A stretch of 51,726 nt of DNA from a virus: positions 1-51,726 of the IMG/VR virus record IMGVR_UViG_3300045988_076883. One strand, written 5' to 3'. Made by a program: the position numbers and the translations under genes. The stretch's first letter is position 1; each line of letters opens with the position of its first letter. Below the pieces are notes generated by a model. The model saw only the letters and a list, made by a program, of their open reading frames with translations. It did no database searches and was not told where the DNA came from. This document shows, one piece after another, positions 1 to 51,726 of the stretch.

Positions 1-55
1 CGTTAAATATCGGCTGATTTGGCGGAGTAAGAGAGATTTGAACTCTCGCGGCGGT
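1..55. repeat. Terminal direct repeat, copy 1 (identical to 51672-51726)
   Basis: Read directly: cgttaaatatcggctgatttggcggagtaagagagatttgaactctcgcggcggt occurs at both window ends. Confidence 0.97.
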
Positions 56-83
56 TTCCCACCCTACGCCCTTAGCAGGGGCA
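20..83 (-). other. attP/att core: 3' portion of a tRNA-Ser(GCU)-like sequence (not a complete tRNA)
   Basis: Minus strand reads TGCCC-CTGCTAA-GGGCG (anticodon arm, GCT), a long variable arm GGTGG-GAAA-CCGCC, T arm GAGAG-TTCAAAT-CTCTC, then TTACTCC-G-CCA. The matching 5' acceptor strand GGAGTAA and a D arm are absent upstream. Confidence 0.75.
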
Positions 84-130
84 TGGGATGGGGCTGAAAA
101 TGCTGATATATCGTTGAATAAAAAAGACTG

Positions 131-149
131 GTACACAGCGTGTACACAA
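131..149. repeat. Two GTACACA(G/A) arm-type-like repeats on the integrase side of the att core
   Basis: GTACACAG at 131-138 and GTACACAA at 142-149. The same word is repeated four times at 51527-51571. Confidence 0.6.
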
Positions 150-155
150 TAGCGG

Positions 156-1280
156 TCAGGTCATTTGGAGACGGTTGACTGCATCGAGTTTGGTGGAAAG
201 GCTGATGTGGCCGTAGGAATCGGCCAGCTTGGCGTTCTTGGCGTTGGAGTGGCCCATGATGGAGTTTATGACCACATCGGAAACGGCAGGGACAAGCTCG
301 TGCAGGCGGGTGTAGCAGGTGTGGCGCTGGCAATAGCTGCCAAGGGAACGGATGCCGGTGCGCTGGCACATGAGTTTCCAGTTGGCGTAATAGTCGTTCT
401 CGTCGTAGGCAACAAGGCCATAGCGGGCCTTTGGCAAGATGGCCTGAACAACGGGAACGATGCAATCCGCAATCGGAATTTCACGGTTCTTGCCTGCGTC
501 GGTCTTGATGCCGCCGACAATGACCTGCCCGGCGGGATCGACCTTGGAAACGTCCTGCGCGAACAGCTCCCCGGTACGCATACCTGTGTATGCCATGATC
601 AGCGCATAGCCGGTGATCGGATCGTGGGTGGTATTCCAGTCTTGCCAGATGGCGTGCATTTCCTCCGGCGTGCGGGCATCCTTGGCCGTGGGCGGCTTGC
701 TGGGCAATTCCAGACAGCGGATCATGTTGGAGGAATCCGGCGGGCAGACTTTTTCCAGCACGGCCATGTCAACGATCTTTTGCAGGATGGTCTTTGCATC
801 ACGCTTGGGATAGAACGCGCCCTCGATGCCGTCCAGCAGGTTTTGCAGCTCGGAATAGTGCAGGCTGGATACGTCGCGCTCATACAGCGGTTCCAACCGT
901 TTGTAGGCGGTGAGGTAGTGGCTGCGTTTGTCCGGCGAAATTTCCTGCCATTTGCGGGACTGCTGGACGAGATCGAACACCTGCGAGACAGTATAGGACT
1001 TTGTGCCGCCGTTCTCCTGCGTGCGAAGCTGGGGCAGATAGTTCATAGCATCGGCGCGGGTGGCAAAGCCGCCCTTGGTGCGCTCCATGACAAACTGACC
1101 GTGGCGGTAGACGCGGACGCGGGCGGACCATGTGCGGCCACGCTTGAAAACCGTGCCGGTGCCATTGGGGTTGCGTGTCTTTTTGACGGGGGCTGCCGCA
1201 GTAGATACCTGCTTTTTGCCGCAGAACATACAGTAGACGGAAATATCCGGGATTTCCTGTTTACATTTTATGCAGAGCAT
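156..1280 (-). CDS. int: Tyrosine-recombinase integrase with N-terminal zinc ribbon
   Basis: Contains AYTGMRTGEL (Arg box), RHTCYT, MGHS and a C-terminal SYGH-type Tyr region; N-terminal CIKC...CMFC. AGGTGG RBS precedes the ATG at 1280 (the ORF track extends to 1319). Lies next to the tRNA-like att. Confidence 0.9.
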   Translation of the reverse strand: MLCIKCKQEIPDISVYCMFCGKKQVSTAAAPVKKTRNPNGTGTVFKRGRTWSARVRVYRHGQFVMERTKGGFATRADAMNYLPQLRTQENGGTKSYTVSQVFDLVQQSRKWQEISPDKRSHYLTAYKRLEPLYERDVSSLHYSELQNLLDGIEGAFYPKRDAKTILQKIVDMAVLEKVCPPDSSNMIRCLELPSKPPTAKDARTPEEMHAIWQDWNTTHDPITGYALIMAYTGMRTGELFAQDVSKVDPAGQVIVGGIKTDAGKNREIPIADCIVPVVQAILPKARYGLVAYDENDYYANWKLMCQRTGIRSLGSYCQRHTCYTRLHELVPAVSDVVINSIMGHSNAKNAKLADSYGHISLSTKLDAVNRLQMT

Positions 1281-1330
1281 GGGCGCACCACCTGACTTTG
1301 AAAGACAATATTTAGACAATAAAAAGATAG

Positions 1331-1415
1331 ACGCAAGTTAGAAGCAAATCAAAAACAGCATAGCAATGATAAAAACGCAATTAGATTAAAGCTAAACGCA
1401 AGTTAAACGCAAGTC
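1331..1415. repeat. Four ACGCAA(G/T)T(T/C/A)(A/G) direct repeats in the AT-rich region upstream of int
   Basis: ACGCAAGTTA at 1331 and 1396, ACGCAATTAG at 1375, ACGCAAGTCA at 1407. Confidence 0.6.
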
Positions 1416-1451
1416 AGAGTGTTTAGTTTTACAGAAAATATTACTTATAAG

Positions 1452-1925
1452 TTATAATGCGTTGAAAACATCCAGCACGGATTGCGGCAGATCGCCGTCC
1501 GTGCAGAGCATGGCAAGGCCGTCGTGCACATAAGCGGGGATCGTGCCGAAGCCGTCCATCGTGACGGCGTTGTCGGAAGCAGCCTGCTTGTAGGCGTCGG
1601 AATCCGGGTCAAACTGATACAGCTCCACATTGTAACCATCTGCTTTATATTTGTACCCGGTCTTTGCGCCGATATACTCCGCGGCCATGGTGACACGCTC
1701 ATAGGTGATGCCGAGAGAATCCAGGCCGGATTCAAACGATGCGAAAGCATCCGCCGATGCGGGCGGTGCGGCGGTGGGTTCCGGCGTAGGTTCTGCCGTT
1801 GCGGCAGGAGCGGCGGTGGCCGCGGGCGCTTCCGCTGTGCTGGGAGCGGCGGAAGATGCGGCAGAGCCGCAGGCGGACAGGGAGACGGCGCAGGCCAGCG
1901 CAAGGGCAATGATGGGCTTGTTCAT
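1452..1925 (-). CDS. Secreted lipoprotein (moron, possible superinfection-exclusion factor)
   Basis: N-terminus MNKPIIALALACAVSLSAC has a signal peptide and LSAC lipobox, followed by an Ala/Pro/Thr-rich linker. RBS AGGATGTG. Sits between int and the repressor. Confidence 0.85.
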   Translation of the reverse strand: MNKPIIALALACAVSLSACGSAASSAAPSTAEAPAATAAPAATAEPTPEPTAAPPASADAFASFESGLDSLGITYERVTMAAEYIGAKTGYKYKADGYNVELYQFDPDSDAYKQAASDNAVTMDGFGTIPAYVHDGLAMLCTDGDLPQSVLDVFNAL

Positions 1926-1940
1926 GGTTTTTCACATCCT

Positions 1941-1972
1941 AAATAAAAAAATAGCAGGGTTTCCCCTGCTAT
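1941..1972 (-). terminator. Intrinsic-terminator-like hairpin plus T-run directly upstream of the lipoprotein RBS
   Basis: The 9-bp stem ATAGCAGGG/CCCTGCTAT (1951-1972) is followed on the minus strand by TTTTTTTATTT. Confidence 0.55.
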
Positions 1973-2066
1973 GGTGAAGCGGGTGCGGGCCGGAGGAAAC
2001 GGAACAGCGGCACGCACCTTATTATGTTAAGACAACAATAACACGAAACAGCAGAAAATGCAATAG

Positions 2067-2100
2067 AAAAGGCCAGAACCGGTGCGGTTCTGGCCTTTTT
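2067..2100 (-). terminator. Terminator after the repressor gene (bidirectional architecture)
   Basis: GGCCAGAACC-ggtgc-GGTTCTGGCC (2071-2095) is flanked by AAAA and TTTTT. Confidence 0.75.
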
Positions 2101-2156
2101 GCTGTTGGGCGGGGCGTCGAGGACGCCACCCCCTACGACATGCCCGGCGGATCAGT

Positions 2157-2570
2157 CTACCCGTCGGAGGAAGATGCGGTATCGAGGTCTTTTTTTTGAG
2201 GATCGGGCGGGGTCTGGGAGAGCTTTTCGACAAGAGAATCCATGTAGCGCATGATAGCAGCGCGGTCCTGCGGGGACAGGTCGATAAATGCGGAGACGAT
2301 GGCCTGTTCACGCGGGGTGAGCTGCTTTTCCTCGGCCAGGCGGGCGAGGATGGAAGGCTTGGAATCGTCCAGCATGGAGCCTGCGCCGGTGCGCAGCCAT
2401 GTTTCGTTGACGCCGAACTCGCGGCAGACGAGTTTGACAAATGCGTCCTTTATAGGAACGCGGCCGCTTTCAAGGCTGGCAATAACATCACGGCTGACGC
2501 CGAGAGCATCGCCGAAGTCTTTTTGCGTCCGATGAAAGTATTTTCGGACTGTGATAAGTCGCTCATTCAT
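2157..2570 (-). CDS. XRE-family HTH repressor (cI-like), no peptidase domain
   Basis: Contains LITVRKYFHRTQKDFGDALGVSRDVIASLESGR, a helix-turn-helix. Strong RBS AAAGGAGGTG precedes the ATG at 2570. Divergent from the early operon. Confidence 0.88.
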   Translation of the reverse strand: MNERLITVRKYFHRTQKDFGDALGVSRDVIASLESGRVPIKDAFVKLVCREFGVNETWLRTGAGSMLDDSKPSILARLAEEKQLTPREQAIVSAFIDLSPQDRAAIMRYMDSLVEKLSQTPPDPQKKDLDTASSSDG

Positions 2571-2592
2571 ATAGCACACCTCCTTTGAACAC

Positions 2593-2621
2593 ACAATAAC
2601 ACAACGAATTGTGGAAGTCAA
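2593..2621 (-). promoter_or_regulatory. Leftward sigma70-type promoter for the repressor
   Basis: Minus strand reads TTGACT (2621-2616), 17 nt, TATTGT (2598-2593). The spacer holds the palindrome CACAA-cgaa-TTGTG. Confidence 0.55.
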
Positions 2622-2647
2622 CACATATTTTTCCGAAAATGTGTTGA
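2618..2647. promoter_or_regulatory. Operator-like perfect inverted repeat TCAACACAT-N12-ATGTGTTGA overlapping both -35 boxes
   Basis: Read directly. Each arm overlaps the -35 hexamer of one of the divergent promoters. Confidence 0.6.
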
Positions 2648-2672
2648 CAGACACATTTGTGTGTGATATTAT
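2644..2672 (+). promoter_or_regulatory. Rightward early promoter (PR-like)
   Basis: TTGACA (2644-2649), 17 nt, TATTAT (2667-2672). The spacer holds the palindrome ACACA-tt-TGTGT (2651-2662). Confidence 0.65.
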
Positions 2673-2731
2673 GTGGATATTCCACAAAACAAATGCAAAA
2701 AATGTGGGAATACACACGCAGGAGGTGGAAA

Positions 2732-2926
2732 ATGCCGAAAGTAAAAAAAGACTACTACGAAACAGGGGTAGCCATGATGGATTTTTTCCGCAGCGTGCTG
2801 TGGACAAAACAGAAATGCCGGATCGTGATTGACTACGACCCGGCAAAAGAAATGGTGGAGATCGAGAAAACGATCATTGAATCAGACGAACCCGGCAGCT
2901 TGCCGGAAAGTCAAAAAGATCAGTGA
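2732..2926 (+). CDS. First early gene, small Cro-position protein (function unassigned)
   Basis: AGGAGG RBS lies 7 nt before the ATG at 2732. Third codon positions are GC-rich like known genes here. Position is divergent from the repressor. Confidence 0.65.
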   Translation: MPKVKKDYYETGVAMMDFFRSVLWTKQKCRIVIDYDPAKEMVEIEKTIIESDEPGSLPESQKDQ

Positions 2927-3071
2927 TGCTTTCAGAATTTTCAATGTAGACGAGAAAAACTGCATCGTGAGGGCCGGGATTACAAATGGCGCGGCCATCA
3001 TTGAGAGCGTCCCGGAGATTTGCGAGATCAGCGGGCGCGGCAGCAGAAGCGTCAACATAATAGCATTTCAA
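2874..3071 (-). CDS. Hypothetical small protein with TTG start, driven by promoter cassette copy 1
   Basis: GGAAGGAGGTG RBS lies 6 nt before the TTG, and a duplicated promoter lies directly upstream. However, third positions are T-rich and a plus-frame ORF competes. Confidence 0.4.
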   Translation of the reverse strand: MKCYYVDASAAAPADLANLRDALNDGRAICNPGPHDAVFLVYIENSESITDLFDFPASCRVRLIQ

Positions 3072-3077
3072 AATTTA

Positions 3078-3123
3078 CACCTCCTTCCCCTGCCATTGTA
3101 GCACGGGAAAGCGAGGGAGACAA
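3078..3123 (-). promoter_or_regulatory. Promoter-RBS cassette copy 1 (leftward)
   Basis: Minus strand reads TTGTCT (3123-3118), 17 nt, an extended -10 TGcTACAAT (3103-3095), then GGAAGGAGGTG (3088-3078). Confidence 0.6.
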
Positions 3124-3148
3124 CACACGCAGGAAAGTAGGTGAATCT

Positions 3149-3304
3149 ATGCAGAAAGAAAATCCGCCCACCGACGAGAAGCGCCGAAGGGCGGAGAAGG
3201 AAAGAGAACGCAGAGAAAACCTGCGTAGCTGGGCGACACTGGCGGCAGTTACGGTAACGGCCATCATCAACACGGCTGCGATCATCTTACAACTAACGCG
3301 ATAG
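3149..3304 (+). CDS. Small tail-anchored membrane protein (51 aa)
   Basis: AGGTGA RBS, GC-rich third positions, a charged N-terminus, then LRSWATLAAVTVTAIINTAAIIL as a hydrophobic tail. Confidence 0.55.
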   Translation: MQKENPPTDEKRRRAEKERERRENLRSWATLAAVTVTAIINTAAIILQLTR

Positions 3305-3581
3305 TGGCGGTGACTGCGCCGTAAAGCGCGATTGCCAGTGTTGCCCATTCACGAAGTTCTTTTAAGAAAGAGCGTTTGTGAGCAGCGTATTCCTCCTGTG
3401 CTTGGCGTGTTAAGGAAATGACGGCGTCCGGCTTTGGGTCGAAACCATCGAAGTCAAGCGCGTAATAGGAAAACTGGTCTTGCAGTTCGTCATAAGATTT
3501 GTAGCCGGTGGCGGCAAGAATCCGGCCAAGGGTACGATGCCGCTGCACGGCACAGCAAATCTTAAATTCAGAATCAGTCAA
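3282..3581 (-). CDS. Tail-anchored membrane protein (99 aa, TTG start), driven by promoter cassette copy 2
   Basis: This is the only open frame across 3305-3507. RBS GGAAGGAGGTG lies 5 nt before the TTG. The C-terminus is LREWATLAIALYGAVTATIALVV. Confidence 0.65.
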   Translation of the reverse strand: MTDSEFKICCAVQRHRTLGRILAATGYKSYDELQDQFSYYALDFDGFDPKPDAVISLTRQAQEEYAAHKRSFLKELREWATLAIALYGAVTATIALVVR

Positions 3582-3586
3582 AATAA

Positions 3587-3632
3587 CACCTCCTTCCACT
3601 GCCATTGTAGCACGGGAGGAGAGAAAAGACAA
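3587..3632 (-). promoter_or_regulatory. Promoter-RBS cassette copy 2 (leftward)
   Basis: Minus strand reads TTGTCT (3632-3627), 17 nt, TGcTACAAT (3612-3604), then GGAAGGAGGTG (3597-3587). The architecture matches copy 1, 509 nt away. Confidence 0.6.
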
Positions 3633-3645
3633 AGAGGGTGAAACC

Positions 3646-3801
3646 ATGAGTGAGAAAGAAAAGGAAATGCGCGAGATGGTGGAGACGCTGCGAAAGCTGC
3701 CGGACCATGCGCAGGAGAAGATCGGTTATATGATCGAGGGCGCGGCGCTGGTGAGCGGAACGCGCGAGGATGAGCCGAAGAAGGACGGCGGTGCGGCGTG
3801 A
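3646..3801 (+). CDS. Hypothetical small early protein
   Basis: GAGGGTGA RBS. A GTGA start/stop overlap couples it to the next gene. Confidence 0.7.
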   Translation: MSEKEKEMREMVETLRKLPDHAQEKIGYMIEGAALVSGTREDEPKKDGGAA

Positions 3802-4670
3802 AAGAAACGGAACGTTATGCAGGACCGGACGGCGAAGCACTGCACCCGGGAGACAGGATAGGCTTAGAGCCGCCCGGCTGCTTGAAACGCGATGACGGGC
3901 TTGATGCGTGGTTGACGGCGCTGCGGCACGAGATGGCGCGGGCCTGCGAGCTGCCGGAAAAGGTAATGCTCGGTGACGATTTGCCGGACGACCTGCCACC
4001 AGATGGCGGCGGACTGGGGCCTTGGCACTGGCTGGGGTTTGATGCGCTGAAAATCAAGAACCCGGAAGTGATGATACTTGGAAAGGACGGCGTGAAGATG
4101 GAACGAAATGTGAAAGGCATCGGAGAAGCCGCTTTACTGGCGGCGCTGTTCAACGCAGCGAAGCCGGACAAGCAAGACGCAATGTACAGCAGGCACGAGA
4201 GCATGACGAAAGAGGAAGCGTCGGCGCTGCTGGACGAGCTGAGTGGGCATAACGCGAATACGCCGGTGAGAATCGACAAGCTGTACGGCAGGTACATCCT
4301 TATGACATTCTGGCCGGGTATGACGAAGATCGACGGCACCGGGTACGACGCGCAAAATGGATGGGGCAAGGCTGCCACTGTGGTGGAGAGCATGCGCAGG
4401 GAGATCGCCGCGAAGAAGAACGCAGAGCGGAAAGCAGAGCGGGCGAAGCGGCACAGGGTTGCCGTGTACTGGCAGGATGACAACGACGGAATTTGCACCA
4501 TAGCAGACGGACACAGCGAGCATCAGAACATTATGGCCGCTGCGTACCTGCTGGGCACAATGTTGGCGAATGTGCAGGAGGAACGCAGGAGCGCCGAATA
4601 CAACGGTGCGATCATGAAGGTTGACGAGATCATCCGAGAGTGCGGAAGAAAGGGAGAAACCGATGAATGA
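3798..4670 (+). CDS. Hypothetical early protein (290 aa)
   Basis: Long ORF with coding-like composition, translationally coupled at both ends (GTGA, ATGAATGA). Confidence 0.8.
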   Translation: MKETERYAGPDGEALHPGDRIGLEPPGCLKRDDGLDAWLTALRHEMARACELPEKVMLGDDLPDDLPPDGGGLGPWHWLGFDALKIKNPEVMILGKDGVKMERNVKGIGEAALLAALFNAAKPDKQDAMYSRHESMTKEEASALLDELSGHNANTPVRIDKLYGRYILMTFWPGMTKIDGTGYDAQNGWGKAATVVESMRREIAAKKNAERKAERAKRHRVAVYWQDDNDGICTIADGHSEHQNIMAAAYLLGTMLANVQEERRSAEYNGAIMKVDEIIRECGRKGETDE

Positions 4671-4938
4671 AGGGTATGTAAAGGTTTCGTGGAAGAATAA
4701 CGCGAAAACCGGGGAAGCGGAGAACGTTGTGATTGACACGGAGGCAAGCGCGACGGAGGAAGCAACGGCAGCCTGCCTTATGGTGCGCCACGCCTGTGAA
4801 ACCATTGCACAGTACAGCGGCAAAGAAAAGGCGAAAAAATGCCTGCTGGAAACCGTGAAGATCGCTTTGGATGCAACGGACGAAGAAATCGAAGTGCAGG
4901 CAAAGACGCAGGGAAAGGACGGCGGAGACGATGAATGA
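4663..4938 (+). CDS. Hypothetical protein, paralogue A (MNEGYVKVSWK...)
   Basis: ATG at 4663 overlaps the upstream stop as ATGAATGA. Resembles the next gene in its N-terminus and length. Confidence 0.75.
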   Translation: MNEGYVKVSWKNNAKTGEAENVVIDTEASATEEATAACLMVRHACETIAQYSGKEKAKKCLLETVKIALDATDEEIEVQAKTQGKDGGDDE

Positions 4939-5209
4939 GAACTTTATCAAGGTGACATGGCAGCCGGAAGAGAACGGGAACCCGCCGACAGGGTTTGCTG
5001 TGATGGCGCAGGGCGGCGTGCGCGGGTCCATGATGGCCGCGGCCATTGTGGCACGCAGCGTTGTGAGCGTGATGGAAAAACAGGTCGGCCGAGAGCGGGC
5101 GAAAGCCAACTTGCTGGGCATGATCCGGCTGGTGCTGGAACAAGACGATGAAGTAATTCTTAGCGAGGGCGTAACGATTGCACTGCCGAGGAGAGTGAAG
5201 CCGGAATGA
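4931..5209 (+). CDS. Hypothetical protein, paralogue B (MNENFIKVTWQ...)
   Basis: Has the same ATGAATGA junction at 4931-4938 and shares the MNExxxKVxW start. Confidence 0.75.
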   Translation: MNENFIKVTWQPEENGNPPTGFAVMAQGGVRGSMMAAAIVARSVVSVMEKQVGRERAKANLLGMIRLVLEQDDEVILSEGVTIALPRRVKPE

Positions 5210-6129
5210 GCGAGGATTGGGGCCTTGTGACCCTGCCGACAAGCGGCGACCCGGAGAAGATCGCCATCGGGCGGTTGAAAGCGGCAAGCGACATGGCACT
5301 GAAGTATTACGGCACGCCGCTTGTGGTAACGACCAGCGGCGATAAGGACAGCAGCGTGTGCGTAGAGCTTGCACTTAGGGGGGGCATCCCGTTTGAAGTA
5401 CAGCACAACCACACAACTGCGGATGCGCCGGAGACAGTGCGGTTTGTACGGCAGGAGTTTGCCAGACTTGAAAATCTGGGCGTGAAATGCACCATCAACT
5501 ACCCCGTTTATAAGGGAAAGCGCACAAGCATGTGGAGTTTGATCCCGCAAAAGCTGATGCCGCCGACACGAATTATGCGGTACTGCTGCGCCGTGCTGAA
5601 AGAACAGGGCGGAAACAGGCGGTTCATCACAACTGGCGTGCGGTGGGCGGAAAGCAGCCGAAGAAAGCGAGACAGAGGCGTTTTTGAAGCGTACACCCGG
5701 AACAAAGAGAACAAAATCGTTTTGAAAGGCGAAGAACAGGAGCCGAGCAAAATCTTTGAGGGGTGCAAGGTGGCCGCAAAGCGCATAGTAAACCCCATTG
5801 TGGACTGGACGGACAATCAGGTGTGGAGCTTTTTGCAGGATGCAAAGGTGCCTGTCAACCCGTTGTATGAATGTGGGCTGGATCGTGTGGGGTGCATTGG
5901 ATGCCCACTCGCAAAGAAAAGTAAACGATATGCGGAGTTCCGACGCTGGCCTGCTTACGAGAAGCTCTACATACAAGCCTTTGACAGGATGCTTGATGAG
6001 CGCAGAGCGCGCGGAAAGCTGGACGGAAGCTGGATGATGGGCGGTACTGGGCTGGATGTATTCCGCTGGTGGATGGAAGAAGATGTGCTGCCCGGGCAAA
6101 TTTCTGTGGAGGACATTTTAGAGGACTGA
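5206..6129 (+). CDS. PAPS-reductase/PP-loop family protein (DndC/IbrA-like)
   Basis: PP-loop-like SGDKDS near the N-terminus. C-terminal Cys cluster CGLDRVGCIGCP. ATGA overlap with the upstream gene. Confidence 0.75.
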   Translation: MSEDWGLVTLPTSGDPEKIAIGRLKAASDMALKYYGTPLVVTTSGDKDSSVCVELALRGGIPFEVQHNHTTADAPETVRFVRQEFARLENLGVKCTINYPVYKGKRTSMWSLIPQKLMPPTRIMRYCCAVLKEQGGNRRFITTGVRWAESSRRKRDRGVFEAYTRNKENKIVLKGEEQEPSKIFEGCKVAAKRIVNPIVDWTDNQVWSFLQDAKVPVNPLYECGLDRVGCIGCPLAKKSKRYAEFRRWPAYEKLYIQAFDRMLDERRARGKLDGSWMMGGTGLDVFRWWMEEDVLPGQISVEDILED

Positions 6130-6563
6130 TCCCCGGCGGGAGACCGCCGGAATATGGGCGGGGCGCTGCATCGCGGCGCATGAGCCGCGGCCCCGCAGTT
6201 TCCTATTCTCTATCATAGTCCCCCAAGATAGCTGACAGCCGGGAAAGACCGGCACTATTATGCCGCCGCCGTGCCCGCATGAGGACCGGCGGGGCTGGGC
6301 CTGCGAGAAAAGGGCGCAGGCGTCATCTCTCCCGTGGCCGTATGCGGGTAAGTTTTACGGCACCTGGCACGGGTAAAGTGCAGGGGCAAGGGCAATGTGG
6401 AAACGGACAGAGCCAGAACCCCGCCCCGGCAGCCTGTTCCACGCCGGGGTTTACATGAACCGCGCCGAGGTCGGCGTGCAGGGCTTGGGCATTTGCCCTG
6501 CACGGCTGGTCCGATACCAGCACGCGGCACCAGAGAAGAAATAAAAGAAAGGCGGTGCGCAGT
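6130..6563. other. About 430-nt GC-rich non-coding gap with several stable hairpins
   Basis: No ORF with an RBS or plausible composition. Hairpins CCGGCGG-gaga-CCGCCGG (about 6133-6150), CGCGGC-gcatga-GCCGCG and GTGCAGGGC...GCCCTGCAC (about 6477-6504). Imperfect repeat GTGCAGGG(G)C..GGGCA. Confidence 0.6.
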
Positions 6564-6794
6564 ATGCGGATCGAGGATGTGAGGACCCCTACCCTGCCGC
6601 TGGCGGATGCCTGCGAGATTTTGCGGTGCGAGGGATACCGCATGAGCGTGGACAAGCTGAAAGCGGGAATTTTTGGCGGGGTGTATCCGTTTGGTGAAGT
6701 GATCGACCGCGTGGAAGGGCTGACAAAGAACGACTGCTACACGGTTTACACAGCGTTTTTACAGAAGTGGATCGAAGAAAGGCGGGTTGGATGA
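6564..6794 (+). CDS. Hypothetical protein
   Basis: ATG at 6564 lies 9 nt after AAAGGCGG. ATGA coupling to the next gene. Confidence 0.7.
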   Translation: MRIEDVRTPTLPLADACEILRCEGYRMSVDKLKAGIFGGVYPFGEVIDRVEGLTKNDCYTVYTAFLQKWIEERRVG

Positions 6795-7123
6795 TGGAAA
6801 AGCTGCGGAAAAAGCGGATGTTTATGCAGGGCGTGAGCGCTGTGTGCAACATGGGCGGTACATGGATGGTGGTTATGACCGTATGCCAGATGGCCGCGGC
6901 GGCAGAACGCGGCACCGTGGGAGGTTTTGTGCTGGGGATGCTGGCGGCGCTGGCGTATGGGCTGTGCGCGTTGCTTTTGTGGAGTTATGGGATGGATTTG
7001 GCAGCGGCGGCGCGGAGGATGACGCGAAAGATCGCCAAAATGCAGGTGCGGGAAATGTACGCGGCCATGCAGGCCATGAAGCCGGGAGAGGTACGGAAGA
7101 TCGAGTGGAAGAAGTGCGGGTGA
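6791..7123 (+). CDS. Membrane protein (two predicted TM segments)
   Basis: Hydrophobic stretches GGTWMVVMTVCQMAAAA and GGFVLGMLAALAYGLCALLLW. Coupled starts and stops. Confidence 0.75.
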   Translation: MMEKLRKKRMFMQGVSAVCNMGGTWMVVMTVCQMAAAAERGTVGGFVLGMLAALAYGLCALLLWSYGMDLAAAARRMTRKIAKMQVREMYAAMQAMKPGEVRKIEWKKCG

Positions 7124-7461
7124 TCGGCGTGCTGGATGTGACGATTACCGCCCCGGCGGATGTGCAGGCGGAGGAGACGGACGCTTGGGATTTGGCGCAG
7201 ATGTGGGCGGAGTTCCGGGCAGAGCTTGAGATCGCGGGAGAGCAGGCGGAAGAAGTGTACAGAAACCTGCGCCGGGTGATCGGATATGCCGGGTGCTGGA
7301 ACTGGAAGCGCGAACCGTGGGTGCCGCCGGATAGGCCGGAAAAGCTGCGCGGGCTGCGGCAGTACGGCCCGGCGCAGGTGGTGACAGAGCCGCCCGGCGG
7401 GGTGCTGTACTTAAAATGCGCACGGCGTTTTAAGAAAGGCAGTAGAAGCGACCACACTTAG
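7120..7461 (+). CDS. Hypothetical protein (GTG start)
   Basis: GTGA overlap with the upstream stop. Coding-like acidic sequence. Confidence 0.65.
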   Translation: MIGVLDVTITAPADVQAEETDAWDLAQMWAEFRAELEIAGEQAEEVYRNLRRVIGYAGCWNWKREPWVPPDRPEKLRGLRQYGPAQVVTEPPGGVLYLKCARRFKKGSRSDHT

Positions 7462-7470
7462 GAGGACTGT

Positions 7471-7713
7471 ATGCAGCAATGCAGGTTTGTTTATACCATC
7501 ACGCGGGCGGACTGCCGCGCCTGTAACGGACTGGACGCCGGGTGCAGGAACTACGAGCCGAACCCGGATGAAAAGGCTTGGCGCGAAACGGACGCAGAAG
7601 CGAAGCGGCAGCTGCCGCGCAAGCTATTTCCGCCGTGTGAAGTGAACAGCCTGAAACTGCAAGATGAACGATGGAGACCGTTAGAGGGCGGAAAGGCCCG
7701 GCGGAAACCATGA
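7471..7713 (+). CDS. Hypothetical Cys-rich small protein
   Basis: AGGAGG RBS precedes the ATG at 7471. Confidence 0.75.
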   Translation: MQQCRFVYTITRADCRACNGLDAGCRNYEPNPDEKAWRETDAEAKRQLPRKLFPPCEVNSLKLQDERWRPLEGGKARRKP

Positions 7714-7886
7714 AATTACCCTGCTGAGTGCTAACAGCGGGGCGCAGAAATACTCAGAGCGGGGCGGCGGTACTGATGGCCGCTGCCCTGCTTTGTTATA
7801 GGGCGGGTGGCGCTTGCAGATGCGGGCGCAGAGAGCAGGGCCGGACCCTGCACCCGGCACAAGTTGTACAAATTTTGAAATGGGCA

Positions 7887-8132
7887 ATGTTGAGGATGGT
7901 TACGGCGACGGTGATCGCGGTATCGGTGCTGGGCGTATGCGCGGCATGGTGCTGCGGGCGGGACGCAGGATGGCGGGAAGCGACGCGGGCGGACGCACAC
8001 CGCTTGGGCGTGTACAAAGACTGGGTGTGGCACCTTGCGGAGAAATCCCGCGACTTGAACGATTTTAAGGCCCGGTATGCCGTGGCTATGACGCTGGACG
8101 AAGGAGAGGCGGAGGATGGGATGGGTATTTGA
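7887..8132 (+). CDS. Hypothetical small membrane-anchored protein
   Basis: N-terminal TM MLRMVTATVIAVSVLGVCAAW. The upstream part of the 7728 ORF looks non-coding. Start is uncertain. Confidence 0.5.
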   Translation: MLRMVTATVIAVSVLGVCAAWCCGRDAGWREATRADAHRLGVYKDWVWHLAEKSRDLNDFKARYAVAMTLDEGEAEDGMGI

Positions 8133-10158
8133 CACGCACCCGGCGGATTCACGGGTCGTGGGGCCGGTGAAGGTGGCAGGATGTGTGGTTGCGAGATACG
8201 GCACCGGGGGGGGCAATGCACCAATCGTGATACAGGAAGTGATATGCCGTGCAAGCACGCAGGCAAACGCAGAAACCGGGAAGAATGTTGCGACAACGCT
8301 GAGCCTTGACAAGGACAGAACGATCATAGCACACAAAAATGAAGCTGTGGCCCTGCAAGGGAACATTATTGACAGGGATGCAGGCATGAACGGAGCGGGC
8401 GTAGGAAAGGATGTGAGCTTTACCTTGAACACGGTGGACAGGCACGGCGTGGCCTACGATACGGGATGCCTGACGCCGGGAGAAGCGCAGGAACAGCGGT
8501 GCTACAGCGTGGACGCGCCAGCACCGACGCTGCAAAGCAGAGAGTGCGGAGGCGGACAGGGAAAATCATTTGTGCAGAGGGCGGGCGAAAATGTGCAGCC
8601 GAAATACATAGTGCGCCGCCTGATGCCGGTGGAGTGCGGCAGATTGCAAGGGTTCCCGGATGGATGGGGAGAGATCGAACAGCTGCCGCCGGACATGCCG
8701 GAGAAAACTGCTGCATTTTGGCGGCAGGTGTACGAAACAGACTGCGCGATCAAAGGCAAGAAGCCGCAGAAAAGCATACTGGAAAAGCCGGGCAAGCTGG
8801 CAGCGTGGCACAACGGGTTACATACTGACAGCGCCGAGTACAAGATGTGGGGCAACGGCATGGCGCTGCCGAACGCGCTGTTTTTTGTGCAGCGTGCCGT
8901 GGCGCGGGTTGCCATTGACACAGGAAAGGGCGCGGCAAATGTGAAGCTGGGCAGCATGTTTGACGGGTCCGGCACGATGCCGTTGTGTGCGGCGATGTGC
9001 GGTGCGCAGCCTGTTTGGGCAAGCGAGGTGGAGCCGTACCCTATTGCCGTGACGAAAACACACCTGCCGGGCATGAAGCACCTGGGGAGTGTTACCGACA
9101 TTTGCGGCGGGAACATCGAGCCGGTAGACATTATCACATTCGGCAGCCCGTGCCAGGACCTGAGCATTGCGGGAAAGCGGGCCGGACTGGACGGAAACAG
9201 GTCCGGGCTATTCCGGGAAGCGATACGCATTATTTTAGAAATGCTGGAAGCGACAGGGTGGAAATACCCGCGGTTCGTGCTGTGGGAGAATGTACCCGGG
9301 GCGCTATCATCAAACGGAGGGAAAGATTTTGAAACCGTACTCAACGAATTGCTGCGACTTACCGGGACAGATCAGTTTGTTCGACAGCGCGGAAAGTGGG
9401 GGGGCTTTGCAGGGTACGGAGCTGTGGCCTACCGACTTGTCAACGCGCAATACTGGGGAGTGCCCCAACGCAGACGCAGAGTATACGCTTGCTGCGATAC
9501 TGGCGGACGATCCGCCGACCAGATACTTTTTGAGCGTAAGAGCCATGGATGGAATTTTGAGCCGTGCATCCCGGCGGGGAAAACAGTTGCCGGAATTGCT
9601 GGTGACGGCTATTGCTGGCATGAAAGAATGGTGGCGGCAAAATCCGCTGGGGGGGGGTATGACCCCGCCTACACCATGAAGATACGGTCAGGATGCGAGG
9701 GCGGCGGCAAGGGTGCGCTGGTGCAGAATGACTTATCTGCCACGCTGGCGACGCATCAGGATCAGACAGTGTTTGCACCGGCAAGAGATAAATGCCTGCC
9801 TGTAAACATGATGCTTGCAACGAGATGCAAAGCGCTTGGCAGAGGAACAGGGCTTGGCGTTGGAGACATTGGTGAACCGCAGTACACAATAACCGCAGGG
9901 CATGAACATGCTGTGGCGTATGAGAACGGAACAGAACCGGTGGCGACGCATCAGAATCAGGCAGTGTTTGCACCGAGAGCGTTTAGCTTTGACAGTTTGG
10001 CAAGCAACAGTATGAAAAGCGCGAACCCGCACAGCGGATGCAGAGAGGTAGACACGGCGAAAACGCTGGATTGCGGAACGCCGGACCCGAATAGGAATCA
10101 AGGCGGGATTGTGATTATACAGAAGGGAAACGAACATGAAAAAAGTAATTGCGATTGA
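8116..10158 (+). CDS. DNA (cytosine-5) methyltransferase with circularly permuted motif order
   Basis: Motif IX-like RRLMPVECGRLQGFPDGW (from 8614) and motif X-like YKMWGNGMALP (from 8839) come before motif I MFDGSGT (8956), motif IV GSPCQDLS (from 9142), motif VI ENVPG (9286) and motif VIII QRRRRVY (9466). Confidence 0.85.
   Translation: MGWVFDTHPADSRVVGPVKVAGCVVARYGTGGGNAPIVIQEVICRASTQANAETGKNVATTLSLDKDRTIIAHKNEAVALQGNIIDRDAGMNGAGVGKDVSFTLNTVDRHGVAYDTGCLTPGEAQEQRCYSVDAPAPTLQSRECGGGQGKSFVQRAGENVQPKYIVRRLMPVECGRLQGFPDGWGEIEQLPPDMPEKTAAFWRQVYETDCAIKGKKPQKSILEKPGKLAAWHNGLHTDSAEYKMWGNGMALPNALFFVQRAVARVAIDTGKGAANVKLGSMFDGSGTMPLCAAMCGAQPVWASEVEPYPIAVTKTHLPGMKHLGSVTDICGGNIEPVDIITFGSPCQDLSIAGKRAGLDGNRSGLFREAIRIILEMLEATGWKYPRFVLWENVPGALSSNGGKDFETVLNELLRLTGTDQFVRQRGKWGGFAGYGAVAYRLVNAQYWGVPQRRRRVYACCDTGGRSADQILFERKSHGWNFEPCIPAGKTVAGIAGDGYCWHERMVAAKSAGGGYDPAYTMKIRSGCEGGGKGALVQNDLSATLATHQDQTVFAPARDKCLPVNMMLATRCKALGRGTGLGVGDIGEPQYTITAGHEHAVAYENGTEPVATHQNQAVFAPRAFSFDSLASNSMKSANPHSGCREVDTAKTLDCGTPDPNRNQGGIVIIQKGNEHEKSNCD
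9746..9975 (+). repeat. Two 35-nt direct repeats (2 mismatches) 195 nt apart inside the methyltransferase
   Basis: TGGCGACGCATCAG(G/A)ATCAG(A/G)CAGTGTTTGCACCG occurs at 9746-9780 and 9941-9975. It encodes ATHQ(D/N)Q(T/A)VFAP. Confidence 0.9.
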
Positions 10159-10462
10159 TTTTGATGGGACGCTGTTTGAGAACAAGTGGCCGGAAATCGG
10201 GATGCCGATTGCGCCGAACATCAACCGGGCGAAGAACGAGAGAGCCAACGGCGCGGTGCTGATTTTGTGGACCTGCCGCGAGGGCAAGGAGTTGGCGGAC
10301 GCTGTGGCCGCCTGCAAGGCCGTGGGGCTGGAATTTGACTATGTGAACGAGAACGCGGCGGAGCTGAAAGAAGCGTTTGGAACGGACCCGCGCAAGATCG
10401 CGGCAACGGAATACTGGGATGATAAAAATGTGTGCATGGGGCGCTGCAGGAAGGGGTGCTGA
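10136..10462 (+). CDS. HAD-superfamily hydrolase-like protein (possible nucleotidase)
   Basis: N-terminal IAIDFDGTLF (DxDGT motif). Confidence 0.7.
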   Translation: MKKVIAIDFDGTLFENKWPEIGMPIAPNINRAKNERANGAVLILWTCREGKELADAVAACKAVGLEFDYVNENAAELKEAFGTDPRKIAATEYWDDKNVCMGRCRKGC

Positions 10463-10465
10463 ACG

Positions 10466-10897
10466 ATGGAAGAAATCAATGTGATGCTGGACGAAGGGGC
10501 GATTATGCCAACGCGGGCGCACAGCACAGATGCCGGGCTGGATTTGTACACGCCGGAGGAATTTATACTACACGCGCTTGACGGATTCAACAAAAGCAAG
10601 GTGATAGACACGGGCGTCCATGTAGAAATCCCGAAGGGGTTTGTAGGGATGATTAAGAGCAAAAGCGGTCTGAACGTGCATAGCGGTATTGTGTGTGAGG
10701 GCGTAATTGACGCAGGGTACACAGGGAGCATACGGGTTAAGCTATACAACCACGGGGTAGTGTGCCAGTGTTTTAGGCGCGGCGACAAGATCGCGCAGCT
10801 GGTGATCCTGCCGATTGTGACGCCGACGCCGAAGCTGGTGGATAAGTTTGCAAAGACGGAGCGCGGCGACAACGGATTTGGCAGCACGGGGAGGTAA
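10466..10897 (+). CDS. dut: dUTP diphosphatase (trimeric dUTPase)
   Basis: Contains STDAGLDL, KSKSGL, GVIDAGYTG, GDKIAQLV and C-terminal RGDNGFGSTG motifs. Confidence 0.95.
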   Translation: MEEINVMLDEGAIMPTRAHSTDAGLDLYTPEEFILHALDGFNKSKVIDTGVHVEIPKGFVGMIKSKSGLNVHSGIVCEGVIDAGYTGSIRVKLYNHGVVCQCFRRGDKIAQLVILPIVTPTPKLVDKFAKTERGDNGFGSTGR

Positions 10898-10902
10898 AAG
10901 CC

Positions 10903-11514
10903 ATGAATATGCAGAAAATGGGCAAGCTGTGCAAAGAGAATATGTGCATGAAGCTGTATCGGAAGGGCTACACGCAGTACATCAGCGACGGGATCACGAT
11001 GGTGGAGATACCGCGGAACTTCCCTGCGCTGAACGACGAGACCGAAGCGGCGGCGGTGTTCGGCTGGACAGACAAGCAACTGGAAGAAATCAGCTGCGAG
11101 GTGGAAGGGCTGGATGTTATCAACGGCTTGTACGAGGTGACGGGCATCAGCATGGACGATGTGAGCGGCGAGGAAATCCCGTGCAAGAGAGCACCGATTG
11201 GGTTTACCTATGCCGGGATGCAACTGCTTGTGCTGCGGGATGAGCGCGGCGGGATCGCCGGGATCAACACAAAGCAGATGGAACCGATCATGGACGAGCT
11301 GAAAAACGGGCAGTACATGGCGTGGTACAGACGGACGATGCACAACGGAAACCCGTACTATGTGCTGAAAAGCGGGATGTACCTGCGCATTGCAGTGCTG
11401 CCGATTGTGTTTGATGATGTGTTTGCGGCGGCGCTGGACGAGATCAGGGCTGGGATGATGCTTGATGCACTAGGCAGACCGAAAAAGCAGGAGAAAAAAG
11501 AAAATGACGATTGA
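10903..11514 (+). CDS. Hypothetical protein (203 aa)
   Basis: GGGGAGG RBS. Coding-like composition. Confidence 0.8.
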   Translation: MNMQKMGKLCKENMCMKLYRKGYTQYISDGITMVEIPRNFPALNDETEAAAVFGWTDKQLEEISCEVEGLDVINGLYEVTGISMDDVSGEEIPCKRAPIGFTYAGMQLLVLRDERGGIAGINTKQMEPIMDELKNGQYMAWYRRTMHNGNPYYVLKSGMYLRIAVLPIVFDDVFAAALDEIRAGMMLDALGRPKKQEKKENDD

Positions 11515-11983
11515 GCGAGCGGCGGAAATACTGGGCGGCGCGAAGGGGCACGGAGAAGAATTTTACAAAGAGGTTGAAGAAGCGTGCAGGTGTGGCCGGG
11601 ATGCGCTGTTAAAGCGGGTGAGAAAATCGCCGTTCCCGGATGGCGACAAAAGCATTTACGGTTGCGCCTGCTGCGGGAGCGGAGAATACCTGTTCAATGA
11701 GGACGGAAGCTACAACCGCTATTGCGGAAACTGCGGGCAGGCCATTGATTGGGATGCGGAGTTTGACGACGGCGGGGACGGGATCGAGGATTATCTGCGG
11801 GATGATGCAGTGCCTACAAATTGTAGGCAGTTGCTGACGGAATGTAAGCAACTGACAGAAAGCGAGGTTGACGATGGAAAAGAGCACAGCGCAGGATATG
11901 AAAAGCCTGCTGATGAAAAATGGCATGACGAGCGGGCCAGCGGGCCGGGTCGTGGAAATCCTGGAGCAGATGGGGTATTTTGA
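11504..11983 (+). CDS. Hypothetical zinc-ribbon protein
   Basis: CACCGSG...CGNCG. The 3' end overlaps the next gene by about 110 nt, so the C-terminal extent is uncertain. Confidence 0.65.
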   Translation: MTIERAAEILGGAKGHGEEFYKEVEEACRCGRDALLKRVRKSPFPDGDKSIYGCACCGSGEYLFNEDGSYNRYCGNCGQAIDWDAEFDDGGDGIEDYLRDDAVPTNCRQLLTECKQLTESEVDDGKEHSAGYEKPADEKWHDERASGPGRGNPGADGVF

Positions 11984-12416
11984 GGTCCCGGCGAGCATGA
12001 CATTCCACGGTGCGTGGCCCGGTGGGCTGTTTGAGCACAGCTGGACCGTGGCGCAGGAGCTTGTGCACATGACAAAAACGCTGGGGCTGACATGGCAGAT
12101 GCGGCGCTCCCCTGTTCTGGTTGGAATGTTCCACGATCTGTGCAAGACCGAGGAATACGAGAAAGACGGTGACGGGTGGAAGCATTACAAGCTGAAAGGA
12201 CACGGAGAGCGCAGCGTTTCGATGGCAGAAGCGATCCTGAACGATGCGGCGGCACTGTCACTGACGGAGGAAGAAATGCTGTGCATCCGCTGGCACATGG
12301 GATTTGCAGACGACAAGGAAAACTGGAATTGTTACGGCGCGGCCATTGAGAAATACCAGAATGTGCTTTGGACGCACACGGCGGATATGGTGGCAAGCCG
12401 GGTGCTGGGGGTGTGA
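11874..12416 (+). CDS. HD-domain phosphohydrolase
   Basis: FHG...MFHDLCK gives an H...HD pattern. Size fits an HD domain. Confidence 0.75.
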   Translation: MEKSTAQDMKSLLMKNGMTSGPAGRVVEILEQMGYFEVPASMTFHGAWPGGLFEHSWTVAQELVHMTKTLGLTWQMRRSPVLVGMFHDLCKTEEYEKDGDGWKHYKLKGHGERSVSMAEAILNDAAALSLTEEEMLCIRWHMGFADDKENWNCYGAAIEKYQNVLWTHTADMVASRVLGV

Positions 12417-12419
12417 GCG

Positions 12420-12782
12420 ATGGAAAAGATTACGGTGGAGACGGAAATCTGGCCCGCGGATGTTAAGCACGCGGAAGAAATAACGGAAGAAAGCCTTGCA
12501 AAACTTGGCGAAAAGTTCATGCAGAGAATGTGGGAGCTGCCGCGCGGGAAAAAGGTCTGCGTAAGCTGCATGGAGCAGAGAGAAACGCCGCCGTCCGGTA
12601 TGCCGATGGTAATGCGGATTCTGCTGGATGTGCAGGAAGTACAGGAAGTACAGGAAATGAACATTGTACGAGAAGCTATGCTGAGGATGTCGGCAACGGA
12701 GTGCATGAAGCTGCTGTACAAGAACGAGCCGCTGGGAAAGCGAATCGTGGGCGCGGCGAAGATGATTTTTGGGAGGTGGTGA
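12420..12782 (+). CDS. Hypothetical protein
   Basis: GGGGGTG RBS. Contains a 9-bp in-frame repeat (VQEVQEVQE). Confidence 0.75.
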
Positions 12783-12786
12783 GCAG

Positions 12787-13071
12787 ATGGATGATGCGAG
12801 GATAAAAGCGCAGAAGGATGCGCAGGGCTGGGCCAGCGTGATGGCCGGGAACGTGTACCGACATTTTAAGGGCGGGCTGTATGTGGTGCAGGGCGTGGCC
12901 GTGCATAGCGAGACGGCGGAACTGTTGGTAATCTACACGAGCAAGGATGACCCGCGGAAGATGTGGGCAAGGCCGCTGGAAATGTTCGTGTCGTCGGTGG
13001 ACAAGAAGAAATACCCGCGTGCGAAGCAGAAAAAGCGGTTTGAAAAGGTAAAGGCGGTCAGAAATGAATAG
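12787..13071 (+). CDS. DUF1653-like protein
   Basis: [11 protein letters not shown]...LVIY...WARPLEMF pattern. GGGAGGTGG RBS precedes the ATG at 12787. Confidence 0.7.
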
Positions 13072-13258
13072 TTGTTACCGCTGTACCCGGCGGAAACCGG
13101 GCTGCCATGGCGCGTGCGCGGATTATAGGCGTGACTGCGAGGAAAACGAGAAACGCCGGGCCTATGAGCGGAAGTTTGCCAGCATTGACACGATGCCGAA
13201 TACGAAAACGGTTATCAACATGATTTATGAGCAGAAGAAGCGGGGCGGGAAGCAATGA
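13064..13258 (+). CDS. Hypothetical Cys-rich small protein
   Basis: Overlapping start and stop within the operon. CYRC...CHGAC. Confidence 0.65.
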
Positions 13259-13485
13259 GCAGAAAACGAAAAGAAAAGCCCATCGCGCCGGGCGATGCGG
13301 TGACGGTGCTGCGGCACTGCGCCGACGGTGCCGCACGGATGGCACGGGGCGTGGTGGAGTTTGCGGCCAGCGGCGGGCGGTTCTATGTGGTGAACGTAAA
13401 GCTGCCGCCGTGCGCGTTCCGGCATGAAACGATCCAGATGCGGGAGACGTTCTGGCCGGAGAATGTGAGCAGGGAGGTGAATTGA
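13255..13485 (+). CDS. Hypothetical protein
   Basis: ATGA coupling at 13255. Confidence 0.65.
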   Translation: MSRKRKEKPIAPGDAVTVLRHCADGAARMARGVVEFAASGGRFYVVNVKLPPCAFRHETIQMRETFWPENVSREVN

Positions 13486-13700
13486 TGAAAAGACTAAAGC
13501 TGTTGGCGGTGTTGCTGCTGGAACTGCTGGCGCTGGGCGTGGTGCTGGCGGTTATGGCGCTGGCGTGGATCGTGCATGGTGTGTACCGGGTTACGATGGC
13601 TGCCGAAAATGGCCTGTACGGACTGGAACATGCACTTGCATGGCTGGTGCGTGACCTGTGCAGCACAGCGCGGGGCTGGATGAAGTGGGCGCTGCGCTAA
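13485..13700 (+). CDS. Small membrane protein
   Basis: GGGAGGTG RBS lies 7 nt before the ATG at 13485. Hydrophobic LLAVLLLELLALGVVLAVMALAWIV. Confidence 0.7.
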   Translation: MKRLKLLAVLLLELLALGVVLAVMALAWIVHGVYRVTMAAENGLYGLEHALAWLVRDLCSTARGWMKWALR

Positions 13701-13886
13701 AGCACCAACCTTATTATATAACATAGTAATACGACCTGCCAGGCGGGTGCCGGGCAAATTTTAGCGGCCTGCGGGCCGCTGGGGGGCTTGTATACGGTTT
13801 TATCTTTTCCCCCATTCTCTATTATTTACCAGATTCCAAACGATAGAGCCTGACGGCAGGCAGGATGTGAACGGGAGGGGCAGAGC

Positions 13887-14804
13887 ATGAAAGCCAGGTA
13901 TGTGCGCGAGCAGAAAACCATCTGCGGAAAAGAGTACATGGAAGTGGATCTGCTGAACGTCTCCCCTGCTGAACACAGAGCCAGCGTGCGGAAGAAAAAA
14001 GAGTTTGCGTCGAGCCTTGCCATGCAGCGGTGCAACGAGCGTTACAGCAAGCGCAAGCTGCAATGGATGGTGGCGGAGAATTTCACAGAGCGGAAAAACC
14101 AGACCTGGCTTGTACACATGACCTATAGCGACGAATGGCTGCCCTACTACGACGAGGACGCCGAGAACAACGTAACAAACTGGCTGGACAAGATGAACCG
14201 ACGCCAGGCAAAGAAGTATGCGGCGACAATCCGGGAAAATCCTGCAAACCCCGGCGGGGTGCTGCCGAAAGTGAAGTACATAACCGTGACCGAGCACCAG
14301 CGGGAGGACAAGGACAAAGGGCTGAAAGAGGTGCGGTATCACCACCACACGATCTTAGAGTGCGATTTGAGCATTGACGAGATCAAAAGCTGCTGGGGAA
14401 CCGGGCGCGGGAAAAACTGGGAATCGCTGGGGCTTGTAAAATGCGACCGCGCCGAGTTTGACAAGGGTAGTTTGGAAGCCTATTGCGAGTACATCACCAA
14501 GAACCAGAAGCGCACACGCCGCTGGCGGCAGAGCCAGGGATTGCGCAAACCGACGCAGCCGCGCCCGAATGATACGCGGTACACACCGCGCAAGCTGGCC
14601 GAAGCGGCCACGATGTACATTGACGACCGCAAATTTTGGGAAGATCGTTACGGGATGCTGAAACTGGGAGACGGGAGCGCCCGGCAGTATGCGTTTGTGG
14701 GCGCCGAAGCACGGTACAACGAAATTACGGCAGAATGGCATGTGATTGCCAAGTTTTGGGCGGACCCGCGCAGACAGCCGAAGAAAAAGGCGGCGAGAAA
14801 ATGA
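13887..14804 (+). CDS. HUH-endonuclease-like rolling-circle Rep/relaxase-type protein
   Basis: Ordered motifs WLVHMTYS, RYHHHTILE (HUH) and AYCEYITK (Tyr motif). Preceded by a 186-nt intergenic region. Confidence 0.55.
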   Translation: MKARYVREQKTICGKEYMEVDLLNVSPAEHRASVRKKKEFASSLAMQRCNERYSKRKLQWMVAENFTERKNQTWLVHMTYSDEWLPYYDEDAENNVTNWLDKMNRRQAKKYAATIRENPANPGGVLPKVKYITVTEHQREDKDKGLKEVRYHHHTILECDLSIDEIKSCWGTGRGKNWESLGLVKCDRAEFDKGSLEAYCEYITKNQKRTRRWRQSQGLRKPTQPRPNDTRYTPRKLAEAATMYIDDRKFWEDRYGMLKLGDGSARQYAFVGAEARYNEITAEWHVIAKFWADPRRQPKKKAARK

Positions 14805-15316
14805 GTTTCCGCATGGAGTTAGAGGATTTACCGCCGCGGTATCGTGCCCAGGCGGAAATGCAGATTGCGCAGCGGAAAAGTGAACGATGCTTGCAAAAAG
14901 GCACCAAAAGAGGGCAAAATTGCGAACGAAACGAACAAAAACGGGAAATTCAAGTAAAAAACGGCCGTTTTTGCGAGCAAAGCACAAAGCAGATGCCGGA
15001 GAGCGAGAAGCGGTATTACCGGGAAGTGATATTGCCGAAGGTGGCGTGCGGGCAGATTGTGAAGGTGCAGGAGCAGGTCGTGTTCGACCTGCTGCCGGAA
15101 AAGGCGTATTGCGGGCTGAAACTGCCGAAAGCACGGTACAAGCCGGACTTTGTGCTGACCTATGCAGACGGAACGGTGGAGATCGTGGAGGTTAAGTCGA
15201 AATTCACCCGGCGGATGCAGCGAGACTACATTTATCGGCGGCGGTTGTTTATAGACCTGGTGGCAGAGCCGCGCGGGTGGAAATTTACAGAATGGTTTGC
15301 TGACAAGGAGGACTGA
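14801..15316 (+). CDS. PD-(D/E)XK nuclease-like protein (DUF1064 type, possible junction resolvase)
   Basis: YKPDFVLTYADGTVEIVEVKS core. ATGA coupling to the Rep-like gene. Confidence 0.6.
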   Translation: MSFRMELEDLPPRYRAQAEMQIAQRKSERCLQKGTKRGQNCERNEQKREIQVKNGRFCEQSTKQMPESEKRYYREVILPKVACGQIVKVQEQVVFDLLPEKAYCGLKLPKARYKPDFVLTYADGTVEIVEVKSKFTRRMQRDYIYRRRLFIDLVAEPRGWKFTEWFADKED

Positions 15317-15318
15317 CA

Positions 15319-15705
15319 ATGGACGACGGCGAAAAACTGTGCGAGCTGTGCGGGATGCACAAGAAACTGAATATCGGCCCGGCGGGTGCGGTGTGGCTGG
15401 AAAGAGACAGCGCGGGCGATGCCATGCTGGTTGTGGAGCCTGTTGTGGGCCGGACGCTGCCGGTGGCCGTGCCGGTGTGGTTCTGCCCGGCGTGCGGGCG
15501 GGATTTTAGACCGAGAAAAGAAGAAACGGCGGAAGGCTTGCTCCCGGTGAGCGCTGAAAACTTGGAATACCTGAAAAGCAAAGCGAGAGAAATGCAAGGG
15601 AGCCTTGATGAAGCGCTGGACAGAGTGTTGAACGATTGCTACTGGGCCGACAAAGAAAAAGAGCAGAAAACCAAGGAGGGCGTGAACGATGAAACAGGCA
15701 CCTAA
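15319..15705 (+). CDS. Hypothetical zinc-ribbon protein
   Basis: CELCG...CPACG. AAGGAGG RBS. Confidence 0.75.
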   Translation: MDDGEKLCELCGMHKKLNIGPAGAVWLERDSAGDAMLVVEPVVGRTLPVAVPVWFCPACGRDFRPRKEETAEGLLPVSAENLEYLKSKAREMQGSLDEALDRVLNDCYWADKEKEQKTKEGVNDETGT

Positions 15706-16309
15706 TTTTTACCGAAAAAATGCGGCGTACGGCGTGGCCCGGCGGGTTATGACGAGAAAAAAGGCAACGCCGGAGGAAATGCGGGATTCTGTGGGGCAGG
15801 TCGTGACATGGTGCTATCTGGTGGCGCTGCGAAGCGTGACGGGCTGGAATGTGCAGGAGATGGACGGCTTTTTAGAGAAAGCGGCGCGAAATGCCGAGGA
15901 CTACATGACCCGCGTGCGGGTGAGCACCAGCGACAAAACGGCACGCAAATGGCTGGACGGAGTGGTAAAGAACCTGGCATTCGTGCTGCCTGCGGACAAG
16001 CCGCTGAAAAAGCAGGCAGATCGTGACGAGCTGGCGCAAAAGCGAATCGGCGCGGATATGGCGTGGAAGATCATGTCGGCGGCGCTGCTGCGGAAAGAAC
16101 CGTGGGGATGCGCCGAGGATGAAGCGCTGGCGCAGAAGGTGCTGAACGAAATGCGGGACTACTACGAAAACCGTTTTTTGGATTGGGCAAAAGAAGGCGA
16201 TGCCTACGGCATGGAACGGTTAAAGCGCGACGTTGAAAGCGTGCTGGGCGAAGCTGTGGAAGTGCTCGACGACGGGCGCGGCGCAGTATTTGCAAACACG
16301 ATTTACTAA
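15689..16309 (+). CDS. Hypothetical protein (206 aa)
   Basis: GGAGGG RBS. Coding-like composition. Confidence 0.8.
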   Translation: MKQAPNFYRKNAAYGVARRVMTRKKATPEEMRDSVGQVVTWCYLVALRSVTGWNVQEMDGFLEKAARNAEDYMTRVRVSTSDKTARKWLDGVVKNLAFVLPADKPLKKQADRDELAQKRIGADMAWKIMSAALLRKEPWGCAEDEALAQKVLNEMRDYYENRFLDWAKEGDAYGMERLKRDVESVLGEAVEVLDDGRGAVFANTIY

Positions 16310-16321
16310 GGGGGTGCTGTT

Positions 16322-16807
16322 GTGACGGCGGCAGAAGCGGAAATCATCATCAAGTATTATGCGGACATTGCAGGACAGCAAAGGGCGATCATGCGGGAAC
16401 GTGCGGCGCTGGACGCGGAATACAGCCCATTGCGCGGCAATGCGCCGGACGGGATGCCGCACGCTGCCGGAAACGCAGACACAACAGCGCAGAAAGCAAT
16501 GCGGATGGCCGATACGGACACGGCCCGGCGGTTGTGTGAGCTGGATGTGCGGGAAAGCGTTTTGCAGGAGGACAAGGCGCTGATCCGGGCGGTGCTGGAC
16601 AGGCTGAACAGTAAACACAAAGAACTGCTGGCGACGCGCTATATCGACGGCCACAACTGGGAGTTTACGGCGTGCCGGGTCGGGTTGTCCCGGCGGCAGA
16701 CGATCCGGGTCAGCGTAGTGGCGTTGACGCGGCTGGGCGTGTTGTTGCAGGACGAGCCGCAGGCGGGAGAAATCCTCGCGCGGGCGCGTGATGCGTGCGC
16801 GTTATAA
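16322..16807 (+). CDS. Sigma-70 region-4-like transcription regulator (ArpU/RinA-type late activator candidate)
   Basis: C-terminal LLATRYIDGHNWEFTACRVGLSRRQTIRVSVVALTRL is an HTH. GTG start follows AAGGGGGTG. Confidence 0.6.
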   Translation: MTAAEAEIIIKYYADIAGQQRAIMRERAALDAEYSPLRGNAPDGMPHAAGNADTTAQKAMRMADTDTARRLCELDVRESVLQEDKALIRAVLDRLNSKHKELLATRYIDGHNWEFTACRVGLSRRQTIRVSVVALTRLGVLLQDEPQAGEILARARDACAL

Positions 16808-16823
16808 AGGCGGGGCAGATCGT

Positions 16824-16855
16824 TTACGCTGAATTTACGCTGAAAGTCAGCGTAA
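16824..16855. promoter_or_regulatory. TTACGCTGA direct repeat plus the perfect palindrome TTACGCTGA-aag-TCAGCGTAA
   Basis: Read directly at 16824-16832, 16835-16843 and 16847-16855. Followed by the tandem CGAAAAACACA x2 (16862-16883). Confidence 0.5.
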
Positions 16856-17011
16856 AATGTGCGAAAAACACACGAAAAACACACGGGTGGCAGGTTGCGT
16901 GCGCGTGCGTTGTCTTGATTTTTCAGCGGCGGTAAATTTGTGCGGACGCGCCTGATTTCCGAATACGGAAAAGGGCCGGGAGAAAAACAAACTTGCGAAA
17001 GGGTGAAAAGG

Positions 17012-17116
17012 ATGGAAAAATATATGCTTGTGCCGGAGAAAGTAGAGGCAATCGAGATCGTGCAGGACGGGAAAGTGGTTGCAACGATAGAACCGGGAGA
17101 GCAGGAGGAGAAGTGA
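17012..17116 (+). CDS. Very small hypothetical ORF (34 aa)
   Basis: GGGTGA RBS. The stop lies 4 nt before the next start. Not in the ORF track (too short). Confidence 0.35.
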   Translation: MEKYMLVPEKVEAIEIVQDGKVVATIEPGEQEEK

Positions 17117-17120
17117 GACG

Positions 17121-17330
17121 ATGGCGGAGGTTGTTACGGCGCAATTTGTAGGGTGGTCGTCCTGCGGGTTTGTGACGGGGAAATACTACGAGATCGAGGT
17201 AAGCGCCGGGCGGAGCGGGTGTCTATGTGTACGAGATGTGCAGGGGCAAGGGCTTTGCCTCTATTCCAAGCTGGAAAACCTGAAAAGAAACTGGCGTGTG
17301 CTGGATTTGAGGGAAACGGAAAATAAATAA
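17121..17330 (+). CDS. Hypothetical protein, last gene of the early operon
   Basis: GCAGGAGGAG RBS. Followed by a strong hairpin. Confidence 0.7.
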   Translation: MAEVVTAQFVGWSSCGFVTGKYYEIEVSAGRSGCLCVRDVQGQGLCLYSKLENLKRNWRVLDLRETENK

Positions 17331-17376
17331 AAATATCCCCCGGCGGGTCGTTGCGGCGGCCTGCCGGGGGATCGTT
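17321..17376. terminator. Bidirectional terminator between convergent operons
   Basis: ATCCCCCGGC (17335-17344) pairs with GCCGGGGGAT (17363-17372) plus inner pairs. An AT run lies on the left (a T-run for the minus strand). Confidence 0.8.
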
Positions 17377-17385
17377 GTTGTGGGG

Positions 17386-17610
17386 TTACTTTGTTGTGTA
17401 GTCGGGCCAGAGGTCCGATGTGGGGGTGAAACCGTCGCGGGTCATGCGCTCGCGGACGGCTTGCGTGATGTAGGCCTGCATAGACTGCCCTGCTGCAGAG
17501 GCAGCGGCGCGGATGTCTGTGCCGACGGGCTTTAGGGGCATAAACTCGATACGATCACACTTTGCCTTGTAGGCGTTGTTGCCGCGGCGGTGAGCTTCAG
17601 AAATGGGCAT
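17386..17610 (-). CDS. Ribbon-helix-helix (Arc/CopG-like) DNA-binding protein
   Basis: NAYKAKCDRIEFMPLKPVGTDIRAAASAAGQSMQAYITQAVRERM shows a beta-alpha-alpha pattern. GGAGG RBS precedes the ATG at 17610. Confidence 0.7.
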   Translation of the reverse strand: MPISEAHRRGNNAYKAKCDRIEFMPLKPVGTDIRAAASAAGQSMQAYITQAVRERMTRDGFTPTSDLWPDYTTK

Positions 17611-17641
17611 TTTGGGAAACCTCCTTGTGTGTGGTATCTTG

Positions 17642-17670
17642 ATTATACACCCCGGGTGTGCGGGGTGCAA
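17642..17670 (-). promoter_or_regulatory. Leftward promoter with a GC palindrome in the spacer
   Basis: Minus strand reads TTGCAC (17670-17665), 17 nt, TATAAT (17647-17642). The spacer contains ACACCCCGGGTGT. Confidence 0.65.
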
Positions 17671-17769
17671 GAGAAAATGTGCGGAATATAACAACTGCTG
17701 TTGTGGGTGGCTCCCGCGACCTTGCCCGGCGGGCTGCCGGGTGGTTTCGGCCCTTGCCGGGGGCCATCG

Positions 17770-19416
17770 TCAGGCGGGGTTGTGGGCGGCAAGCTGCATA
17801 AGCGTTGCGGTGGTGGGGATCAGGTGGCGGGCCATCGTGTCGTTGTAGGAGGTCTCGCCCTCGAAGCTGTCCACGACGGAGCGATCTGCCGTGCTCATGT
17901 CGTGGTAGGTCTTTTTGCCGTAGGACGGCGGGAGCCAGCCCTTTTTCTGGGATGCAAAGATGTTGAAGGATTTCAGCACATCGGCGTTGGTGAACTCAAT
18001 GTGACAGGTGCCCTTCTTGTAGAACGTGGCGGTGAAGTAGTGCAGCTTGATCTTTGCGGTCTGGCCGTTGTCCTCGGCAGCTTTGAGGGCGGCGCGGAGG
18101 TCGTCGCCGTTGTAGGCGGTGCCGTTGGTGTCGAGGAAGTGGAGCGTTTTCTCGATGTTGGCGATCTCGTCTGCTGCGCAGGTGGGACGGAGCTTGTCGG
18201 ACCAGTACGAATAGACATTGCAGCGGAAAATGACGCGCTTGCCGATCTTATACGCCTCGTTGGTGCACCAACCGTTGTAATAGTGGACATTTTTGCTGTA
18301 CTCGCTGTTGTAGTGGAGGTTGGTCCAGTCGTCGAACAGGCGGATGATCTCGGATTCGATGTTTGCAACGATGTTGCGAGAGATTTCCTCGCGCACGGTC
18401 AGGATGTTGTAGGGGGTAAAATCGTAGTGGCGAAGATCGTTAATGCGCTTGCGGTAGTCGTTCTGCATCGTCTGCGTCATGGCATCGCGGATCTGCGGCA
18501 GGTCGAAAAGCTGCTCCCAGTAGATGGCACGGAGATCGCACAGCGCGTCGTTGTAGCCTTTGTTGAGGGAAACACAGGGCGCGGGGGCGCTGCTGTCGCC
18601 CTGCTTTTTGGGCAGGGTGAACAGAGAGGAAATGCCATCGTATTCTTCATACAGGCGGGCCAGACCGTCCGCGGCGGCGTTGTAGCGCTCGACTGCTGCC
18701 GTGATGGGGTCATTGCTGACGAGGGCGGCCAGGTCGGGCGCGGCCTGGTAGCGCTGTGTCGTCTCGGCGTTGAGCTCTAAGCGGATGCGGGAGACCGGCG
18801 GCGCGGGCGGGATCGTGACAAAAACGAGCGCAACCTCCACCGCGGTTTTGCGGGCGGCGTGGGTGAAAGCGTCCTGCTTGTAGGTGATCCGGGCGTTGTA
18901 CTTGGCAAGCAGGGAGGCAAGCTCCTTGCGCTCGTTGGTGCAGGGGTTGCGGATCGTCTCGGCGTTGAGGATGCAGCGCACTTCCCCGCCCCGCTCCATG
19001 ATGTGCAGGGCGTGCAGCAGGTGACGCGCACCCTCGGAAAACGGCGGATTCATGATAATTGCCTTATAGTGGGCGCGGGGCGTGAAGGTGAGGAAATCGT
19101 CGTGGATGACGCGGAAGCCGTTTTCTTTGAGGGTGGCGCGGAGGGCGGCGGACTGCTCGATGCAATCAAGCTGCAAGCGCGTGAGGGTGTCGTTGTTGGT
19201 GTTGGCGCGGTAGTCGCTGGCGCGTTTGTTGCCGACGTACCAGCACCCGGCGGCTTTTTCGATGGCGCGGGCGAGGTCGCCAGAACCGGCGGACGGCTCC
19301 AGGATGGGGCCGCCTGCATACTCGATGCTGTGACCGTCGATCTTGAGACCGGCGAGAAGCTCCGCGGCGAGGGCCGGGGGCGTTGGGTAGTAGTCTTTGC
19401 TGTCGTTGGGGATCAT
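17770..19416 (-). CDS. Orphan N6-adenine DNA methyltransferase with a large C-terminal domain (DUF4942-like)
   Basis: Motif I LEPSAGSGDL and motif IV IIMNPPF. No adjacent restriction gene. Confidence 0.85.
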   Translation of the reverse strand: MIPNDSKDYYPTPPALAAELLAGLKIDGHSIEYAGGPILEPSAGSGDLARAIEKAAGCWYVGNKRASDYRANTNNDTLTRLQLDCIEQSAALRATLKENGFRVIHDDFLTFTPRAHYKAIIMNPPFSEGARHLLHALHIMERGGEVRCILNAETIRNPCTNERKELASLLAKYNARITYKQDAFTHAARKTAVEVALVFVTIPPAPPVSRIRLELNAETTQRYQAAPDLAALVSNDPITAAVERYNAAADGLARLYEEYDGISSLFTLPKKQGDSSAPAPCVSLNKGYNDALCDLRAIYWEQLFDLPQIRDAMTQTMQNDYRKRINDLRHYDFTPYNILTVREEISRNIVANIESEIIRLFDDWTNLHYNSEYSKNVHYYNGWCTNEAYKIGKRVIFRCNVYSYWSDKLRPTCAADEIANIEKTLHFLDTNGTAYNGDDLRAALKAAEDNGQTAKIKLHYFTATFYKKGTCHIEFTNADVLKSFNIFASQKKGWLPPSYGKKTYHDMSTADRSVVDSFEGETSYNDTMARHLIPTTATLMQLAAHNPA

Positions 19417-19501
19417 GGTGTGTTACCTCCTGTTTTTTGGGTTGTGGCGGCGGGCCGTTGTGCAGCTGGCCCGCGGGGCGCTGTTGCCGTTGTGGGGGCT
19501 G

Positions 19502-19843
19502 CCGTTGGTCTTATGCCCGGCGGCGTTGTGCTGGGGCGTGCCCTCTCTCGCGGGGCTGGCGGGTTTCACTTTTTGCGCCCGGGGCGCGGGATAAGAACGC
19601 GGCGAACCTGGCCGGAACGACCGGCGGCGGGTGCAATCTGTTTTGTGGGGAGGTGCACCGGCTCCCGTTGGGCTTATGCCCGGCGGCGTTGTGCTGGGGC
19701 GTGCCCTCTCTCGCGGGGCTGGCGGGTTTCACTTTTTGCGCCCGGGGCGCGGGATAAGAACGCGGCGAACCTGGCCGGAACGACCGGCGGCGGGTGCAAT
19801 CTGTTTTGTGGGGAGGTGCACCGGCTCCCGTTGGGCTTATGCC
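19502..19843. repeat. 163-bp tandem repeat (2 full units plus 16 nt) in the methyltransferase leader
   Basis: Units start at 19502, 19665 and 19828. Units 2 and 3 are identical over the shared part. Confidence 0.9.
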
Positions 19844-19924
19844 GTCCCCCCGGCGGGGCGGCTGCCATTGTGTGGCGATGGGTGCGCGTTGTTGTGATCG
19901 TTGCCGGGGTCGTGTTATGTTGTT

Positions 19925-19999
19925 ACCCATGAGCGCCCGCCACATTGTGGCGGCGGCTGGGCTTGCACCAGCGGCGCGGGATCGCGTCGGCCTTGCGGG
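19925..19999 (-). repeat. Structured intergenic element, copy E4
   Basis: Minus sense reads CCCGCAAGGCCGA..GGTGCAAGCCCAG..GCGCTCATGGGT. It abuts the stop codon at 20000. Confidence 0.85.
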
Positions 20000-20311
20000 T
20001 CAGGATACATAACCGCAATAGCGATAGTCTAGGATGATGTCGTCGGTGACATCGTCCGGCGTGGCGTTGTCGGACATCGTGCAGGCGACGACGTCGCCGG
20101 TCAGCCAATCGTCGCAGCCGGTGAGGGTGAACAGCTGGCCGGACCCGGTGCGGAATGTGACCAGCTCGGCGGCGCGGTCCACCTGGACGACCACACCGGC
20201 CAGCGGGTAGGTGCTGGGCGCGGGCGGCTCGGCTGGCGTTGTGGGGGCCGTCTTGATGATGTAAACGGCGGCGGTGGTGATGTAGGCGGCGATGACGATT
20301 GCCTTGTGCAT
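20000..20311 (-). CDS. Small membrane-anchored or secreted protein
   Basis: N-terminal hydrophobic MHKAIVIAAYITTAAVYII followed by a Pro-rich linker. AAGGAGG RBS. Confidence 0.75.
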   Translation of the reverse strand: MHKAIVIAAYITTAAVYIIKTAPTTPAEPPAPSTYPLAGVVVQVDRAAELVTFRTGSGQLFTLTGCDDWLTGDVVACTMSDNATPDDVTDDIILDYRYCGYVS

Positions 20312-20344
20312 GGTGGGGACCTCCTTGTTGTGTTGTGGGTGGTG

Positions 20345-20427
20345 GATCGGGTGGACCCATGAGCGCCGCCCCGTTGCGCGGGGCGCCGGGCTTGCACCGG
20401 CGGCGCGTTATGCGTCGGCCTTGCGGG
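20345..20427 (-). repeat. Structured intergenic element, copy E3
   Basis: Same consensus. Begins 3 nt after the stop codon at 20431. Confidence 0.85.
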
Positions 20428-20430
20428 TCG

Positions 20431-20646
20431 TTACCAGATGCGCTTGATCTCGGGGAGCAGGCCGAGACGGCGGTAGGTGGTTGTTATACTCTCGTTACCG
20501 CAGAACCAACCGCAGTGTATAAACTCGTCGCGGGCTTGCTCAATCGTGATTGCACCGGCGAGAAAATCGCGGCGCAGGGACTTGTCAACGGTGGGAATAT
20601 CGAAAACGCGGTTTAGAGGGGAAATATGGGGACGTTTGCGGGTCAT
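20431..20646 (-). CDS. Hypothetical small protein (71 aa)
   Basis: RBS context ACAGGAGGTAACACACCATG is identical to that of the methyltransferase gene. Confidence 0.75.
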   Translation of the reverse strand: MTRKRPHISPLNRVFDIPTVDKSLRRDFLAGAITIEQARDEFIHCGWFCGNESITTTYRRLGLLPEIKRIW

Positions 20647-20680
20647 GGTGTGTTACCTCCTGTTGTGGGTGTTGTGGGTG

Positions 20681-20765
20681 AATCGGGTGGACCCATGAGC
20701 GCCCGCCGCGTTGTGGCGGCGGCTGGGCTTGCACCAGCGGCGGCGGATGCCGTCGGCCTTGCGGG
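20681..20765 (-). repeat. Structured intergenic element, copy E2
   Basis: Same consensus. Begins 10 nt after the stop codon at 20776. Confidence 0.85.
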
Positions 20766-20775
20766 TCGTGGCAGG

Positions 20776-21441
20776 TCATGCGAGGACCTGCGCGGCGAGG
20801 GTGGCGAAATCGAGCTGCACCGGCTCCGGCGTGGGGGCATCGTCATGCAAGGTGTGATGCTCGACGACTGCGACGACGGCGGCGGGCTTGCTGGGTTCCG
20901 GCGTGGGGGCCGGTGCCGGGATCGTGGGCGCTGCCGGTGCCGTTGTGGCGGCGACCTGCTGCGCGGCGCGGCGGGCCTTGCGGGCGGCGGCAAGCTCGGC
21001 ATTGCGGGCGGCGATCTCGTCCGGCGTCTTGACGTGGACGGGGGCCGGGCGCTCGACCTGGGCGGCGGTGAACAAGTAGCAACGCTTCATGTAGTAGTGG
21101 GGGTCGGGGGCGTCGTCGCCGTTGTCGCTGCGCTGGGCCTTCGGGGGCTTGTCGGTCCAGCGCCACAGCATGGCGGAGATCGTGGCCTTCTGGCCGCGCT
21201 TTACCTGCAAGCCCTGGGCCTTCCATGTGTTGTAGGTGTGCAGGCTGTCGGCGATGGTAGCCTGTTCGGCGGTGTCGATGTAGTCGGCGGCGGTGCCGGT
21301 GCCGGTGGCCTCGGCCATAGCGGCGGCGCGGGCGGTGATCTGCTCCGGCGTGGCGAGCGTGGCGGCCAGGGCGTGGATCTCGGCGGGGGTGTAGGTGATG
21401 CCGACGGCTTCATAGATCAAAGTGTTATTATCGCGGGTCAT
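20776..21441 (-). CDS. Hypothetical protein with a weak ArdC-N-like motif and an Ala/Pro-rich C-terminal half
   Basis: TYNTWKAQGLQVKRGQKA resembles the TfxQaxxxGxxVrKGEKg signature of ArdC N-terminal domains. This is recalled from memory and not verified. Confidence 0.45.
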   Translation of the reverse strand: MTRDNNTLIYEAVGITYTPAEIHALAATLATPEQITARAAAMAEATGTGTAADYIDTAEQATIADSLHTYNTWKAQGLQVKRGQKATISAMLWRWTDKPPKAQRSDNGDDAPDPHYYMKRCYLFTAAQVERPAPVHVKTPDEIAARNAELAAARKARRAAQQVAATTAPAAPTIPAPAPTPEPSKPAAVVAVVEHHTLHDDAPTPEPVQLDFATLAAQVLA

Positions 21442-21477
21442 AGTGTGTAGCCTCCTGTTGTGTTGGTGTTGGTGGTG

Positions 21478-21561
21478 GATCGGGTGGACCCATGAGCGCC
21501 GCCCCGTTGCGCGGGGCGCTGGGCTTGCACCAGCGGCGGCGGATGCCGTCGGCCTTGCGGG
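21478..21561 (-). repeat. Structured intergenic element, copy E1
   Basis: Same consensus. Begins 2 nt after the stop codon at 21564. Confidence 0.85.
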
Positions 21562-21563
21562 CT

Positions 21564-21839
21564 TTACATGATGACGCCCCGGCTTTTCATGGCCTGCTTT
21601 AAGTCGTGGCTGCTGATGTTGCGCCAGTTTTCGGCCCAGTTGATGACGGCGTTTTGCGCCCAGAACGGAACCGCCAGCCGGTCGAGCTGATCCATGGAGA
21701 AACGGATTGACGCGTCGCAGCGGTCAAGGTTGCGCCGATCATTGGGGAACAGCTCGCGGATGTTGTAAAGCTCGGCGACCCAGAACGCCAGGCCGTCAAG
21801 CTCTTTGGCCTGCTTTTTTGTGCAAATAAACTCTTGCAT
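21564..21839 (-). CDS. Hypothetical protein (91 aa), first gene of the leftward accessory operon
   Basis: GGAGGATATAAAATG gives the RBS and start at 21839. The upstream part of the 302-aa ORF is repeat DNA plus promoter. Confidence 0.75.
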   Translation of the reverse strand: MQEFICTKKQAKELDGLAFWVAELYNIRELFPNDRRNLDRCDASIRFSMDQLDRLAVPFWAQNAVINWAENWRNISSHDLKQAMKSRGVIM

Positions 21840-21941
21840 TTTATATCCTCCTGTTTCGTGCCGCCTTGCCCGGCTTGCAACCCGCGGCCCTGCTGGGCGG
21901 CGGCTCCACCGGTCGGCGGCTGTTTTGCTTGGTGTGATTGC

Positions 21942-22017
21942 ATCATACACCCCGGGGTGTAAAAAGTCAACACCCCGGGGTGAAGTTTGTGGAAAATAGA
22001 CAAAACACCCCGGGGTG
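21942..22017 (-). promoter_or_regulatory. Leftward promoter with three ACACCCCGGGGTG(T) palindromic operator-like sites
   Basis: Minus strand reads TTGACT (21970-21965), 17 nt, TATGAT (21947-21942). Sites lie at 21947-21960 (in the spacer), 21970-21982 (over the -35) and 22005-22017. Confidence 0.65.
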
Positions 22018-22062
22018 AAAATGTGCAGGCTGCACAAGCTGCACAGGATCGAGCCGGATCGC

Positions 22063-22470
22063 CAGCCCGGCAGCAGATCGGCAACCAGGCAGCAGGACGG
22101 CAGCCCACAGCACCGGGCCGCCCCTTCATCATAAGGACGGACAGCGGCAGCCCGGCAGCAGGACGGCAGCCCGGCAGCAGATCGGCAACCAGGCAGCAGA
22201 TCGGCAGCAGGACGGCAGCCCGGCAGCAGCCCGGCAGCAGGACGGCAGCCCGGCAGCCCACAGCACCGGGCCGCCCCTTCATCATAAGGACGGACAGCGG
22301 CAGCCCGGCAGCAGGACGGCAGCCCGGCAGCAGATCGGCAACCAGGCAGCAGATCGGCAGCAGGACGGCAGCCCGGCAGCAGCCCGGCAGCAGGACGGCA
22401 GCCCGGCAGCCCACAGCACCGGGCCGCCCCTTCATCATAAGGACGGACAGCGGCAGCCCGGCAGCAGATC
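22063..22470. repeat. 153-bp tandem repeat array (about 2.7 units) built from GGCAGCAG(GA/AT)CGG sub-repeats
   Basis: The anchor CCCACAGCACCGGGCCGCCCCTTCATCATAAGGACGG occurs at 22104, 22257 and 22410. Confidence 0.9.
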
Positions 22471-22817
22471 ACCGGCCCGGCGGGGCGGCCTTACTTTGTT
22501 TATAAGGACATAGAATCGTTTGAAATCCGGTTTATGGGACGATAAAAAGAATAAAGAAATCCGATAAAGAGGACCGTAAGCAACGCAGAGCCGGGCGTTC
22601 GGCGGTAGGTTCTGCCGCGCCGCCCGCAGGCTGTGCGGGTTCGGAAGCGCGAAAGTTTGGTAGGTTTGTAATTTTTTTTGGCATTTCCGTTCGGGCGGGG
22701 CGGAAAAAGTGGGGGCTGAAATTGTCGAGCCGGGGTTGATGCGGCAGGGGTTTGGTTGAGCCTTGCCGGGGCTGCGGTTGATCCGGGCGGGGCGAACTGG
22801 TGACAATTTGTCGCTGG

Positions 22818-22847
22818 TTGAAATAGAAAAAATACGGAGAGTATAAA
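22818..22847 (+). promoter_or_regulatory. Candidate rightward promoter upstream of the packaging genes
   Basis: TTGAAA (22818-22823), 18 nt, TATAAA (22842-22847) in the AT-richer 22470-22990 region. Weak evidence. Confidence 0.3.
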
Positions 22848-22993
22848 ATTTTTTAGGGGAAATTTACAAAATGTCACCATGTGGCACGGTTTTAGGGGTA
22901 GAATTGGTACAGTGAGAAATTTAAGAGAACGCCCGGCGGGTTATCCTGCGCGGGCGTTCGGTGTTTATGCGGCAAGTTTTGGAGGGAGGAACG

Positions 22994-23725
22994 ATGGCGC
23001 GGAGATCGGATGCGAGGGATAAGGCGAAAGCTGAATACATCCGGCGGCGGGCTGTTGGGGAAAATATAAACCTGAAAGAATTTGCCGGGGAGATGGGCGC
23101 GAACTACGAGAGCTTGCGCCGATGGAAAGTAAAGGACGGCTGGGAAAAGGACGTACCGCGCAAGCGCGGCGGGCAGCCGGGAAACAAAAACAGTAAGGGA
23201 AAGAAAAACGCAAAAGGCAACAAGGGCGGCGGCGCACCCAGGGAAAACAAGAACGCCGAGAAAGACGGAGCATACAGCGCCGTCTTTTTTGATGCCCTGA
23301 CGAAAGAGGACCAGGACTTTTTGAACCAGACGCCGACCGGGGCCGTGGAAAACCTGCGGCATGAGTTGAAAGTTTTGCGGTGGCGTGAAAAGAAAATCCT
23401 TGAAAAAATCCACGAGTACGAACAGGTGGAGGATGAAGAAACACTGTACCTGAACGGCACGATGATGGACATGGAGATGAAAGACACGCCGTTTGCCCGG
23501 GTGCAGAAATTGCAGGAAGCCTTGTACAAGGTGCAGGGGCGGGCCGCAACGATCATTGGCGCGATACGGCAGGCCGAGGAAAACGACCGGCGGTACAAGC
23601 TGGAACGGGAGCGGTTGGAACTGGCGCGGATGAAAGCCACGGGCGAAGTTGAGGTAGACGATGTGGAGCCGCCGCCGGACGAAACGGAAACCGGGGAGCA
23701 GCCGGAAGAAAACGAGAAAATGTAA
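22994..23725 (+). CDS. Small-terminase-like protein, type 1 (N-terminal HTH region, Gly/Asn/Lys-rich linker, coiled coil)
   Basis: GGAGGGAGG RBS precedes the ATG at 22994. SLRRWKVKDGW...RGGQPGNKNSKGKKNAKGNKGGGAPRENKNA is typical of one terS family. Confidence 0.65.
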   Translation: MARRSDARDKAKAEYIRRRAVGENINLKEFAGEMGANYESLRRWKVKDGWEKDVPRKRGGQPGNKNSKGKKNAKGNKGGGAPRENKNAEKDGAYSAVFFDALTKEDQDFLNQTPTGAVENLRHELKVLRWREKKILEKIHEYEQVEDEETLYLNGTMMDMEMKDTPFARVQKLQEALYKVQGRAATIIGAIRQAEENDRRYKLERERLELARMKATGEVEVDDVEPPPDETETGEQPEENEKM

Positions 23726-23759
23726 ACCGGGGCCGGAAAGGCGGCGGAGGTGATGCGGA

Positions 23760-24251
23760 ATGACGCTGTATACGAGCAAGGCAGTGGCCCAGTGGTTGGG
23801 GCTGACGGAGAGGCGGATAAGGCAGATGCGGGATGCAGGCATTATCCGGGAAGCAAAGCCGGGGCTGTATGACATGAAGCCGACGGTGCAAGCCTACCTT
23901 GCCTACCTGCGGAACAACAACGGCGATTTGAACCAGCAGCGGGCAGAGCTGACGAAAACGAAGAAGGAGCTTGCAAAGCTGGAACTGGACGAGCGCAAGG
24001 GAGACTTGCACAGAACCGAAGATGTTGAACAGGCGCTTAGTACCATGCTGATGAACTTCCGCACAAAAATCATGAGCATGCCCGCCAAGCTGGCAAAGAC
24101 GCTGGCGGGAATGAGTGACAACGCCGAGATATACGATCTTTTGAAAAAAGAGACGGATGAAGCACTGGACGAGTTGAGCGACTACGACACAGCGTTTGCC
24201 GTACAGCAGGAGGGCGCAGACGATGGAAGAACTGACGAAGAACCAGAGTAA
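23760..24251 (+). CDS. Nu1-like small terminase subunit (winged HTH)
   Basis: Contains KAVAQWLGLTERRIRQMRDAGII, then YDMKPTVQAYLAYLR and a coiled coil. Lies directly upstream of the GpA-type TerL. Confidence 0.7.
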   Translation: MTLYTSKAVAQWLGLTERRIRQMRDAGIIREAKPGLYDMKPTVQAYLAYLRNNNGDLNQQRAELTKTKKELAKLELDERKGDLHRTEDVEQALSTMLMNFRTKIMSMPAKLAKTLAGMSDNAEIYDLLKKETDEALDELSDYDTAFAVQQEGADDGRTDEEPE

Positions 24252-24456
24252 ACGGTGCCGCGCCTGCGCTTTTGGTGAGGTCGTGAATGAAAGCACGGTG
24301 TTCTGCCCGTTTGGGCGGTGCGCCGCAAAGAGGTTGCAGCGATATGGCAAAAAGAAAAACCATAGCCGTGCCGCCGCAGACAAGGGCGATGCTGGCGCGG
24401 GTGGTGGCAAAGCTGAAACCGCCCCCGACCATGACGTTGAGCCAGTGGGCGGATAA
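24223..24456 (+). CDS. Possible small zinc-ribbon ORF overlapping the terS/terL junction
   Basis: AGGAGGG RBS lies 9 nt before the ATG at 24223. CRAC...CPFGRC. Overlaps both neighbours, so it may be spurious. Confidence 0.3.
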   Translation: MEELTKNQSKRCRACAFGEVVNESTVFCPFGRCAAKRLQRYGKKKNHSRAAADKGDAGAGGGKAETAPDHDVEPVGG

Positions 24457-26182
24457 AGAGCGGCGGTTGAGCCAGGGGGCGAGTGCCCTGCCGGGACGGT
24501 GGCGCACGGACAAGGCCCCCTACCAGCGCGGCATGATGGACGCGATCAGCGACCCCCATGTGCGCAAGGTAGTTGTGAAAAGCTGTGCGCAGATCGGCAA
24601 GACGGACGCGCTGGTGCTGAACACCATCGGCTACTACATGAACTACAACCCCTCCCCCATTATGGTTTTGCAGCCGACATTGGACATGGGGCAGGGATTC
24701 AGCAAGGAAAAACTAAGCCCAATGCTGCGTGACACACCCTGCCTGCGCGGACTGGTGGATAACCGCAGCCGCATGAGCGGCAACACGATTTTGCTGAAAA
24801 ACTACCCCGGCGGGTATTTGGTCATTGTGGGTGCGAACAGCCCGGCCAGCCTTGCCAGCCGCCCCATCAAGGTGCTGCTGGCGGACGAGATAGACCGCTA
24901 CCCTGCCAGCGCCGGAACCGAGGGCGACCCGCTATCGCTTGCCGAAAAGCGGCAGACGACATTCTGGGATAAAAAGCAGGTGTTTGTGAGCACGCCGACG
25001 CTGGAACAGACGAGCCGCATAAAGGTGGAGTTTGAACACAGCACGCAGGAAGAATTTGAAATCCCCTGCCCAAGCTGCGGACACTACCAACCGCTGGTGT
25101 GGGCGAACCTGAAATTTGACCCGGAGAACCCGAAGAACCCGCAGTACGTTTGCGAACGGTGCGGCGTGGCCGACAGTGAGACGCACTGGAAAAAACAGAT
25201 GATCCGCGGAGAGTGGGTAGCAAAATGCCCCGGCGAAGCGGCGCGGGGATTCCACCTGACAACGCTGTGCTCGAGCTTTTGCAGCTGGGATGAAGTGGTA
25301 GAGAAGTTTTTGAAAGCGAAAGAACAGCTGAACGCAGGAGACCCGGAGTTGATGAAAACATGGGTCAACACAGAGCTGGGCGAGACGTGGACAGAACAGG
25401 GCGAAACCGTGGAGGAAGCGGACCTGTACGGACGGCGCGAAGCCTACAAGGCGGATGTGCCGGACGATGTGGTAGTGCTGACTGCCGGAGTAGATACGCA
25501 AGATGACCGCTTTGAAGTGGAGGTCGTGGGATGGGGAGCCGGAAAGGAAAGCTGGGGCATACGCTACCAGAAGATTTACGGCGACCTTTTGAAAGATACG
25601 GTGTGGAAAGACCTTGACGAGTTTTTGAACAGAACGTGGTACAAGGCGGACGGTACGCCGATGAAGATCATAGCGACCTGCATGGACAGCGGCGGACACT
25701 TCCCCGATGAAGTGCTGCGGTTCTGCAAGGACAGGTGGCACCGGCGCATCTTTGCCATTAAAGGCCGCGGCGGTACGGATGTGCCCTACCTGAAAAACCC
25801 GACGAAGAACAACCGCGTGAAAGCGCCGCTGTTCACGATTGGTGTTGACACCGGCAAGGGCGTTTTGTACCAGCGGTTGAAGGTGAAGATGCCGGGGCCG
25901 AACTACTGCCACTTCCCGCAGGGGGAAGCGGCAGGATACGACTACAACTACTTCCGCGGGTTGACAGCGGAAAAGATGGTGGTGCGCTACCGCAAGGGGC
26001 GGGCCGTGATCGCATGGGAGCTGAAAGGCGACTACAAGCGAAACGAGCCGTTGGACCTGCGGAACTACGCCACGGCAGCGCTGGAAATTACAAACCCCGT
26101 GTTGGAAAGCAGCCCGGTGGCGAGTGAAGCGCAGCGCACCGTGCGGCGCACGGGCCGCAGACAGGTTAGCGGAGGTATTTAA
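24344..26182 (+). CDS. terL: Terminase large subunit, lambda GpA family
   Basis: N-terminal TLSQWADKERRLS..SALPGRWRTDKAPYQRGMMD and Walker-like SCAQIGKT. Size fits. Start is ambiguous (24287, 24344 or 24389). Confidence 0.9.
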   Translation: MAKRKTIAVPPQTRAMLARVVAKLKPPPTMTLSQWADKERRLSQGASALPGRWRTDKAPYQRGMMDAISDPHVRKVVVKSCAQIGKTDALVLNTIGYYMNYNPSPIMVLQPTLDMGQGFSKEKLSPMLRDTPCLRGLVDNRSRMSGNTILLKNYPGGYLVIVGANSPASLASRPIKVLLADEIDRYPASAGTEGDPLSLAEKRQTTFWDKKQVFVSTPTLEQTSRIKVEFEHSTQEEFEIPCPSCGHYQPLVWANLKFDPENPKNPQYVCERCGVADSETHWKKQMIRGEWVAKCPGEAARGFHLTTLCSSFCSWDEVVEKFLKAKEQLNAGDPELMKTWVNTELGETWTEQGETVEEADLYGRREAYKADVPDDVVVLTAGVDTQDDRFEVEVVGWGAGKESWGIRYQKIYGDLLKDTVWKDLDEFLNRTWYKADGTPMKIIATCMDSGGHFPDEVLRFCKDRWHRRIFAIKGRGGTDVPYLKNPTKNNRVKAPLFTIGVDTGKGVLYQRLKVKMPGPNYCHFPQGEAAGYDYNYFRGLTAEKMVVRYRKGRAVIAWELKGDYKRNEPLDLRNYATAALEITNPVLESSPVASEAQRTVRRTGRRQVSGGI

Positions 26183-26185
26183 GCT

Positions 26186-26422
26186 ATGGCGGGAATCACG
26201 AAGAAAGAAGCGCAGCGGCACTTGGATATTTGGCTTGAAGCGGAAGCGCAGATCGCAACCGGGCAGAGCTACCAGATCGGCAGCCGTATGCTGACCCGTG
26301 CCGACCTTGCCAGCGTGCGCAAGCAGATCGACTACTGGAACAACAAGGTGATGCAGGCGGAAGCCGTGGAAGAAAACCACGGCAGGAACCGAACCTACCA
26401 CTTTGTGTACCGGGATATGTAA
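26186..26422 (+). CDS. gpW-like head-tail joining protein
   Basis: Small protein between terL and the portal, as in lambda. Pattern A..A..G......R.....DL..V.KQI.YW. Confidence 0.65.
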   Translation: MAGITKKEAQRHLDIWLEAEAQIATGQSYQIGSRMLTRADLASVRKQIDYWNNKVMQAEAVEENHGRNRTYHFVYRDM

Positions 26423-26434
26423 GGAGGGGCGGAC

Positions 26435-28003
26435 ATGAAAGCGAGAGCAAAAGCGTTGCGCCGCTCCCCTGCGCCGAAGCTGACAGCGGTACGCAGGGCG
26501 CAGAACACCGGGTACAGCAACTACGGCGCGAACGTGCAGAAGAAATCCATGCGCGGGTGGATGTACTACGGCGGCGACGCCAAGCGGGACATTGAAGATA
26601 ACATAAACACGCTGCGCCAGCGAAGCCGGGATGCCTACATGGGCGTACCAACGGCCACGGCGGCGCTGAAAACCCTGCGCACCAACACGGTGGCGGCGGG
26701 CCTGACCCCCACCCCGCAACTGGACGGTGAATACCTGCGCATGGACGTGGACAGGATCGCCGAATTGCAGGCGAGCATTGTGCGGGAATGGAACCTGTGG
26801 GCGAAAAGCCCGATGTGTGACGCGGACGGGCTGGACAACTTTTACCAGCTGCAACAGCTGGCATACTTATCCGCCCAGATGAACGGAGACGCCTTTGCCC
26901 TGCTGCAAACCGAGAACGAGCCGGGGATGCCGTACAGATTGCGGGTGCGGCTGATCGAAGCTGACAGAGTGTGCAGCCCGAACCTGACGGACGTGCTGAC
27001 GCCGACGGCCATTGAAGGGTACAGCGTATACAGGATCGTGCAGGGCGTGGAGACAGACGAGCGCGGCAAGGTTGTGGCCTACTGGATATGCAGCAGGCAC
27101 CCGCTGGCAGCAGAGATGCAGAACGGCGCAACGACATGGACGCGGGTGCAGGCCCGTGGCGACAAGACGGGGCGGCGGAACGTTTTGCACATTATGCAGC
27201 GGGAACGAGCCGGGCAGGTGCGCGGCGTGCCGGTGCTGGCCCCAGTGCTGGAAAGCCTGAAACAGTTGGGGCGGTACAGCGACGCAGAGCTGAACGCAGC
27301 GGTCATCACGGCGGCCTACACGATCTTTATCGAAAAAGAAGCAGCCGGAGAAGCACCGCCGCTGGGCGAGATGATCCCGGAGGATCAGTTGATCGACGCA
27401 GCCGACCCGACGAGCATTGAGCTGGCCCCCGGCGCGGTGGTGGACCTTGCCCCCGGCGAGAAGATGAACGAGACAAAGCCGAGCAGGCCGAACGCAAACT
27501 TTGAAGCGTTCTACCGGGCTGTGACAAAGGAGATCAGCGAAGCGCTGGAAATCCCCATTGAAGTGCTGGAAAAGAATTTCAGCACGAGTTACAGCGCGGC
27601 CCGCGGTGCGCTAAATGAGTTCTGGCGCACCTGCGAGATGCAACGCAGTTGGTTTGCGGACAAGTTCTGCCAGCCGATCTACGAAATGTGGCTTGACGAA
27701 GCGGTAAGCCGCGGGCGCGTGAAAGCGCCGGGCTATTTTACCGACCCGGCGGTTGCCAGCGCATACAGCGCTTGCAAGTGGAACGGCCCGGCGAGAACAA
27801 ACCTGAACCCCGTACAGGAAGTGACTGCTGCCGAAAAGCGCATTGCACTGGGCATAAGCACGGCGGAGCAGGAAACCGCACAGATGAGTGGAGGAAGCTA
27901 CACCGCCAACATCCGGCAGCGGAAGATCGAAGCACAGCAAAAAGCGGAGGTGGACAAGATTGGCAGCGAAGAAACAAACCAAAACGGCCCGGCGGGCCGG
28001 TAA
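26435..28003 (+). CDS. Portal protein (lambda gpB-type)
   Basis: 522 aa. Sits between gpW-like and the protease in the lambda gene order. Confidence 0.85.
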   Translation: MKARAKALRRSPAPKLTAVRRAQNTGYSNYGANVQKKSMRGWMYYGGDAKRDIEDNINTLRQRSRDAYMGVPTATAALKTLRTNTVAAGLTPTPQLDGEYLRMDVDRIAELQASIVREWNLWAKSPMCDADGLDNFYQLQQLAYLSAQMNGDAFALLQTENEPGMPYRLRVRLIEADRVCSPNLTDVLTPTAIEGYSVYRIVQGVETDERGKVVAYWICSRHPLAAEMQNGATTWTRVQARGDKTGRRNVLHIMQRERAGQVRGVPVLAPVLESLKQLGRYSDAELNAAVITAAYTIFIEKEAAGEAPPLGEMIPEDQLIDAADPTSIELAPGAVVDLAPGEKMNETKPSRPNANFEAFYRAVTKEISEALEIPIEVLEKNFSTSYSAARGALNEFWRTCEMQRSWFADKFCQPIYEMWLDEAVSRGRVKAPGYFTDPAVASAYSACKWNGPARTNLNPVQEVTAAEKRIALGISTAEQETAQMSGGSYTANIRQRKIEAQQKAEVDKIGSEETNQNGPAGR

Positions 28004-29144
28004 TCACTTTTGGCAGGTAAAGAACCTGGCCGGGAATGATGCGGAACTGATTTTGTACGGCACCATCAGCGACACAAGCTGGTGGGGCGACGAGATCACA
28101 CCGCAGCAGTTTATTGACGACATTAAGAGCCTGGGCAGCGTTGACACGCTGACCGTGCGAATCAACAGCGGCGGCGGTGACGTGTTTGCCGCACAGGCCA
28201 TTGGCGCACAGATCGACAGCTTGAACAAGGCGGGCACAAAAACGGTGTGCCGCATTGACGGACTGTGTGCGAGTGCCGCGACCATCATTGCCAGCCATTG
28301 CAGCAAGGTGGTAGCCAACGGAGACGCGCTGTACATGATCCACCTGCCGAGCGTGTACCTGTTTGATGCCTGCGACGAGAATGACTTGCAGGCATACATG
28401 AACGAACTGAAAGCCGTAAAGGTCAGCATTTTGCAGCTGTATGTGAAAAAGACCGGGCAGGACTTGGACGTGCTGACGAACTGGATGGAAGAAACCAGTT
28501 GGTTTACCGCCGACGAAGCAAAGGACAACGGCTTTATTGACGAGGTGGACGAGGATGCCGAACCGGCCCTGATCGAAAACCGGGCCGGTGCGCTGTTTGT
28601 AAACAGCGTGAACACCGGGCTTTGCATGAACGAAGCCCCTGACTATGTGAAAAGCGCCCTGCGCAAGCAGCGGCGCTTTTCTAATACAAAAACCCCGGCG
28701 GATGCGCCGGAAAACAAGGAGGAACCAAAAATGGCAGAGAACAAGACCACCGGCGCACCTGCTGCACCGGCCATTACCACCGTGGACGCCCTGCGCACCG
28801 CCTACCCCGACCTGTGCAACCAGATCGAGAACGCGGCAGCACAGAACGCCACCACCGCCGAGCGTGCCCGCATCAAGGACATTGAGGACATGACGGCACC
28901 CGGCGACGAGCAGACCGCTTACGACGCCAAGTTTGGCGACAAGCCGCAGGACGCCGCCGCCTATGCTATCGCCTGCATGAAAGCCCAGAAAGCAGCAGGC
29001 GCAAAACACGCGGCCGATGCCGAGGACGACGCAGCCAAGAGTGGCGTAAACGGCGTGAAGCAGGCCGAGCCTGCGGGCAAACCCAAAGACAGCGGCGAGG
29101 ACAGCGCAATCGCCTGCATCCGCCGCGTCAACAACGTGAAGTAA
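27960..29144 (+). CDS. ClpP/S49-family prohead protease fused to a scaffold-like C-terminal domain
   Basis: INSGGGDVFAAQAIGAQI and CASAATIIA motifs. TTG start at 27960 follows GGAGGTGG. Ala/Glu/Lys-rich C-terminus. Confidence 0.85.
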   Translation: MAAKKQTKTARRAGNHFWQVKNLAGNDAELILYGTISDTSWWGDEITPQQFIDDIKSLGSVDTLTVRINSGGGDVFAAQAIGAQIDSLNKAGTKTVCRIDGLCASAATIIASHCSKVVANGDALYMIHLPSVYLFDACDENDLQAYMNELKAVKVSILQLYVKKTGQDLDVLTNWMEETSWFTADEAKDNGFIDEVDEDAEPALIENRAGALFVNSVNTGLCMNEAPDYVKSALRKQRRFSNTKTPADAPENKEEPKMAENKTTGAPAAPAITTVDALRTAYPDLCNQIENAAAQNATTAERARIKDIEDMTAPGDEQTAYDAKFGDKPQDAAAYAIACMKAQKAAGAKHAADAEDDAAKSGVNGVKQAEPAGKPKDSGEDSAIACIRRVNNVK

Positions 29145-29156
29145 GGAGGAAGAACT

Positions 29157-29513
29157 ATGGCTATGGACCTTGCTGTGCAGACCTTTAGCACGAAACCCGA
29201 TTACCTGATCGCAGGTACGGACATTCGCATTACGACTGCCGTTAAGGAGGCCGGTGCCGCGCTGACCCGCGGCATGGTGGTGTGCCTTGCCGATGGCAAG
29301 CTGACCCAGCCCGCCGTTACCGGCAGCGCTGACCCCTATACCGTTGCCACTACCGGCATGTACGGCATTGTGGCTGACGATGCCGCCAACGGCAAAGATG
29401 CCGTTGTGTACCTGACCGGCGAATTTTTTGCCGATGCGCTGGTGCTGCCCGAACACGCCAAGGCCGCAGACGTGGAAATCGCCCTGCGCAACATTGGCAT
29501 TTTCCTGAAATGA
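29157..29513 (+). CDS. Head decoration protein (gpD-like)
   Basis: 118 aa, directly upstream of a gpE-type capsid gene. AAGGAGG RBS. Confidence 0.65.
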   Translation: MAMDLAVQTFSTKPDYLIAGTDIRITTAVKEAGAALTRGMVVCLADGKLTQPAVTGSADPYTVATTGMYGIVADDAANGKDAVVYLTGEFFADALVLPEHAKAADVEIALRNIGIFLK

Positions 29514-29531
29514 GAGAAGGAGGAATGAACT

Positions 29532-30569
29532 ATGCCTAACATGGTTGATCTGTACACCCCGCGCACGCTTGCCGAGGTTGTGAAAACCACCCCGCCGGTC
29601 CGCACTTTCCTGCGCGACCGTTTCTTTACCAACGTCAAGACCTTCCCCACCAAGCGGGTTGACATTGACATTGTGAAGGGCAACCGCAAGATGGCTGCCT
29701 TTATCCACCCGATGGTTGGCGGCGAGATCGTGCAGGCCGAGGGCTACGAGACCAAGAGCTATGCCCCGCCGCTGATCAACCCCGCCACGATCAGCACCGC
29801 AGACCAGCTGTTGGAACGCCTGCCCGGCGAGGATATGTACAGCGGCAAGACACCGGCGGACCGTGCCGCCGAAAAGCTGATTGAGGAATACAACCAGCTG
29901 AACGACATGACGACCCGCCGTGAAGAGTGGATGGCCGCGCAGGTGCTTACCACCGGCCAGCTGAAAGTGAAGGGCAAGGGCGTTGACGAGGTGATCGACT
30001 TTGGCCTGACGAACAAGACCACGCTGGCGAGCACCAAGAAGTGGGGCGGCTCTGCCGCTGACATCTGGGGCAACCTGAAAGACTGGAAACAGCAGGTAAG
30101 CCGCAACGGCTTTGCCAACGCCAACATGGTGATCATGGGCAAGGCTGCCGCCGATGCCTTTATGGCCGATGCCACCATCAAGAACCTGCTGGACAACCGC
30201 CGCATTGAGATCGGCGCGATCAAGCCGGAGGAAATGGAAGGTGGGCTGACCTACTACGGCCACCTGAACCTGCCCGGCGTTGACATTTACAGGTACGACG
30301 AAGTGTACCTTGACGATGCCGACGACAGCACCAAGCCGCTGATCCCGGACAACATGGTGCTGATGCTGCCCAGCGCCGCGGGCTTTGTGCGTGCTTACGG
30401 CCTGTGCACCTACCTGGACGATGCCGGGGCATGGCACAGCGCCGAGACGGACCGCCTGCTGCGCACCTATGTGGAGCACCGCCCGGACCGCCGCTTTATC
30501 GAGTTGCAGACCCACCCGCTGCTGATCCCTGACAAGATCGACAGCTGGTTTGCGGCGACGGTGCTGTAA
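29532..30569 (+). CDS. Major capsid protein, lambda gpE family
   Basis: FLRDRFF, FLPDNMVLML, RAYG and a C-terminal THPLLIPD match the remembered lambda gpE landmarks (FLRLFF, FLPDNTMVLG, RTYG, SAPLMLLADPD). Confidence 0.93.
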   Translation: MPNMVDLYTPRTLAEVVKTTPPVRTFLRDRFFTNVKTFPTKRVDIDIVKGNRKMAAFIHPMVGGEIVQAEGYETKSYAPPLINPATISTADQLLERLPGEDMYSGKTPADRAAEKLIEEYNQLNDMTTRREEWMAAQVLTTGQLKVKGKGVDEVIDFGLTNKTTLASTKKWGGSAADIWGNLKDWKQQVSRNGFANANMVIMGKAAADAFMADATIKNLLDNRRIEIGAIKPEEMEGGLTYYGHLNLPGVDIYRYDEVYLDDADDSTKPLIPDNMVLMLPSAAGFVRAYGLCTYLDDAGAWHSAETDRLLRTYVEHRPDRRFIELQTHPLLIPDKIDSWFAATVL

Positions 30570-30721
30570 TGAAGGGACAAAGTTTAGAGCAGAGATAAGG
30601 CTCTCCCCCCAAGCCGCTGCGGCGGCAGCCCCATCGCAGAGGGGGCCAAGGGGCAGACGAACGGCAGAAACAGGGCACCGCACGGAATGTGGCGGACGCG
30701 GAGTTATGGCCGGGTGAAGGG

Positions 30722-31120
30722 ATGGTTGGGATGGATTTAGAGCAGGATTACGGGCCGGGAACCGAGCCGGAAGAAAAGATGCTGACGTTCAAGGACTGCG
30801 CGGCGGCAGACATTGACGACGTGTTTTTTAACACGGACGAGTTTGCCGACGAGCACATGATCAACGGGAAAACGCTGCTGGCCGTGCTGGATGAAAACAC
30901 CCTGATGGACCGTAGCGCCCACTGGGAGGGCGGTGCGAAGCAGAGCTTTGACCAAGGGCTGTACAAGGCGGATGCCAAGCTGTTTGTGAAATGCAGGGAG
31001 CTGGGCGGACGGCCAAAGGTGAGCAGCCCGATGATCGTGGACGGGAAAAAGTATCTTGTGGGCAACGTGGATGAAGAAGCGGGCGTGTACAGCGTGGAGC
31101 TTGTGAGGGTACGGCAATGA
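30722..31120 (+). CDS. Head-tail connector region protein (function unassigned)
   Basis: GGTGAAGGG RBS precedes the ATG at 30722. The DDVFFNTDEFADEH motif is common in neck-region proteins. Start is uncertain. Confidence 0.65.
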   Translation: MVGMDLEQDYGPGTEPEEKMLTFKDCAAADIDDVFFNTDEFADEHMINGKTLLAVLDENTLMDRSAHWEGGAKQSFDQGLYKADAKLFVKCRELGGRPKVSSPMIVDGKKYLVGNVDEEAGVYSVELVRVRQ

Positions 31121-31821
31121 GCAATTTTACCTGGTACGACGCAGGCACAACGACCATTGGCGTGAACGCCGAGGAAGTAAGCCAACGGTTGGGAGAATTG
31201 CGCCGGAAAACACCGGCGGTAATCAAAGTGGCGGTGAACGCCACGGCGAGAGAGACGCGCAAGGAAATGCTGCGGCGCGTACTGAAACGCTATGCGCTGA
31301 CGGCCAAGGGCAAGGAACGCGCCAAGGGCCTGAAACAGAAGGTAAAGGCCACAAATGCTGACCCGGCGGCTGTGCTGTGGATTGGCGGCATCAACGGTGC
31401 GCGGGCTGACCTTGCGTACTTTCAACACAGGGTAACGGTGCCGCACCCGGGTTTGAGCTGGCAGACGGGACCGAGCGTGTTTAAGGCACGGGTCCTGCGC
31501 AACGGAAGATTGCATGACCTGACAGGCGGCGGCGCGTACAGCAAGGGCTTTCTGGCGGAGTTCAAGAGTACACACATCGGCATGATCCAGCGCCATATTG
31601 GCGCGGCCAGCAGCGAGACGACGACCAAGAGCGGCGCACCGCGCTGGCGCAGCGCAAGCGGCGTTGTGGAGAAAACGAGGACTTACGGCTCCCCATCCGG
31701 CACGGCACAGCACCATACCGTGTGGGAGAAAGAGGATGTGCATGTGTACGCTGAAAACACGCTGAACGACAGACTGGAAAAGCAGATTGCCAAAGTGATG
31801 GCGAGAGCAGCAAAGGGGTGA
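31117..31821 (+). CDS. Neck or tail-completion region protein
   Basis: ATGA coupling. Position lies between the head and sheath genes. Confidence 0.7.
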   Translation: MSNFTWYDAGTTTIGVNAEEVSQRLGELRRKTPAVIKVAVNATARETRKEMLRRVLKRYALTAKGKERAKGLKQKVKATNADPAAVLWIGGINGARADLAYFQHRVTVPHPGLSWQTGPSVFKARVLRNGRLHDLTGGGAYSKGFLAEFKSTHIGMIQRHIGAASSETTTKSGAPRWRSASGVVEKTRTYGSPSGTAQHHTVWEKEDVHVYAENTLNDRLEKQIAKVMARAAKG

Positions 31822-31827
31822 TGAAAC

Positions 31828-32349
31828 ATGCAGGGCGACAAGATTGCAGGATTTACCACCGCCATGATGCAGGATGCGCTTTGCGACGAGCTGCGAAACC
31901 TGTTTGCCGGGCGAGTGTTCAACGGGCAGGGTGGCTTGAAAGCGTTGAAAGTGTTCCGCCAGAATTTGCCCATTGATACGGGACTGGACGAGGACGCCGA
32001 CACGGACGCAGCGGCCAGCCCCTACATTGTGGTGCTGCTGGAGGGCGGGAAAATCTACAACCCGCAGGATGCAAAAGTGGTGAGCGCCACGCTGACCGTG
32101 TGCTGCTACGACGAGGGCAACGAGCGCGACGGCTTTAGGGATGTGCAGAACATCTTGGAAGCGATTGAACAGCACTTTTGCGTGAAGCCGTTTTTTGGCG
32201 GCGCGTTTACTGTACTGAAAGGACACGAGCATTACTTTGAAGATGCGCTGCAAATGGACGACACATGGCCGTACTATTTTGGCGCGGTGAGCTTTGACGT
32301 GACCGTGCCGGTGCCGACGAGCGAAAGCACGTTTGATGAACTGATCTGA
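31828..32349 (+). CDS. Tail completion/terminator-like protein
   Basis: Position and size. AAGGGGTG RBS. Confidence 0.65.
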   Translation: MQGDKIAGFTTAMMQDALCDELRNLFAGRVFNGQGGLKALKVFRQNLPIDTGLDEDADTDAAASPYIVVLLEGGKIYNPQDAKVVSATLTVCCYDEGNERDGFRDVQNILEAIEQHFCVKPFFGGAFTVLKGHEHYFEDALQMDDTWPYYFGAVSFDVTVPVPTSESTFDELI

Positions 32350-32362
32350 AAGGAGGCCGAAG

Positions 32363-32623
32363 ATGGCCGAGAAGAAAGAGAAACAGACGGCGCAGAAGCC
32401 GGAAGTGATTGTGTACTGCGGGCCGAGCGTGCGCGGGATTGCGAAGCAGTACACCGTGTACCACGGCAGACTGCCCGCGCAGCTGGTGACGTTTTTGGCA
32501 AAGCACCCGGCAGCGCAGTGTTTGTGTGTGCCGCTGGACAAGTTTGCCGAGACCCGAGCAGGGCTGAACACCAAGGGTTCGCCGCAAGCGACCCTGTACA
32601 AAACGATTTTGAACGAACTGTAA
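32363..32623 (+). CDS. Hypothetical structural-module protein
   Basis: AAAGGAGG RBS. Confidence 0.75.
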   Translation: MAEKKEKQTAQKPEVIVYCGPSVRGIAKQYTVYHGRLPAQLVTFLAKHPAAQCLCVPLDKFAETRAGLNTKGSPQATLYKTILNEL

Positions 32624-32636
32624 GGAGGAAACAAAG

Positions 32637-34088
32637 ATGGCTTACAAACATGGCGTTTATGTGAGTGAGAACGCAACGAGCCTGACCGCCCCTGTGACCG
32701 GCAATGCGGGCTTGCAGGTGGTAGTAGGCACTGCCCCCGTGAACACTGTTGCCGACCCGGCGGCTGCTGTGAACAAACCTGTGCTGGTGAACAGCTATGC
32801 CGAAGCTGTGGCCGCCGTTGGCTACAGCGACGACTTTGCCAGCTATACACTGTGCCAGGCGATCAGCGCGGCATTTCAGGTGATCGGCTGCGGGCCGCTG
32901 GTACTGATCAACGTGCTGGACCCCGCCAACACGAAGTTTACCGCCGCGGTGAGCGACCAGCAGGTGCAGGTAAACAACAAGATCGCCACCGTGCCGGTTA
33001 AGGGGCTGCTGAAAGAGGGCCTGACTGTTAAGGGCGACGGTGCCACCGCGCTGAAAGCCGACGAGGACTACACCGCCAGCTACGACGACGAGGGCAACAT
33101 GCTGATCGCCCTGATCGGCAGCAAGACGGCCACCACCCTGACCGTGAGCGGCAAGAAGCTGGACCCCGGCAAGGTTACTGCCGCCGACATTGTGGGCGGC
33201 GTGGATACCAGCACCGGCAAGGTGAGCGGCCTTGAAGTGGTGCAGCAGGTATACCCGAAACTGGGGCTTACCCCCGGCATTTTGCTGGCACCCGGCTTTA
33301 GCAAGGACGCCACTGTTGCCGCTGCCTTGCAGGCAAAGACCACCGGCATCAACGGGTCCTTCCGCTGCATCTGCGTTTGCGACGTGGACAGCGGTGCTAC
33401 CGGCGCCAAGGTGTACACCGACGTAAAGACCAAGAAAGAAGCAAGCGGCCTGAACGGCGCGAACTGCTACGCCGTGTGGCCGTGCGCCAAGGTTGGCACG
33501 AAGGTGTACAGCGGCAGCGCCATTGTGGCCGCCGAGATGGCATATCAGGATGCCAGCAACGACGATGTGCCCAACATGAGCGTGGACAACAAGGCTGTTG
33601 CGATCAGCGCTGCGTGCCTTGCCGACGGCACGGAGGTCTATCTTGACCAGGAGCAGGCCAACGTGCTGAACGGCGCAGGTGTTGGAACTTTCCTGAACCT
33701 GAACGGCTGGCGCTGCTGGGGTTCCAACACTGCCGCCTACCCCGGCAACACCGACCCCAAGGACCGCTGGATCAACATCCGCCGGTTTATGAACTGGGCG
33801 GCGAACACGTTTATCCTGACCTACACGCCGAAGATCGGGCAGGTGATGAACCGCCGCCTGATCGAGAGCATTGTTGACAGTGAGAACGTGCGCGGCAACA
33901 GCTTTGTTTCCCGCGGCATCTGCGCTGCATACAGCATTGCATTCCTGGATGCAGACAACCCCACCACCGACCTGCTGAACGGCAAGATCGTGTTCCACCA
34001 GAGCATGACCCCGTTCACCCCGGCGGAGGAAATCGACGATGTGATCGAGTTTGACCCGGACGCGCTGGCTGATGCGCTGGGCGGCTGA
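32637..34088 (+). CDS. Tail sheath protein
   Basis: N-terminal MAYKHGVYVSE..TSL...V....LQVVVGTAP signature. 483 aa. Followed by the tube gene. Confidence 0.92.
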   Translation: MAYKHGVYVSENATSLTAPVTGNAGLQVVVGTAPVNTVADPAAAVNKPVLVNSYAEAVAAVGYSDDFASYTLCQAISAAFQVIGCGPLVLINVLDPANTKFTAAVSDQQVQVNNKIATVPVKGLLKEGLTVKGDGATALKADEDYTASYDDEGNMLIALIGSKTATTLTVSGKKLDPGKVTAADIVGGVDTSTGKVSGLEVVQQVYPKLGLTPGILLAPGFSKDATVAAALQAKTTGINGSFRCICVCDVDSGATGAKVYTDVKTKKEASGLNGANCYAVWPCAKVGTKVYSGSAIVAAEMAYQDASNDDVPNMSVDNKAVAISAACLADGTEVYLDQEQANVLNGAGVGTFLNLNGWRCWGSNTAAYPGNTDPKDRWINIRRFMNWAANTFILTYTPKIGQVMNRRLIESIVDSENVRGNSFVSRGICAAYSIAFLDADNPTTDLLNGKIVFHQSMTPFTPAEEIDDVIEFDPDALADALGG

Positions 34089-34108
34089 TGGCAAGGAGGT
34101 AAAGAGCG

Positions 34109-34633
34109 ATGATTTCTAACAACTACATCCCCGAAAAGGTAAACGACTACAACGTTTACCAGGACGGTAACAAGATGATCGGCCTTGCCGCCGAGGTGGA
34201 GCTGCCCAGCATCAAGATGAAAACCAGCACCATTGAGGGTGTTGGTGTTGGCGGCGAGATCGACAGCCCGACCATTGGGCAGTTTGAAAGCCTGGAAGCC
34301 AAGCTGAAATTCAACACGCTGTATTCCAGCGCAACGGATCTGATGAACCCGCTGAACACGGTGAACCTGACGCTGCGTGCGGCCCAGCAGGTGTACGACA
34401 AGACCGGCGGCTATGCCTTTAAGGGCCTGCGCATTGTGATGGGCGGGCGCGTGAAGGAGTTTAACCCCGGCACCGTGAAGAAGGGCGACGCAATGGACGC
34501 CGAAACCACGCTGGAACTGACCTACTACATGATCGAGGTGGATGGTGAGCAGGTCGTTGAGGTGGACAAGCTGAACGGCGTGTACAAGGTGAACGGCAGC
34601 GATATGCTGGCCGGTATTGCCGCGCTGACCTAA
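34109..34633 (+). CDS. Tail tube protein
   Basis: 174 aa. N-terminal NNYIPEKVNDYNVY pattern of P2 FII/XkdM-type tubes. Confidence 0.88.
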   Translation: MISNNYIPEKVNDYNVYQDGNKMIGLAAEVELPSIKMKTSTIEGVGVGGEIDSPTIGQFESLEAKLKFNTLYSSATDLMNPLNTVNLTLRAAQQVYDKTGGYAFKGLRIVMGGRVKEFNPGTVKKGDAMDAETTLELTYYMIEVDGEQVVEVDKLNGVYKVNGSDMLAGIAALT

Positions 34634-34701
34634 GACGGATTTTGTGTGGGTGGGTTTAGGTGCCCCGCGTGAGGTGCGCGGGGTGGTTATAGATACATAA
34701 G

Positions 34702-34730
34702 AAAGCCGCCCAGGAATGGGCGGCTTTTTT
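34702..34730 (+). terminator. Intrinsic terminator/attenuator after the sheath-tube genes
   Basis: AAAGCCGCCC-aggaat-GGGCGGCTTT followed by TTTTTT. Confidence 0.75.
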
Positions 34731-34749
34731 GAGCAGAAAGGACAAGACG

Positions 34750-35331
34750 ATGGACATTATCAAGCTGGCAAAGCCCTATGTGTTTGAGGGTACGGAGTAC
34801 GGCGAAATTGACCTGAACGGCCTTGACAAGCTGACGGTGCAGGATGCCATTGACGCACAGCTGGCACTGACGGGCCAGCCGGGCACGGTGATCCTGCCGG
34901 AGAGAAGCACGGCCTACATTGCAAGACTGTGCGCCAAGGCGGCGGGACTGCCCATTGAATTTTTTGAACTGCTGCCGGTGGGCGCGGCCCGCAAGGTGCG
35001 CGGCGCCTTTACCGAGTTTATGACGAGCGACGCCGACGAGGACAAAGGCACGGTGCTGAAGCTGAAAGCGCCGTACACCTACAAGGGCAAGACCTACAAG
35101 GAAGTGGACATGAGCGGCGCGGCGGAGCTGACTGTGCTGGATATGGCGCAGGCGGAGAACGAGCTTGCCGCTGCGGGCCATGTGGCCGCAGAACCGGCGC
35201 TGGACTACCTGTACTGCTGCCTTATGGCGGCACGCGCCAGCGGCATGGACAAGGAGTTCTTTACCGGGATGCCCCTTGCGGAAGCGACGCACATCAAGAA
35301 CGCAATGAACGGCGACCGTTTTTTCGAGTAA
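34750..35331 (+). CDS. Tail assembly chaperone (XkdN/gpE-position), zero-frame product
   Basis: Position between the tube and the tape measure. Internally duplicated KL.APY.(F/Y).G..Y.E(I/V)D(L/M).G...LTV.D segments. Confidence 0.8.
   Translation: MDIIKLAKPYVFEGTEYGEIDLNGLDKLTVQDAIDAQLALTGQPGTVILPERSTAYIARLCAKAAGLPIEFFELLPVGAARKVRGAFTEFMTSDADEDKGTVLKLKAPYTYKGKTYKEVDMSGAAELTVLDMAQAENELAAAGHVAAEPALDYLYCCLMAARASGMDKEFFTGMPLAEATHIKNAMNGDRFFE
35319..35325 (+). promoter_or_regulatory. Slippery heptamer T_TTT_TTC for a -1 programmed frameshift
   Basis: Zero frame reads CGT TTT TTC GAG TAA. The -1 frame stays open for 52 codons, to the TAG at 35478-35480. Confidence 0.7.
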
Positions 35332-35480
35332 AAGGCGGCGGCAAGGGACTGCGCAAATGCGCAGTGCGCCTTGCCGGGGCCACGATGACGAGCATTGAGT
35401 TTTACTTGAAACTGCCGGTACGGGATTTTATAGAGATCAACAATGAGGTGGCGGCAGAATGGCAAAAACTACGGAATTAG
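35325..35480 (+). CDS. -1 frame extension of the tail assembly chaperone (gpE+E'/GT-type product)
   Basis: Open -1 frame ending ...IEFYLKLPVRDFIEINNEVAAEWQKLRN, overlapping the tape-measure start. This arrangement is conserved in tailed phages. Confidence 0.65.
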   Translation, partial: RVKGGGKGLRKCAVRLAGATMTSIEFYLKLPVRDFIEINNEVAAEWQKLRN

Positions 35481-38400
35481 AGCTTGCGATAAAAATTGCG
35501 GGCCGGGTTGACCCAAGTTTGCAGGCAGCGATCAGCCAGGCGCAGAAGCAGGTAAGCACGTTGAGCGCCACGCTGGGGCACATTGGCCGCGTTGGGCTGG
35601 CGGTCATGGGCGTCGGGCTGGCCGCTACGGTGAAGGGCATTGCGGACTGCACGACGGAAGCAGAAAAGTTTGAAAGCCAGATGGCACCTGTGATCCGCTA
35701 TGTGGACGGCCTTGCAGACAGCATGGGCAATGTGAGCGACGCAATGGCCGAGAACGGAAAGACGTTCAAGCAGAACCGCGACGAGCTGGCGCGGTACATT
35801 CAAGACCTTAGCACAGAGATACCGCGCGACACGGAACAGCTGACACAGATAAGTGCTGCACTGGGCCAAAGCGGAATCGGCGTAGACGAGCAGATCAACA
35901 CGAGCATACTGCGGGATACGGCAAAGAGCGCAACGGCAATGGACTTGGACGACCAGACCGCAGGCAACTACATGGCAAAATGGCAGGTGGCGTTTACAAA
36001 AAAAGACGCCGACGGGAACACAACGCAGTTCAGCCATGATGATGTTATGGAGCTGATGGACCAGATCAACTATCTGGCGGCACATAATGCGACCACTGCG
36101 CCGGAGGTTGCACAGAGCGTAAACCAAGCGGCGAGTTTTGGACAGATTGCAGGCATTGACCCGGCGGCTACGGCAGCAATAGCAACGGCCATGCAGGCAA
36201 CCGGCGTTGCAACGGATCGCGTAGGAACGAGTATAACGAGAATTTACACGAACCTTAGCAAAGGCGAAAACGCAACAAAGAAGCAGAAAGAAATGCTGGA
36301 AGAACTCGGCTTTACGGCGGAGGGCGTGGCAAAATCGCTGACGACACCGGGGCAAGGCGTTTCGACGCTGCGGAGTATATTTGGCGCAATCAACGAAATG
36401 CCGGACGAGAGAAAAGTTGCGGCATTGAGCACGCTGTTTGGGCAGTGGGCCATTGAGGGCGGCGCAAAGATCGTAAACAACTTACCGCTACTGGACAAAA
36501 CGCTTGCAGAAGTTCAGGACAAGGAAGCCTATACAGGGTCGATGGAGCGCGAGTTCATCATAAATGCCAGCACGAGCAAGAGCATTGACATGATGATGAG
36601 CAACGCAAAAACGGCGCTGATGCAGGACATTGGCGAACAATTCCTGCCGGTGAAAAAGCAGTTTGCTACGCTGGCTATCGACATGATGAACGGACTGCGG
36701 CAGAATATGCCGCAGCTGACACAGCTTGCAAGCACGCTGGCCGACATTGCGACGAAGGGCGTGACGGCGCTGGGCGATGCCATGCAAAGCGCTATGCCCT
36801 ACATCCAGCAGGGGCTTGACTACCTGAACCAGAACGGCGAAAAGGTGGCAAAGATACTGGCCGGAATGGCCGGGGCGTTTGCCGCCATGAGCATTGCACC
36901 GCAGGCCGAAATGGCCGCCAAGGGCGTGGGCGGCGTGGTGAAGGGCGGAGCCGGGCTGCTGGGCAGCGCGATCAATGCTGTGGCCGGAAACCCGACAGGA
37001 AACGGCAAGCAGAGCATCGGAGCGGCGCTGCTGGGCCGGATTACGGGAGGCGTAGCGAACGCGGGAAGTGCAGTAAATACCGCGAGCAACTTTGCAACGG
37101 CAGCAGGAAGAACAAGGGGCGGCGTGCTGGGCGCAGGATGGGCGATGCTGAAAAACACCATCATGGGAGGAAACAGCACTGCAAGCCTTGCGCAGCAAGC
37201 GGCGACAACGCCGGGACTTTTGAACTATATGCCGACGATGCGGCAGGCCATAGCGGCAAGCCCGGCGGGGCAGGCTGTGAGCGGCGCGGCAAGTGGCATA
37301 TTTGGCGGACTGCGCAGCTATTTGGGCGGCATTGGCGGAGCGCTTACGGCAAACCGTCAGCCGTTCACACTGGCCGGTGGTGCGCTGGCGAATACAGGAA
37401 TTGGACAAGCGGTGCAGGCTGCGCGGCAAACGGCGCAGATGACAGGCGGAACGACAGCGGGTGTGCTTCTGCAAAGCGCGGGGAGCGCCATAAGCGGCAG
37501 TGCGCCGGTACAGTGGATGCAGCAGACGGGAGCAGGACTTGCACAGAGCTTTGGGCAGATGCCGCTTGTACAAGTGCCGCTGCAAGCGGCGCAGGCAGGG
37601 CTACACGCGATTGGACAATCTGCCCCGGTGCAGACTATTGGCGGTGCGCTGGCGAATACGGGAATTGGGCAGACGCTTATTGCGGCACGCCAGACGGCAC
37701 AGGTAAACGGCGTAGGGCCGCTGGGCATGGCAGCAGGATTGATAAAATCCGGCGCAGGAAGCCTTGCGGCAGGAGCCGGAAACGCAGTAAGCGCAATTAC
37801 AGGAAACCCGATTGTACAGGCGGCGGGCGGACTGGTGAGCAATGCGGCAGGCGGGCTTGCAACGGCAGTATCGCCGTTTTTGAGTGCGTTCGGCGGGATC
37901 GCTTCGGCGGCGTTGCCGGTGGTGGCGGTGATCGGGTCCATTGTGGCGGCGGTAAGTTTACTGGGCGAACACCTGGACGATATACGCAGCATCATCAACA
38001 ACGTGTTCGGTGAGCAGGGCGTTGCGGTGTTTGACGGATTTTTGAACACGATCACGGGCATAAAAGACAAGATCGTTGGGGTTTTCAGCCCGGAAAATCT
38101 GGCAAGCGTGCGCACGGCGATTGTGGGGATGTTTGGCGAGAACGCAGGAACGGGATTTGACAACATCGTAAGCATTGGGCAGAGCGTGATCGGCGTATTC
38201 CAGCAGATCGTGAATTTTGGCACACAGACCGTGAAGCCTATGTTTGAGCAGGTGTTTGGCTGGGTGAGCACAACGCTGCTGCCGGGATTGCTGAACGCAT
38301 TTAACGCGATAGCACCACAGATTGGGCCGCTGGTGACGAACATCGGAACGGCGGTGATGAATGTGGCAACGCTGATCGGGAACGCGATCCAGACGATCCT

Positions 38401-39190
38401 ATCCGTTATTGAAAACATTGTGATGGTGCTGGTCAATGTGGTGGCAACGGTGGCACCGCCCATCATTGCGGCAGTATCACAGATTTTTGCGAACATCTCC
38501 AACGTGGTGATGAGCTTGCAGGGCATCTTTGACGGGCTGATCCAGTTTATCACGGGCGTATTTACCGGGAACTGGTCGAGCGCTTGGGAGGGTGTGAAGT
38601 CTATCTTTAGCAACGCTTTTTCGGCGCTGGTGGAGCTGTGCAAAATCCCCATCAATGCGGTGATCGGCGTTATCAACGGTGCAATCAACGGCATTAACTC
38701 GATCCTTGGCAGCGTGACGACGATACCCGAGTGGGTGCCCGTGGTGGGCGGCAAGGGCTTTAGTATGCAGCTGCCGACCATACCCATGCTGGCAAAGGGC
38801 GGATTTACCGACGGCGTGAGCATTGCCGGTGAAGCGGGCACGGAAGCAGTTATCAGCTTTGACCCGAGCGTGCGCAGCGCCAACATTGCGAACTGGCAGA
38901 AGGCCGGACAAATGCTGGGCGTTGACCCGGTGCAGGCGGCCAGTGTGGCCAGTGCGGGAAGCCTGACAACGGACCGCGTGGAGGTTGCCGACATTGGCGG
39001 CGGCTCCCATGCCCCCGACGGAACCACGACGGTGGGCGGCGGCAGCTTTACGTTCAGCCCGAAGATCACGATACAGGGCAACGCCGACTACAACGTGATG
39101 ATGAATGCCATGACGGACGCGAAGGACCAGTTTGAACAGTGGTTCAACGAAATGATGCGCAAGCAGCAGCGCACGGCATACGCCAGGTAA
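35459..39190 (+). CDS. Tape measure protein
   Basis: 1243 aa. Ala/Gly-rich repetitive central part. Position follows the chaperone. Confidence 0.92.
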   Translation: MAKTTELELAIKIAGRVDPSLQAAISQAQKQVSTLSATLGHIGRVGLAVMGVGLAATVKGIADCTTEAEKFESQMAPVIRYVDGLADSMGNVSDAMAENGKTFKQNRDELARYIQDLSTEIPRDTEQLTQISAALGQSGIGVDEQINTSILRDTAKSATAMDLDDQTAGNYMAKWQVAFTKKDADGNTTQFSHDDVMELMDQINYLAAHNATTAPEVAQSVNQAASFGQIAGIDPAATAAIATAMQATGVATDRVGTSITRIYTNLSKGENATKKQKEMLEELGFTAEGVAKSLTTPGQGVSTLRSIFGAINEMPDERKVAALSTLFGQWAIEGGAKIVNNLPLLDKTLAEVQDKEAYTGSMEREFIINASTSKSIDMMMSNAKTALMQDIGEQFLPVKKQFATLAIDMMNGLRQNMPQLTQLASTLADIATKGVTALGDAMQSAMPYIQQGLDYLNQNGEKVAKILAGMAGAFAAMSIAPQAEMAAKGVGGVVKGGAGLLGSAINAVAGNPTGNGKQSIGAALLGRITGGVANAGSAVNTASNFATAAGRTRGGVLGAGWAMLKNTIMGGNSTASLAQQAATTPGLLNYMPTMRQAIAASPAGQAVSGAASGIFGGLRSYLGGIGGALTANRQPFTLAGGALANTGIGQAVQAARQTAQMTGGTTAGVLLQSAGSAISGSAPVQWMQQTGAGLAQSFGQMPLVQVPLQAAQAGLHAIGQSAPVQTIGGALANTGIGQTLIAARQTAQVNGVGPLGMAAGLIKSGAGSLAAGAGNAVSAITGNPIVQAAGGLVSNAAGGLATAVSPFLSAFGGIASAALPVVAVIGSIVAAVSLLGEHLDDIRSIINNVFGEQGVAVFDGFLNTITGIKDKIVGVFSPENLASVRTAIVGMFGENAGTGFDNIVSIGQSVIGVFQQIVNFGTQTVKPMFEQVFGWVSTTLLPGLLNAFNAIAPQIGPLVTNIGTAVMNVATLIGNAIQTILSVIENIVMVLVNVVATVAPPIIAAVSQIFANISNVVMSLQGIFDGLIQFITGVFTGNWSSAWEGVKSIFSNAFSALVELCKIPINAVIGVINGAINGINSILGSVTTIPEWVPVVGGKGFSMQLPTIPMLAKGGFTDGVSIAGEAGTEAVISFDPSVRSANIANWQKAGQMLGVDPVQAASVASAGSLTTDRVEVADIGGGSHAPDGTTTVGGGSFTFSPKITIQGNADYNVMMNAMTDAKDQFEQWFNEMMRKQQRTAYAR

Positions 39191-39193
39191 GAG

Positions 39194-39406
39194 GTGGAGA
39201 AGATGAGCTATACGACGATCAGCGGCGACACATGGGACGGCATTGCCAAAACGGTGTACGGCGCAGAGCGGTACGCCGATTACCTGATGCAGCAGAATCC
39301 AACGAAGATCAACGTTTTCCGATTTGATGCAGGGGTGGTGCTTGCCACCCCTGCCCTGCCGGAAGAAAAGAGCGGCTTTTTGCCGCCGTGGAAATTTGAG
39401 GGATAA
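39194..39406 (+). CDS. LysM-domain tail protein (XkdP-like)
   Basis: YTTISGDTWDGIAKTVYGAERYADYLMQQNP is a LysM pattern. Confidence 0.8.
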   Translation: MEKMSYTTISGDTWDGIAKTVYGAERYADYLMQQNPTKINVFRFDAGVVLATPALPEEKSGFLPPWKFEG

Positions 39407-39409
39407 GCT

Positions 39410-40783
39410 ATGGCAACGAGCGTAAAGGCAAGGCGCACAGAGATAAGCCTTTGGTACAACAGCACGCCGATCAGCGAGGAAGTGGGGCCGGACGTTGAAA
39501 GCATTACCTACACGGACTGCGCCAGCGATACATGCGACAGTGTGGATATACAGATCAATGCCAGGGACGGGAAATGGCTGAACAGTTGGTTCCCGCAAAA
39601 GGGCGCAACGCTGCACCCGAAAGTGAACGGCCTTGACTGGAACGTGCAGAACGACCGCTTTACCATGGATTGCGGCCTGTTTGTGCTGGATGATGTGCGG
39701 TACAGCGATGCCCCGGGCACTATGACGCTGGGCGGCGTGAGCAAGCCGAGCGACACGGATTTTAGCGAGCGCGACCGCACCGACGTATGGAAAAGCACCA
39801 GCATACAGCAGATAGGCGCGACCATTGCCGGGCGGTACGGGCTGGGCTTTGCCTACGACGGCGACGACCACGAGATTGAAAAGCGCGAGCAGAACGAGAG
39901 CGACAGCGAGTTTTACCAAAAGCTGTGCAAGGACTACGGCCTTGTTTTGAAAGTGTATGCAAAACGGCTGTGGGTGTACGACCGCGAGAAGTACAAGGGA
40001 AAGCGGGCGGTGCAGGATGTGCCGCGCACGGCCATGAAGCCGGGCAGCTTTGTCTACACAACGACGATGGCGGGCACCTACACCGGCGGCAGCTTTGCCT
40101 ACACGGACCAGGACAAGGACATTGATATTACCGCCAGCGTGGGCGGCGGCACGAGAACCAAGAGCCTGAACCAGTACGCCAGCAGCGTTGCGGATGCTGC
40201 GGCGCAGCTGGTGGCGGCCCTGAACGACGCTAACCACGTAAGCCGAAAAATCAGCTTTACGATTGGCGGCAACTTTGAAATTTTTGCAGGAAACAACGTG
40301 CGGATCAGTGGGTTTGGGCCGGAGATAGACGGCAAATATTTTGTGGATAAAACGACGCGGACGATCGACCGCAACGGATTTACCTGCAAGATAGAAGCCA
40401 GCGGAATTGACGACCCGTTTTATGCGTGGCAGGTGGGCGGCAGTATACAGATACACGAAAAGACCGCCAGCAGCACCGCCACGAAGTACGACAGCACCTA
40501 CGAGACGACGAAACCGGCAGCCAGTGCCGCCAGCACGACGGCAGCAGCCAGCGCAGGTACGACAGCGGGAACCGGCGGACGCGCCGTAACACTGAAAAAC
40601 TGCCCGCTGTATTACACGAGCGTGGCAAAGACCAAGAGCAACACGGTGAGCGGCACCTATTACCTGTACGACGGAATCCTTGTAGCGGGACGATACCGCA
40701 TAACAAATACATCCGCCCGCTGCGGAAAGCTGCCGGTGGGCAAGAACGTTACGGGATGGGTAGACGCAAGCTACATCAAGTGA
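39410..40783 (+). CDS. Tail/baseplate hub protein (gpD/XkdQ-like) with a C-terminal SH3b-like segment
   Basis: Size and position. The C-terminus YYLYDGILVAGRYRITN...GWVDASYI resembles bacterial SH3 domains. Confidence 0.7.
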   Translation: MATSVKARRTEISLWYNSTPISEEVGPDVESITYTDCASDTCDSVDIQINARDGKWLNSWFPQKGATLHPKVNGLDWNVQNDRFTMDCGLFVLDDVRYSDAPGTMTLGGVSKPSDTDFSERDRTDVWKSTSIQQIGATIAGRYGLGFAYDGDDHEIEKREQNESDSEFYQKLCKDYGLVLKVYAKRLWVYDREKYKGKRAVQDVPRTAMKPGSFVYTTTMAGTYTGGSFAYTDQDKDIDITASVGGGTRTKSLNQYASSVADAAAQLVAALNDANHVSRKISFTIGGNFEIFAGNNVRISGFGPEIDGKYFVDKTTRTIDRNGFTCKIEASGIDDPFYAWQVGGSIQIHEKTASSTATKYDSTYETTKPAASAASTTAAASAGTTAGTGGRAVTLKNCPLYYTSVAKTKSNTVSGTYYLYDGILVAGRYRITNTSARCGKLPVGKNVTGWVDASYIK

Positions 40784-40794
40784 GGTGATGCACC

Positions 40795-41865
40795 ATGGCA
40801 ACGGCACCGCAGGTGCGAACGGGCCGGGTAAGCAGCATTGACTACGAGCGCGGCACCTACACGGTTGTATTTGCCGACCGCGGAAGCGTGAGCTGCACCA
40901 TCAACGCGCAGAGCAACGGCGAGTACAAGATGCCGGAGGTTGGGCAGACAGTGAACTGCACGATGAACGGCAACGGCACCGTGGCAGGCGCGACCCTGGG
41001 CACGGTGTGGAACGAAAGCAACAAGCCAGCCGAGGGGTACAAGGGATTGTACCGCAAGGAATATGGCCGGGTGAACGGCGACAGCTACGAGCGGTACGAT
41101 GCCAACACCGGCGAGTACACCCAATTCTGCCGTGCGAAAACGGGGCGCAACAGCAACGGCGTAATTTACGACGAGTGCAAGGGAGCCTACACGGCCAGGA
41201 GCGGCGGCGCTATGACGCTGCGCAGCACCGGGGCCAGTGTGGGCATTACCGCAGCAAGCGGTGTGGGAATAACCGCCGGTGCGGCGGTGGACCTGCAAGC
41301 GACGACTTATGCCAGCGTGACAGCGGGCACGATGTACAACGTGGAGTGCGGCACAGATTACACCATGACGGTGGGCGGCAAGGGCACTGTGGAGATCACG
41401 GGAGCCTACTTTGAAAAATGCCTTGCCGCCCGGCGGTTGAAGGTGGACGGCGCGGACACAGAGAGCTACAACGGCGTGATACAGCGATACTACAATGCGA
41501 AGCTGACCGAAAAGGTAAGCGCAGATTGGAAGGTAACGGTGGAAGCGAACGTTGAGCGCGAAGTGACCGGCGACGTAAAGCACACCGTAACGGGAAACGT
41601 GACGCAGGAAGTGACCGGCGATACGGAACAAACCCTGACAGGCAACGTAACACAGAACATTGAGGGCGATGTGACCCAGACCGTAAACGGAAATGTGACG
41701 CTGACGGTGGGCGGCGCGACCATAACCATAAGCAGCGGCGGCGATGTGAGCGTGAGTGCGCCGAATGTGACGGTGAACGGCGCTGCCGGAGATGTGAAGG
41801 TAGACGGCATAAGCCTGGTACACCACAAGCACAAGGACGGCGGCCAGGGCGAGCCGGAGAAGTAA
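40795..41865 (+). CDS. Baseplate central spike (gpV/VgrG-like OB fold plus beta-helix repeats)
   Basis: N-terminal RTGRVSSIDYERGTYTV....GQTV pattern. C-terminal repeats VTG(D/N)V.Q.V. Confidence 0.75.
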   Translation: MATAPQVRTGRVSSIDYERGTYTVVFADRGSVSCTINAQSNGEYKMPEVGQTVNCTMNGNGTVAGATLGTVWNESNKPAEGYKGLYRKEYGRVNGDSYERYDANTGEYTQFCRAKTGRNSNGVIYDECKGAYTARSGGAMTLRSTGASVGITAASGVGITAGAAVDLQATTYASVTAGTMYNVECGTDYTMTVGGKGTVEITGAYFEKCLAARRLKVDGADTESYNGVIQRYYNAKLTEKVSADWKVTVEANVEREVTGDVKHTVTGNVTQEVTGDTEQTLTGNVTQNIEGDVTQTVNGNVTLTVGGATITISSGGDVSVSAPNVTVNGAAGDVKVDGISLVHHKHKDGGQGEPEK

Positions 41866-41877
41866 GGAGGTGGCAGG

Positions 41878-42267
41878 ATGATCGGAACACTGGGAAGCGT
41901 GGTTTTTAGCGTGAGCAGCAACCGAGTGTTGACGCCGACGGGGATCAGCGGCACGAGCGGGAGCGATTGGGGCAGCCATGACGTTGTGCACGGGAAAGTG
42001 CGCAGCGAATGGGTGGGGCCGAAATGCAAGACCTACAAGTTTGACATGACCTTGCGGGCGCAGGACGGAGTGCCGCCGCGCCGGACGCTGAACCAGTTAC
42101 AGCAGATGGCAGAGAGCGCCAACGCCTACTACTTTGTGCTGGGCGGACAGCCGATGGCAGACAACCCGTTTAAGATCACGAGCCTTAGCGACGAGTGGGG
42201 CGCGGTGCTGCACGGAGGGGCGCTGATCGAGTGCAAGGTGAGCGTTGAGTTGGAGGAATACTTATGA
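41878..42267 (+). CDS. Baseplate/tail protein (gpU-like family)
   Basis: Position. The pattern F.V......L......G...W..H.V...K...E.VG recalls the P2 GpU-like family. Low certainty on the family. Confidence 0.6.
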   Translation: MIGTLGSVVFSVSSNRVLTPTGISGTSGSDWGSHDVVHGKVRSEWVGPKCKTYKFDMTLRAQDGVPPRRTLNQLQQMAESANAYYFVLGGQPMADNPFKITSLSDEWGAVLHGGALIECKVSVELEEYL

Positions 42268-42578
42268 TCGACACCGAAAACACAGAGATCATTTTGCAAG
42301 CGGGCAAGGCAGACGACAGCACCGCCGCCGATGTGCAGCGGTGCTTGAAGATGCTGTACAGCGCACACCCCGGCGAACAGGCACTTGACCGGGATTTTGG
42401 CATAGACCGGGAACCGCTGGGACTGCCCATGAGCAGCGCCAAAGCCCTGATGGCCGCCGAGTTTGTGGCGAAAACAGCGCGGTATGAGCCGAGGGCACGG
42501 GTGCTGCGGGTGGACTGGAACGAAAGCAATTTAGCCGAGGGAATTTTGATACCGAAGGTGGTGGTAGAAATTGTCTAA
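42264..42578 (+). CDS. Baseplate protein gpW/gp25-like
   Basis: About 100 aa, directly upstream of the baseplate J gene. ATGA coupling. Confidence 0.7.
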   Translation: MIDTENTEIILQAGKADDSTAADVQRCLKMLYSAHPGEQALDRDFGIDREPLGLPMSSAKALMAAEFVAKTARYEPRARVLRVDWNESNLAEGILIPKVVVEIV

Positions 42579-43728
42579 GATCGCAGAACTGGCGAACGCG
42601 CCGGAAGTGAGCTTTATCGGATACCTGACGCTGGACGAAGTAAAGCAGATGGTAAGCGATTGGTACAACGAGAAGTACAAGGAGCTGACCGGCACAGCCC
42701 CGGTGCTGGGAGATGCCGCGCCGGAAAAGCTGCTGCAATATGCCATTGCCATGCTGGGCGGGCAGACGCTGCAATACATCCAGGACAAGGGCAACGGAGA
42801 ACTGCTGGCAACGAGCTACGGCGGCTACCTGGACCAGCTGGCGGCAAACCTGGGCGTTACGCGCAAGCCTGCCGACAGAGCGACGGTGACGCTGCGGTTT
42901 ACGCTGGCGGACACGAGAAACAATGCTGTTGGCATACCAGCCGGTACGCGGGTGCGCACAGAAAACAGCCTGTACTTTAACACGCTGGACTATGCCGAGG
43001 TGAAAGCCGGAGAGCTGACAGCGGATGTGCTGGCACAGGCGCAGGAAGCGGGAGCCGAGAGCAACGGGATCGAAACTGGCGCGATCAACACGCTGGTTGA
43101 CCCCATCCCCTACATGGCGAGCGTGACGAACATTGAAGCCAGCCACGGCGGCACGGATGTGGAGGACGACGACACATTGAGTGAGCGCGTGTTCCGGGCA
43201 CCGAGCGTGTTTAGCTGCGCTGGCCCGGCGGATGCCTATGTGTATTACGCCAAGGCGTGGCGCAACGATGTGGCGGATGTGAAGATCGACAGCCCGGAAC
43301 CGTGCGAGGTGGACATTTACTTTTTGCTGGGCGACGACGGCAGACTGCCGACGGGCACCGAGCTGAAAGAGATGCAGGCATACTTTGCCGACGAGGAAAA
43401 AGTAAAACGCCCACTGACCGACAAGGTGGTGTGCAAGGCCCCGGCGGAGATCGGGTACAGCATTGACCTGACATACTACATTGCCAGCAGTGACCGAAAC
43501 AACGTGGCCGCCATACAGGAAGCCGTGACGGGCGCTGTGGAAAGCTACAAGGCATGGCAGCGCAAACTTGGCCGGGATATTAACCCGACAGAGCTGATCG
43601 CCGCGGTGCGCGGTGCTGGGGCCAAGAGGGTACGCTTGAAAGCCCCGGCGGATACCGTGGTAAGCGCGGCAGCCATTGCACGGTGCGACAGCGAAACCGT
43701 GAACTACGGAGGGCTGGAAGATGATTAG
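42571..43728 (+). CDS. Baseplate J-like protein (XkdT/gp47 family)
   Basis: GGTDVEDDDTLSERV motif. 385 aa. TTG start. Confidence 0.8.
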   Translation: MSKIAELANAPEVSFIGYLTLDEVKQMVSDWYNEKYKELTGTAPVLGDAAPEKLLQYAIAMLGGQTLQYIQDKGNGELLATSYGGYLDQLAANLGVTRKPADRATVTLRFTLADTRNNAVGIPAGTRVRTENSLYFNTLDYAEVKAGELTADVLAQAQEAGAESNGIETGAINTLVDPIPYMASVTNIEASHGGTDVEDDDTLSERVFRAPSVFSCAGPADAYVYYAKAWRNDVADVKIDSPEPCEVDIYFLLGDDGRLPTGTELKEMQAYFADEEKVKRPLTDKVVCKAPAEIGYSIDLTYYIASSDRNNVAAIQEAVTGAVESYKAWQRKLGRDINPTELIAAVRGAGAKRVRLKAPADTVVSAAAIARCDSETVNYGGLEDD

Positions 43729-44644
43729 TCTGCGGCAAGCGAAGCTGACGGACGCGATACCGGCAACGCTGGCGGCGCAGCCGTGGGCGCAGGCTTTGGC
43801 CTACGCCGAATGGCGGATGCGCGGCCTGCTGCTGGAATACGCGCAGGACAGCCAGATATACACAGCGCTGGACACATGCCCGGAAATGGTGCTGGATGCG
43901 CTGGCCGTAAGCTGGAAGGTGGGCTGGTACGATACCACCTACCCGGTAGAGATCAAGCGCAGCATTATCAAAAATAGTATGGCCGTGCGCCGGTATATGG
44001 GCACGGCGTGGAGCGCAAAAAAGGCACTGGGCGACGTGTGGCCGGACAGCGACATTGAGGAATGGTTCGACTACGGCGGAGAGCCGGGGCGGTTCCGCGT
44101 GGTGTGCAACGTGACGGACCCAACCGTTACCGCACAGGTGGAGACCATAGAGAACAACGTGATGCTGTACAAGCGGGAAAGTGCCCACTTGGACAGCATC
44201 AGCTTTATGGTGCGCCATGGTATACAGATTGGAGCGGTATACGAAACGTACAAATATGATGTGCCGCGGTGCGGGATGATCCGCTGCGGCACATGGCCAC
44301 GCCGCGCCACGCTGGGCAGAACCGAGGGCGCAGGGCTGGTGCTGACACCGGCAGCGGACGCCTTTGCGGCGGAGATGCCGCTTTGCGGTACACTGCCATA
44401 CCCTGCCACGCTGGGCCGCACAGGAGGTGCCGCGCTGGCCGTGGAGCCTGCGGCGGGTGCTTACCTTGCCGCGAACCCGGAAGCGGGCGCGGGAGACAGG
44501 AGCGGCACGGTGCCGCGCATTGCGACGATTGGCTATGCCGGACAGAGCGGTGCGCAGATTGCCCCGGAAGTGGGCGCTTACAAAGTTACCCCGGTACGAA
44601 GCGGCCAACGGCGCTGTGGGCATACCGTGGTGAAGAAATCGTGA
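43721..44644 (+). CDS. Tail protein I-like (P2 gpI family)
   Basis: N-terminal ...IYTALDTCPEMVLDALAVSW pattern. Position follows baseplate J. Confidence 0.7.
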   Translation: MISLRQAKLTDAIPATLAAQPWAQALAYAEWRMRGLLLEYAQDSQIYTALDTCPEMVLDALAVSWKVGWYDTTYPVEIKRSIIKNSMAVRRYMGTAWSAKKALGDVWPDSDIEEWFDYGGEPGRFRVVCNVTDPTVTAQVETIENNVMLYKRESAHLDSISFMVRHGIQIGAVYETYKYDVPRCGMIRCGTWPRRATLGRTEGAGLVLTPAADAFAAEMPLCGTLPYPATLGRTGGAALAVEPAAGAYLAANPEAGAGDRSGTVPRIATIGYAGQSGAQIAPEVGAYKVTPVRSGQRRCGHTVVKKS

Positions 44645-44662
44645 GGAAAGGAGGGGTAAAGG

Positions 44663-44983
44663 ATGGCGTTTTTTACCGAAGATTTTCTGAACGCAAGACG
44701 GGCGGACCTGCTGCGCAGTGTGCAGCGGTTCCAGTACCAGATCAACGGCGGAAGCTGGCGGGATGGTGAGATCAACAGCAAAAGCGTTGTGGGCAACGCT
44801 GTGATGGTATTTGTCAATGTGCCGAGTTCCGGCGCGGCGGATACCATTACCGGCGTGCGCGTGTACGACAACAACGACAAGCTGGCCGGACAGCAGGCCG
44901 TGAGCGTGAAGCGGACGAGCGTAAACGCGGCGCTGCTGCGCTTTGTGTTCCCGCTGACGGAAGCCAGCGCGGCAACGAGATGA
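44663..44983 (+). CDS. Hypothetical tail-fibre-module protein
   Basis: AAAGGAGGGG RBS. Confidence 0.75.
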   Translation: MAFFTEDFLNARRADLLRSVQRFQYQINGGSWRDGEINSKSVVGNAVMVFVNVPSSGAADTITGVRVYDNNDKLAGQQAVSVKRTSVNAALLRFVFPLTEASAATR

Positions 44984-45000
44984 AAGAGAGGTGAACGACT

Positions 45001-45537
45001 ATGTATGAACGCACATTCTGGCTGGACCATGTAGAGGACCAGAGCGGCGAGGTGATCCAGGAGGGCACGCCGCTGGACCAGGCGCACTTCAACAAAATGG
45101 AGGTAGGCATTGAGGACGCGAATCTTGCGCACAAGATCGTGATGATCTTTACGCGGTGGATCGAACGCAGGCTTGCCGCCATTGAGGGCGCCAGCGGGAC
45201 CCACACCACCGACATTGCCGGGATCAAGGCAAAGGACACGGCGCAGGACGGACGTCTGACGGCGCTGGAAAGCGAGACTGCCGCAGAGGTAAAGGAAGTT
45301 ACGCTGACCGCCAACAGCAACCCGTGGCCGTTTTGCAACGATGATAAGAACGTGATCCTGACTACTGTGCGCAAGAACACCAACTACACGGTGGATGTGT
45401 ACGTTAAGAGCGCAGCAGGCGGACGGCTGGGCGACATTACCGTGAGCGGCAAGGGCACGAACAGCTTTAAGGTCCGCCACGACGGCAGCGCCAAGACCGT
45501 GGTGCTGACTTTGAAAATTACGGGAGGTATGAAGTGA
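45001..45537 (+). CDS. Tail fibre-like protein
   Basis: N-terminal W.DHV.......IQEGTPL.QAHFNKME.GI is a pattern common to Firmicutes phage fibre proteins. Confidence 0.65.
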   Translation: MYERTFWLDHVEDQSGEVIQEGTPLDQAHFNKMEVGIEDANLAHKIVMIFTRWIERRLAAIEGASGTHTTDIAGIKAKDTAQDGRLTALESETAAEVKEVTLTANSNPWPFCNDDKNVILTTVRKNTNYTVDVYVKSAAGGRLGDITVSGKGTNSFKVRHDGSAKTVVLTLKITGGMK

Positions 45538-46028
45538 TGAAAGTTACCGAACTGAACGAGGGCAAGAAGATCGCCTACGCTGTGAAGAAAACCGTGCTGA
45601 CGCTGGACGGCGGGCGCATTGCGCTGGACTTGCAGAAGTACCAGAAGGACTACCCCGTTACGCTGGACTTTATGACAGACGGCGAGGGCAACCTGCTGAT
45701 GAACGCTTTTGACAGCCTGCGTGCCTATGTGGCGGAAATCCGCCTGCCTGCCTACGAAACCGAAACCGTGGAGGTTGAGGACGAGGACGCAAAGGACAGC
45801 ACCGAGGAAGCAGCCGAAGATACCACCCCGGCGGACGAGCAGGCCGCCGCCGAGGAAGCAGGCGTGACCGAGGACGAGCAGCAGGGGCAGGACGCCGAGC
45901 CTGCAACGATGGCCGCAAAGCAGACCAGGACTGTGACACGCCGCCTGCCGCTGGACATGAGCAAGGTCGAGCTTGACCTGTTTGCCATTGACGGCATTTA
46001 CATCAACCAGCTGGACGGCGAATTTTAA
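45537..46028 (+). CDS. Hypothetical acidic tail-fibre-module protein
   Basis: Coupled start (GTGATG). Strongly acidic central region. Confidence 0.7.
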   Translation: MKVTELNEGKKIAYAVKKTVLTLDGGRIALDLQKYQKDYPVTLDFMTDGEGNLLMNAFDSLRAYVAEIRLPAYETETVEVEDEDAKDSTEEAAEDTTPADEQAAAEEAGVTEDEQQGQDAEPATMAAKQTRTVTRRLPLDMSKVELDLFAIDGIYINQLDGEF

Positions 46029-46041
46029 GGAGGAATGAAGT

Positions 46042-47136
46042 ATGGCAAACAACTTTGATGCAATGCGCATGGCCGTGCAGGCCGTGTTCCCCACCAATGA
46101 TGTGCTGATGGACGACAAGGACGAGCCGTCCATCATGGTGTACATCCCGGCGTTCCGCCTGTGTGATGTGCTTTCGACCAGCGATACCAGCGTGCACCCG
46201 GCGTTCCGCATGAACGGCAAGGAGATTGCAGGCTTCTACATGGGCAAGTACCAGACGAAGCACTACAATGGCCGCGCCTACAGCCTGCCCGCACAGGACC
46301 CCGCCAACAGCCAGAACTACGACCAGTTCCGCCAGCAGGCCGCCGCCAAGGGCGCGGGCTGGCATGAGACGACCAACGCCGAGTGGGCCGCCATTGCGCT
46401 GTGGTGCCACAAGAACGGCTGCGAGCCGAAGGGCAACAACAACTACGGCAAGGATACCAGCGAGAGCGGGTACATCGCCATTCCTGCGCCGGGTGTGCAG
46501 GACAACAACAAGACCGCCCGTGTGCTGACCGGCACCGGTCCGATCACTTGGAGCCACAACGGCCAGATGGACGGTATTTTTGACATGAACGGCAACGTCT
46601 GGGAGTGGGTGCTTGGGCTGCGTCTGGTCAAGGGCGAGTTGCAGATCATTGCGGACAACAATGCCGCAGACAGCTCCTGCGATTCGAGCGCAAGTTCTGC
46701 CGCATGGAAAGCCATCAAGGCAAGCGACGGAACCCTGATTACCCCGGACGGGAACGGCACTACCGAGGGTTCCGTCAAGCTGGACTTTATCAGCAACAAG
46801 GGCGTGTGGAGCGCCAACATGACGGACCGCAAGGACGAGGGACGCGGTTGCAGCTTCAAGGATGTTACCGCGGATTCTACCGTAGTCGATGCCGCAAAGC
46901 TGCTGCTTATGAGCCTTGCGCTGATGCCGGACACCGCGCTGACGGGCACCGGCATTGATGCAACCTACGGCGGTGACTACTTCTACTTCAACAACGGCGC
47001 GGATGAGCGGTGCCCGCCTCGCGGCGGCAGCTGGTACAATGGCGGCAATGCGGGCGTGTTCTACTTGGACCTCAGCGGCCCGCGCTCGAATACCTGGAGC
47101 CACATTGGCGGGCGCTGCGCTTTTGTAAAGCAGTAA
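46042..47136 (+). CDS. DGR target (variable) protein, FGE-sulfatase/C-type-lectin fold, receptor-binding candidate
   Basis: GNVWEWV motif. The C-terminus GGSWYNGGNAGVFYLDLSGPRSNTWSHIGGRCAF carries the VR. Sits in the tail-fibre module. Confidence 0.9.
   Translation: MANNFDAMRMAVQAVFPTNDVLMDDKDEPSIMVYIPAFRLCDVLSTSDTSVHPAFRMNGKEIAGFYMGKYQTKHYNGRAYSLPAQDPANSQNYDQFRQQAAAKGAGWHETTNAEWAAIALWCHKNGCEPKGNNNYGKDTSESGYIAIPAPGVQDNNKTARVLTGTGPITWSHNGQMDGIFDMNGNVWEWVLGLRLVKGELQIIADNNAADSSCDSSASSAAWKAIKASDGTLITPDGNGTTEGSVKLDFISNKGVWSANMTDRKDEGRGCSFKDVTADSTVVDAAKLLLMSLALMPDTALTGTGIDATYGGDYFYFNNGADERCPPRGGSWYNGGNAGVFYLDLSGPRSNTWSHIGGRCAFVKQ
47007..47123 (+). repeat. DGR variable repeat (VR)
   Basis: A 117-nt gapless match to 47677-47793. 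The 11 mismatches all lie at TR adenines. Confidence 0.92.
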
Positions 47137-47157
47137 GCTGGACCCTGATGCGCTGGG

Positions 47158-47177
47158 GTCTGCGCGATAGCGCAGAC
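47158..47177 (+). promoter_or_regulatory. GC hairpin downstream of the VR (DGR target-recognition hairpin candidate)
   Basis: GTCTGCGC-gata-GCGCAGAC lies about 35 nt after the VR end, as described for the BPP-1 DGR. Confidence 0.6.
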
Positions 47178-47184
47178 ACAAACC

Positions 47185-47215
47185 CCGCGCGGCTTTGAGC
47201 CGCGCCGAATTTTAC
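47185..47215 (+). terminator. Terminator-like hairpin after the target gene
   Basis: GCGCGGC-tttga-GCCGCGC followed by GAATTTTA. Confidence 0.55.
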
Positions 47216-47229
47216 AGGAGGTGTTGACT

Positions 47230-47637
47230 GTGCCGAGAAATGCCGAGGTGCCGCCCCAGCGGGCGGCTGGCGAAGCACAATACCAACCGTTTTGGCTGCG
47301 CGAGAAAACCAAAGAAATGCTGCATTATGGATATAAGCTGACAATGACGTTCCCACGGAAAAGCAAAGAGCTTGCCGATGAAATGCGCCGCACCATGATC
47401 AGCATGTACAGAATGACGGTTGAGTTAGATAAGAAGTGCTACAAGAAAACGACCACACAAACGCTGGACGTTGAGCTGGCATGGCTGCGCGAGCTGGTAG
47501 TGATGGCAAGTGATAAGGATTTCTACGGTGATAAAATGCAACCGCCCCTTACCATGCACCAGCGGGAAGCGTGGGCGAAAATGAACGATGAAATCGGACG
47601 GCTGCTGGGCGGCTACCTAAAGACGCTGAAACAGTAG
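47230..47637 (+). CDS. avd: Accessory variability determinant (Avd, four-helix-bundle protein)
   Basis: Small basic helical protein between target and TR (..FPRKSKELADEMRR..). AGGAGG RBS. Start is uncertain (47221, 47230 or an internal ATG). Confidence 0.8.
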   Translation: MPRNAEVPPQRAAGEAQYQPFWLREKTKEMLHYGYKLTMTFPRKSKELADEMRRTMISMYRMTVELDKKCYKKTTTQTLDVELAWLRELVVMASDKDFYGDKMQPPLTMHQREAWAKMNDEIGRLLGGYLKTLKQ

Positions 47638-47676
47638 ACGGACGTTTTTCATAAACCGGGAATGTGCTATTTTACG

Positions 47677-47793
47677 GCGGTGCCCGAATCGCGGCGGCAA
47701 CTGGAACAATGGCGGCAATGCGGGCGTGTTCAACTTGAACCTCAACAACCCGCGCTCGAATACCTGGAACAACATTGGCGGGCGCTGCGCTTT
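47677..47793 (+). repeat. DGR template repeat (TR)
   Basis: Rich in AAC/AAT triplets. The invariant partner of the VR. Followed by about 180 nt of spacer before the RT. Confidence 0.92.
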
Positions 47794-47976
47794 ACGATCA
47801 ATACACACGCATGGTGGCGGATGTTCGCGCCGGATATGAGGGCCGCTGCTTACGAGCGGCGGTCGGTGTGTGAACTTAAAGGAGCGCATTTCCGTTCCGG
47901 GCGTTGAACCCGGAAAAAATGTGAATTGCCCGGGAAGCAGAGATGCGACACCGGGCGGAGCGAGAAGTAAAAATTT

Positions 47977-49209
47977 GTGAGTAAAAAGCTCGGAGAGCCG
48001 GTAGCGCTGGCACGGGCAGAGGATGGGCACACGGTCATTGGGCCGGGTGCCTTTGCTGTTATGACGGACTTTGCGTGGCTGGAACGGGCAAACCGCAACG
48101 CACGCAAGGGGAAAAGATACCGCGAGGAAGTGCGGTATTTCCACCAGAATCTTGACGGCAACCTGCTGGACATACAGCGGGATGTGAGGGCGGGCGCCTA
48201 CCGAACAGGCGGCTACCGGCATTTGTGGGTGCAGGTGCCGAAGAAACGGCTTGTGATGGCGCTGCCCTACCGTGACCGCATTGTACAGTGGAGCGTATAC
48301 CAACTGCTGAACCCGTATTTTGACCGCACGTTTATTGCAGACAGCTACGCTTGCCGCGTAGGCAAAGGGAGCCACAAGGCTGTTGGGCGGCTGCAATACT
48401 GGCTGCGGCAGGTGGACAGGAGCATATACCCGGATTGGTACTACCTGAAACTGGATATAAGCAAGTATTTTTACCGCGTAGATCATGCGGTGCTGCTGGA
48501 AATACTGGGCAGGCGGATCACAGACCCGGATGTTATGACCCTGCTGGAACGGGTGATCGACAACCCGAACGAGCCGTTTGGACTGCCACCGGGCAAGAAG
48601 CCGGAGGACGTGGCGTTTGAAAGCTGGCTGTACAACGTGGGGATGCCGATAGGCAACCTGCTGAGCCAGATGTTCGCCAACATTGTGCTGAACGAGCTTG
48701 ACCAGTATTGCAAGCACGTCTTGAAGCTGCACTGCTACATCCGCTACATGGACGACATACTGGTGCTGGGGCCGGACAAGGAACAGCTACAGCAATGCCG
48801 GGATGCCATAGCGGCTTACCTGGGAGCGGTGCTGCATTTGGACCTGAACGCCAAGACCTGCATACGGCCCGTGAGCATGGGCATTGAATTTGTGGGGCAA
48901 CGGGTTTGGGCAACGCACGCGGTACTGCGCAAGAGTACGGCGCGGCGGATGAAGCGCGAGGTACGCAAGATCAGCGAGGATGTGCGCGACGGCGTTATTA
49001 CCCGGCAGGAGTATGAACGGCGGGTGGCAAGCATACGCGGCATGATGGACCACACGAACAGCGGTGCGCTGCGCTGGCGGCTTAACGAGATAACATTGAA
49101 CATCGTAGGTGAAGAATATGGACAACTGCCTTATGGCCGAGGCGACAGTGATCGAAAAGCTGTGCGCGGTGGTGGAGCTGCAAAGCGAGATCATCCGCGT
49201 GCAGCATGA
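47977..49209 (+). CDS. DGR reverse transcriptase
   Basis: Contains YACRVGKGSHKAV, LKLDISKYFYRVDH, IGNLLSQMFANIVLNELD and YIRYMDDILVLG (YMDD). GTG start. Confidence 0.93.
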   Translation: MSKKLGEPVALARAEDGHTVIGPGAFAVMTDFAWLERANRNARKGKRYREEVRYFHQNLDGNLLDIQRDVRAGAYRTGGYRHLWVQVPKKRLVMALPYRDRIVQWSVYQLLNPYFDRTFIADSYACRVGKGSHKAVGRLQYWLRQVDRSIYPDWYYLKLDISKYFYRVDHAVLLEILGRRITDPDVMTLLERVIDNPNEPFGLPPGKKPEDVAFESWLYNVGMPIGNLLSQMFANIVLNELDQYCKHVLKLHCYIRYMDDILVLGPDKEQLQQCRDAIAAYLGAVLHLDLNAKTCIRPVSMGIEFVGQRVWATHAVLRKSTARRMKREVRKISEDVRDGVITRQEYERRVASIRGMMDHTNSGALRWRLNEITLNIVGEEYGQLPYGRGDSDRKAVRGGGAAKRDHPRAA

Positions 49210-49309
49210 TGTGATCCACCAGCTGGGCGGCTATGATCCTACGGAGGAACAGACCGCGCAGGCGGACGGCATGAGCCGGGAACTGTGCGGGGACATTTTT
49301 GACGTTTGA
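49118..49309 (+). CDS. Hypothetical small protein
   Basis: AGGTGA RBS lies 6 nt before the ATG at 49118. Overlaps the RT 3' end. Confidence 0.55.
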   Translation: MDNCLMAEATVIEKLCAVVELQSEIIRVQHDVIHQLGGYDPTEEQTAQADGMSRELCGDIFDV

Positions 49310-49403
49310 CGAAAGGGGTTGAACGGAATGAACGAAAACGAAAGCATGGAACTGACAGAGGAAATGGAGCAGGAACTTTGCGACGGAAAGGGCGGTGACG
49401 ACG

Positions 49404-50549
49404 ATGAGTAGCAGCGCACTGGTAAGCTATACGCAGTTATCCCCCAACTGCAACGCACCGCGCAACCAGAAGATCAGCAAGATCACGATCCACCACATGG
49501 CGGGAAGCCTGACGCTGCCGCAGTTTGGCGCGTTGGTGGCAAGGCCGAGCCGCCAGATGAGCGCCAACTATGCCATTGACAAGGACGGCAACATTGGCCT
49601 ATTCTGCGACGAAGCAAACCGCAGCTGGTGTTCGTCCAGCCCGTGGAACGACCACCGCGCCGTGACCATTGAGGTTGCGAACGATAGCGGTGCGCCTAAC
49701 TGGCATGTAAGCGATAAGAGCATGGCCGCGCTGCTGGACCTGTGTACCGACATTTGCCGCCGCAACGGCATGGCAAAGCTGGAATACACCGGCGACAAAA
49801 ACGGCAGCCTGACAATGCACTGCTTTTACGCCGCCACCGCCTGCCCCGGGCCGTACCTGAAATCGAAGTTTGCGGAGATTGCAAAGACGGTAACGGCGCG
49901 GCTGGCCGGTGAGCAGACAAGCGGCGGGCAGACGGCGCAGGAGCAGTTTGTGAAGATCATGGTTGAAAAATGCCAGAGCCGGTGCCAGGCGGCAAAGCTG
50001 CTGCCGAGCCTGTGCATTGCGCAAGCCTGCCTGGAAAGCGCCTACGGCACAAGCGAACTGGCCGTGCAGGCAAACAACCTGTTTGGCATCAAGCAGGGAT
50101 CCGGCTGGAAAGGCGCTGTGTACAGCAAAGCAACGAAAGAATGGGACGGGAGCAAGTATATCACCATTACGGCACCGTTCCGCAAGTATGACACGATGGT
50201 GGCCTGCGTGGAGGACTACATTGCGAAGCTGACGGGCATGGAGCGGTACAAGAACCTTGTGGGATGCACCGACATTGCCACGGCCTGCAAGTACATCCGG
50301 GAGGACGGCTGGGCGACAAGCCCGACCTACACGGAAAACCTGCTGAAAGTGGTGGACGAGTTCAACCTGACACAGTACGACGCAACGAATACGCCGGTTG
50401 TGCCTGCCGAACCTGACGCACCCACAAAGCAGATCATCAGCATTGACCCGGTGGAGCTGCCGAACGCGGCGGCTATGGAGTTCTACAAGCTGGCGCAGAA
50501 GTACGGGCTGGACAATGACCGCTACTACCACGCCAAGTATGTGCAGTAA
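49404..50549 (+). CDS. Bifunctional endolysin: N-acetylmuramoyl-L-alanine amidase plus glucosaminidase-like domain
   Basis: Amidase_2/PGRP-like ITIHHMAG...AVTIEVAN...ACPGPYL. Second domain AQACLESAYGTSELA..NNLFGIK...WATSPTYTENL. Confidence 0.9.
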   Translation: MSSSALVSYTQLSPNCNAPRNQKISKITIHHMAGSLTLPQFGALVARPSRQMSANYAIDKDGNIGLFCDEANRSWCSSSPWNDHRAVTIEVANDSGAPNWHVSDKSMAALLDLCTDICRRNGMAKLEYTGDKNGSLTMHCFYAATACPGPYLKSKFAEIAKTVTARLAGEQTSGGQTAQEQFVKIMVEKCQSRCQAAKLLPSLCIAQACLESAYGTSELAVQANNLFGIKQGSGWKGAVYSKATKEWDGSKYITITAPFRKYDTMVACVEDYIAKLTGMERYKNLVGCTDIATACKYIREDGWATSPTYTENLLKVVDEFNLTQYDATNTPVVPAEPDAPTKQIISIDPVELPNAAAMEFYKLAQKYGLDNDRYYHAKYVQ

Positions 50550-50609
50550 CACAAATATGAAGAAACCATTCTGACGATGGCCGCTGAACAAGGCGGGGAG
50601 GAAAACGAC

Positions 50610-51251
50610 ATGGAAAACAACGACAACATTTTCTTGGTAATCAAGGGTGCTATCGCGGCGGTGGCCGGGATGTACTCGGCTGCATTTGGCGTGGTGGGCT
50701 GCCTTGCGCTGGTTTGGGTGGCCTGCATGGCCGTGGACTACATCAGCGGCACCGCTGCTGCCTGCAAGGACGGAGAGTGGAGCAGCGCCGTGGCGCGTGA
50801 GGGCATCTATCACAAGGGCGGGATGATCCTGGTCGTGCTGGTGGCGGCACTTACAGACATGGCGGTGCGGATGGCGGTTGAGAGCATCCCGGGCATCGGC
50901 ATTGACTATAAGGCGCTGATCATGCCGGTGGTGCTGGTGTGGTACATTTTTACAGAGCTTGGCTCTATTGTGGAAAATGCGGCGGCTATGGGCGCGAATG
51001 TGCCGGAAAAGCTGGTAAAGCTGCTGGCGGCTGGCAAGGCTGCCGTGGAGAAAGACGGCGCGGAGACGGTTATCAATGCGGCACTGACGATCAACAGCAA
51101 GAGCGGAAAGACTGTGCTGGAAGAAATGGACTATGACGAGCTTGTGGAGTTGGCGTGCCAGATGGGCTTGACGGTGAAGGACGGCGAGAGCCGGGCGGAC
51201 CTGTTGAGCGAGATCATCAAGTGCGCTGTGGAGCATGAGAGCAAGCAGTAA
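50610..51251 (+). CDS. Holin (holin_4/TcdE-like) with a C-terminal HeH/Rho-N-like extension
   Basis: VDYISGT...TELGSIVENAAAMGANVP holin signature with TM segments. The C-terminus is YDELVELACQMGLTVKDGESRADLLSEIIK. Confidence 0.85.
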   Translation: MENNDNIFLVIKGAIAAVAGMYSAAFGVVGCLALVWVACMAVDYISGTAAACKDGEWSSAVAREGIYHKGGMILVVLVAALTDMAVRMAVESIPGIGIDYKALIMPVVLVWYIFTELGSIVENAAAMGANVPEKLVKLLAAGKAAVEKDGAETVINAALTINSKSGKTVLEEMDYDELVELACQMGLTVKDGESRADLLSEIIKCAVEHESKQ

Positions 51252-51263
51252 TACGCAATGAGA

Positions 51264-51320
51264 AAGCCCCGGCGGGTGGTACGGTGAGGAACCGTGCGGC
51301 TTGCCGGGGCTTTTGGTATT
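51264..51320 (+). terminator. Terminator of the late operon
   Basis: AAGCCCCGGC (51264-51273) pairs with GCCGGGGCTT (51303-51312), followed by TTTTGGTATTT. Confidence 0.75.
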
Positions 51321-51330
51321 TGTTGGGGGA

Positions 51331-51360
51331 AACTTGGGGATAACTTGGGGTAAACTTGGA
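51331..51360. repeat. Three AACTTGG(G/A) direct repeats (11-bp period)
   Basis: Repeats at 51331, 51342 and 51353. Confidence 0.7.
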
Positions 51361-51377
51361 ACGAGCTGGGGCGGGTG

Positions 51378-51401
51378 CATTTTCGTGAGGGCACGAAAAT
51401 G
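51378..51401. repeat. Perfect 10-bp inverted repeat CATTTTCGTG-aggg-CACGAAAATG
   Basis: Read directly. Lies in the att arm region. Confidence 0.8.
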
Positions 51402-51526
51402 GTCGCACGGCGTGTAAGTTTTGGATGGATTATTTGCACGGCGTGAGAGAGCGTGCGACATGGTGTGCAAGATGCAATGCAAGGAAAAAAGAACGTTGGG
51501 GCGACTTTGAGTACGGTTGGCGACTT

Positions 51527-51571
51527 GTACACAGTAGAGTACACAGTAATGTACACAGTAGCGTACACAGT
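51527..51571. repeat. Four tandem GTACACAGT(A) repeats (12-bp period), arm-type site candidates
   Basis: Starts at 51527, 51539, 51551 and 51563. The same word recurs at 131 and 142 on the other side of the att core. Confidence 0.8.
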
Positions 51572-51630
51572 GCGCACGGTGTCTGGTGTTTTTGAGCAGT
51601 TTTTTACGAATATTTACGAGCCAGAAAAGG

Positions 51631-51690
51631 CGAAAAAGATAAAAAGAATCAGCCGACATTCAACGATTTATCGTTAAATATCGGCTGATT
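51631..51690 (-). terminator. Intrinsic terminator abutting the 3' end of the tRNA-like sequence
   Basis: On the minus strand, CCA is followed by AATCAGCCGA...TCGGCTGATT (51647-51656 / 51681-51690, with the inner palindrome AACGAT-tt-ATCGTT), then CTTTTTATCTTTTT. Confidence 0.7.
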
Positions 51691-51726
51691 TGGCGGAGTA
51701 AGAGAGATTTGAACTCTCGCGGCGGT
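51672..51726. repeat. Terminal direct repeat, copy 2 (identical to 1-55)
   Basis: Same 55-mer. The window ends exactly at the repeat end. Confidence 0.97.

Follow-up and report, generated by a model that had tools for sequence, protein, structure and literature searches.

The leftward accessory operon of IMG/VR record IMGVR_UViG_3300045988_076883 carries a repeated, paired element behind each of four consecutive genes, and the question raised by this locus is what these elements are and what they do between the genes. The window (the whole stretch of 51,726 nucleotides analysed here) is from a myovirus-like phage of gut Oscillospiraceae. Its operon is preceded by a sigma-70-like promoter (TTGACT, 17 nt, TATGAT; 21942-21970, minus strand), the sole promoter-like minus-strand site in 16800-22700. 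Three exact palindromes CACCCCGGGGTG (21948-21959, 21971-21982 and 22006-22017) flank or overlap this promoter; three matches compare with 0.2 expected, a number reached in 0/100 shuffles, and they are presumed to be operators. Five minus-strand genes follow: ORF1 (91 aa, 21564-21839), with no family match; ORF2 (221 aa, 20776-21441); ORF3 (71 aa, 20431-20646); ORF4 (103 aa, 20000-20311; flanking-ORF cluster C9); and a gene for a DNA methyltransferase of 548 aa that includes a DUF4942 domain (17770-19416; Pfam PF13708, 5e-39, and PHROG DNA methyltransferase families), preceded by the same ribosome-binding-site context as the other operon genes. The leftward unit ends at an intrinsic terminator with a 17-bp G+C-rich stem and a U-rich tail (17320-17372, minus strand).

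Functional clues from the genes themselves are sparse. ORF2, which belongs to flanking-ORF cluster C1 (59 members), bears a weak likeness to an anti-restriction domain, that of the ArdC N terminus: Pfam PF08401 was matched at E 8e-4, short of the curated cut-off, and phrog_7245 ('anti-restriction protein') at E 1e-5. Pfam and PHROGs gave almost nothing for the ten largest flanking-ORF clusters, and Pfam gave no support for a ribbon-helix-helix repressor, as had been guessed for the ORF at 17610-17386. The label 'anti-defence operon' draws on two features, the methyltransferase and the weak ArdC-N similarity. No annotated relative was available for comparison, since a megablast search of 17500-23000 against GenBank phages returned no match.

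The original prediction described four repeated minus-strand elements, each beginning near a stop codon, and did not recognise them as any named RNA family. The Rfam search set beforehand as the test of the latter claim overturned it: all four copies match RF02681, the twister-sister ribozyme, at 76.9, 79.1, 79.9 and 82.8 bits (gathering score 34; E about 1e-17), and in every copy the match spans model positions 1-81 of 81. The discovery of twister-sister reportedly goes back to Weinberg et al. in 2015. The Rfam coordinates on the minus strand are 21565-21483 for E1 (76.9 bits), 20769-20686 for E2 (79.9 bits), 20431-20350 for E3 (79.1 bits) and 20003-19920 for E4 (82.8 bits). These lie within 5 nt of the predicted places, and all four copies indeed begin between -1 and +9 nt from the stop codon of a minus-strand ORF. 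The predicted positions thus held, while the predicted 3' ends had taken in a GGGUCCACCCGAU tail lying outside the ribozyme. Rfam at permissive E-values in 19300-22600 and 17300-17900 gave nothing credible besides twister-sister. The element already has a name, and the locus does not bring a new RNA class to light.

Each element folds into five helices, P1 (ACCC/GGGU), P2 (GCC/GGC), P3, P4 (GCYG/CRGC) and P5. The two hairpins recognised earlier correspond to P3 and P5, and P4 had been missed. An A-to-G change in E3, read at the time as preserved G-U pairing between CCCAG and UGGG, belongs in fact to P4, where a U-A pair has been replaced by C-G (GCUG...CAGC to GCCG...CGGC) and the A-to-G change is the 3' member; the P4 of E3 is a compensatory variant, GCCG/CGGC. 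The elements extend from P1 to P1 over 21562-21488 (E1), 20766-20691 (E2), 20428-20355 (E3) and 20000-19925 (E4), the ORF4 stop codon overlapping P1 of E4. P4 closes a conserved loop, GUGCAAGCC, which is identical in 4/4 copies and corresponds to the SL4 loop contacting L1 over a long range. Both strands of L1, GCAAG and (C)GCUCAU, are likewise intact in 4/4 copies and hold the complete conserved L1 set of RF02681, including the C-A cleavage step (G5, C6, A8, G9; C58, G59, C60, U61, C62, A63, U64). In the crystal structure of a four-way-junction twister-sister ribozyme, the L1 and SL4 residues are conserved or catalytic, cleavage takes place at C62-A63 and A63 is essential (PMC5660989). By analogy with that structure, cleavage is predicted at GCGCUC^AUGGG in each copy, that is, at C21494/A21493 in E1, 20697|20696 in E2, 20361|20360 in E3 and 19931|19930 in E4. 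Judged by sequence, all four are self-cleaving twister-sister ribozymes with a four-way-junction architecture, for which cleavage is predicted. A leaderless small ORF beginning at the conserved AUG of the cleavage site was also considered; this reading was rejected because frames and stops differ between copies (21 codons in E1, a stop overlapping the next ATG in E2, 145 out-of-frame codons in E3).

Comparative data supported the structure. Distinct copies of the element, 102 in number, were collected from the window and from 99 viral loci and aligned by fitting to the model; in this alignment paired cells made up 98.7%, compared with 34-54% in a slid-partner control, and 8 of the 20 pairs were changed on both sides (159 cells). 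At the variable P4 pair, for instance, 80 sequences had UA and 21 had CG. The compensatory stem changes noted at first sight are thus real, and together with the invariant core they support the earlier suggestion that selection acts on RNA structure rather than on coding. The selected function would be that of a ribozyme, given the invariant catalytic core, the covariation and the presence of other ribozyme classes alongside: Hammerhead_II and the RAGATH-5 motif (of ribozyme type in Rfam) share contigs with twister-sister copies in relatives, several per contig.

An element of the same kind had been expected after every ORF. The methyltransferase gene, the last large ORF, is instead followed by a hammerhead-like element (17711-17778, minus strand), a candidate type I hammerhead in which an additional U separates A9 from G10.1, with predicted cleavage at GUC|G (17718|17717). 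The UGA stop of the methyltransferase sits within its CUGACGA box. The core reads CUGACGA-U-GGCCC...GGGCC-GAAAC...GGUC and agrees with the hammerhead consensus (CUGANGA ... GAAA ... UH, G10.1-C11.1, C15.2-G16.2); an extra U at A9/G10.1 is known as natural variation (PMC3705267, PMC4209133). Among 11 sequences, mostly picked by a descriptor which itself requires the stems, 99.3% of cells were paired, 6 of 14 pairs were changed on both sides, and three stems displayed compensatory changes. Homologues defined by BLAST also showed such a change (GGCCC/GGGCC to GACCC/GGGUC), and a purpose-built covariance model scored the candidate at 66 bits. The Rfam hammerhead models found no match in 17778-17711, either at the gathering score or at E up to 10 or 1, and the element is for this reason called a candidate variant, not a filed hammerhead member. 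The variant is also present in contigs of relatives that carry twister-sister copies and, where the sequence was read (window, L144 and L084), it starts at a stop codon. The hammerhead-like match in L084, in which a C replaces the conserved U4, was rejected as support.

For both the twister-sister and the type I hammerhead, the predicted downstream product keeps only 5-6 nt of the ribozyme. What follows is a standard leader, of which the first (21442-21493, minus strand) consists of 5'-AUGGGUCCACCCGAUCC (a possible 5' hairpin), a C/A-rich tract, AGGAGG and the ORF2 ATG. As previously described, the leaders are C/A-rich, and ACAGGAGGTAACACACCATG is found before both 20646 and 19416; positions 6-26 of the predicted 3' products are mostly A or C. 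Of 127 unique products, 85 have a CCC located 3-12 nt downstream of the P1 GGG, where shuffles yield 27 +/- 4.4; this count was made across phylogenetically related loci. Hammerhead products possess the same complement, which covaries in L125 (GUGG...CCAC). Downstream products thus tend, on sequence grounds, to begin with a short hairpin. This claim rests on positional enrichment, because single-sequence folding of the products of the window gave 5' hairpins no stabler than shuffles (z -0.6 to +0.5).

The unit of ORF, element and standard leader proposed for the window recurs across viral contigs. A total of 202 copies were found in 121 sources, with the same layout in at least 120 viral contigs; these loci were retrieved by an exact-match pattern and therefore sample one sequence subtype of the family only. 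Of the 184 copies having an upstream ORF, 180 had its stop between -4 and +11 nt relative to P1, the commonest arrangement being that the first base of P1 is the last base of the stop codon. Past the predicted cleavage site, the first start codon equipped with a ribosome-binding site followed at a median distance of 49 nt, and exactly one ORF was present in 89 of 113 ribozyme-to-ribozyme intervals.

One subtype has an additional partner. At the predicted cleavage site of E4 begins a non-coding stretch of about 143 nt (19789-19930, minus strand) that is both conserved and structured. This RNA occurred in 39 copies in 38 sources, always downstream of an E4-type copy and always 97-100 nt after a predicted twister-sister cleavage site. 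Its helices covary in the comparative alignment, a frameshifting indel rules out coding, and an Rfam search matched no family. Folded singly, the whole 514-nt non-coding stretch yielded z = -0.35, its structure being revealed solely by comparative alignment. The non-coding region of the window also contains a tandem duplication of 2 x 163 nt (19497-19822); relatives have a single copy.

A likely account of these observations is that the twister-sister ribozymes cut the operon transcript into single-gene messages independent of their neighbours, and that the repeats also feed recombination. Membership of the ribozyme family, the fold with its covariation, the genomic layout and the mosaic breakpoints are shown by the sequences; that the RNA is cut in vivo, what becomes of its products and how the phage would benefit we infer as follows. 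The promoter at 21970-21942 would drive one leftward RNA comprising ORF1, ORF2, ORF3, ORF4, the non-coding region and the methyltransferase gene; a single transcript is suggested by the one upstream promoter-like site, the absence of terminator-like sites at the elements and the strong terminator at 17372-17320 (no minus-strand terminator-like site was found at any ribozyme, the single listed one lying within the methyltransferase gene). Each ribozyme would fold just past the stop of the preceding gene and cut itself at GCGCUC^AUGGG, so that the catalytic fold, with its 2',3'-cyclic phosphate, would form a structured 3' terminus of the message ahead of the cut. The message behind it would begin with 5'-OH-AUGGGU and the short complement ACCC, continue with an unfoldable leader nearly devoid of G and U, and present a strong ribosome-binding site. 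The hammerhead-type ribozyme past the methyltransferase gene may do the same job at the last junction. The outcome would be single-gene messages with uniform 5' ends, whatever the neighbours, a natural counterpart of the RiboJ insulator. At the DNA level, ribozyme-plus-leader units of about 130 nt would as a side effect provide homology through which single genes may be swapped, deleted and reordered between phages.

This last aspect was approached by comparing relatives. ORFs are replaced, deleted or reordered between close relatives, with breakpoints at ORF-element junctions or within elements. Between the window and L072, L003, L004 and L069, they fall at ORF start codons, at element starts or inside elements. 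ORF1 is swapped for an unrelated ORF in L072 and L003, homology stopping at its ATG and resuming at 21561; ORF3 and one ribozyme unit are absent from L069, and ORF3 is replaced in L004. Copies within a locus were 87.9% alike, compared with 82.3% between loci (a value reached in 0/500 permutations), which indicates from sequence likeness that copies inside one genome are homogenised. The idea of a cassette boundary was therefore partly right: ORFs do vary between relatives, and the breakpoints fall at the elements. Nothing suggests a dedicated site-specific cassette system, and the shuffling is probably homologous recombination between the repeats of about 130 nt. It can be argued from the same breakpoints, from the variation of gene order and content by single-ORF units, from the higher within-locus likeness and from the precedent of PeSL repeats (PMC2839356, PMC4122927) that the elements serve mainly as DNA-level recombination linkers, or mobile cassette boundaries, with RNA structure secondary. 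We consider this unlikely. Identity alone would suffice for such a role, yet the stems change with pairing kept and the catalytic nucleotides are invariant; moreover, sequence-unrelated ribozyme motifs share contigs in relatives, hammerhead copies that were read start at a stop codon, and the elements carry neither promoter nor terminator.

Another explanation can be based on the fate of the cleaved ends. The 5'-OH end made by the glmS ribozyme of Bacillus is a substrate of RNase J1. As RNase J1 acts on 5'-OH ends, cleavage could destabilise rather than insulate the downstream genes. The ribozymes might then be built-in destabilisers or regulators which expose 5'-OH ends to a 5' exonuclease, with expression falling along the operon or responding to a signal; degradation of the glmS product by RNase J1 is a precedent in Firmicutes. 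Phage hammerheads have been suggested to cleave in a regulated manner (PMC3088659). This too is improbable: every gene is followed by a ribozyme with an unstructured leader and a strong conserved ribosome-binding site behind it, an arrangement which speaks for expression and not for silencing; complements positioned so as to sequester the newly made 5' end are enriched; and E1-E3 have nothing like a ligand-binding domain. More doubtful still is the possibility, raised by Perreault et al. for clustered hammerheads, that an ORF between two ribozymes is freed with 5'-OH and 2',3'-cyclic-phosphate ends and then ligated, by the reverse ribozyme reaction or by RtcB, into a circular single-gene RNA. 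Internal fragments would start with AUGGGU, the P1 3' strand, and finish in a ribozyme devoid of it, and these ends could pair, as the P1 core CCC/GGG is common to all copies of one operon. P1 is just 4 bp, however, the enriched downstream complement of its 3' strand would compete with rejoining, and Perreault et al. sought circular or spliced products and found none (PMC3088659). The location of G+C-rich inverted repeats directly after stop codons might also suggest plain intergenic hairpins, be they terminators, REP-like repeats or attC-like sites; this reading has a negligible chance and was already refuted by the terminator scan of the transcribed strand, which was empty at all four positions (P5 is followed by GGCGCUCAUGGG and no U-tract), by the RF02681 matches, in which the unpaired conserved core and the five-helix fold agree with a ribozyme model at E about 1e-17, and by the covariation.

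Cleavage of the operon transcript into single-gene messages thus remains the preferred reading, and it may be part of a wider and more speculative scheme. A natural and portable inter-gene insulator in the anti-defence operons of gut Clostridia phages could consist of a ribozyme, whatever its class, a 5' hairpin combining the outer-helix strand of that ribozyme with a downstream complement, and a G/U-free leader; its units would also act as homology linkers by which single genes are shuffled between phages; one twister-sister subtype would free an undescribed RNA of about 143 nt, and a U10 hammerhead subtype would have been missed by Rfam. The layout statistics (about 150 loci) lead to predictions, namely 5'-OH ends at named positions, protection by the 5' hairpin and RNase J dependence. 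The breakpoint analysis connects the shuffling of genes in accessory regions of phages with ribozyme repeats, and the hammerhead variant missed by Rfam and the twister-sister-linked RNA are small additions fit for curation.

Compared with twister-sister ribozymes at large (RF02681), the elements share the full-length matches, the P1-P5 fold, the L1 and SL4 nucleotides, the C-A step and a phage-like gene neighbourhood. Nothing in the ribozyme itself differs; the context does, by the stop codon abutting P1, the single ORF per interval, the standard leader and the linked 143-nt RNA after one subtype. Engineered ribozyme insulators of the RiboJ type are reportedly due to Lou et al. in 2012. RiboJ consists of a ribozyme followed by a hairpin and raises expression (PMC6206723). 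It has in common with the window a self-cleaving ribozyme, a short hairpin at the new 5' end, an exposed ribosome-binding site and a 5' end that is uniform for every downstream gene, irrespective of the sequence ahead. RiboJ is a synthetic device derived from the sTRSV hammerhead and placed after promoters, whereas the window elements are natural, lie between cistrons and belong to another ribozyme class; their hairpin is shorter and made from the ribozyme's own P1 strand. PeSL repeats of T4-type phages (PMC2839356, PMC4122927) are likewise short, conserved intergenic repeats which bracket small variable ORFs within plastic regions and mark sites of insertion, deletion or replacement. They act on transcription by an early promoter and a terminator stem-loop per repeat; no promoter-like or terminator-like site was found inside the window repeats, which would act post-transcriptionally.

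The closest parallel is offered by the clusters of Perreault et al. (2011), in which hammerheads flank single prophage genes, including ardA, and cleave in vitro (PMC3088659). Several same-strand ribozymes bracket individual variable accessory genes in both cases, the proposed role is in both the processing of a long phage transcript, and anti-restriction genes recur, ardA in those clusters and an ArdC-N-like protein with an orphan methyltransferase in the window. Those clusters are made of hammerheads, whereas the window has twister-sister copies and one hammerhead variant, with gut Oscillospiraceae as hosts. Polycistronic processing is a standing hypothesis for bacterial ribozymes, whose biological role is still an open question (PMC6765202). 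With one regulated promoter, five stop-codon ribozyme junctions, uniform leaders and one terminator, the present locus is an unusually clean case for putting this hypothesis to the test.

Direct reading of the minus strand at 18900-22500 recovered the four repeats (E1 to E4) reported in the original prediction for the leftward accessory operon. Each sits directly 3' of a stop codon and is followed by a C/A-rich tract, then AGGAGG and the next ATG. No named RNA family had been recognised in them; this view was overturned by an Rfam 15 scan of the whole window at gathering thresholds, as it returned four matches, all to the twister-sister ribozyme (RF02681, gathering score 34), on the minus strand and covering the whole model: E1 (21565-21483, 76.9 bits), E2 (20769-20686, 79.9 bits), E3 (20431-20350, 79.1 bits) and E4 (20003-19920, 82.8 bits). 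No other Rfam 15 family matched anywhere in the window at these thresholds. According to the Rfam alignments, the conserved 5' flank comprises the 5' strands of helix P1 (ACCC) and internal loop L1 (GCAAG) and P2 (GCC), and the 3' flank comprises P2 (GGC), the 3' strand of L1 (GCUCAU) and P1 (GGGU). The two hairpins described originally are P3 and P5 of the model; P4 (GCYG/CRGC), a fourth hairpin closing the invariant loop GUGCAAGCC, had been overlooked. The A-to-G change once taken to give a G-U pair with UGGG belongs instead to P4, as the 3' side of a compensatory replacement of U-A by C-G.

A conserved-core pattern search retrieved at least 120 stretches from IMG/VR and 29 from GTDB genomes, and a covariance model made from 12 copies gave 167 matches across the window and 99 loci. 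The resulting alignment (102 distinct sequences) was fitted to the model, with parts of P1 and P2 fixed by the retrieval pattern and the variable stems P3, P4 and P5 free of this constraint; standard pairs filled 98.7% of its cells, versus 34-54% with slid partners, and both-sided changes occurred in 8 of 20 pairs (159 cells), including a P4 pair that was UA in 80 sequences and CG in 21. This pairing and these two-sided changes bear out the compensatory stem changes and structural selection claimed earlier. From sequence comparison, the elements are beyond chance and selection acts at the RNA level.

A search by tolerant regular expression put the total at 202 copies from 121 sources, 36 of them with two to seven copies each. 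For 180 of the 184 copies having an upstream ORF, the stop codon ended within -4 to +11 nt of where P1 starts, the commonest offset (-1) making the first P1 base the last of the stop codon. The median distance from the cleavage site to a start codon with a ribosome-binding site was 49 nt, and exactly one ORF lay in 89 of 113 intervals between successive ribozymes. Recurring clusters of flanked ORFs included an ArdC-N-like protein, a DUF4942 methyltransferase and a protein matching phrog_19458; for many clusters no family match was found. At the contig level, several RAGATH-5 motifs and Hammerhead_II matches co-occurred with twister-sister copies in the related phage contigs L067 (up to five RAGATH-5 motifs), L013, L001 and L009, and a twister-sister match was present in a Clostridiales bacterium MAG (L124, JAHZGF010000030.1).

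The window is a myovirus-like phage, judging from PHROG matches to the large terminase (24287-26182), portal, major head protein, tail sheath, tape measure and tail proteins; a replication initiator was also matched. Its hosts, going by the genera among genome matches (Colidextribacter, Gemmiger, Faecalibacterium, Angelakisella, Acutalibacter and Pseudoflavonifractor), are gut Oscillospiraceae and relatives. The leftward unit has a single sigma-70-like promoter (21970-21942, minus), surrounded at 21948-22017 by the 12-nt palindrome CACCCCGGGGTG, which occurs there three times without mismatch (chance expectation 0.2) and presumably provides operators for a repressor. Minus-strand genes and elements follow in the order ORF1 (91 aa), E1, ORF2 (221 aa, weak ArdC-N similarity), E2, ORF3 (71 aa), E3, ORF4 (103 aa), E4, about 510 nt of non-coding sequence and a DUF4942 DNA methyltransferase (548 aa), 3' of which lie a short ORF and then a strong terminator (17372-17320, minus). 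A sequence related to the palindrome, CACACCCGGGGTG, adjoins a TATAAT box (17660-17642) that precedes a 74-aa ORF (17610-17386). The ORF1 5' UTR (21840-21935, minus) holds GGGUUGCAAGCC and GGGCAAGGCGG, which resemble the loop of twister-sister stem-loop SL4 and an L1 strand; no sequence in this UTR reaches any Rfam threshold, and the strings may represent a decayed copy or a coincidence. At 22057-22467, 2.6 copies of a 153-nt unit built from 19-nt sub-repeats (CGGCAGCCCGGCAGCAGGA) separate the leftward promoter from a rightward ORF weakly similar to a small terminase subunit (22961-23725); they may form a site for packaging or replication.

The non-coding stretch past E4 includes a structured region of about 143 nt (19930-19789, minus) found in 39 copies, always 97-100 nt past a cleavage site and ahead of differing ORFs (L004, L006, L010, L025, L031, L037, L052, L069, L072, L098, L122, L132 and others). 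Several of its helices covary, including GGUGCA/UGCACC versus GGUACA/UGUACC, and it has no Rfam match. A coding role was ruled out by a 1-nt indel in L069. Within the stretch, a 163-nt tandem duplication (19497-19822), single-copy in relatives, has two similar motifs, GGCATAAGCCCAACGGGAGCC and GGCATAAGACCAACGGCAGCC, at its boundaries.

A fifth element, at 17778-17711 (minus), is a candidate type I hammerhead with a predicted cut between 17718 and 17717. Its CUGACGA box contains the methyltransferase stop codon UGA and is followed by an extra U between A9 and G10.1, a 5-bp stem II, GAAAC, stem III with an internal loop, GGUC and a 5-bp stem I. A descriptor that did not demand the extra U found 16 such motifs among the loci, all 16 carrying it; all three stems show compensatory changes, and a model made from these motifs found about 18 copies across loci. 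Rfam reported no hammerhead here at any threshold tried. An extra nucleotide at this position is known natural variation, and one viroid hammerhead cleaves faster with a U there (PMC3705267, PMC4209133); the element is therefore regarded as a candidate hammerhead variant. With this candidate added, a putative self-cleaving motif stands at every junction from ORF1 to the methyltransferase.

Intercistronic processing is the best-supported reading of the role of the elements. The ribozymes would fold co-transcriptionally and self-cleave, converting a single regulated transcript into single-gene messages; the upstream message would receive a structured 3' end and the downstream one would open with a uniform, unstructured leader. 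Such processing was proposed by Perreault et al. for clustered prophage hammerheads (PMC3088659) and was still a working idea in a 2019 review (PMC6765202); in the literature searched, no paper settled twister-sister function in phages.

BLASTN of 16501-23500 against the loci, together with gene order, showed that neighbouring ORFs, whose variation among relatives had been raised originally, were indeed replaced, missing or reordered. L072 and L003 carry other sequence in place of ORF1, homology stopping at its ATG (21837) and resuming at 21561, in the first few bases of E1. A different small ORF replaces ORF3, E3 and ORF4 in L004 (breaks at 20650 and 20000), and L069 lacks exactly ORF3 and one ribozyme unit, the flanking matches overlapping on the sole remaining unit. 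L072 and L069 have also had the methyltransferase replaced; here the exchanged segment lies between the gene's ribosome-binding site and the hammerhead. Flanking-ORF cluster C5 lies ahead of C1 in L061 and L133 and behind it in the window. Copy identity was 87.9% within loci versus 82.3% between loci, a value reached in 0 of 500 permutations; three copies in L003 are identical save one flanking base, whereas those of the window differ among themselves. The replaced or lost ORFs, the shifted gene order and the within-locus likeness fit homologous recombination and gene conversion between repeats. A rival explanation, that the elements serve primarily as recombination linkers, has the RNA-level constraint against it.

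The cleavage site was predicted from the four-way-junction crystal structure, where the scissile bond is C62-A63 within C58-G59-C60-U61-C62-A63-U64 and A63 is irreplaceable (PMC5660989). The window counterpart is GCGCUC^AUGGG, with predicted minus-strand cuts at 21494/21493 (E1), 20697/20696 (E2), 20361/20360 (E3) and 19931/19930 (E4); the upstream fragment would therefore keep nearly the whole ribozyme and the downstream one would open with AUGGGU. The 127 unique 3' products consist mostly of A or C at positions 6-26. CCC occurs 3-12 nt past the P1 GGG in 85 of them (27 ± 4.4 in shuffles, maximum 40), its start peaking 9-13 nt downstream of the newly created 5' end, and GGG pairs in 96 when the first 26 nt are folded at minimum energy (about 65 expected). 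Hammerhead products are arranged likewise, covarying with stem I in L125 (GUGG...CCAC). The window's own products, folded singly, had no significant structure, and a 5' hairpin on downstream products is suggestive only. As other outcomes of cleavage, downstream genes might be destabilised, by analogy with glmS, or circular RNA might form. A role as ordinary terminators or repeats is refuted; none of E1 to E4 overlaps a terminator-like site on the transcribed strand.

The RNA class is already known, as are ribozyme clusters around prophage accessory genes, and E1 to E4 are new members within this known arrangement. The design proposed here for intercistronic processing is the same as that of the engineered insulator RiboJ (PMC6206723).

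Follow-up and report, generated by a model that had tools for sequence, protein, structure and literature searches.

A diversity-generating retroelement and its RT-14-like spacer RNA in the genome of a gut-type phage

The cassette and its surroundings

The window analysed here is a whole stretch of 51,726 nt of viral DNA (IMGVR_UViG_3300045988_076883), and its carrier is a temperate gut-type phage. An earlier note, made from the sequence alone, had proposed that positions 46042-49209 hold a complete diversity-generating retroelement (DGR) in the order target-avd-TR-RT, with a spacer of approximately 180 nt and a lectin-fold target in the tail module. Each component that it named is present and passes an independent test, and the order stands as proposed: target, Avd, TR, a 183-nt spacer and the reverse transcriptase (RT). 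The closest isolate, Faecalibacterium phage FP_Lagaffe (hereafter Lagaffe; MG711461), carries a DGR that has already been published (Cornuault et al., 2018; Gulyaeva et al., 2024, PMC11792537). The features of the cassette and of its upstream context are as follows.

42571-46028, + strand: upstream context, assigned by Pfam, PHROG and a gene order as in Lagaffe
42571-43728, + strand: baseplate J-like gene
43721-44644, + strand: P2 gpI-like gene
44663-44983, 45001-45537 and 45534-46028, + strand: three small conserved ORFs without known function (PHROG)
46042-47136, + strand: DGR target gene for a 364-aa variable protein of the FGE-type C-type-lectin kind, akin to TaqVP and Mtd (phmmer/PDB)
47007-47123, + strand: VR, encoding aa 322-361 of the target
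47107-47123, + strand: IMH-like, GC-rich sequence GGCGGGCGCTGCGCTTT that closes the VR at its 3' end and recurs unchanged in the TR at 47777-47793
47158-47177, + strand: putative target-recognition hairpin/cruciform, GTCTGCGC-GATA-GCGCAGAC, from folding, 34 nt after the VR
47187-47205, + strand: second GC-rich hairpin, from folding, followed by AATTTTA, between the target gene and avd
47230-47637, + strand: avd accessory gene (Pfam bAvd), 135 aa from a GTG at 47230, in an ORF open from 47221
47677-47793, + strand: TR, non-coding, 117 nt with 26 adenines
47794-47976, + strand: spacer (Sp) linking TR to RT, shown by covariation to be a structured RNA
47977-49209, + strand: DGR reverse transcriptase, 410 aa (Pfam RVT_1, 1e-19; PHROG 1423, 2.7e-125)

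The target gene follows the homologues of baseplate J and P2-I and precedes the genes for endolysin and holin, a layout shared with Lagaffe and in keeping with the proposed place in the tail module. Its lectin fold, also part of the original proposal, is supported by homology to TaqVP, a DGR variable protein with an FGE-type C-type-lectin (CLec) fold: a phmmer search against the PDB aligned query residues 6-362 with the TaqVP entry 5VF4 (E 4e-56), and the VR of the window aligns with the C-terminal TaqVP stretch (aa 341-374) that holds TaqVP's own VR. The Pfam FGE-sulfatase model (PF03781) scores 20.1 bits, below its cut-off of 23.3, and covers residues 111-190 only, so that the fold assignment rests on the TaqVP homology. 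Given full-length homology to a solved structure, the fold can be taken as settled, and the variable codons are predicted to lie on the ligand-binding face of the protein.

The Avd-like gene passes the Pfam bAvd cut-off (65.8 bits against 40) and matches the PHROG 'Avd protein of DGR' at 1e-21, while its 65.8 bits for NCBIfam DivGenRetAVD lie under the stricter equivalog cut-off of 80; in identical contigs, gene callers choose a start equal to position 47230. Both motifs that had been read in the RT were located, IGNLLSQ at aa 225-231 (nt 48649-48669) and YMDD at aa 257-260 (nt 48745-48756). According to Schillinger (2012), DGR RTs follow the rule (I/V/L)GxxxSQ in domain 4, the SQ motif being specific to them; YxDD belongs to domain 5. 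The best solved relative is the BPP-1 DGR RT (8ub7, E 9e-44, 153 bits), as compared with 2e-16 (63 bits) for a group II RT and 4e-14 for a retron-type RT, which places the protein with the DGR RTs; a literature search found no paper for PDB entry 8UB7. In one relative (L021) the RT match contains frame breaks.

The hairpin at 47187-47205 with its AATTTTA resembles a terminator; with no more than four T in its T run, it was passed over by the consensus terminator scan. No promoter for avd-TR-RT was found in the promoter/terminator scan, in which nothing around avd rose above shuffle expectation. As to the host, an exact-pattern scan for the spacer in GTDB genomes gave no match, and an RT-based scan turned up nothing beyond distant RTs, 27-33% identical, in MAGs of Collinsella and Turneriella. 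No tRNA gene was called by ARAGORN, and a tRNA-like fragment at the start of the window gave no match to the Rfam tRNA model.

Adenine-specific differences and turnover of the VR

On recomputation, VR and TR align without gaps over 117 nt at an offset of 670, with exactly 11 mismatches, at VR positions 47017, 47018, 47030, 47035, 47062, 47068, 47075, 47077, 47078, 47099 and 47101. These are the very sites counted by hand in the earlier note; at all 11 the TR base is A and none falls on a non-adenine TR base, an outcome that has a chance probability of P = 8.9e-9 given 26 adenines in the 117-nt TR. The reading of the affected triplets was likewise borne out, every mismatch affecting the first or second base of an AAC or AAT codon of the TR (AAT in one codon) in the frame of ORF 46042-47136. 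The VR has 26 diversifiable positions, in 12 AAY codons, which take up 24 of the 26 TR adenines, and in one ACC and one ATT; where the variable adenines sit in AAY codons, stop codons cannot arise. A repeat finder recovered the pair independently (family D4), and the flanks of the two repeats diverge completely on both sides. In an A-masked TR scan of both strands of the whole window no second VR was found, the best non-VR site matching at 47 of 91 non-A positions.

Both repeats had been said to end in an IMH-like sequence and then to diverge, and indeed GGCGGGCGCTGCGCTTT closes VR and TR alike, with homology breaking off abruptly after it. Folding reproduces the GC hairpin that had been noted past the VR, with its 8-bp stem and 4-nt loop, in both the MFE and the centroid structure, and the 96-nt region around it folds with z = -5.1. 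Guo et al. (2011) give as a rule a GC-rich stem of 7-10 bp with a 4-nt GRNA loop, placed 4-34 bp after the VR, and the hairpin with its GATA loop conforms to it. Two relatives (L021 and L020) carry a hairpin at the equivalent position, with other stems and GAGA or GGTA loops.

Comparison with close relatives extends the adenine pattern to the population. Two metagenome contigs (L003 and L004) have a TR identical to that of the window and differ from it at 4 and 6 positions, respectively, in about 12.4-12.5 kb outside the VR, as against 15 and 19 differences within the 117 nt of the VR, every one at a TR adenine (Fisher P 5e-28 and 1e-34); the VR has turned over between genomes that are >99.95% identical elsewhere. 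In L002 as in these two the TR is the same and the VRs differ. Across 10 distinct VR alleles from close relatives all 26 TR-adenine positions vary, and in this between-contig comparison the variation of the VR is A-specific across the population. Relatives with non-A changes in the TR show the same changes in the cognate VR, and non-A differences in a VR match its own TR. A-biased mismatches recur in 16 of 16 related loci with a VR/TR pair and in 61 of 79 more distant loci, and two assemblies stop within the VR, at window positions 47016 and 47029. The VR of the window is the allele nearest the TR, with 11 of 26 adenines changed. Such differences between contigs are best read as past activity in the lineage, as distinct from present activity in this genome.

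The spacer RNA and its pairing with the TR

Three segments of the region between TR and RT are considered here.

47822-47921, + strand: conserved spacer core (model R2)
47872-47881, + strand: segment ending in an invariant AAAG, the proposed priming region, which pairs with 47790-47799
47928-47956, + strand: spacer 3' hairpin, GCCCGG...GAGA...CCGGGC, aligning to the last helix of Rfam RT-14

RNAalifold on 11 sequences found compensatory changes in 17 of 28 pairs. Over 53 distinct sequences, in a covariation alignment (A5) fitted to the model, covariation is strong: it is seen in 24 of 28 pairs, and 93.6% of cells are paired, as compared with 36-58% in slid controls. The core is made up of a long hairpin in two parts that is capped by a UACG tetraloop, of the invariant element AAAGG...UUCC, and of a 7-bp hairpin and a tail rich in A; the outer stem of the 3' hairpin varies in a compensatory way among relatives. 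R2, an explicit-structure model, replaced R1, which was built on a MAFFT alignment with misaligned divergent rows and had lost the long hairpin. Of 85 related RT loci it matches 63, in each case immediately ahead of the RT, and in 45 loci the match begins 1-30 nt after an A-biased TR.

The segment at 47872-47881 pairs with the 3' end of the TR and the bases that follow it (47790-47799, CTTTACGATC). Over 26 distinct loci, 8.08 of the 10 positions pair on average, whereas shuffling the partners gives 6.35 +/- 0.17 and reaches the observed value in 0 of 2000 shuffles, and the compensatory cases include CTTCT/AGAAG and CTTATA/TATAAG. The arrangement resembles that of priming in BPP-1, marked there by the pair Sp A56:TR U118, and by this analogy we infer a role in priming for the segment.

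Against Rfam RT-14 the window spacer scores 26.8 bits (E 0.054-0.29), under the gathering score of 48.1, and an Rfam search of seven relatives (L018, L020-L024 and Lagaffe, L001) gave no matches. The gathering score is reached by AT-rich relatives only: eight AT-rich DGR relatives, linked to the window by R2, score 51-71 bits for RT-14 in the same place, and in four of the eight the match adjoins an A-biased TR. The window spacer is a GC-rich, sub-threshold relative of RT-14, and by Rfam's own standard it falls outside the family. A literature search found no paper on RT-14 together with DGRs.

We lean, at slightly better than even odds, towards RT-14 being the RNA that serves a large clade of gut-phage DGRs as a self-priming spacer, in which an AAAG:CUUU pairing would fix the priming nucleotide (~47880/47881) and the first templated base (~47789/47790), the RNA of the window being a diverged, GC-rich member. 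If true, this would extend the 'template-primed' mechanism of BPP-1 to a second, unrelated-looking spacer family, and in the subgroup of the window an inserted hairpin would make the junction a three-way junction. Of all the parts of the locus, the spacer RNA is perhaps the most novel.

Interpretation and comparison with known systems

We conclude, with a probability of about 0.9, that the locus is a complete, single-target, phage-encoded DGR that has been active in the recent history of the phage lineage. It combines an RT of the DGR clade carrying (I/V/L)GxxxSQ and YxDD, an accessory gene beside the TR (of the types Avd or HRDC, here avd), a TR/VR pair mismatched at TR adenines, a VR with AAY codons at the 3' end of its target, and unidirectional adenine-mutagenic transfer from TR to VR, seen at the population level; the shared GC-rich 3' end and the GRNA-loop hairpin would, by their sequence, serve as recognition elements. 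In the mechanism that we propose, the avd-TR-spacer-RT region would be transcribed, presumably as a unit, and the structured spacer RNA would be bound by RT and Avd. The invariant AAAG of the spacer would pair with the 3'-terminal CUUU of the TR, and a spacer nucleotide predicted to lie near 47880/47881 would prime cDNA at about TR 47789/47790. The RT would copy the TR faithfully except opposite adenines, and the mutagenised cDNA would replace the VR at the 3' end of gene 46042-47136, guided by the shared GC-rich end and probably by the downstream GRNA-loop hairpin. In this way 12 AAY codons and two further codons would be randomised, giving about 2e15 possible peptides and most likely altering the host-surface ligand bound by the virion, provided that the protein is incorporated into the virion and binds a receptor.

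It might be argued that the repeat is an ordinary duplication or recombination product beside an unrelated retron or group II intron RT, with a coincidental adenine pattern, and the top NCBIfam match of the RT is indeed a group II intron RT/maturase model, in a library without a DGR RT model. That match (group_II_RT_mat) reaches 122 bits against a cut-off of 300, however, and the retron St85 RT model 34 against 235, and an Rfam search of the window returns neither a group II intron nor a retron RNA, and we rejected the RT as a member of either group on these grounds. Together with the DGR-specific SQ motif and an A-only pattern (P 9e-9) that recurs in dozens of related loci, these observations have already refuted the coincidental explanation. 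It is also improbable that the cassette is a relic whose VR/TR pattern stems from past activity of a copy no longer functional. The RT of the window starts with GTG, while most relatives have ATG, and of all the alleles its VR lies closest to the TR, two features that could indicate lower activity; GTG, however, is a normal bacterial start codon, all ORFs are intact with their catalytic motifs, and in the TR, spacer RNA, hairpin and GC-rich end the window matches, exactly or almost exactly, relatives whose VRs have turned over; such turnover has taken place between genomes differing by <0.05% elsewhere. Several intact Faecalibacterium phage DGRs, including Lagaffe_CP, nevertheless showed no read-level activity (Gulyaeva et al., PMC11792537), a point in favour of the relic.

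What the retroelement diversifies is a separate matter. We infer that the target is a virion receptor-binding protein and that host range or receptor use is diversified, the evidence for a tail-fibre or receptor-binding assignment being the position of the gene, in the usual place of such proteins between the baseplate and lysis genes; moreover, the Lagaffe homologue is reported to be similar to BPP-1 Mtd. Unlikely, but deserving of some weight, is that a genuine DGR here acts on something other than a host-receptor-binding tail fibre, be it a binder of mucus or environmental glycans, a baseplate-associated protein or a non-virion protein, and diversification would then proceed without a change of host range. 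The best PHROG family of the target (2889, E 1e-122) has no assigned function, the match to the 'tail protein' phrog_5302 covers only the 58 C-terminal residues, a generic CLec/VR part, and TaqVP itself has no known ligand. Gulyaeva et al. (PMC11792537) also call the function of Faecalibacterium phage DGR targets unknown and describe the Mushu DGR target as similar to a capsid decoration protein.

DGRs are well known, published examples from Faecalibacterium phages include the syntenic Lagaffe element, and the locus is a textbook example of a known system, not a new one. Its ten natural VR alleles on almost identical genomes nevertheless make a clean case, suited to tests of VR sequence against host range in a gut phage. 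The spacer would tie Rfam RT-14 to a defined role in DGRs, and the TR-spacer pairing offers a specific, testable prediction of the priming site in a DGR clade other than that of BPP-1.

Lagaffe shares with the window the whole arrangement of baseplate J, P2-I, three small ORFs, Mtd/TaqVP-like target, Avd, TR, RT, small ORFs, endolysin and holin, as well as a VR/TR pair with A-only mismatches and a spacer that can be aligned to the conserved core and pairs with the TR in the same way. The target, there called 'Mtd-like', is 53% identical and the RT 46%, with 24-38% for the upstream context genes, and at the DNA level the two are just about 67% alike, over 32% of the cassette, so the window represents a different phage. 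Two VRs are reported for Lagaffe (Gulyaeva et al., PMC11792537) and one is found in the window, whose spacer is 183 nt long as compared with about 113 nt and carries an extra 28-nt linker hairpin after the TR.

The Bordetella phage BPP-1, the mtd-avd-TR-brt prototype, has the same order of target, avd, TR, spacer and RT, an Avd, adenine-specific differences, a GC-rich common 3' end, an 8-bp hairpin with a 4-nt GRNA loop past the VR, and a structured spacer with bases that pair with the TR 3' end beside the priming site. In the window, however, VR/TR homology ends at GCGCTTT without a partly matching IMH/IMH* extension, the hairpin lies 34 nt past that end, and the spacer is RT-14-like, that of BPP-1 belonging to Rfam RT-10. 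The target is far closer to TaqVP (E 4e-56) than to BPP-1 Mtd, which phmmer misses. To TaqVP (Thermus aquaticus, 5VF4) the target is homologous from end to end, with the VR at the same C-terminal place in an FGE-type C-type-lectin fold; the gene of the window differs in being phage-encoded, in a tail/baseplate module, and its fold is assigned by homology. RT-14 itself (RF02921), described by Weinberg et al. (2017) as a motif without assigned function, lies, like the window spacer, directly upstream of an RT gene, with the same order of elements: first an outer helix that begins at the TR end, then a hairpin and UUAAAGG...UCC, followed by another hairpin, a run rich in A and the 3' hairpin. The spacer of the window stands apart from it in being GC-rich, in its inserted linker and in its score below the gathering threshold.

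Composition of the cassette

We consider an active, canonical diversity-generating retroelement (DGR) of the BPP-1 type to be the best explanation of the cassette, whose parts are as follows.

Parts of the cassette and associated hairpins
46042-47136, plus: target gene, containing the variable repeat (VR) at 47007-47123
47158-47177: GC hairpin after the VR
47187-47205: second, terminator-like hairpin, 3' of the hairpin at 47158-47177
47230-47637, plus: avd gene
47677-47793, plus: template repeat (TR)
47794-47976, plus: spacer
47928-47956: additional spacer hairpin, 3' of the consensus core
47977-49209, plus: reverse transcriptase (RT) gene

On recomputation, VR and TR align over 117 nt without gaps at an offset of 670, and the 11 mismatches listed in the earlier note were reproduced exactly, at VR positions 47017, 47018, 47030, 47035, 47062, 47068, 47075, 47077, 47078, 47099 and 47101. 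The TR base is adenine at each of them, in AAT or AAC triplets in the frame of the target ORF, as that note had also claimed, and the changes hit the first or second base of the triplet only; with adenines at 26 of the 117 TR nucleotides, the probability that 11 random mismatches would all fall on A is 8.9e-9. Both repeats finish with GGCGGGCGCTGCGCTTT, the shared end having been read correctly, and their similarity stops sharply on either side. The pair was independently recovered by a repeat finder (family D4). The theoretical VR repertoire is 4^26, or about 4.5e15 DNA sequences and about 2.1e15 peptides.

The hairpin proposed to follow the VR, GTCTGCGC-GATA-GCGCAGAC, appears in both the minimum-free-energy and the centroid folds and agrees with the pattern described for phage DGRs, namely a GC-rich stem of 7-10 bp with a 4-nt 5'-GRNA loop located 4-34 bp 3' of the VR (Guo et al., 2011). 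Relatives carry a hairpin at equal distance, with differing stems and GAGA, GGTA or GATA loops.

Both of the motifs claimed for the RT, IGNLLSQ and YMDD, are present in its ORF, an SQ-motif rule having been formulated for DGR RTs (Schillinger, 2012), and the protein matches Pfam RVT_1 and PHROG 1423 (2.7e-125). The solved structure closest to it is that of the BPP-1 DGR RT, 8ub7 (E 9e-44, 153 bits), as against 2e-16 for a group II RT and about 4e-14 for retron-type RTs, and the window RT scores far under the cut-offs of all group II, DRT and retron models in NCBIfam, a collection without any DGR RT model. A retron, a group II intron or a chance repeat is excluded by these NCBIfam scores, by an Rfam scan of the window that returned no group II intron or retron RNA, and by the probability of A-only mismatches. 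RT residues past about 375 are unmatched in relatives with 51-61% identity, and the RT gene shares its last 62 nt with a small ORF (49148-49309), for which gene calls in identical contigs give 53 aa.

The Avd-like gene is above the Pfam bAvd threshold and matches the PHROG family 'Avd protein of DGR', without reaching the stricter NCBIfam equivalog cut-off. The lectin fold suggested for the target is borne out by homology: residues 6-362 of the 364-aa protein align (E 4e-56) to PDB 5VF4, the Thermus aquaticus DGR variable protein TaqVP, which has an FGE-type C-type-lectin (CLec) fold, and the window VR (target aa 322-361) aligns onto the VR stretch of TaqVP (aa 341-374); Pfam FGE-sulfatase matches at sub-threshold level only. 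On this reading, the DGR diversifies the face with which a CLec-fold protein of the tail module binds its ligand. Receptor binding by the target, and the change of host range that could follow, we infer from where the gene lies and from its homology with other variable proteins; this biological role is the least certain part of the explanation.

VR turnover among related genomes

Relatives were retrieved by looking up an exact 178-aa neighbour protein, which led to metagenome contigs from several samples. One of these (L002) shows no differences from the window over 12.5 kb. In two others (L003 and L004) the TR is unchanged, and outside the VR they depart from the window at 4 and 6 positions; inside the 117-nt VR the counts rise to 15 and 19, all at TR-adenine positions (Fisher P 5e-28 and 1e-34, respectively). 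Across 10 distinct VRs, including those of IMG/VR relatives, every one of the 26 adenine positions varies, and the few non-A differences mirror substitutions in the same genome's own TR, which is a signature of TR-to-VR copying. A-biased mismatches occur in all 16 related loci with a VR/TR pair and in 61 of 79 more distant loci. Furthermore, two independent assemblies of the same phage (L007 and L006) break off where the variable codons of the VR begin, at window positions 47016 and 47029; since assemblers stop where a sample is heterogeneous, these breaks provide indirect evidence of VR heterogeneity within samples. Such evidence of activity from contig alleles is new here.

It could be argued that the cassette is a relic that no longer functions, given that the RT starts at 47977 with GTG (as in L002; ATG in L003, L004 and other close relatives) and that few adenines are changed in the window VR, the allele nearest to the TR (11 of 26, compared to 13-22 in relatives). 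Together, these two features may reflect lower RT expression. However, the cassette is intact throughout and VR turnover is seen between otherwise nearly identical genomes, and we regard a relic as unlikely. The complete canonical DGR of the earlier note is confirmed as an observation and supported in its interpretation.

Spacer RNA and predicted priming site

The spacer between TR and RT, estimated earlier at about 180 nt, measures 183 nt, and its sole Rfam match is to RT-14 (RF02921) at 47821-47956, full-length and weak (26.8 bits vs a gathering score of 48.1). RT-1 to RT-19 are RNA motifs near RT genes with function unassigned, of which RT-10 was placed between TR and RT in BPP-1, while other RT motifs were speculated to serve other DGRs (Weinberg et al., 2017). 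When the spacers of relatives were aligned, 17 of 28 pairs in the resulting consensus structure were compensatory, and shuffle and slide controls support this structure. A covariance model of this RNA built with explicit structure (R2) matches 63 of 85 related RT loci, each time directly upstream of the RT, and in 45 loci the match begins 1-30 nt past an A-biased TR. For 53 distinct sequences, in an alignment fitted to the model and so favouring its structure, paired cells amount to 93.6%, compared to 36-58% when the controls are slid, and covariation is seen at 24 of 28 pairs. The consensus runs from a long bipartite hairpin, closed by a yACG tetraloop, through an invariant AAAGG...UUCC and a hairpin of 7 bp to an A-rich tail. 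At the spacer position, eight AT-rich relatives score above the RT-14 gathering threshold (51-71 bits), with the match abutting the TR in four of them; therefore, this DGR clade has RT-14 as its spacer RNA, which in the window takes a GC-rich, sub-threshold form.

Spacer positions 47872-47881, a segment ending in the invariant AAAG, are complementary in register to the 3' end of the TR plus the next bases (47790-47799, CTTTACGATC). This pairing covers a mean of 8.08 of 10 positions over 26 distinct loci, compared to 6.35 +/- 0.17 for shuffled partners (0/2000), with compensatory changes seen, for example, in CTTCT/AGAAG and CTTATA/TATAAG. In BPP-1, cDNA is primed from Sp A56, which pairs with TR U118 beside G117, the base templated first (Handa et al., 2018). 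By analogy, we predict that priming takes place at about 47880/47881 and that the cDNA starts at about 47789/47790, and the tie between the spacer RNA and RT-14 in this way yields a testable prediction of the priming site.

Genome context and comparison with known phages

The window, of about 51.7 kb, looks like the whole genome of a temperate phage. Its 55-nt ends (1-55 and 51672-51726) are identical, so the genome is either circular or flanked by att sites.

Minus-strand genes and ORFs outside the cassette
156-1319, minus: tyrosine integrase gene
17770-19416, minus: ORF started by the D6 module, DUF4942 and methyltransferase
20000-20311, minus: ORF started by the D6 module
20431-20646, minus: ORF started by the D6 module
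20776-21441, minus: ORF started by the D6 module, weak ArdC-N

Adjoining the integrase gene, the window start (19 to about 95, minus strand) resembles by eye the 3' part of a type II tRNA, with a GCU (Ser) anticodon loop, long variable arm, T arm and CCA end; ARAGORN returned no complete tRNA. This stretch is probably an attP targeting a tRNA-Ser gene. GTACACAG occurs four times at 12-nt spacing (51527-51570) just before the att-like core, and two copies, GTACACAG and GTACACAA, lie just after it (131-149). GTACACAR has 13 matches in the window vs 1.5 expected, and repeats of this type are probably arm-type binding sites of the integrase.

Four self-cleaving twister-sister ribozymes (RF02681) lie on the minus strand at 19920-20003, 20350-20431, 20686-20769 and 21483-21565, scoring 77-83 bits vs an Rfam gathering score of 34. 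They overlap repeat families D3, D5 and D8, and each sits between genes, some 40 nt upstream of a copy of D6, a repeated RBS+ATG module; the array looks like a means of cutting an operon into single-gene mRNAs. The region is flanked by two long tandem repeats, 19497-19843 and 22063-22467 (163-nt unit x2.1, 98% identity, and 153-nt unit x2.6, 96% identity), the latter with an internal 19/30-nt CGGCAGC-rich periodicity. The early region (5206-6129 and 8116-10158, plus; 17770-19416, minus) encodes a PAPS-reductase-domain protein, a C-5 cytosine DNA methylase and the DUF4942/methyltransferase protein, probably an anti-restriction or DNA-modification module.

The DGR is preceded by three small conserved ORFs and, upstream of these, by homologues of the baseplate hub, gpU, baseplate J and P2 gpI; downstream of it come an amidase/glucosaminidase endolysin and a holin. 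Neither an exact-pattern spacer scan of GTDB genomes nor an RT-based scan identified the host. The closest isolate, Faecalibacterium phage FP_Lagaffe, has the same gene order, with a target 53% and an RT 46% identical to those of the window; a second VR has been published for Lagaffe, whereas an A-masked TR scan of both strands of the window found no second VR. The DGRs of Lagaffe and other Faecalibacterium phages are already published, including population-level evidence of activity. This kind of DGR is already known, with a published close analogue in Lagaffe, its overall interest being modest, and we see the main value of the present cassette in its natural series of VR alleles and in the connection of its spacer RNA to RT-14.
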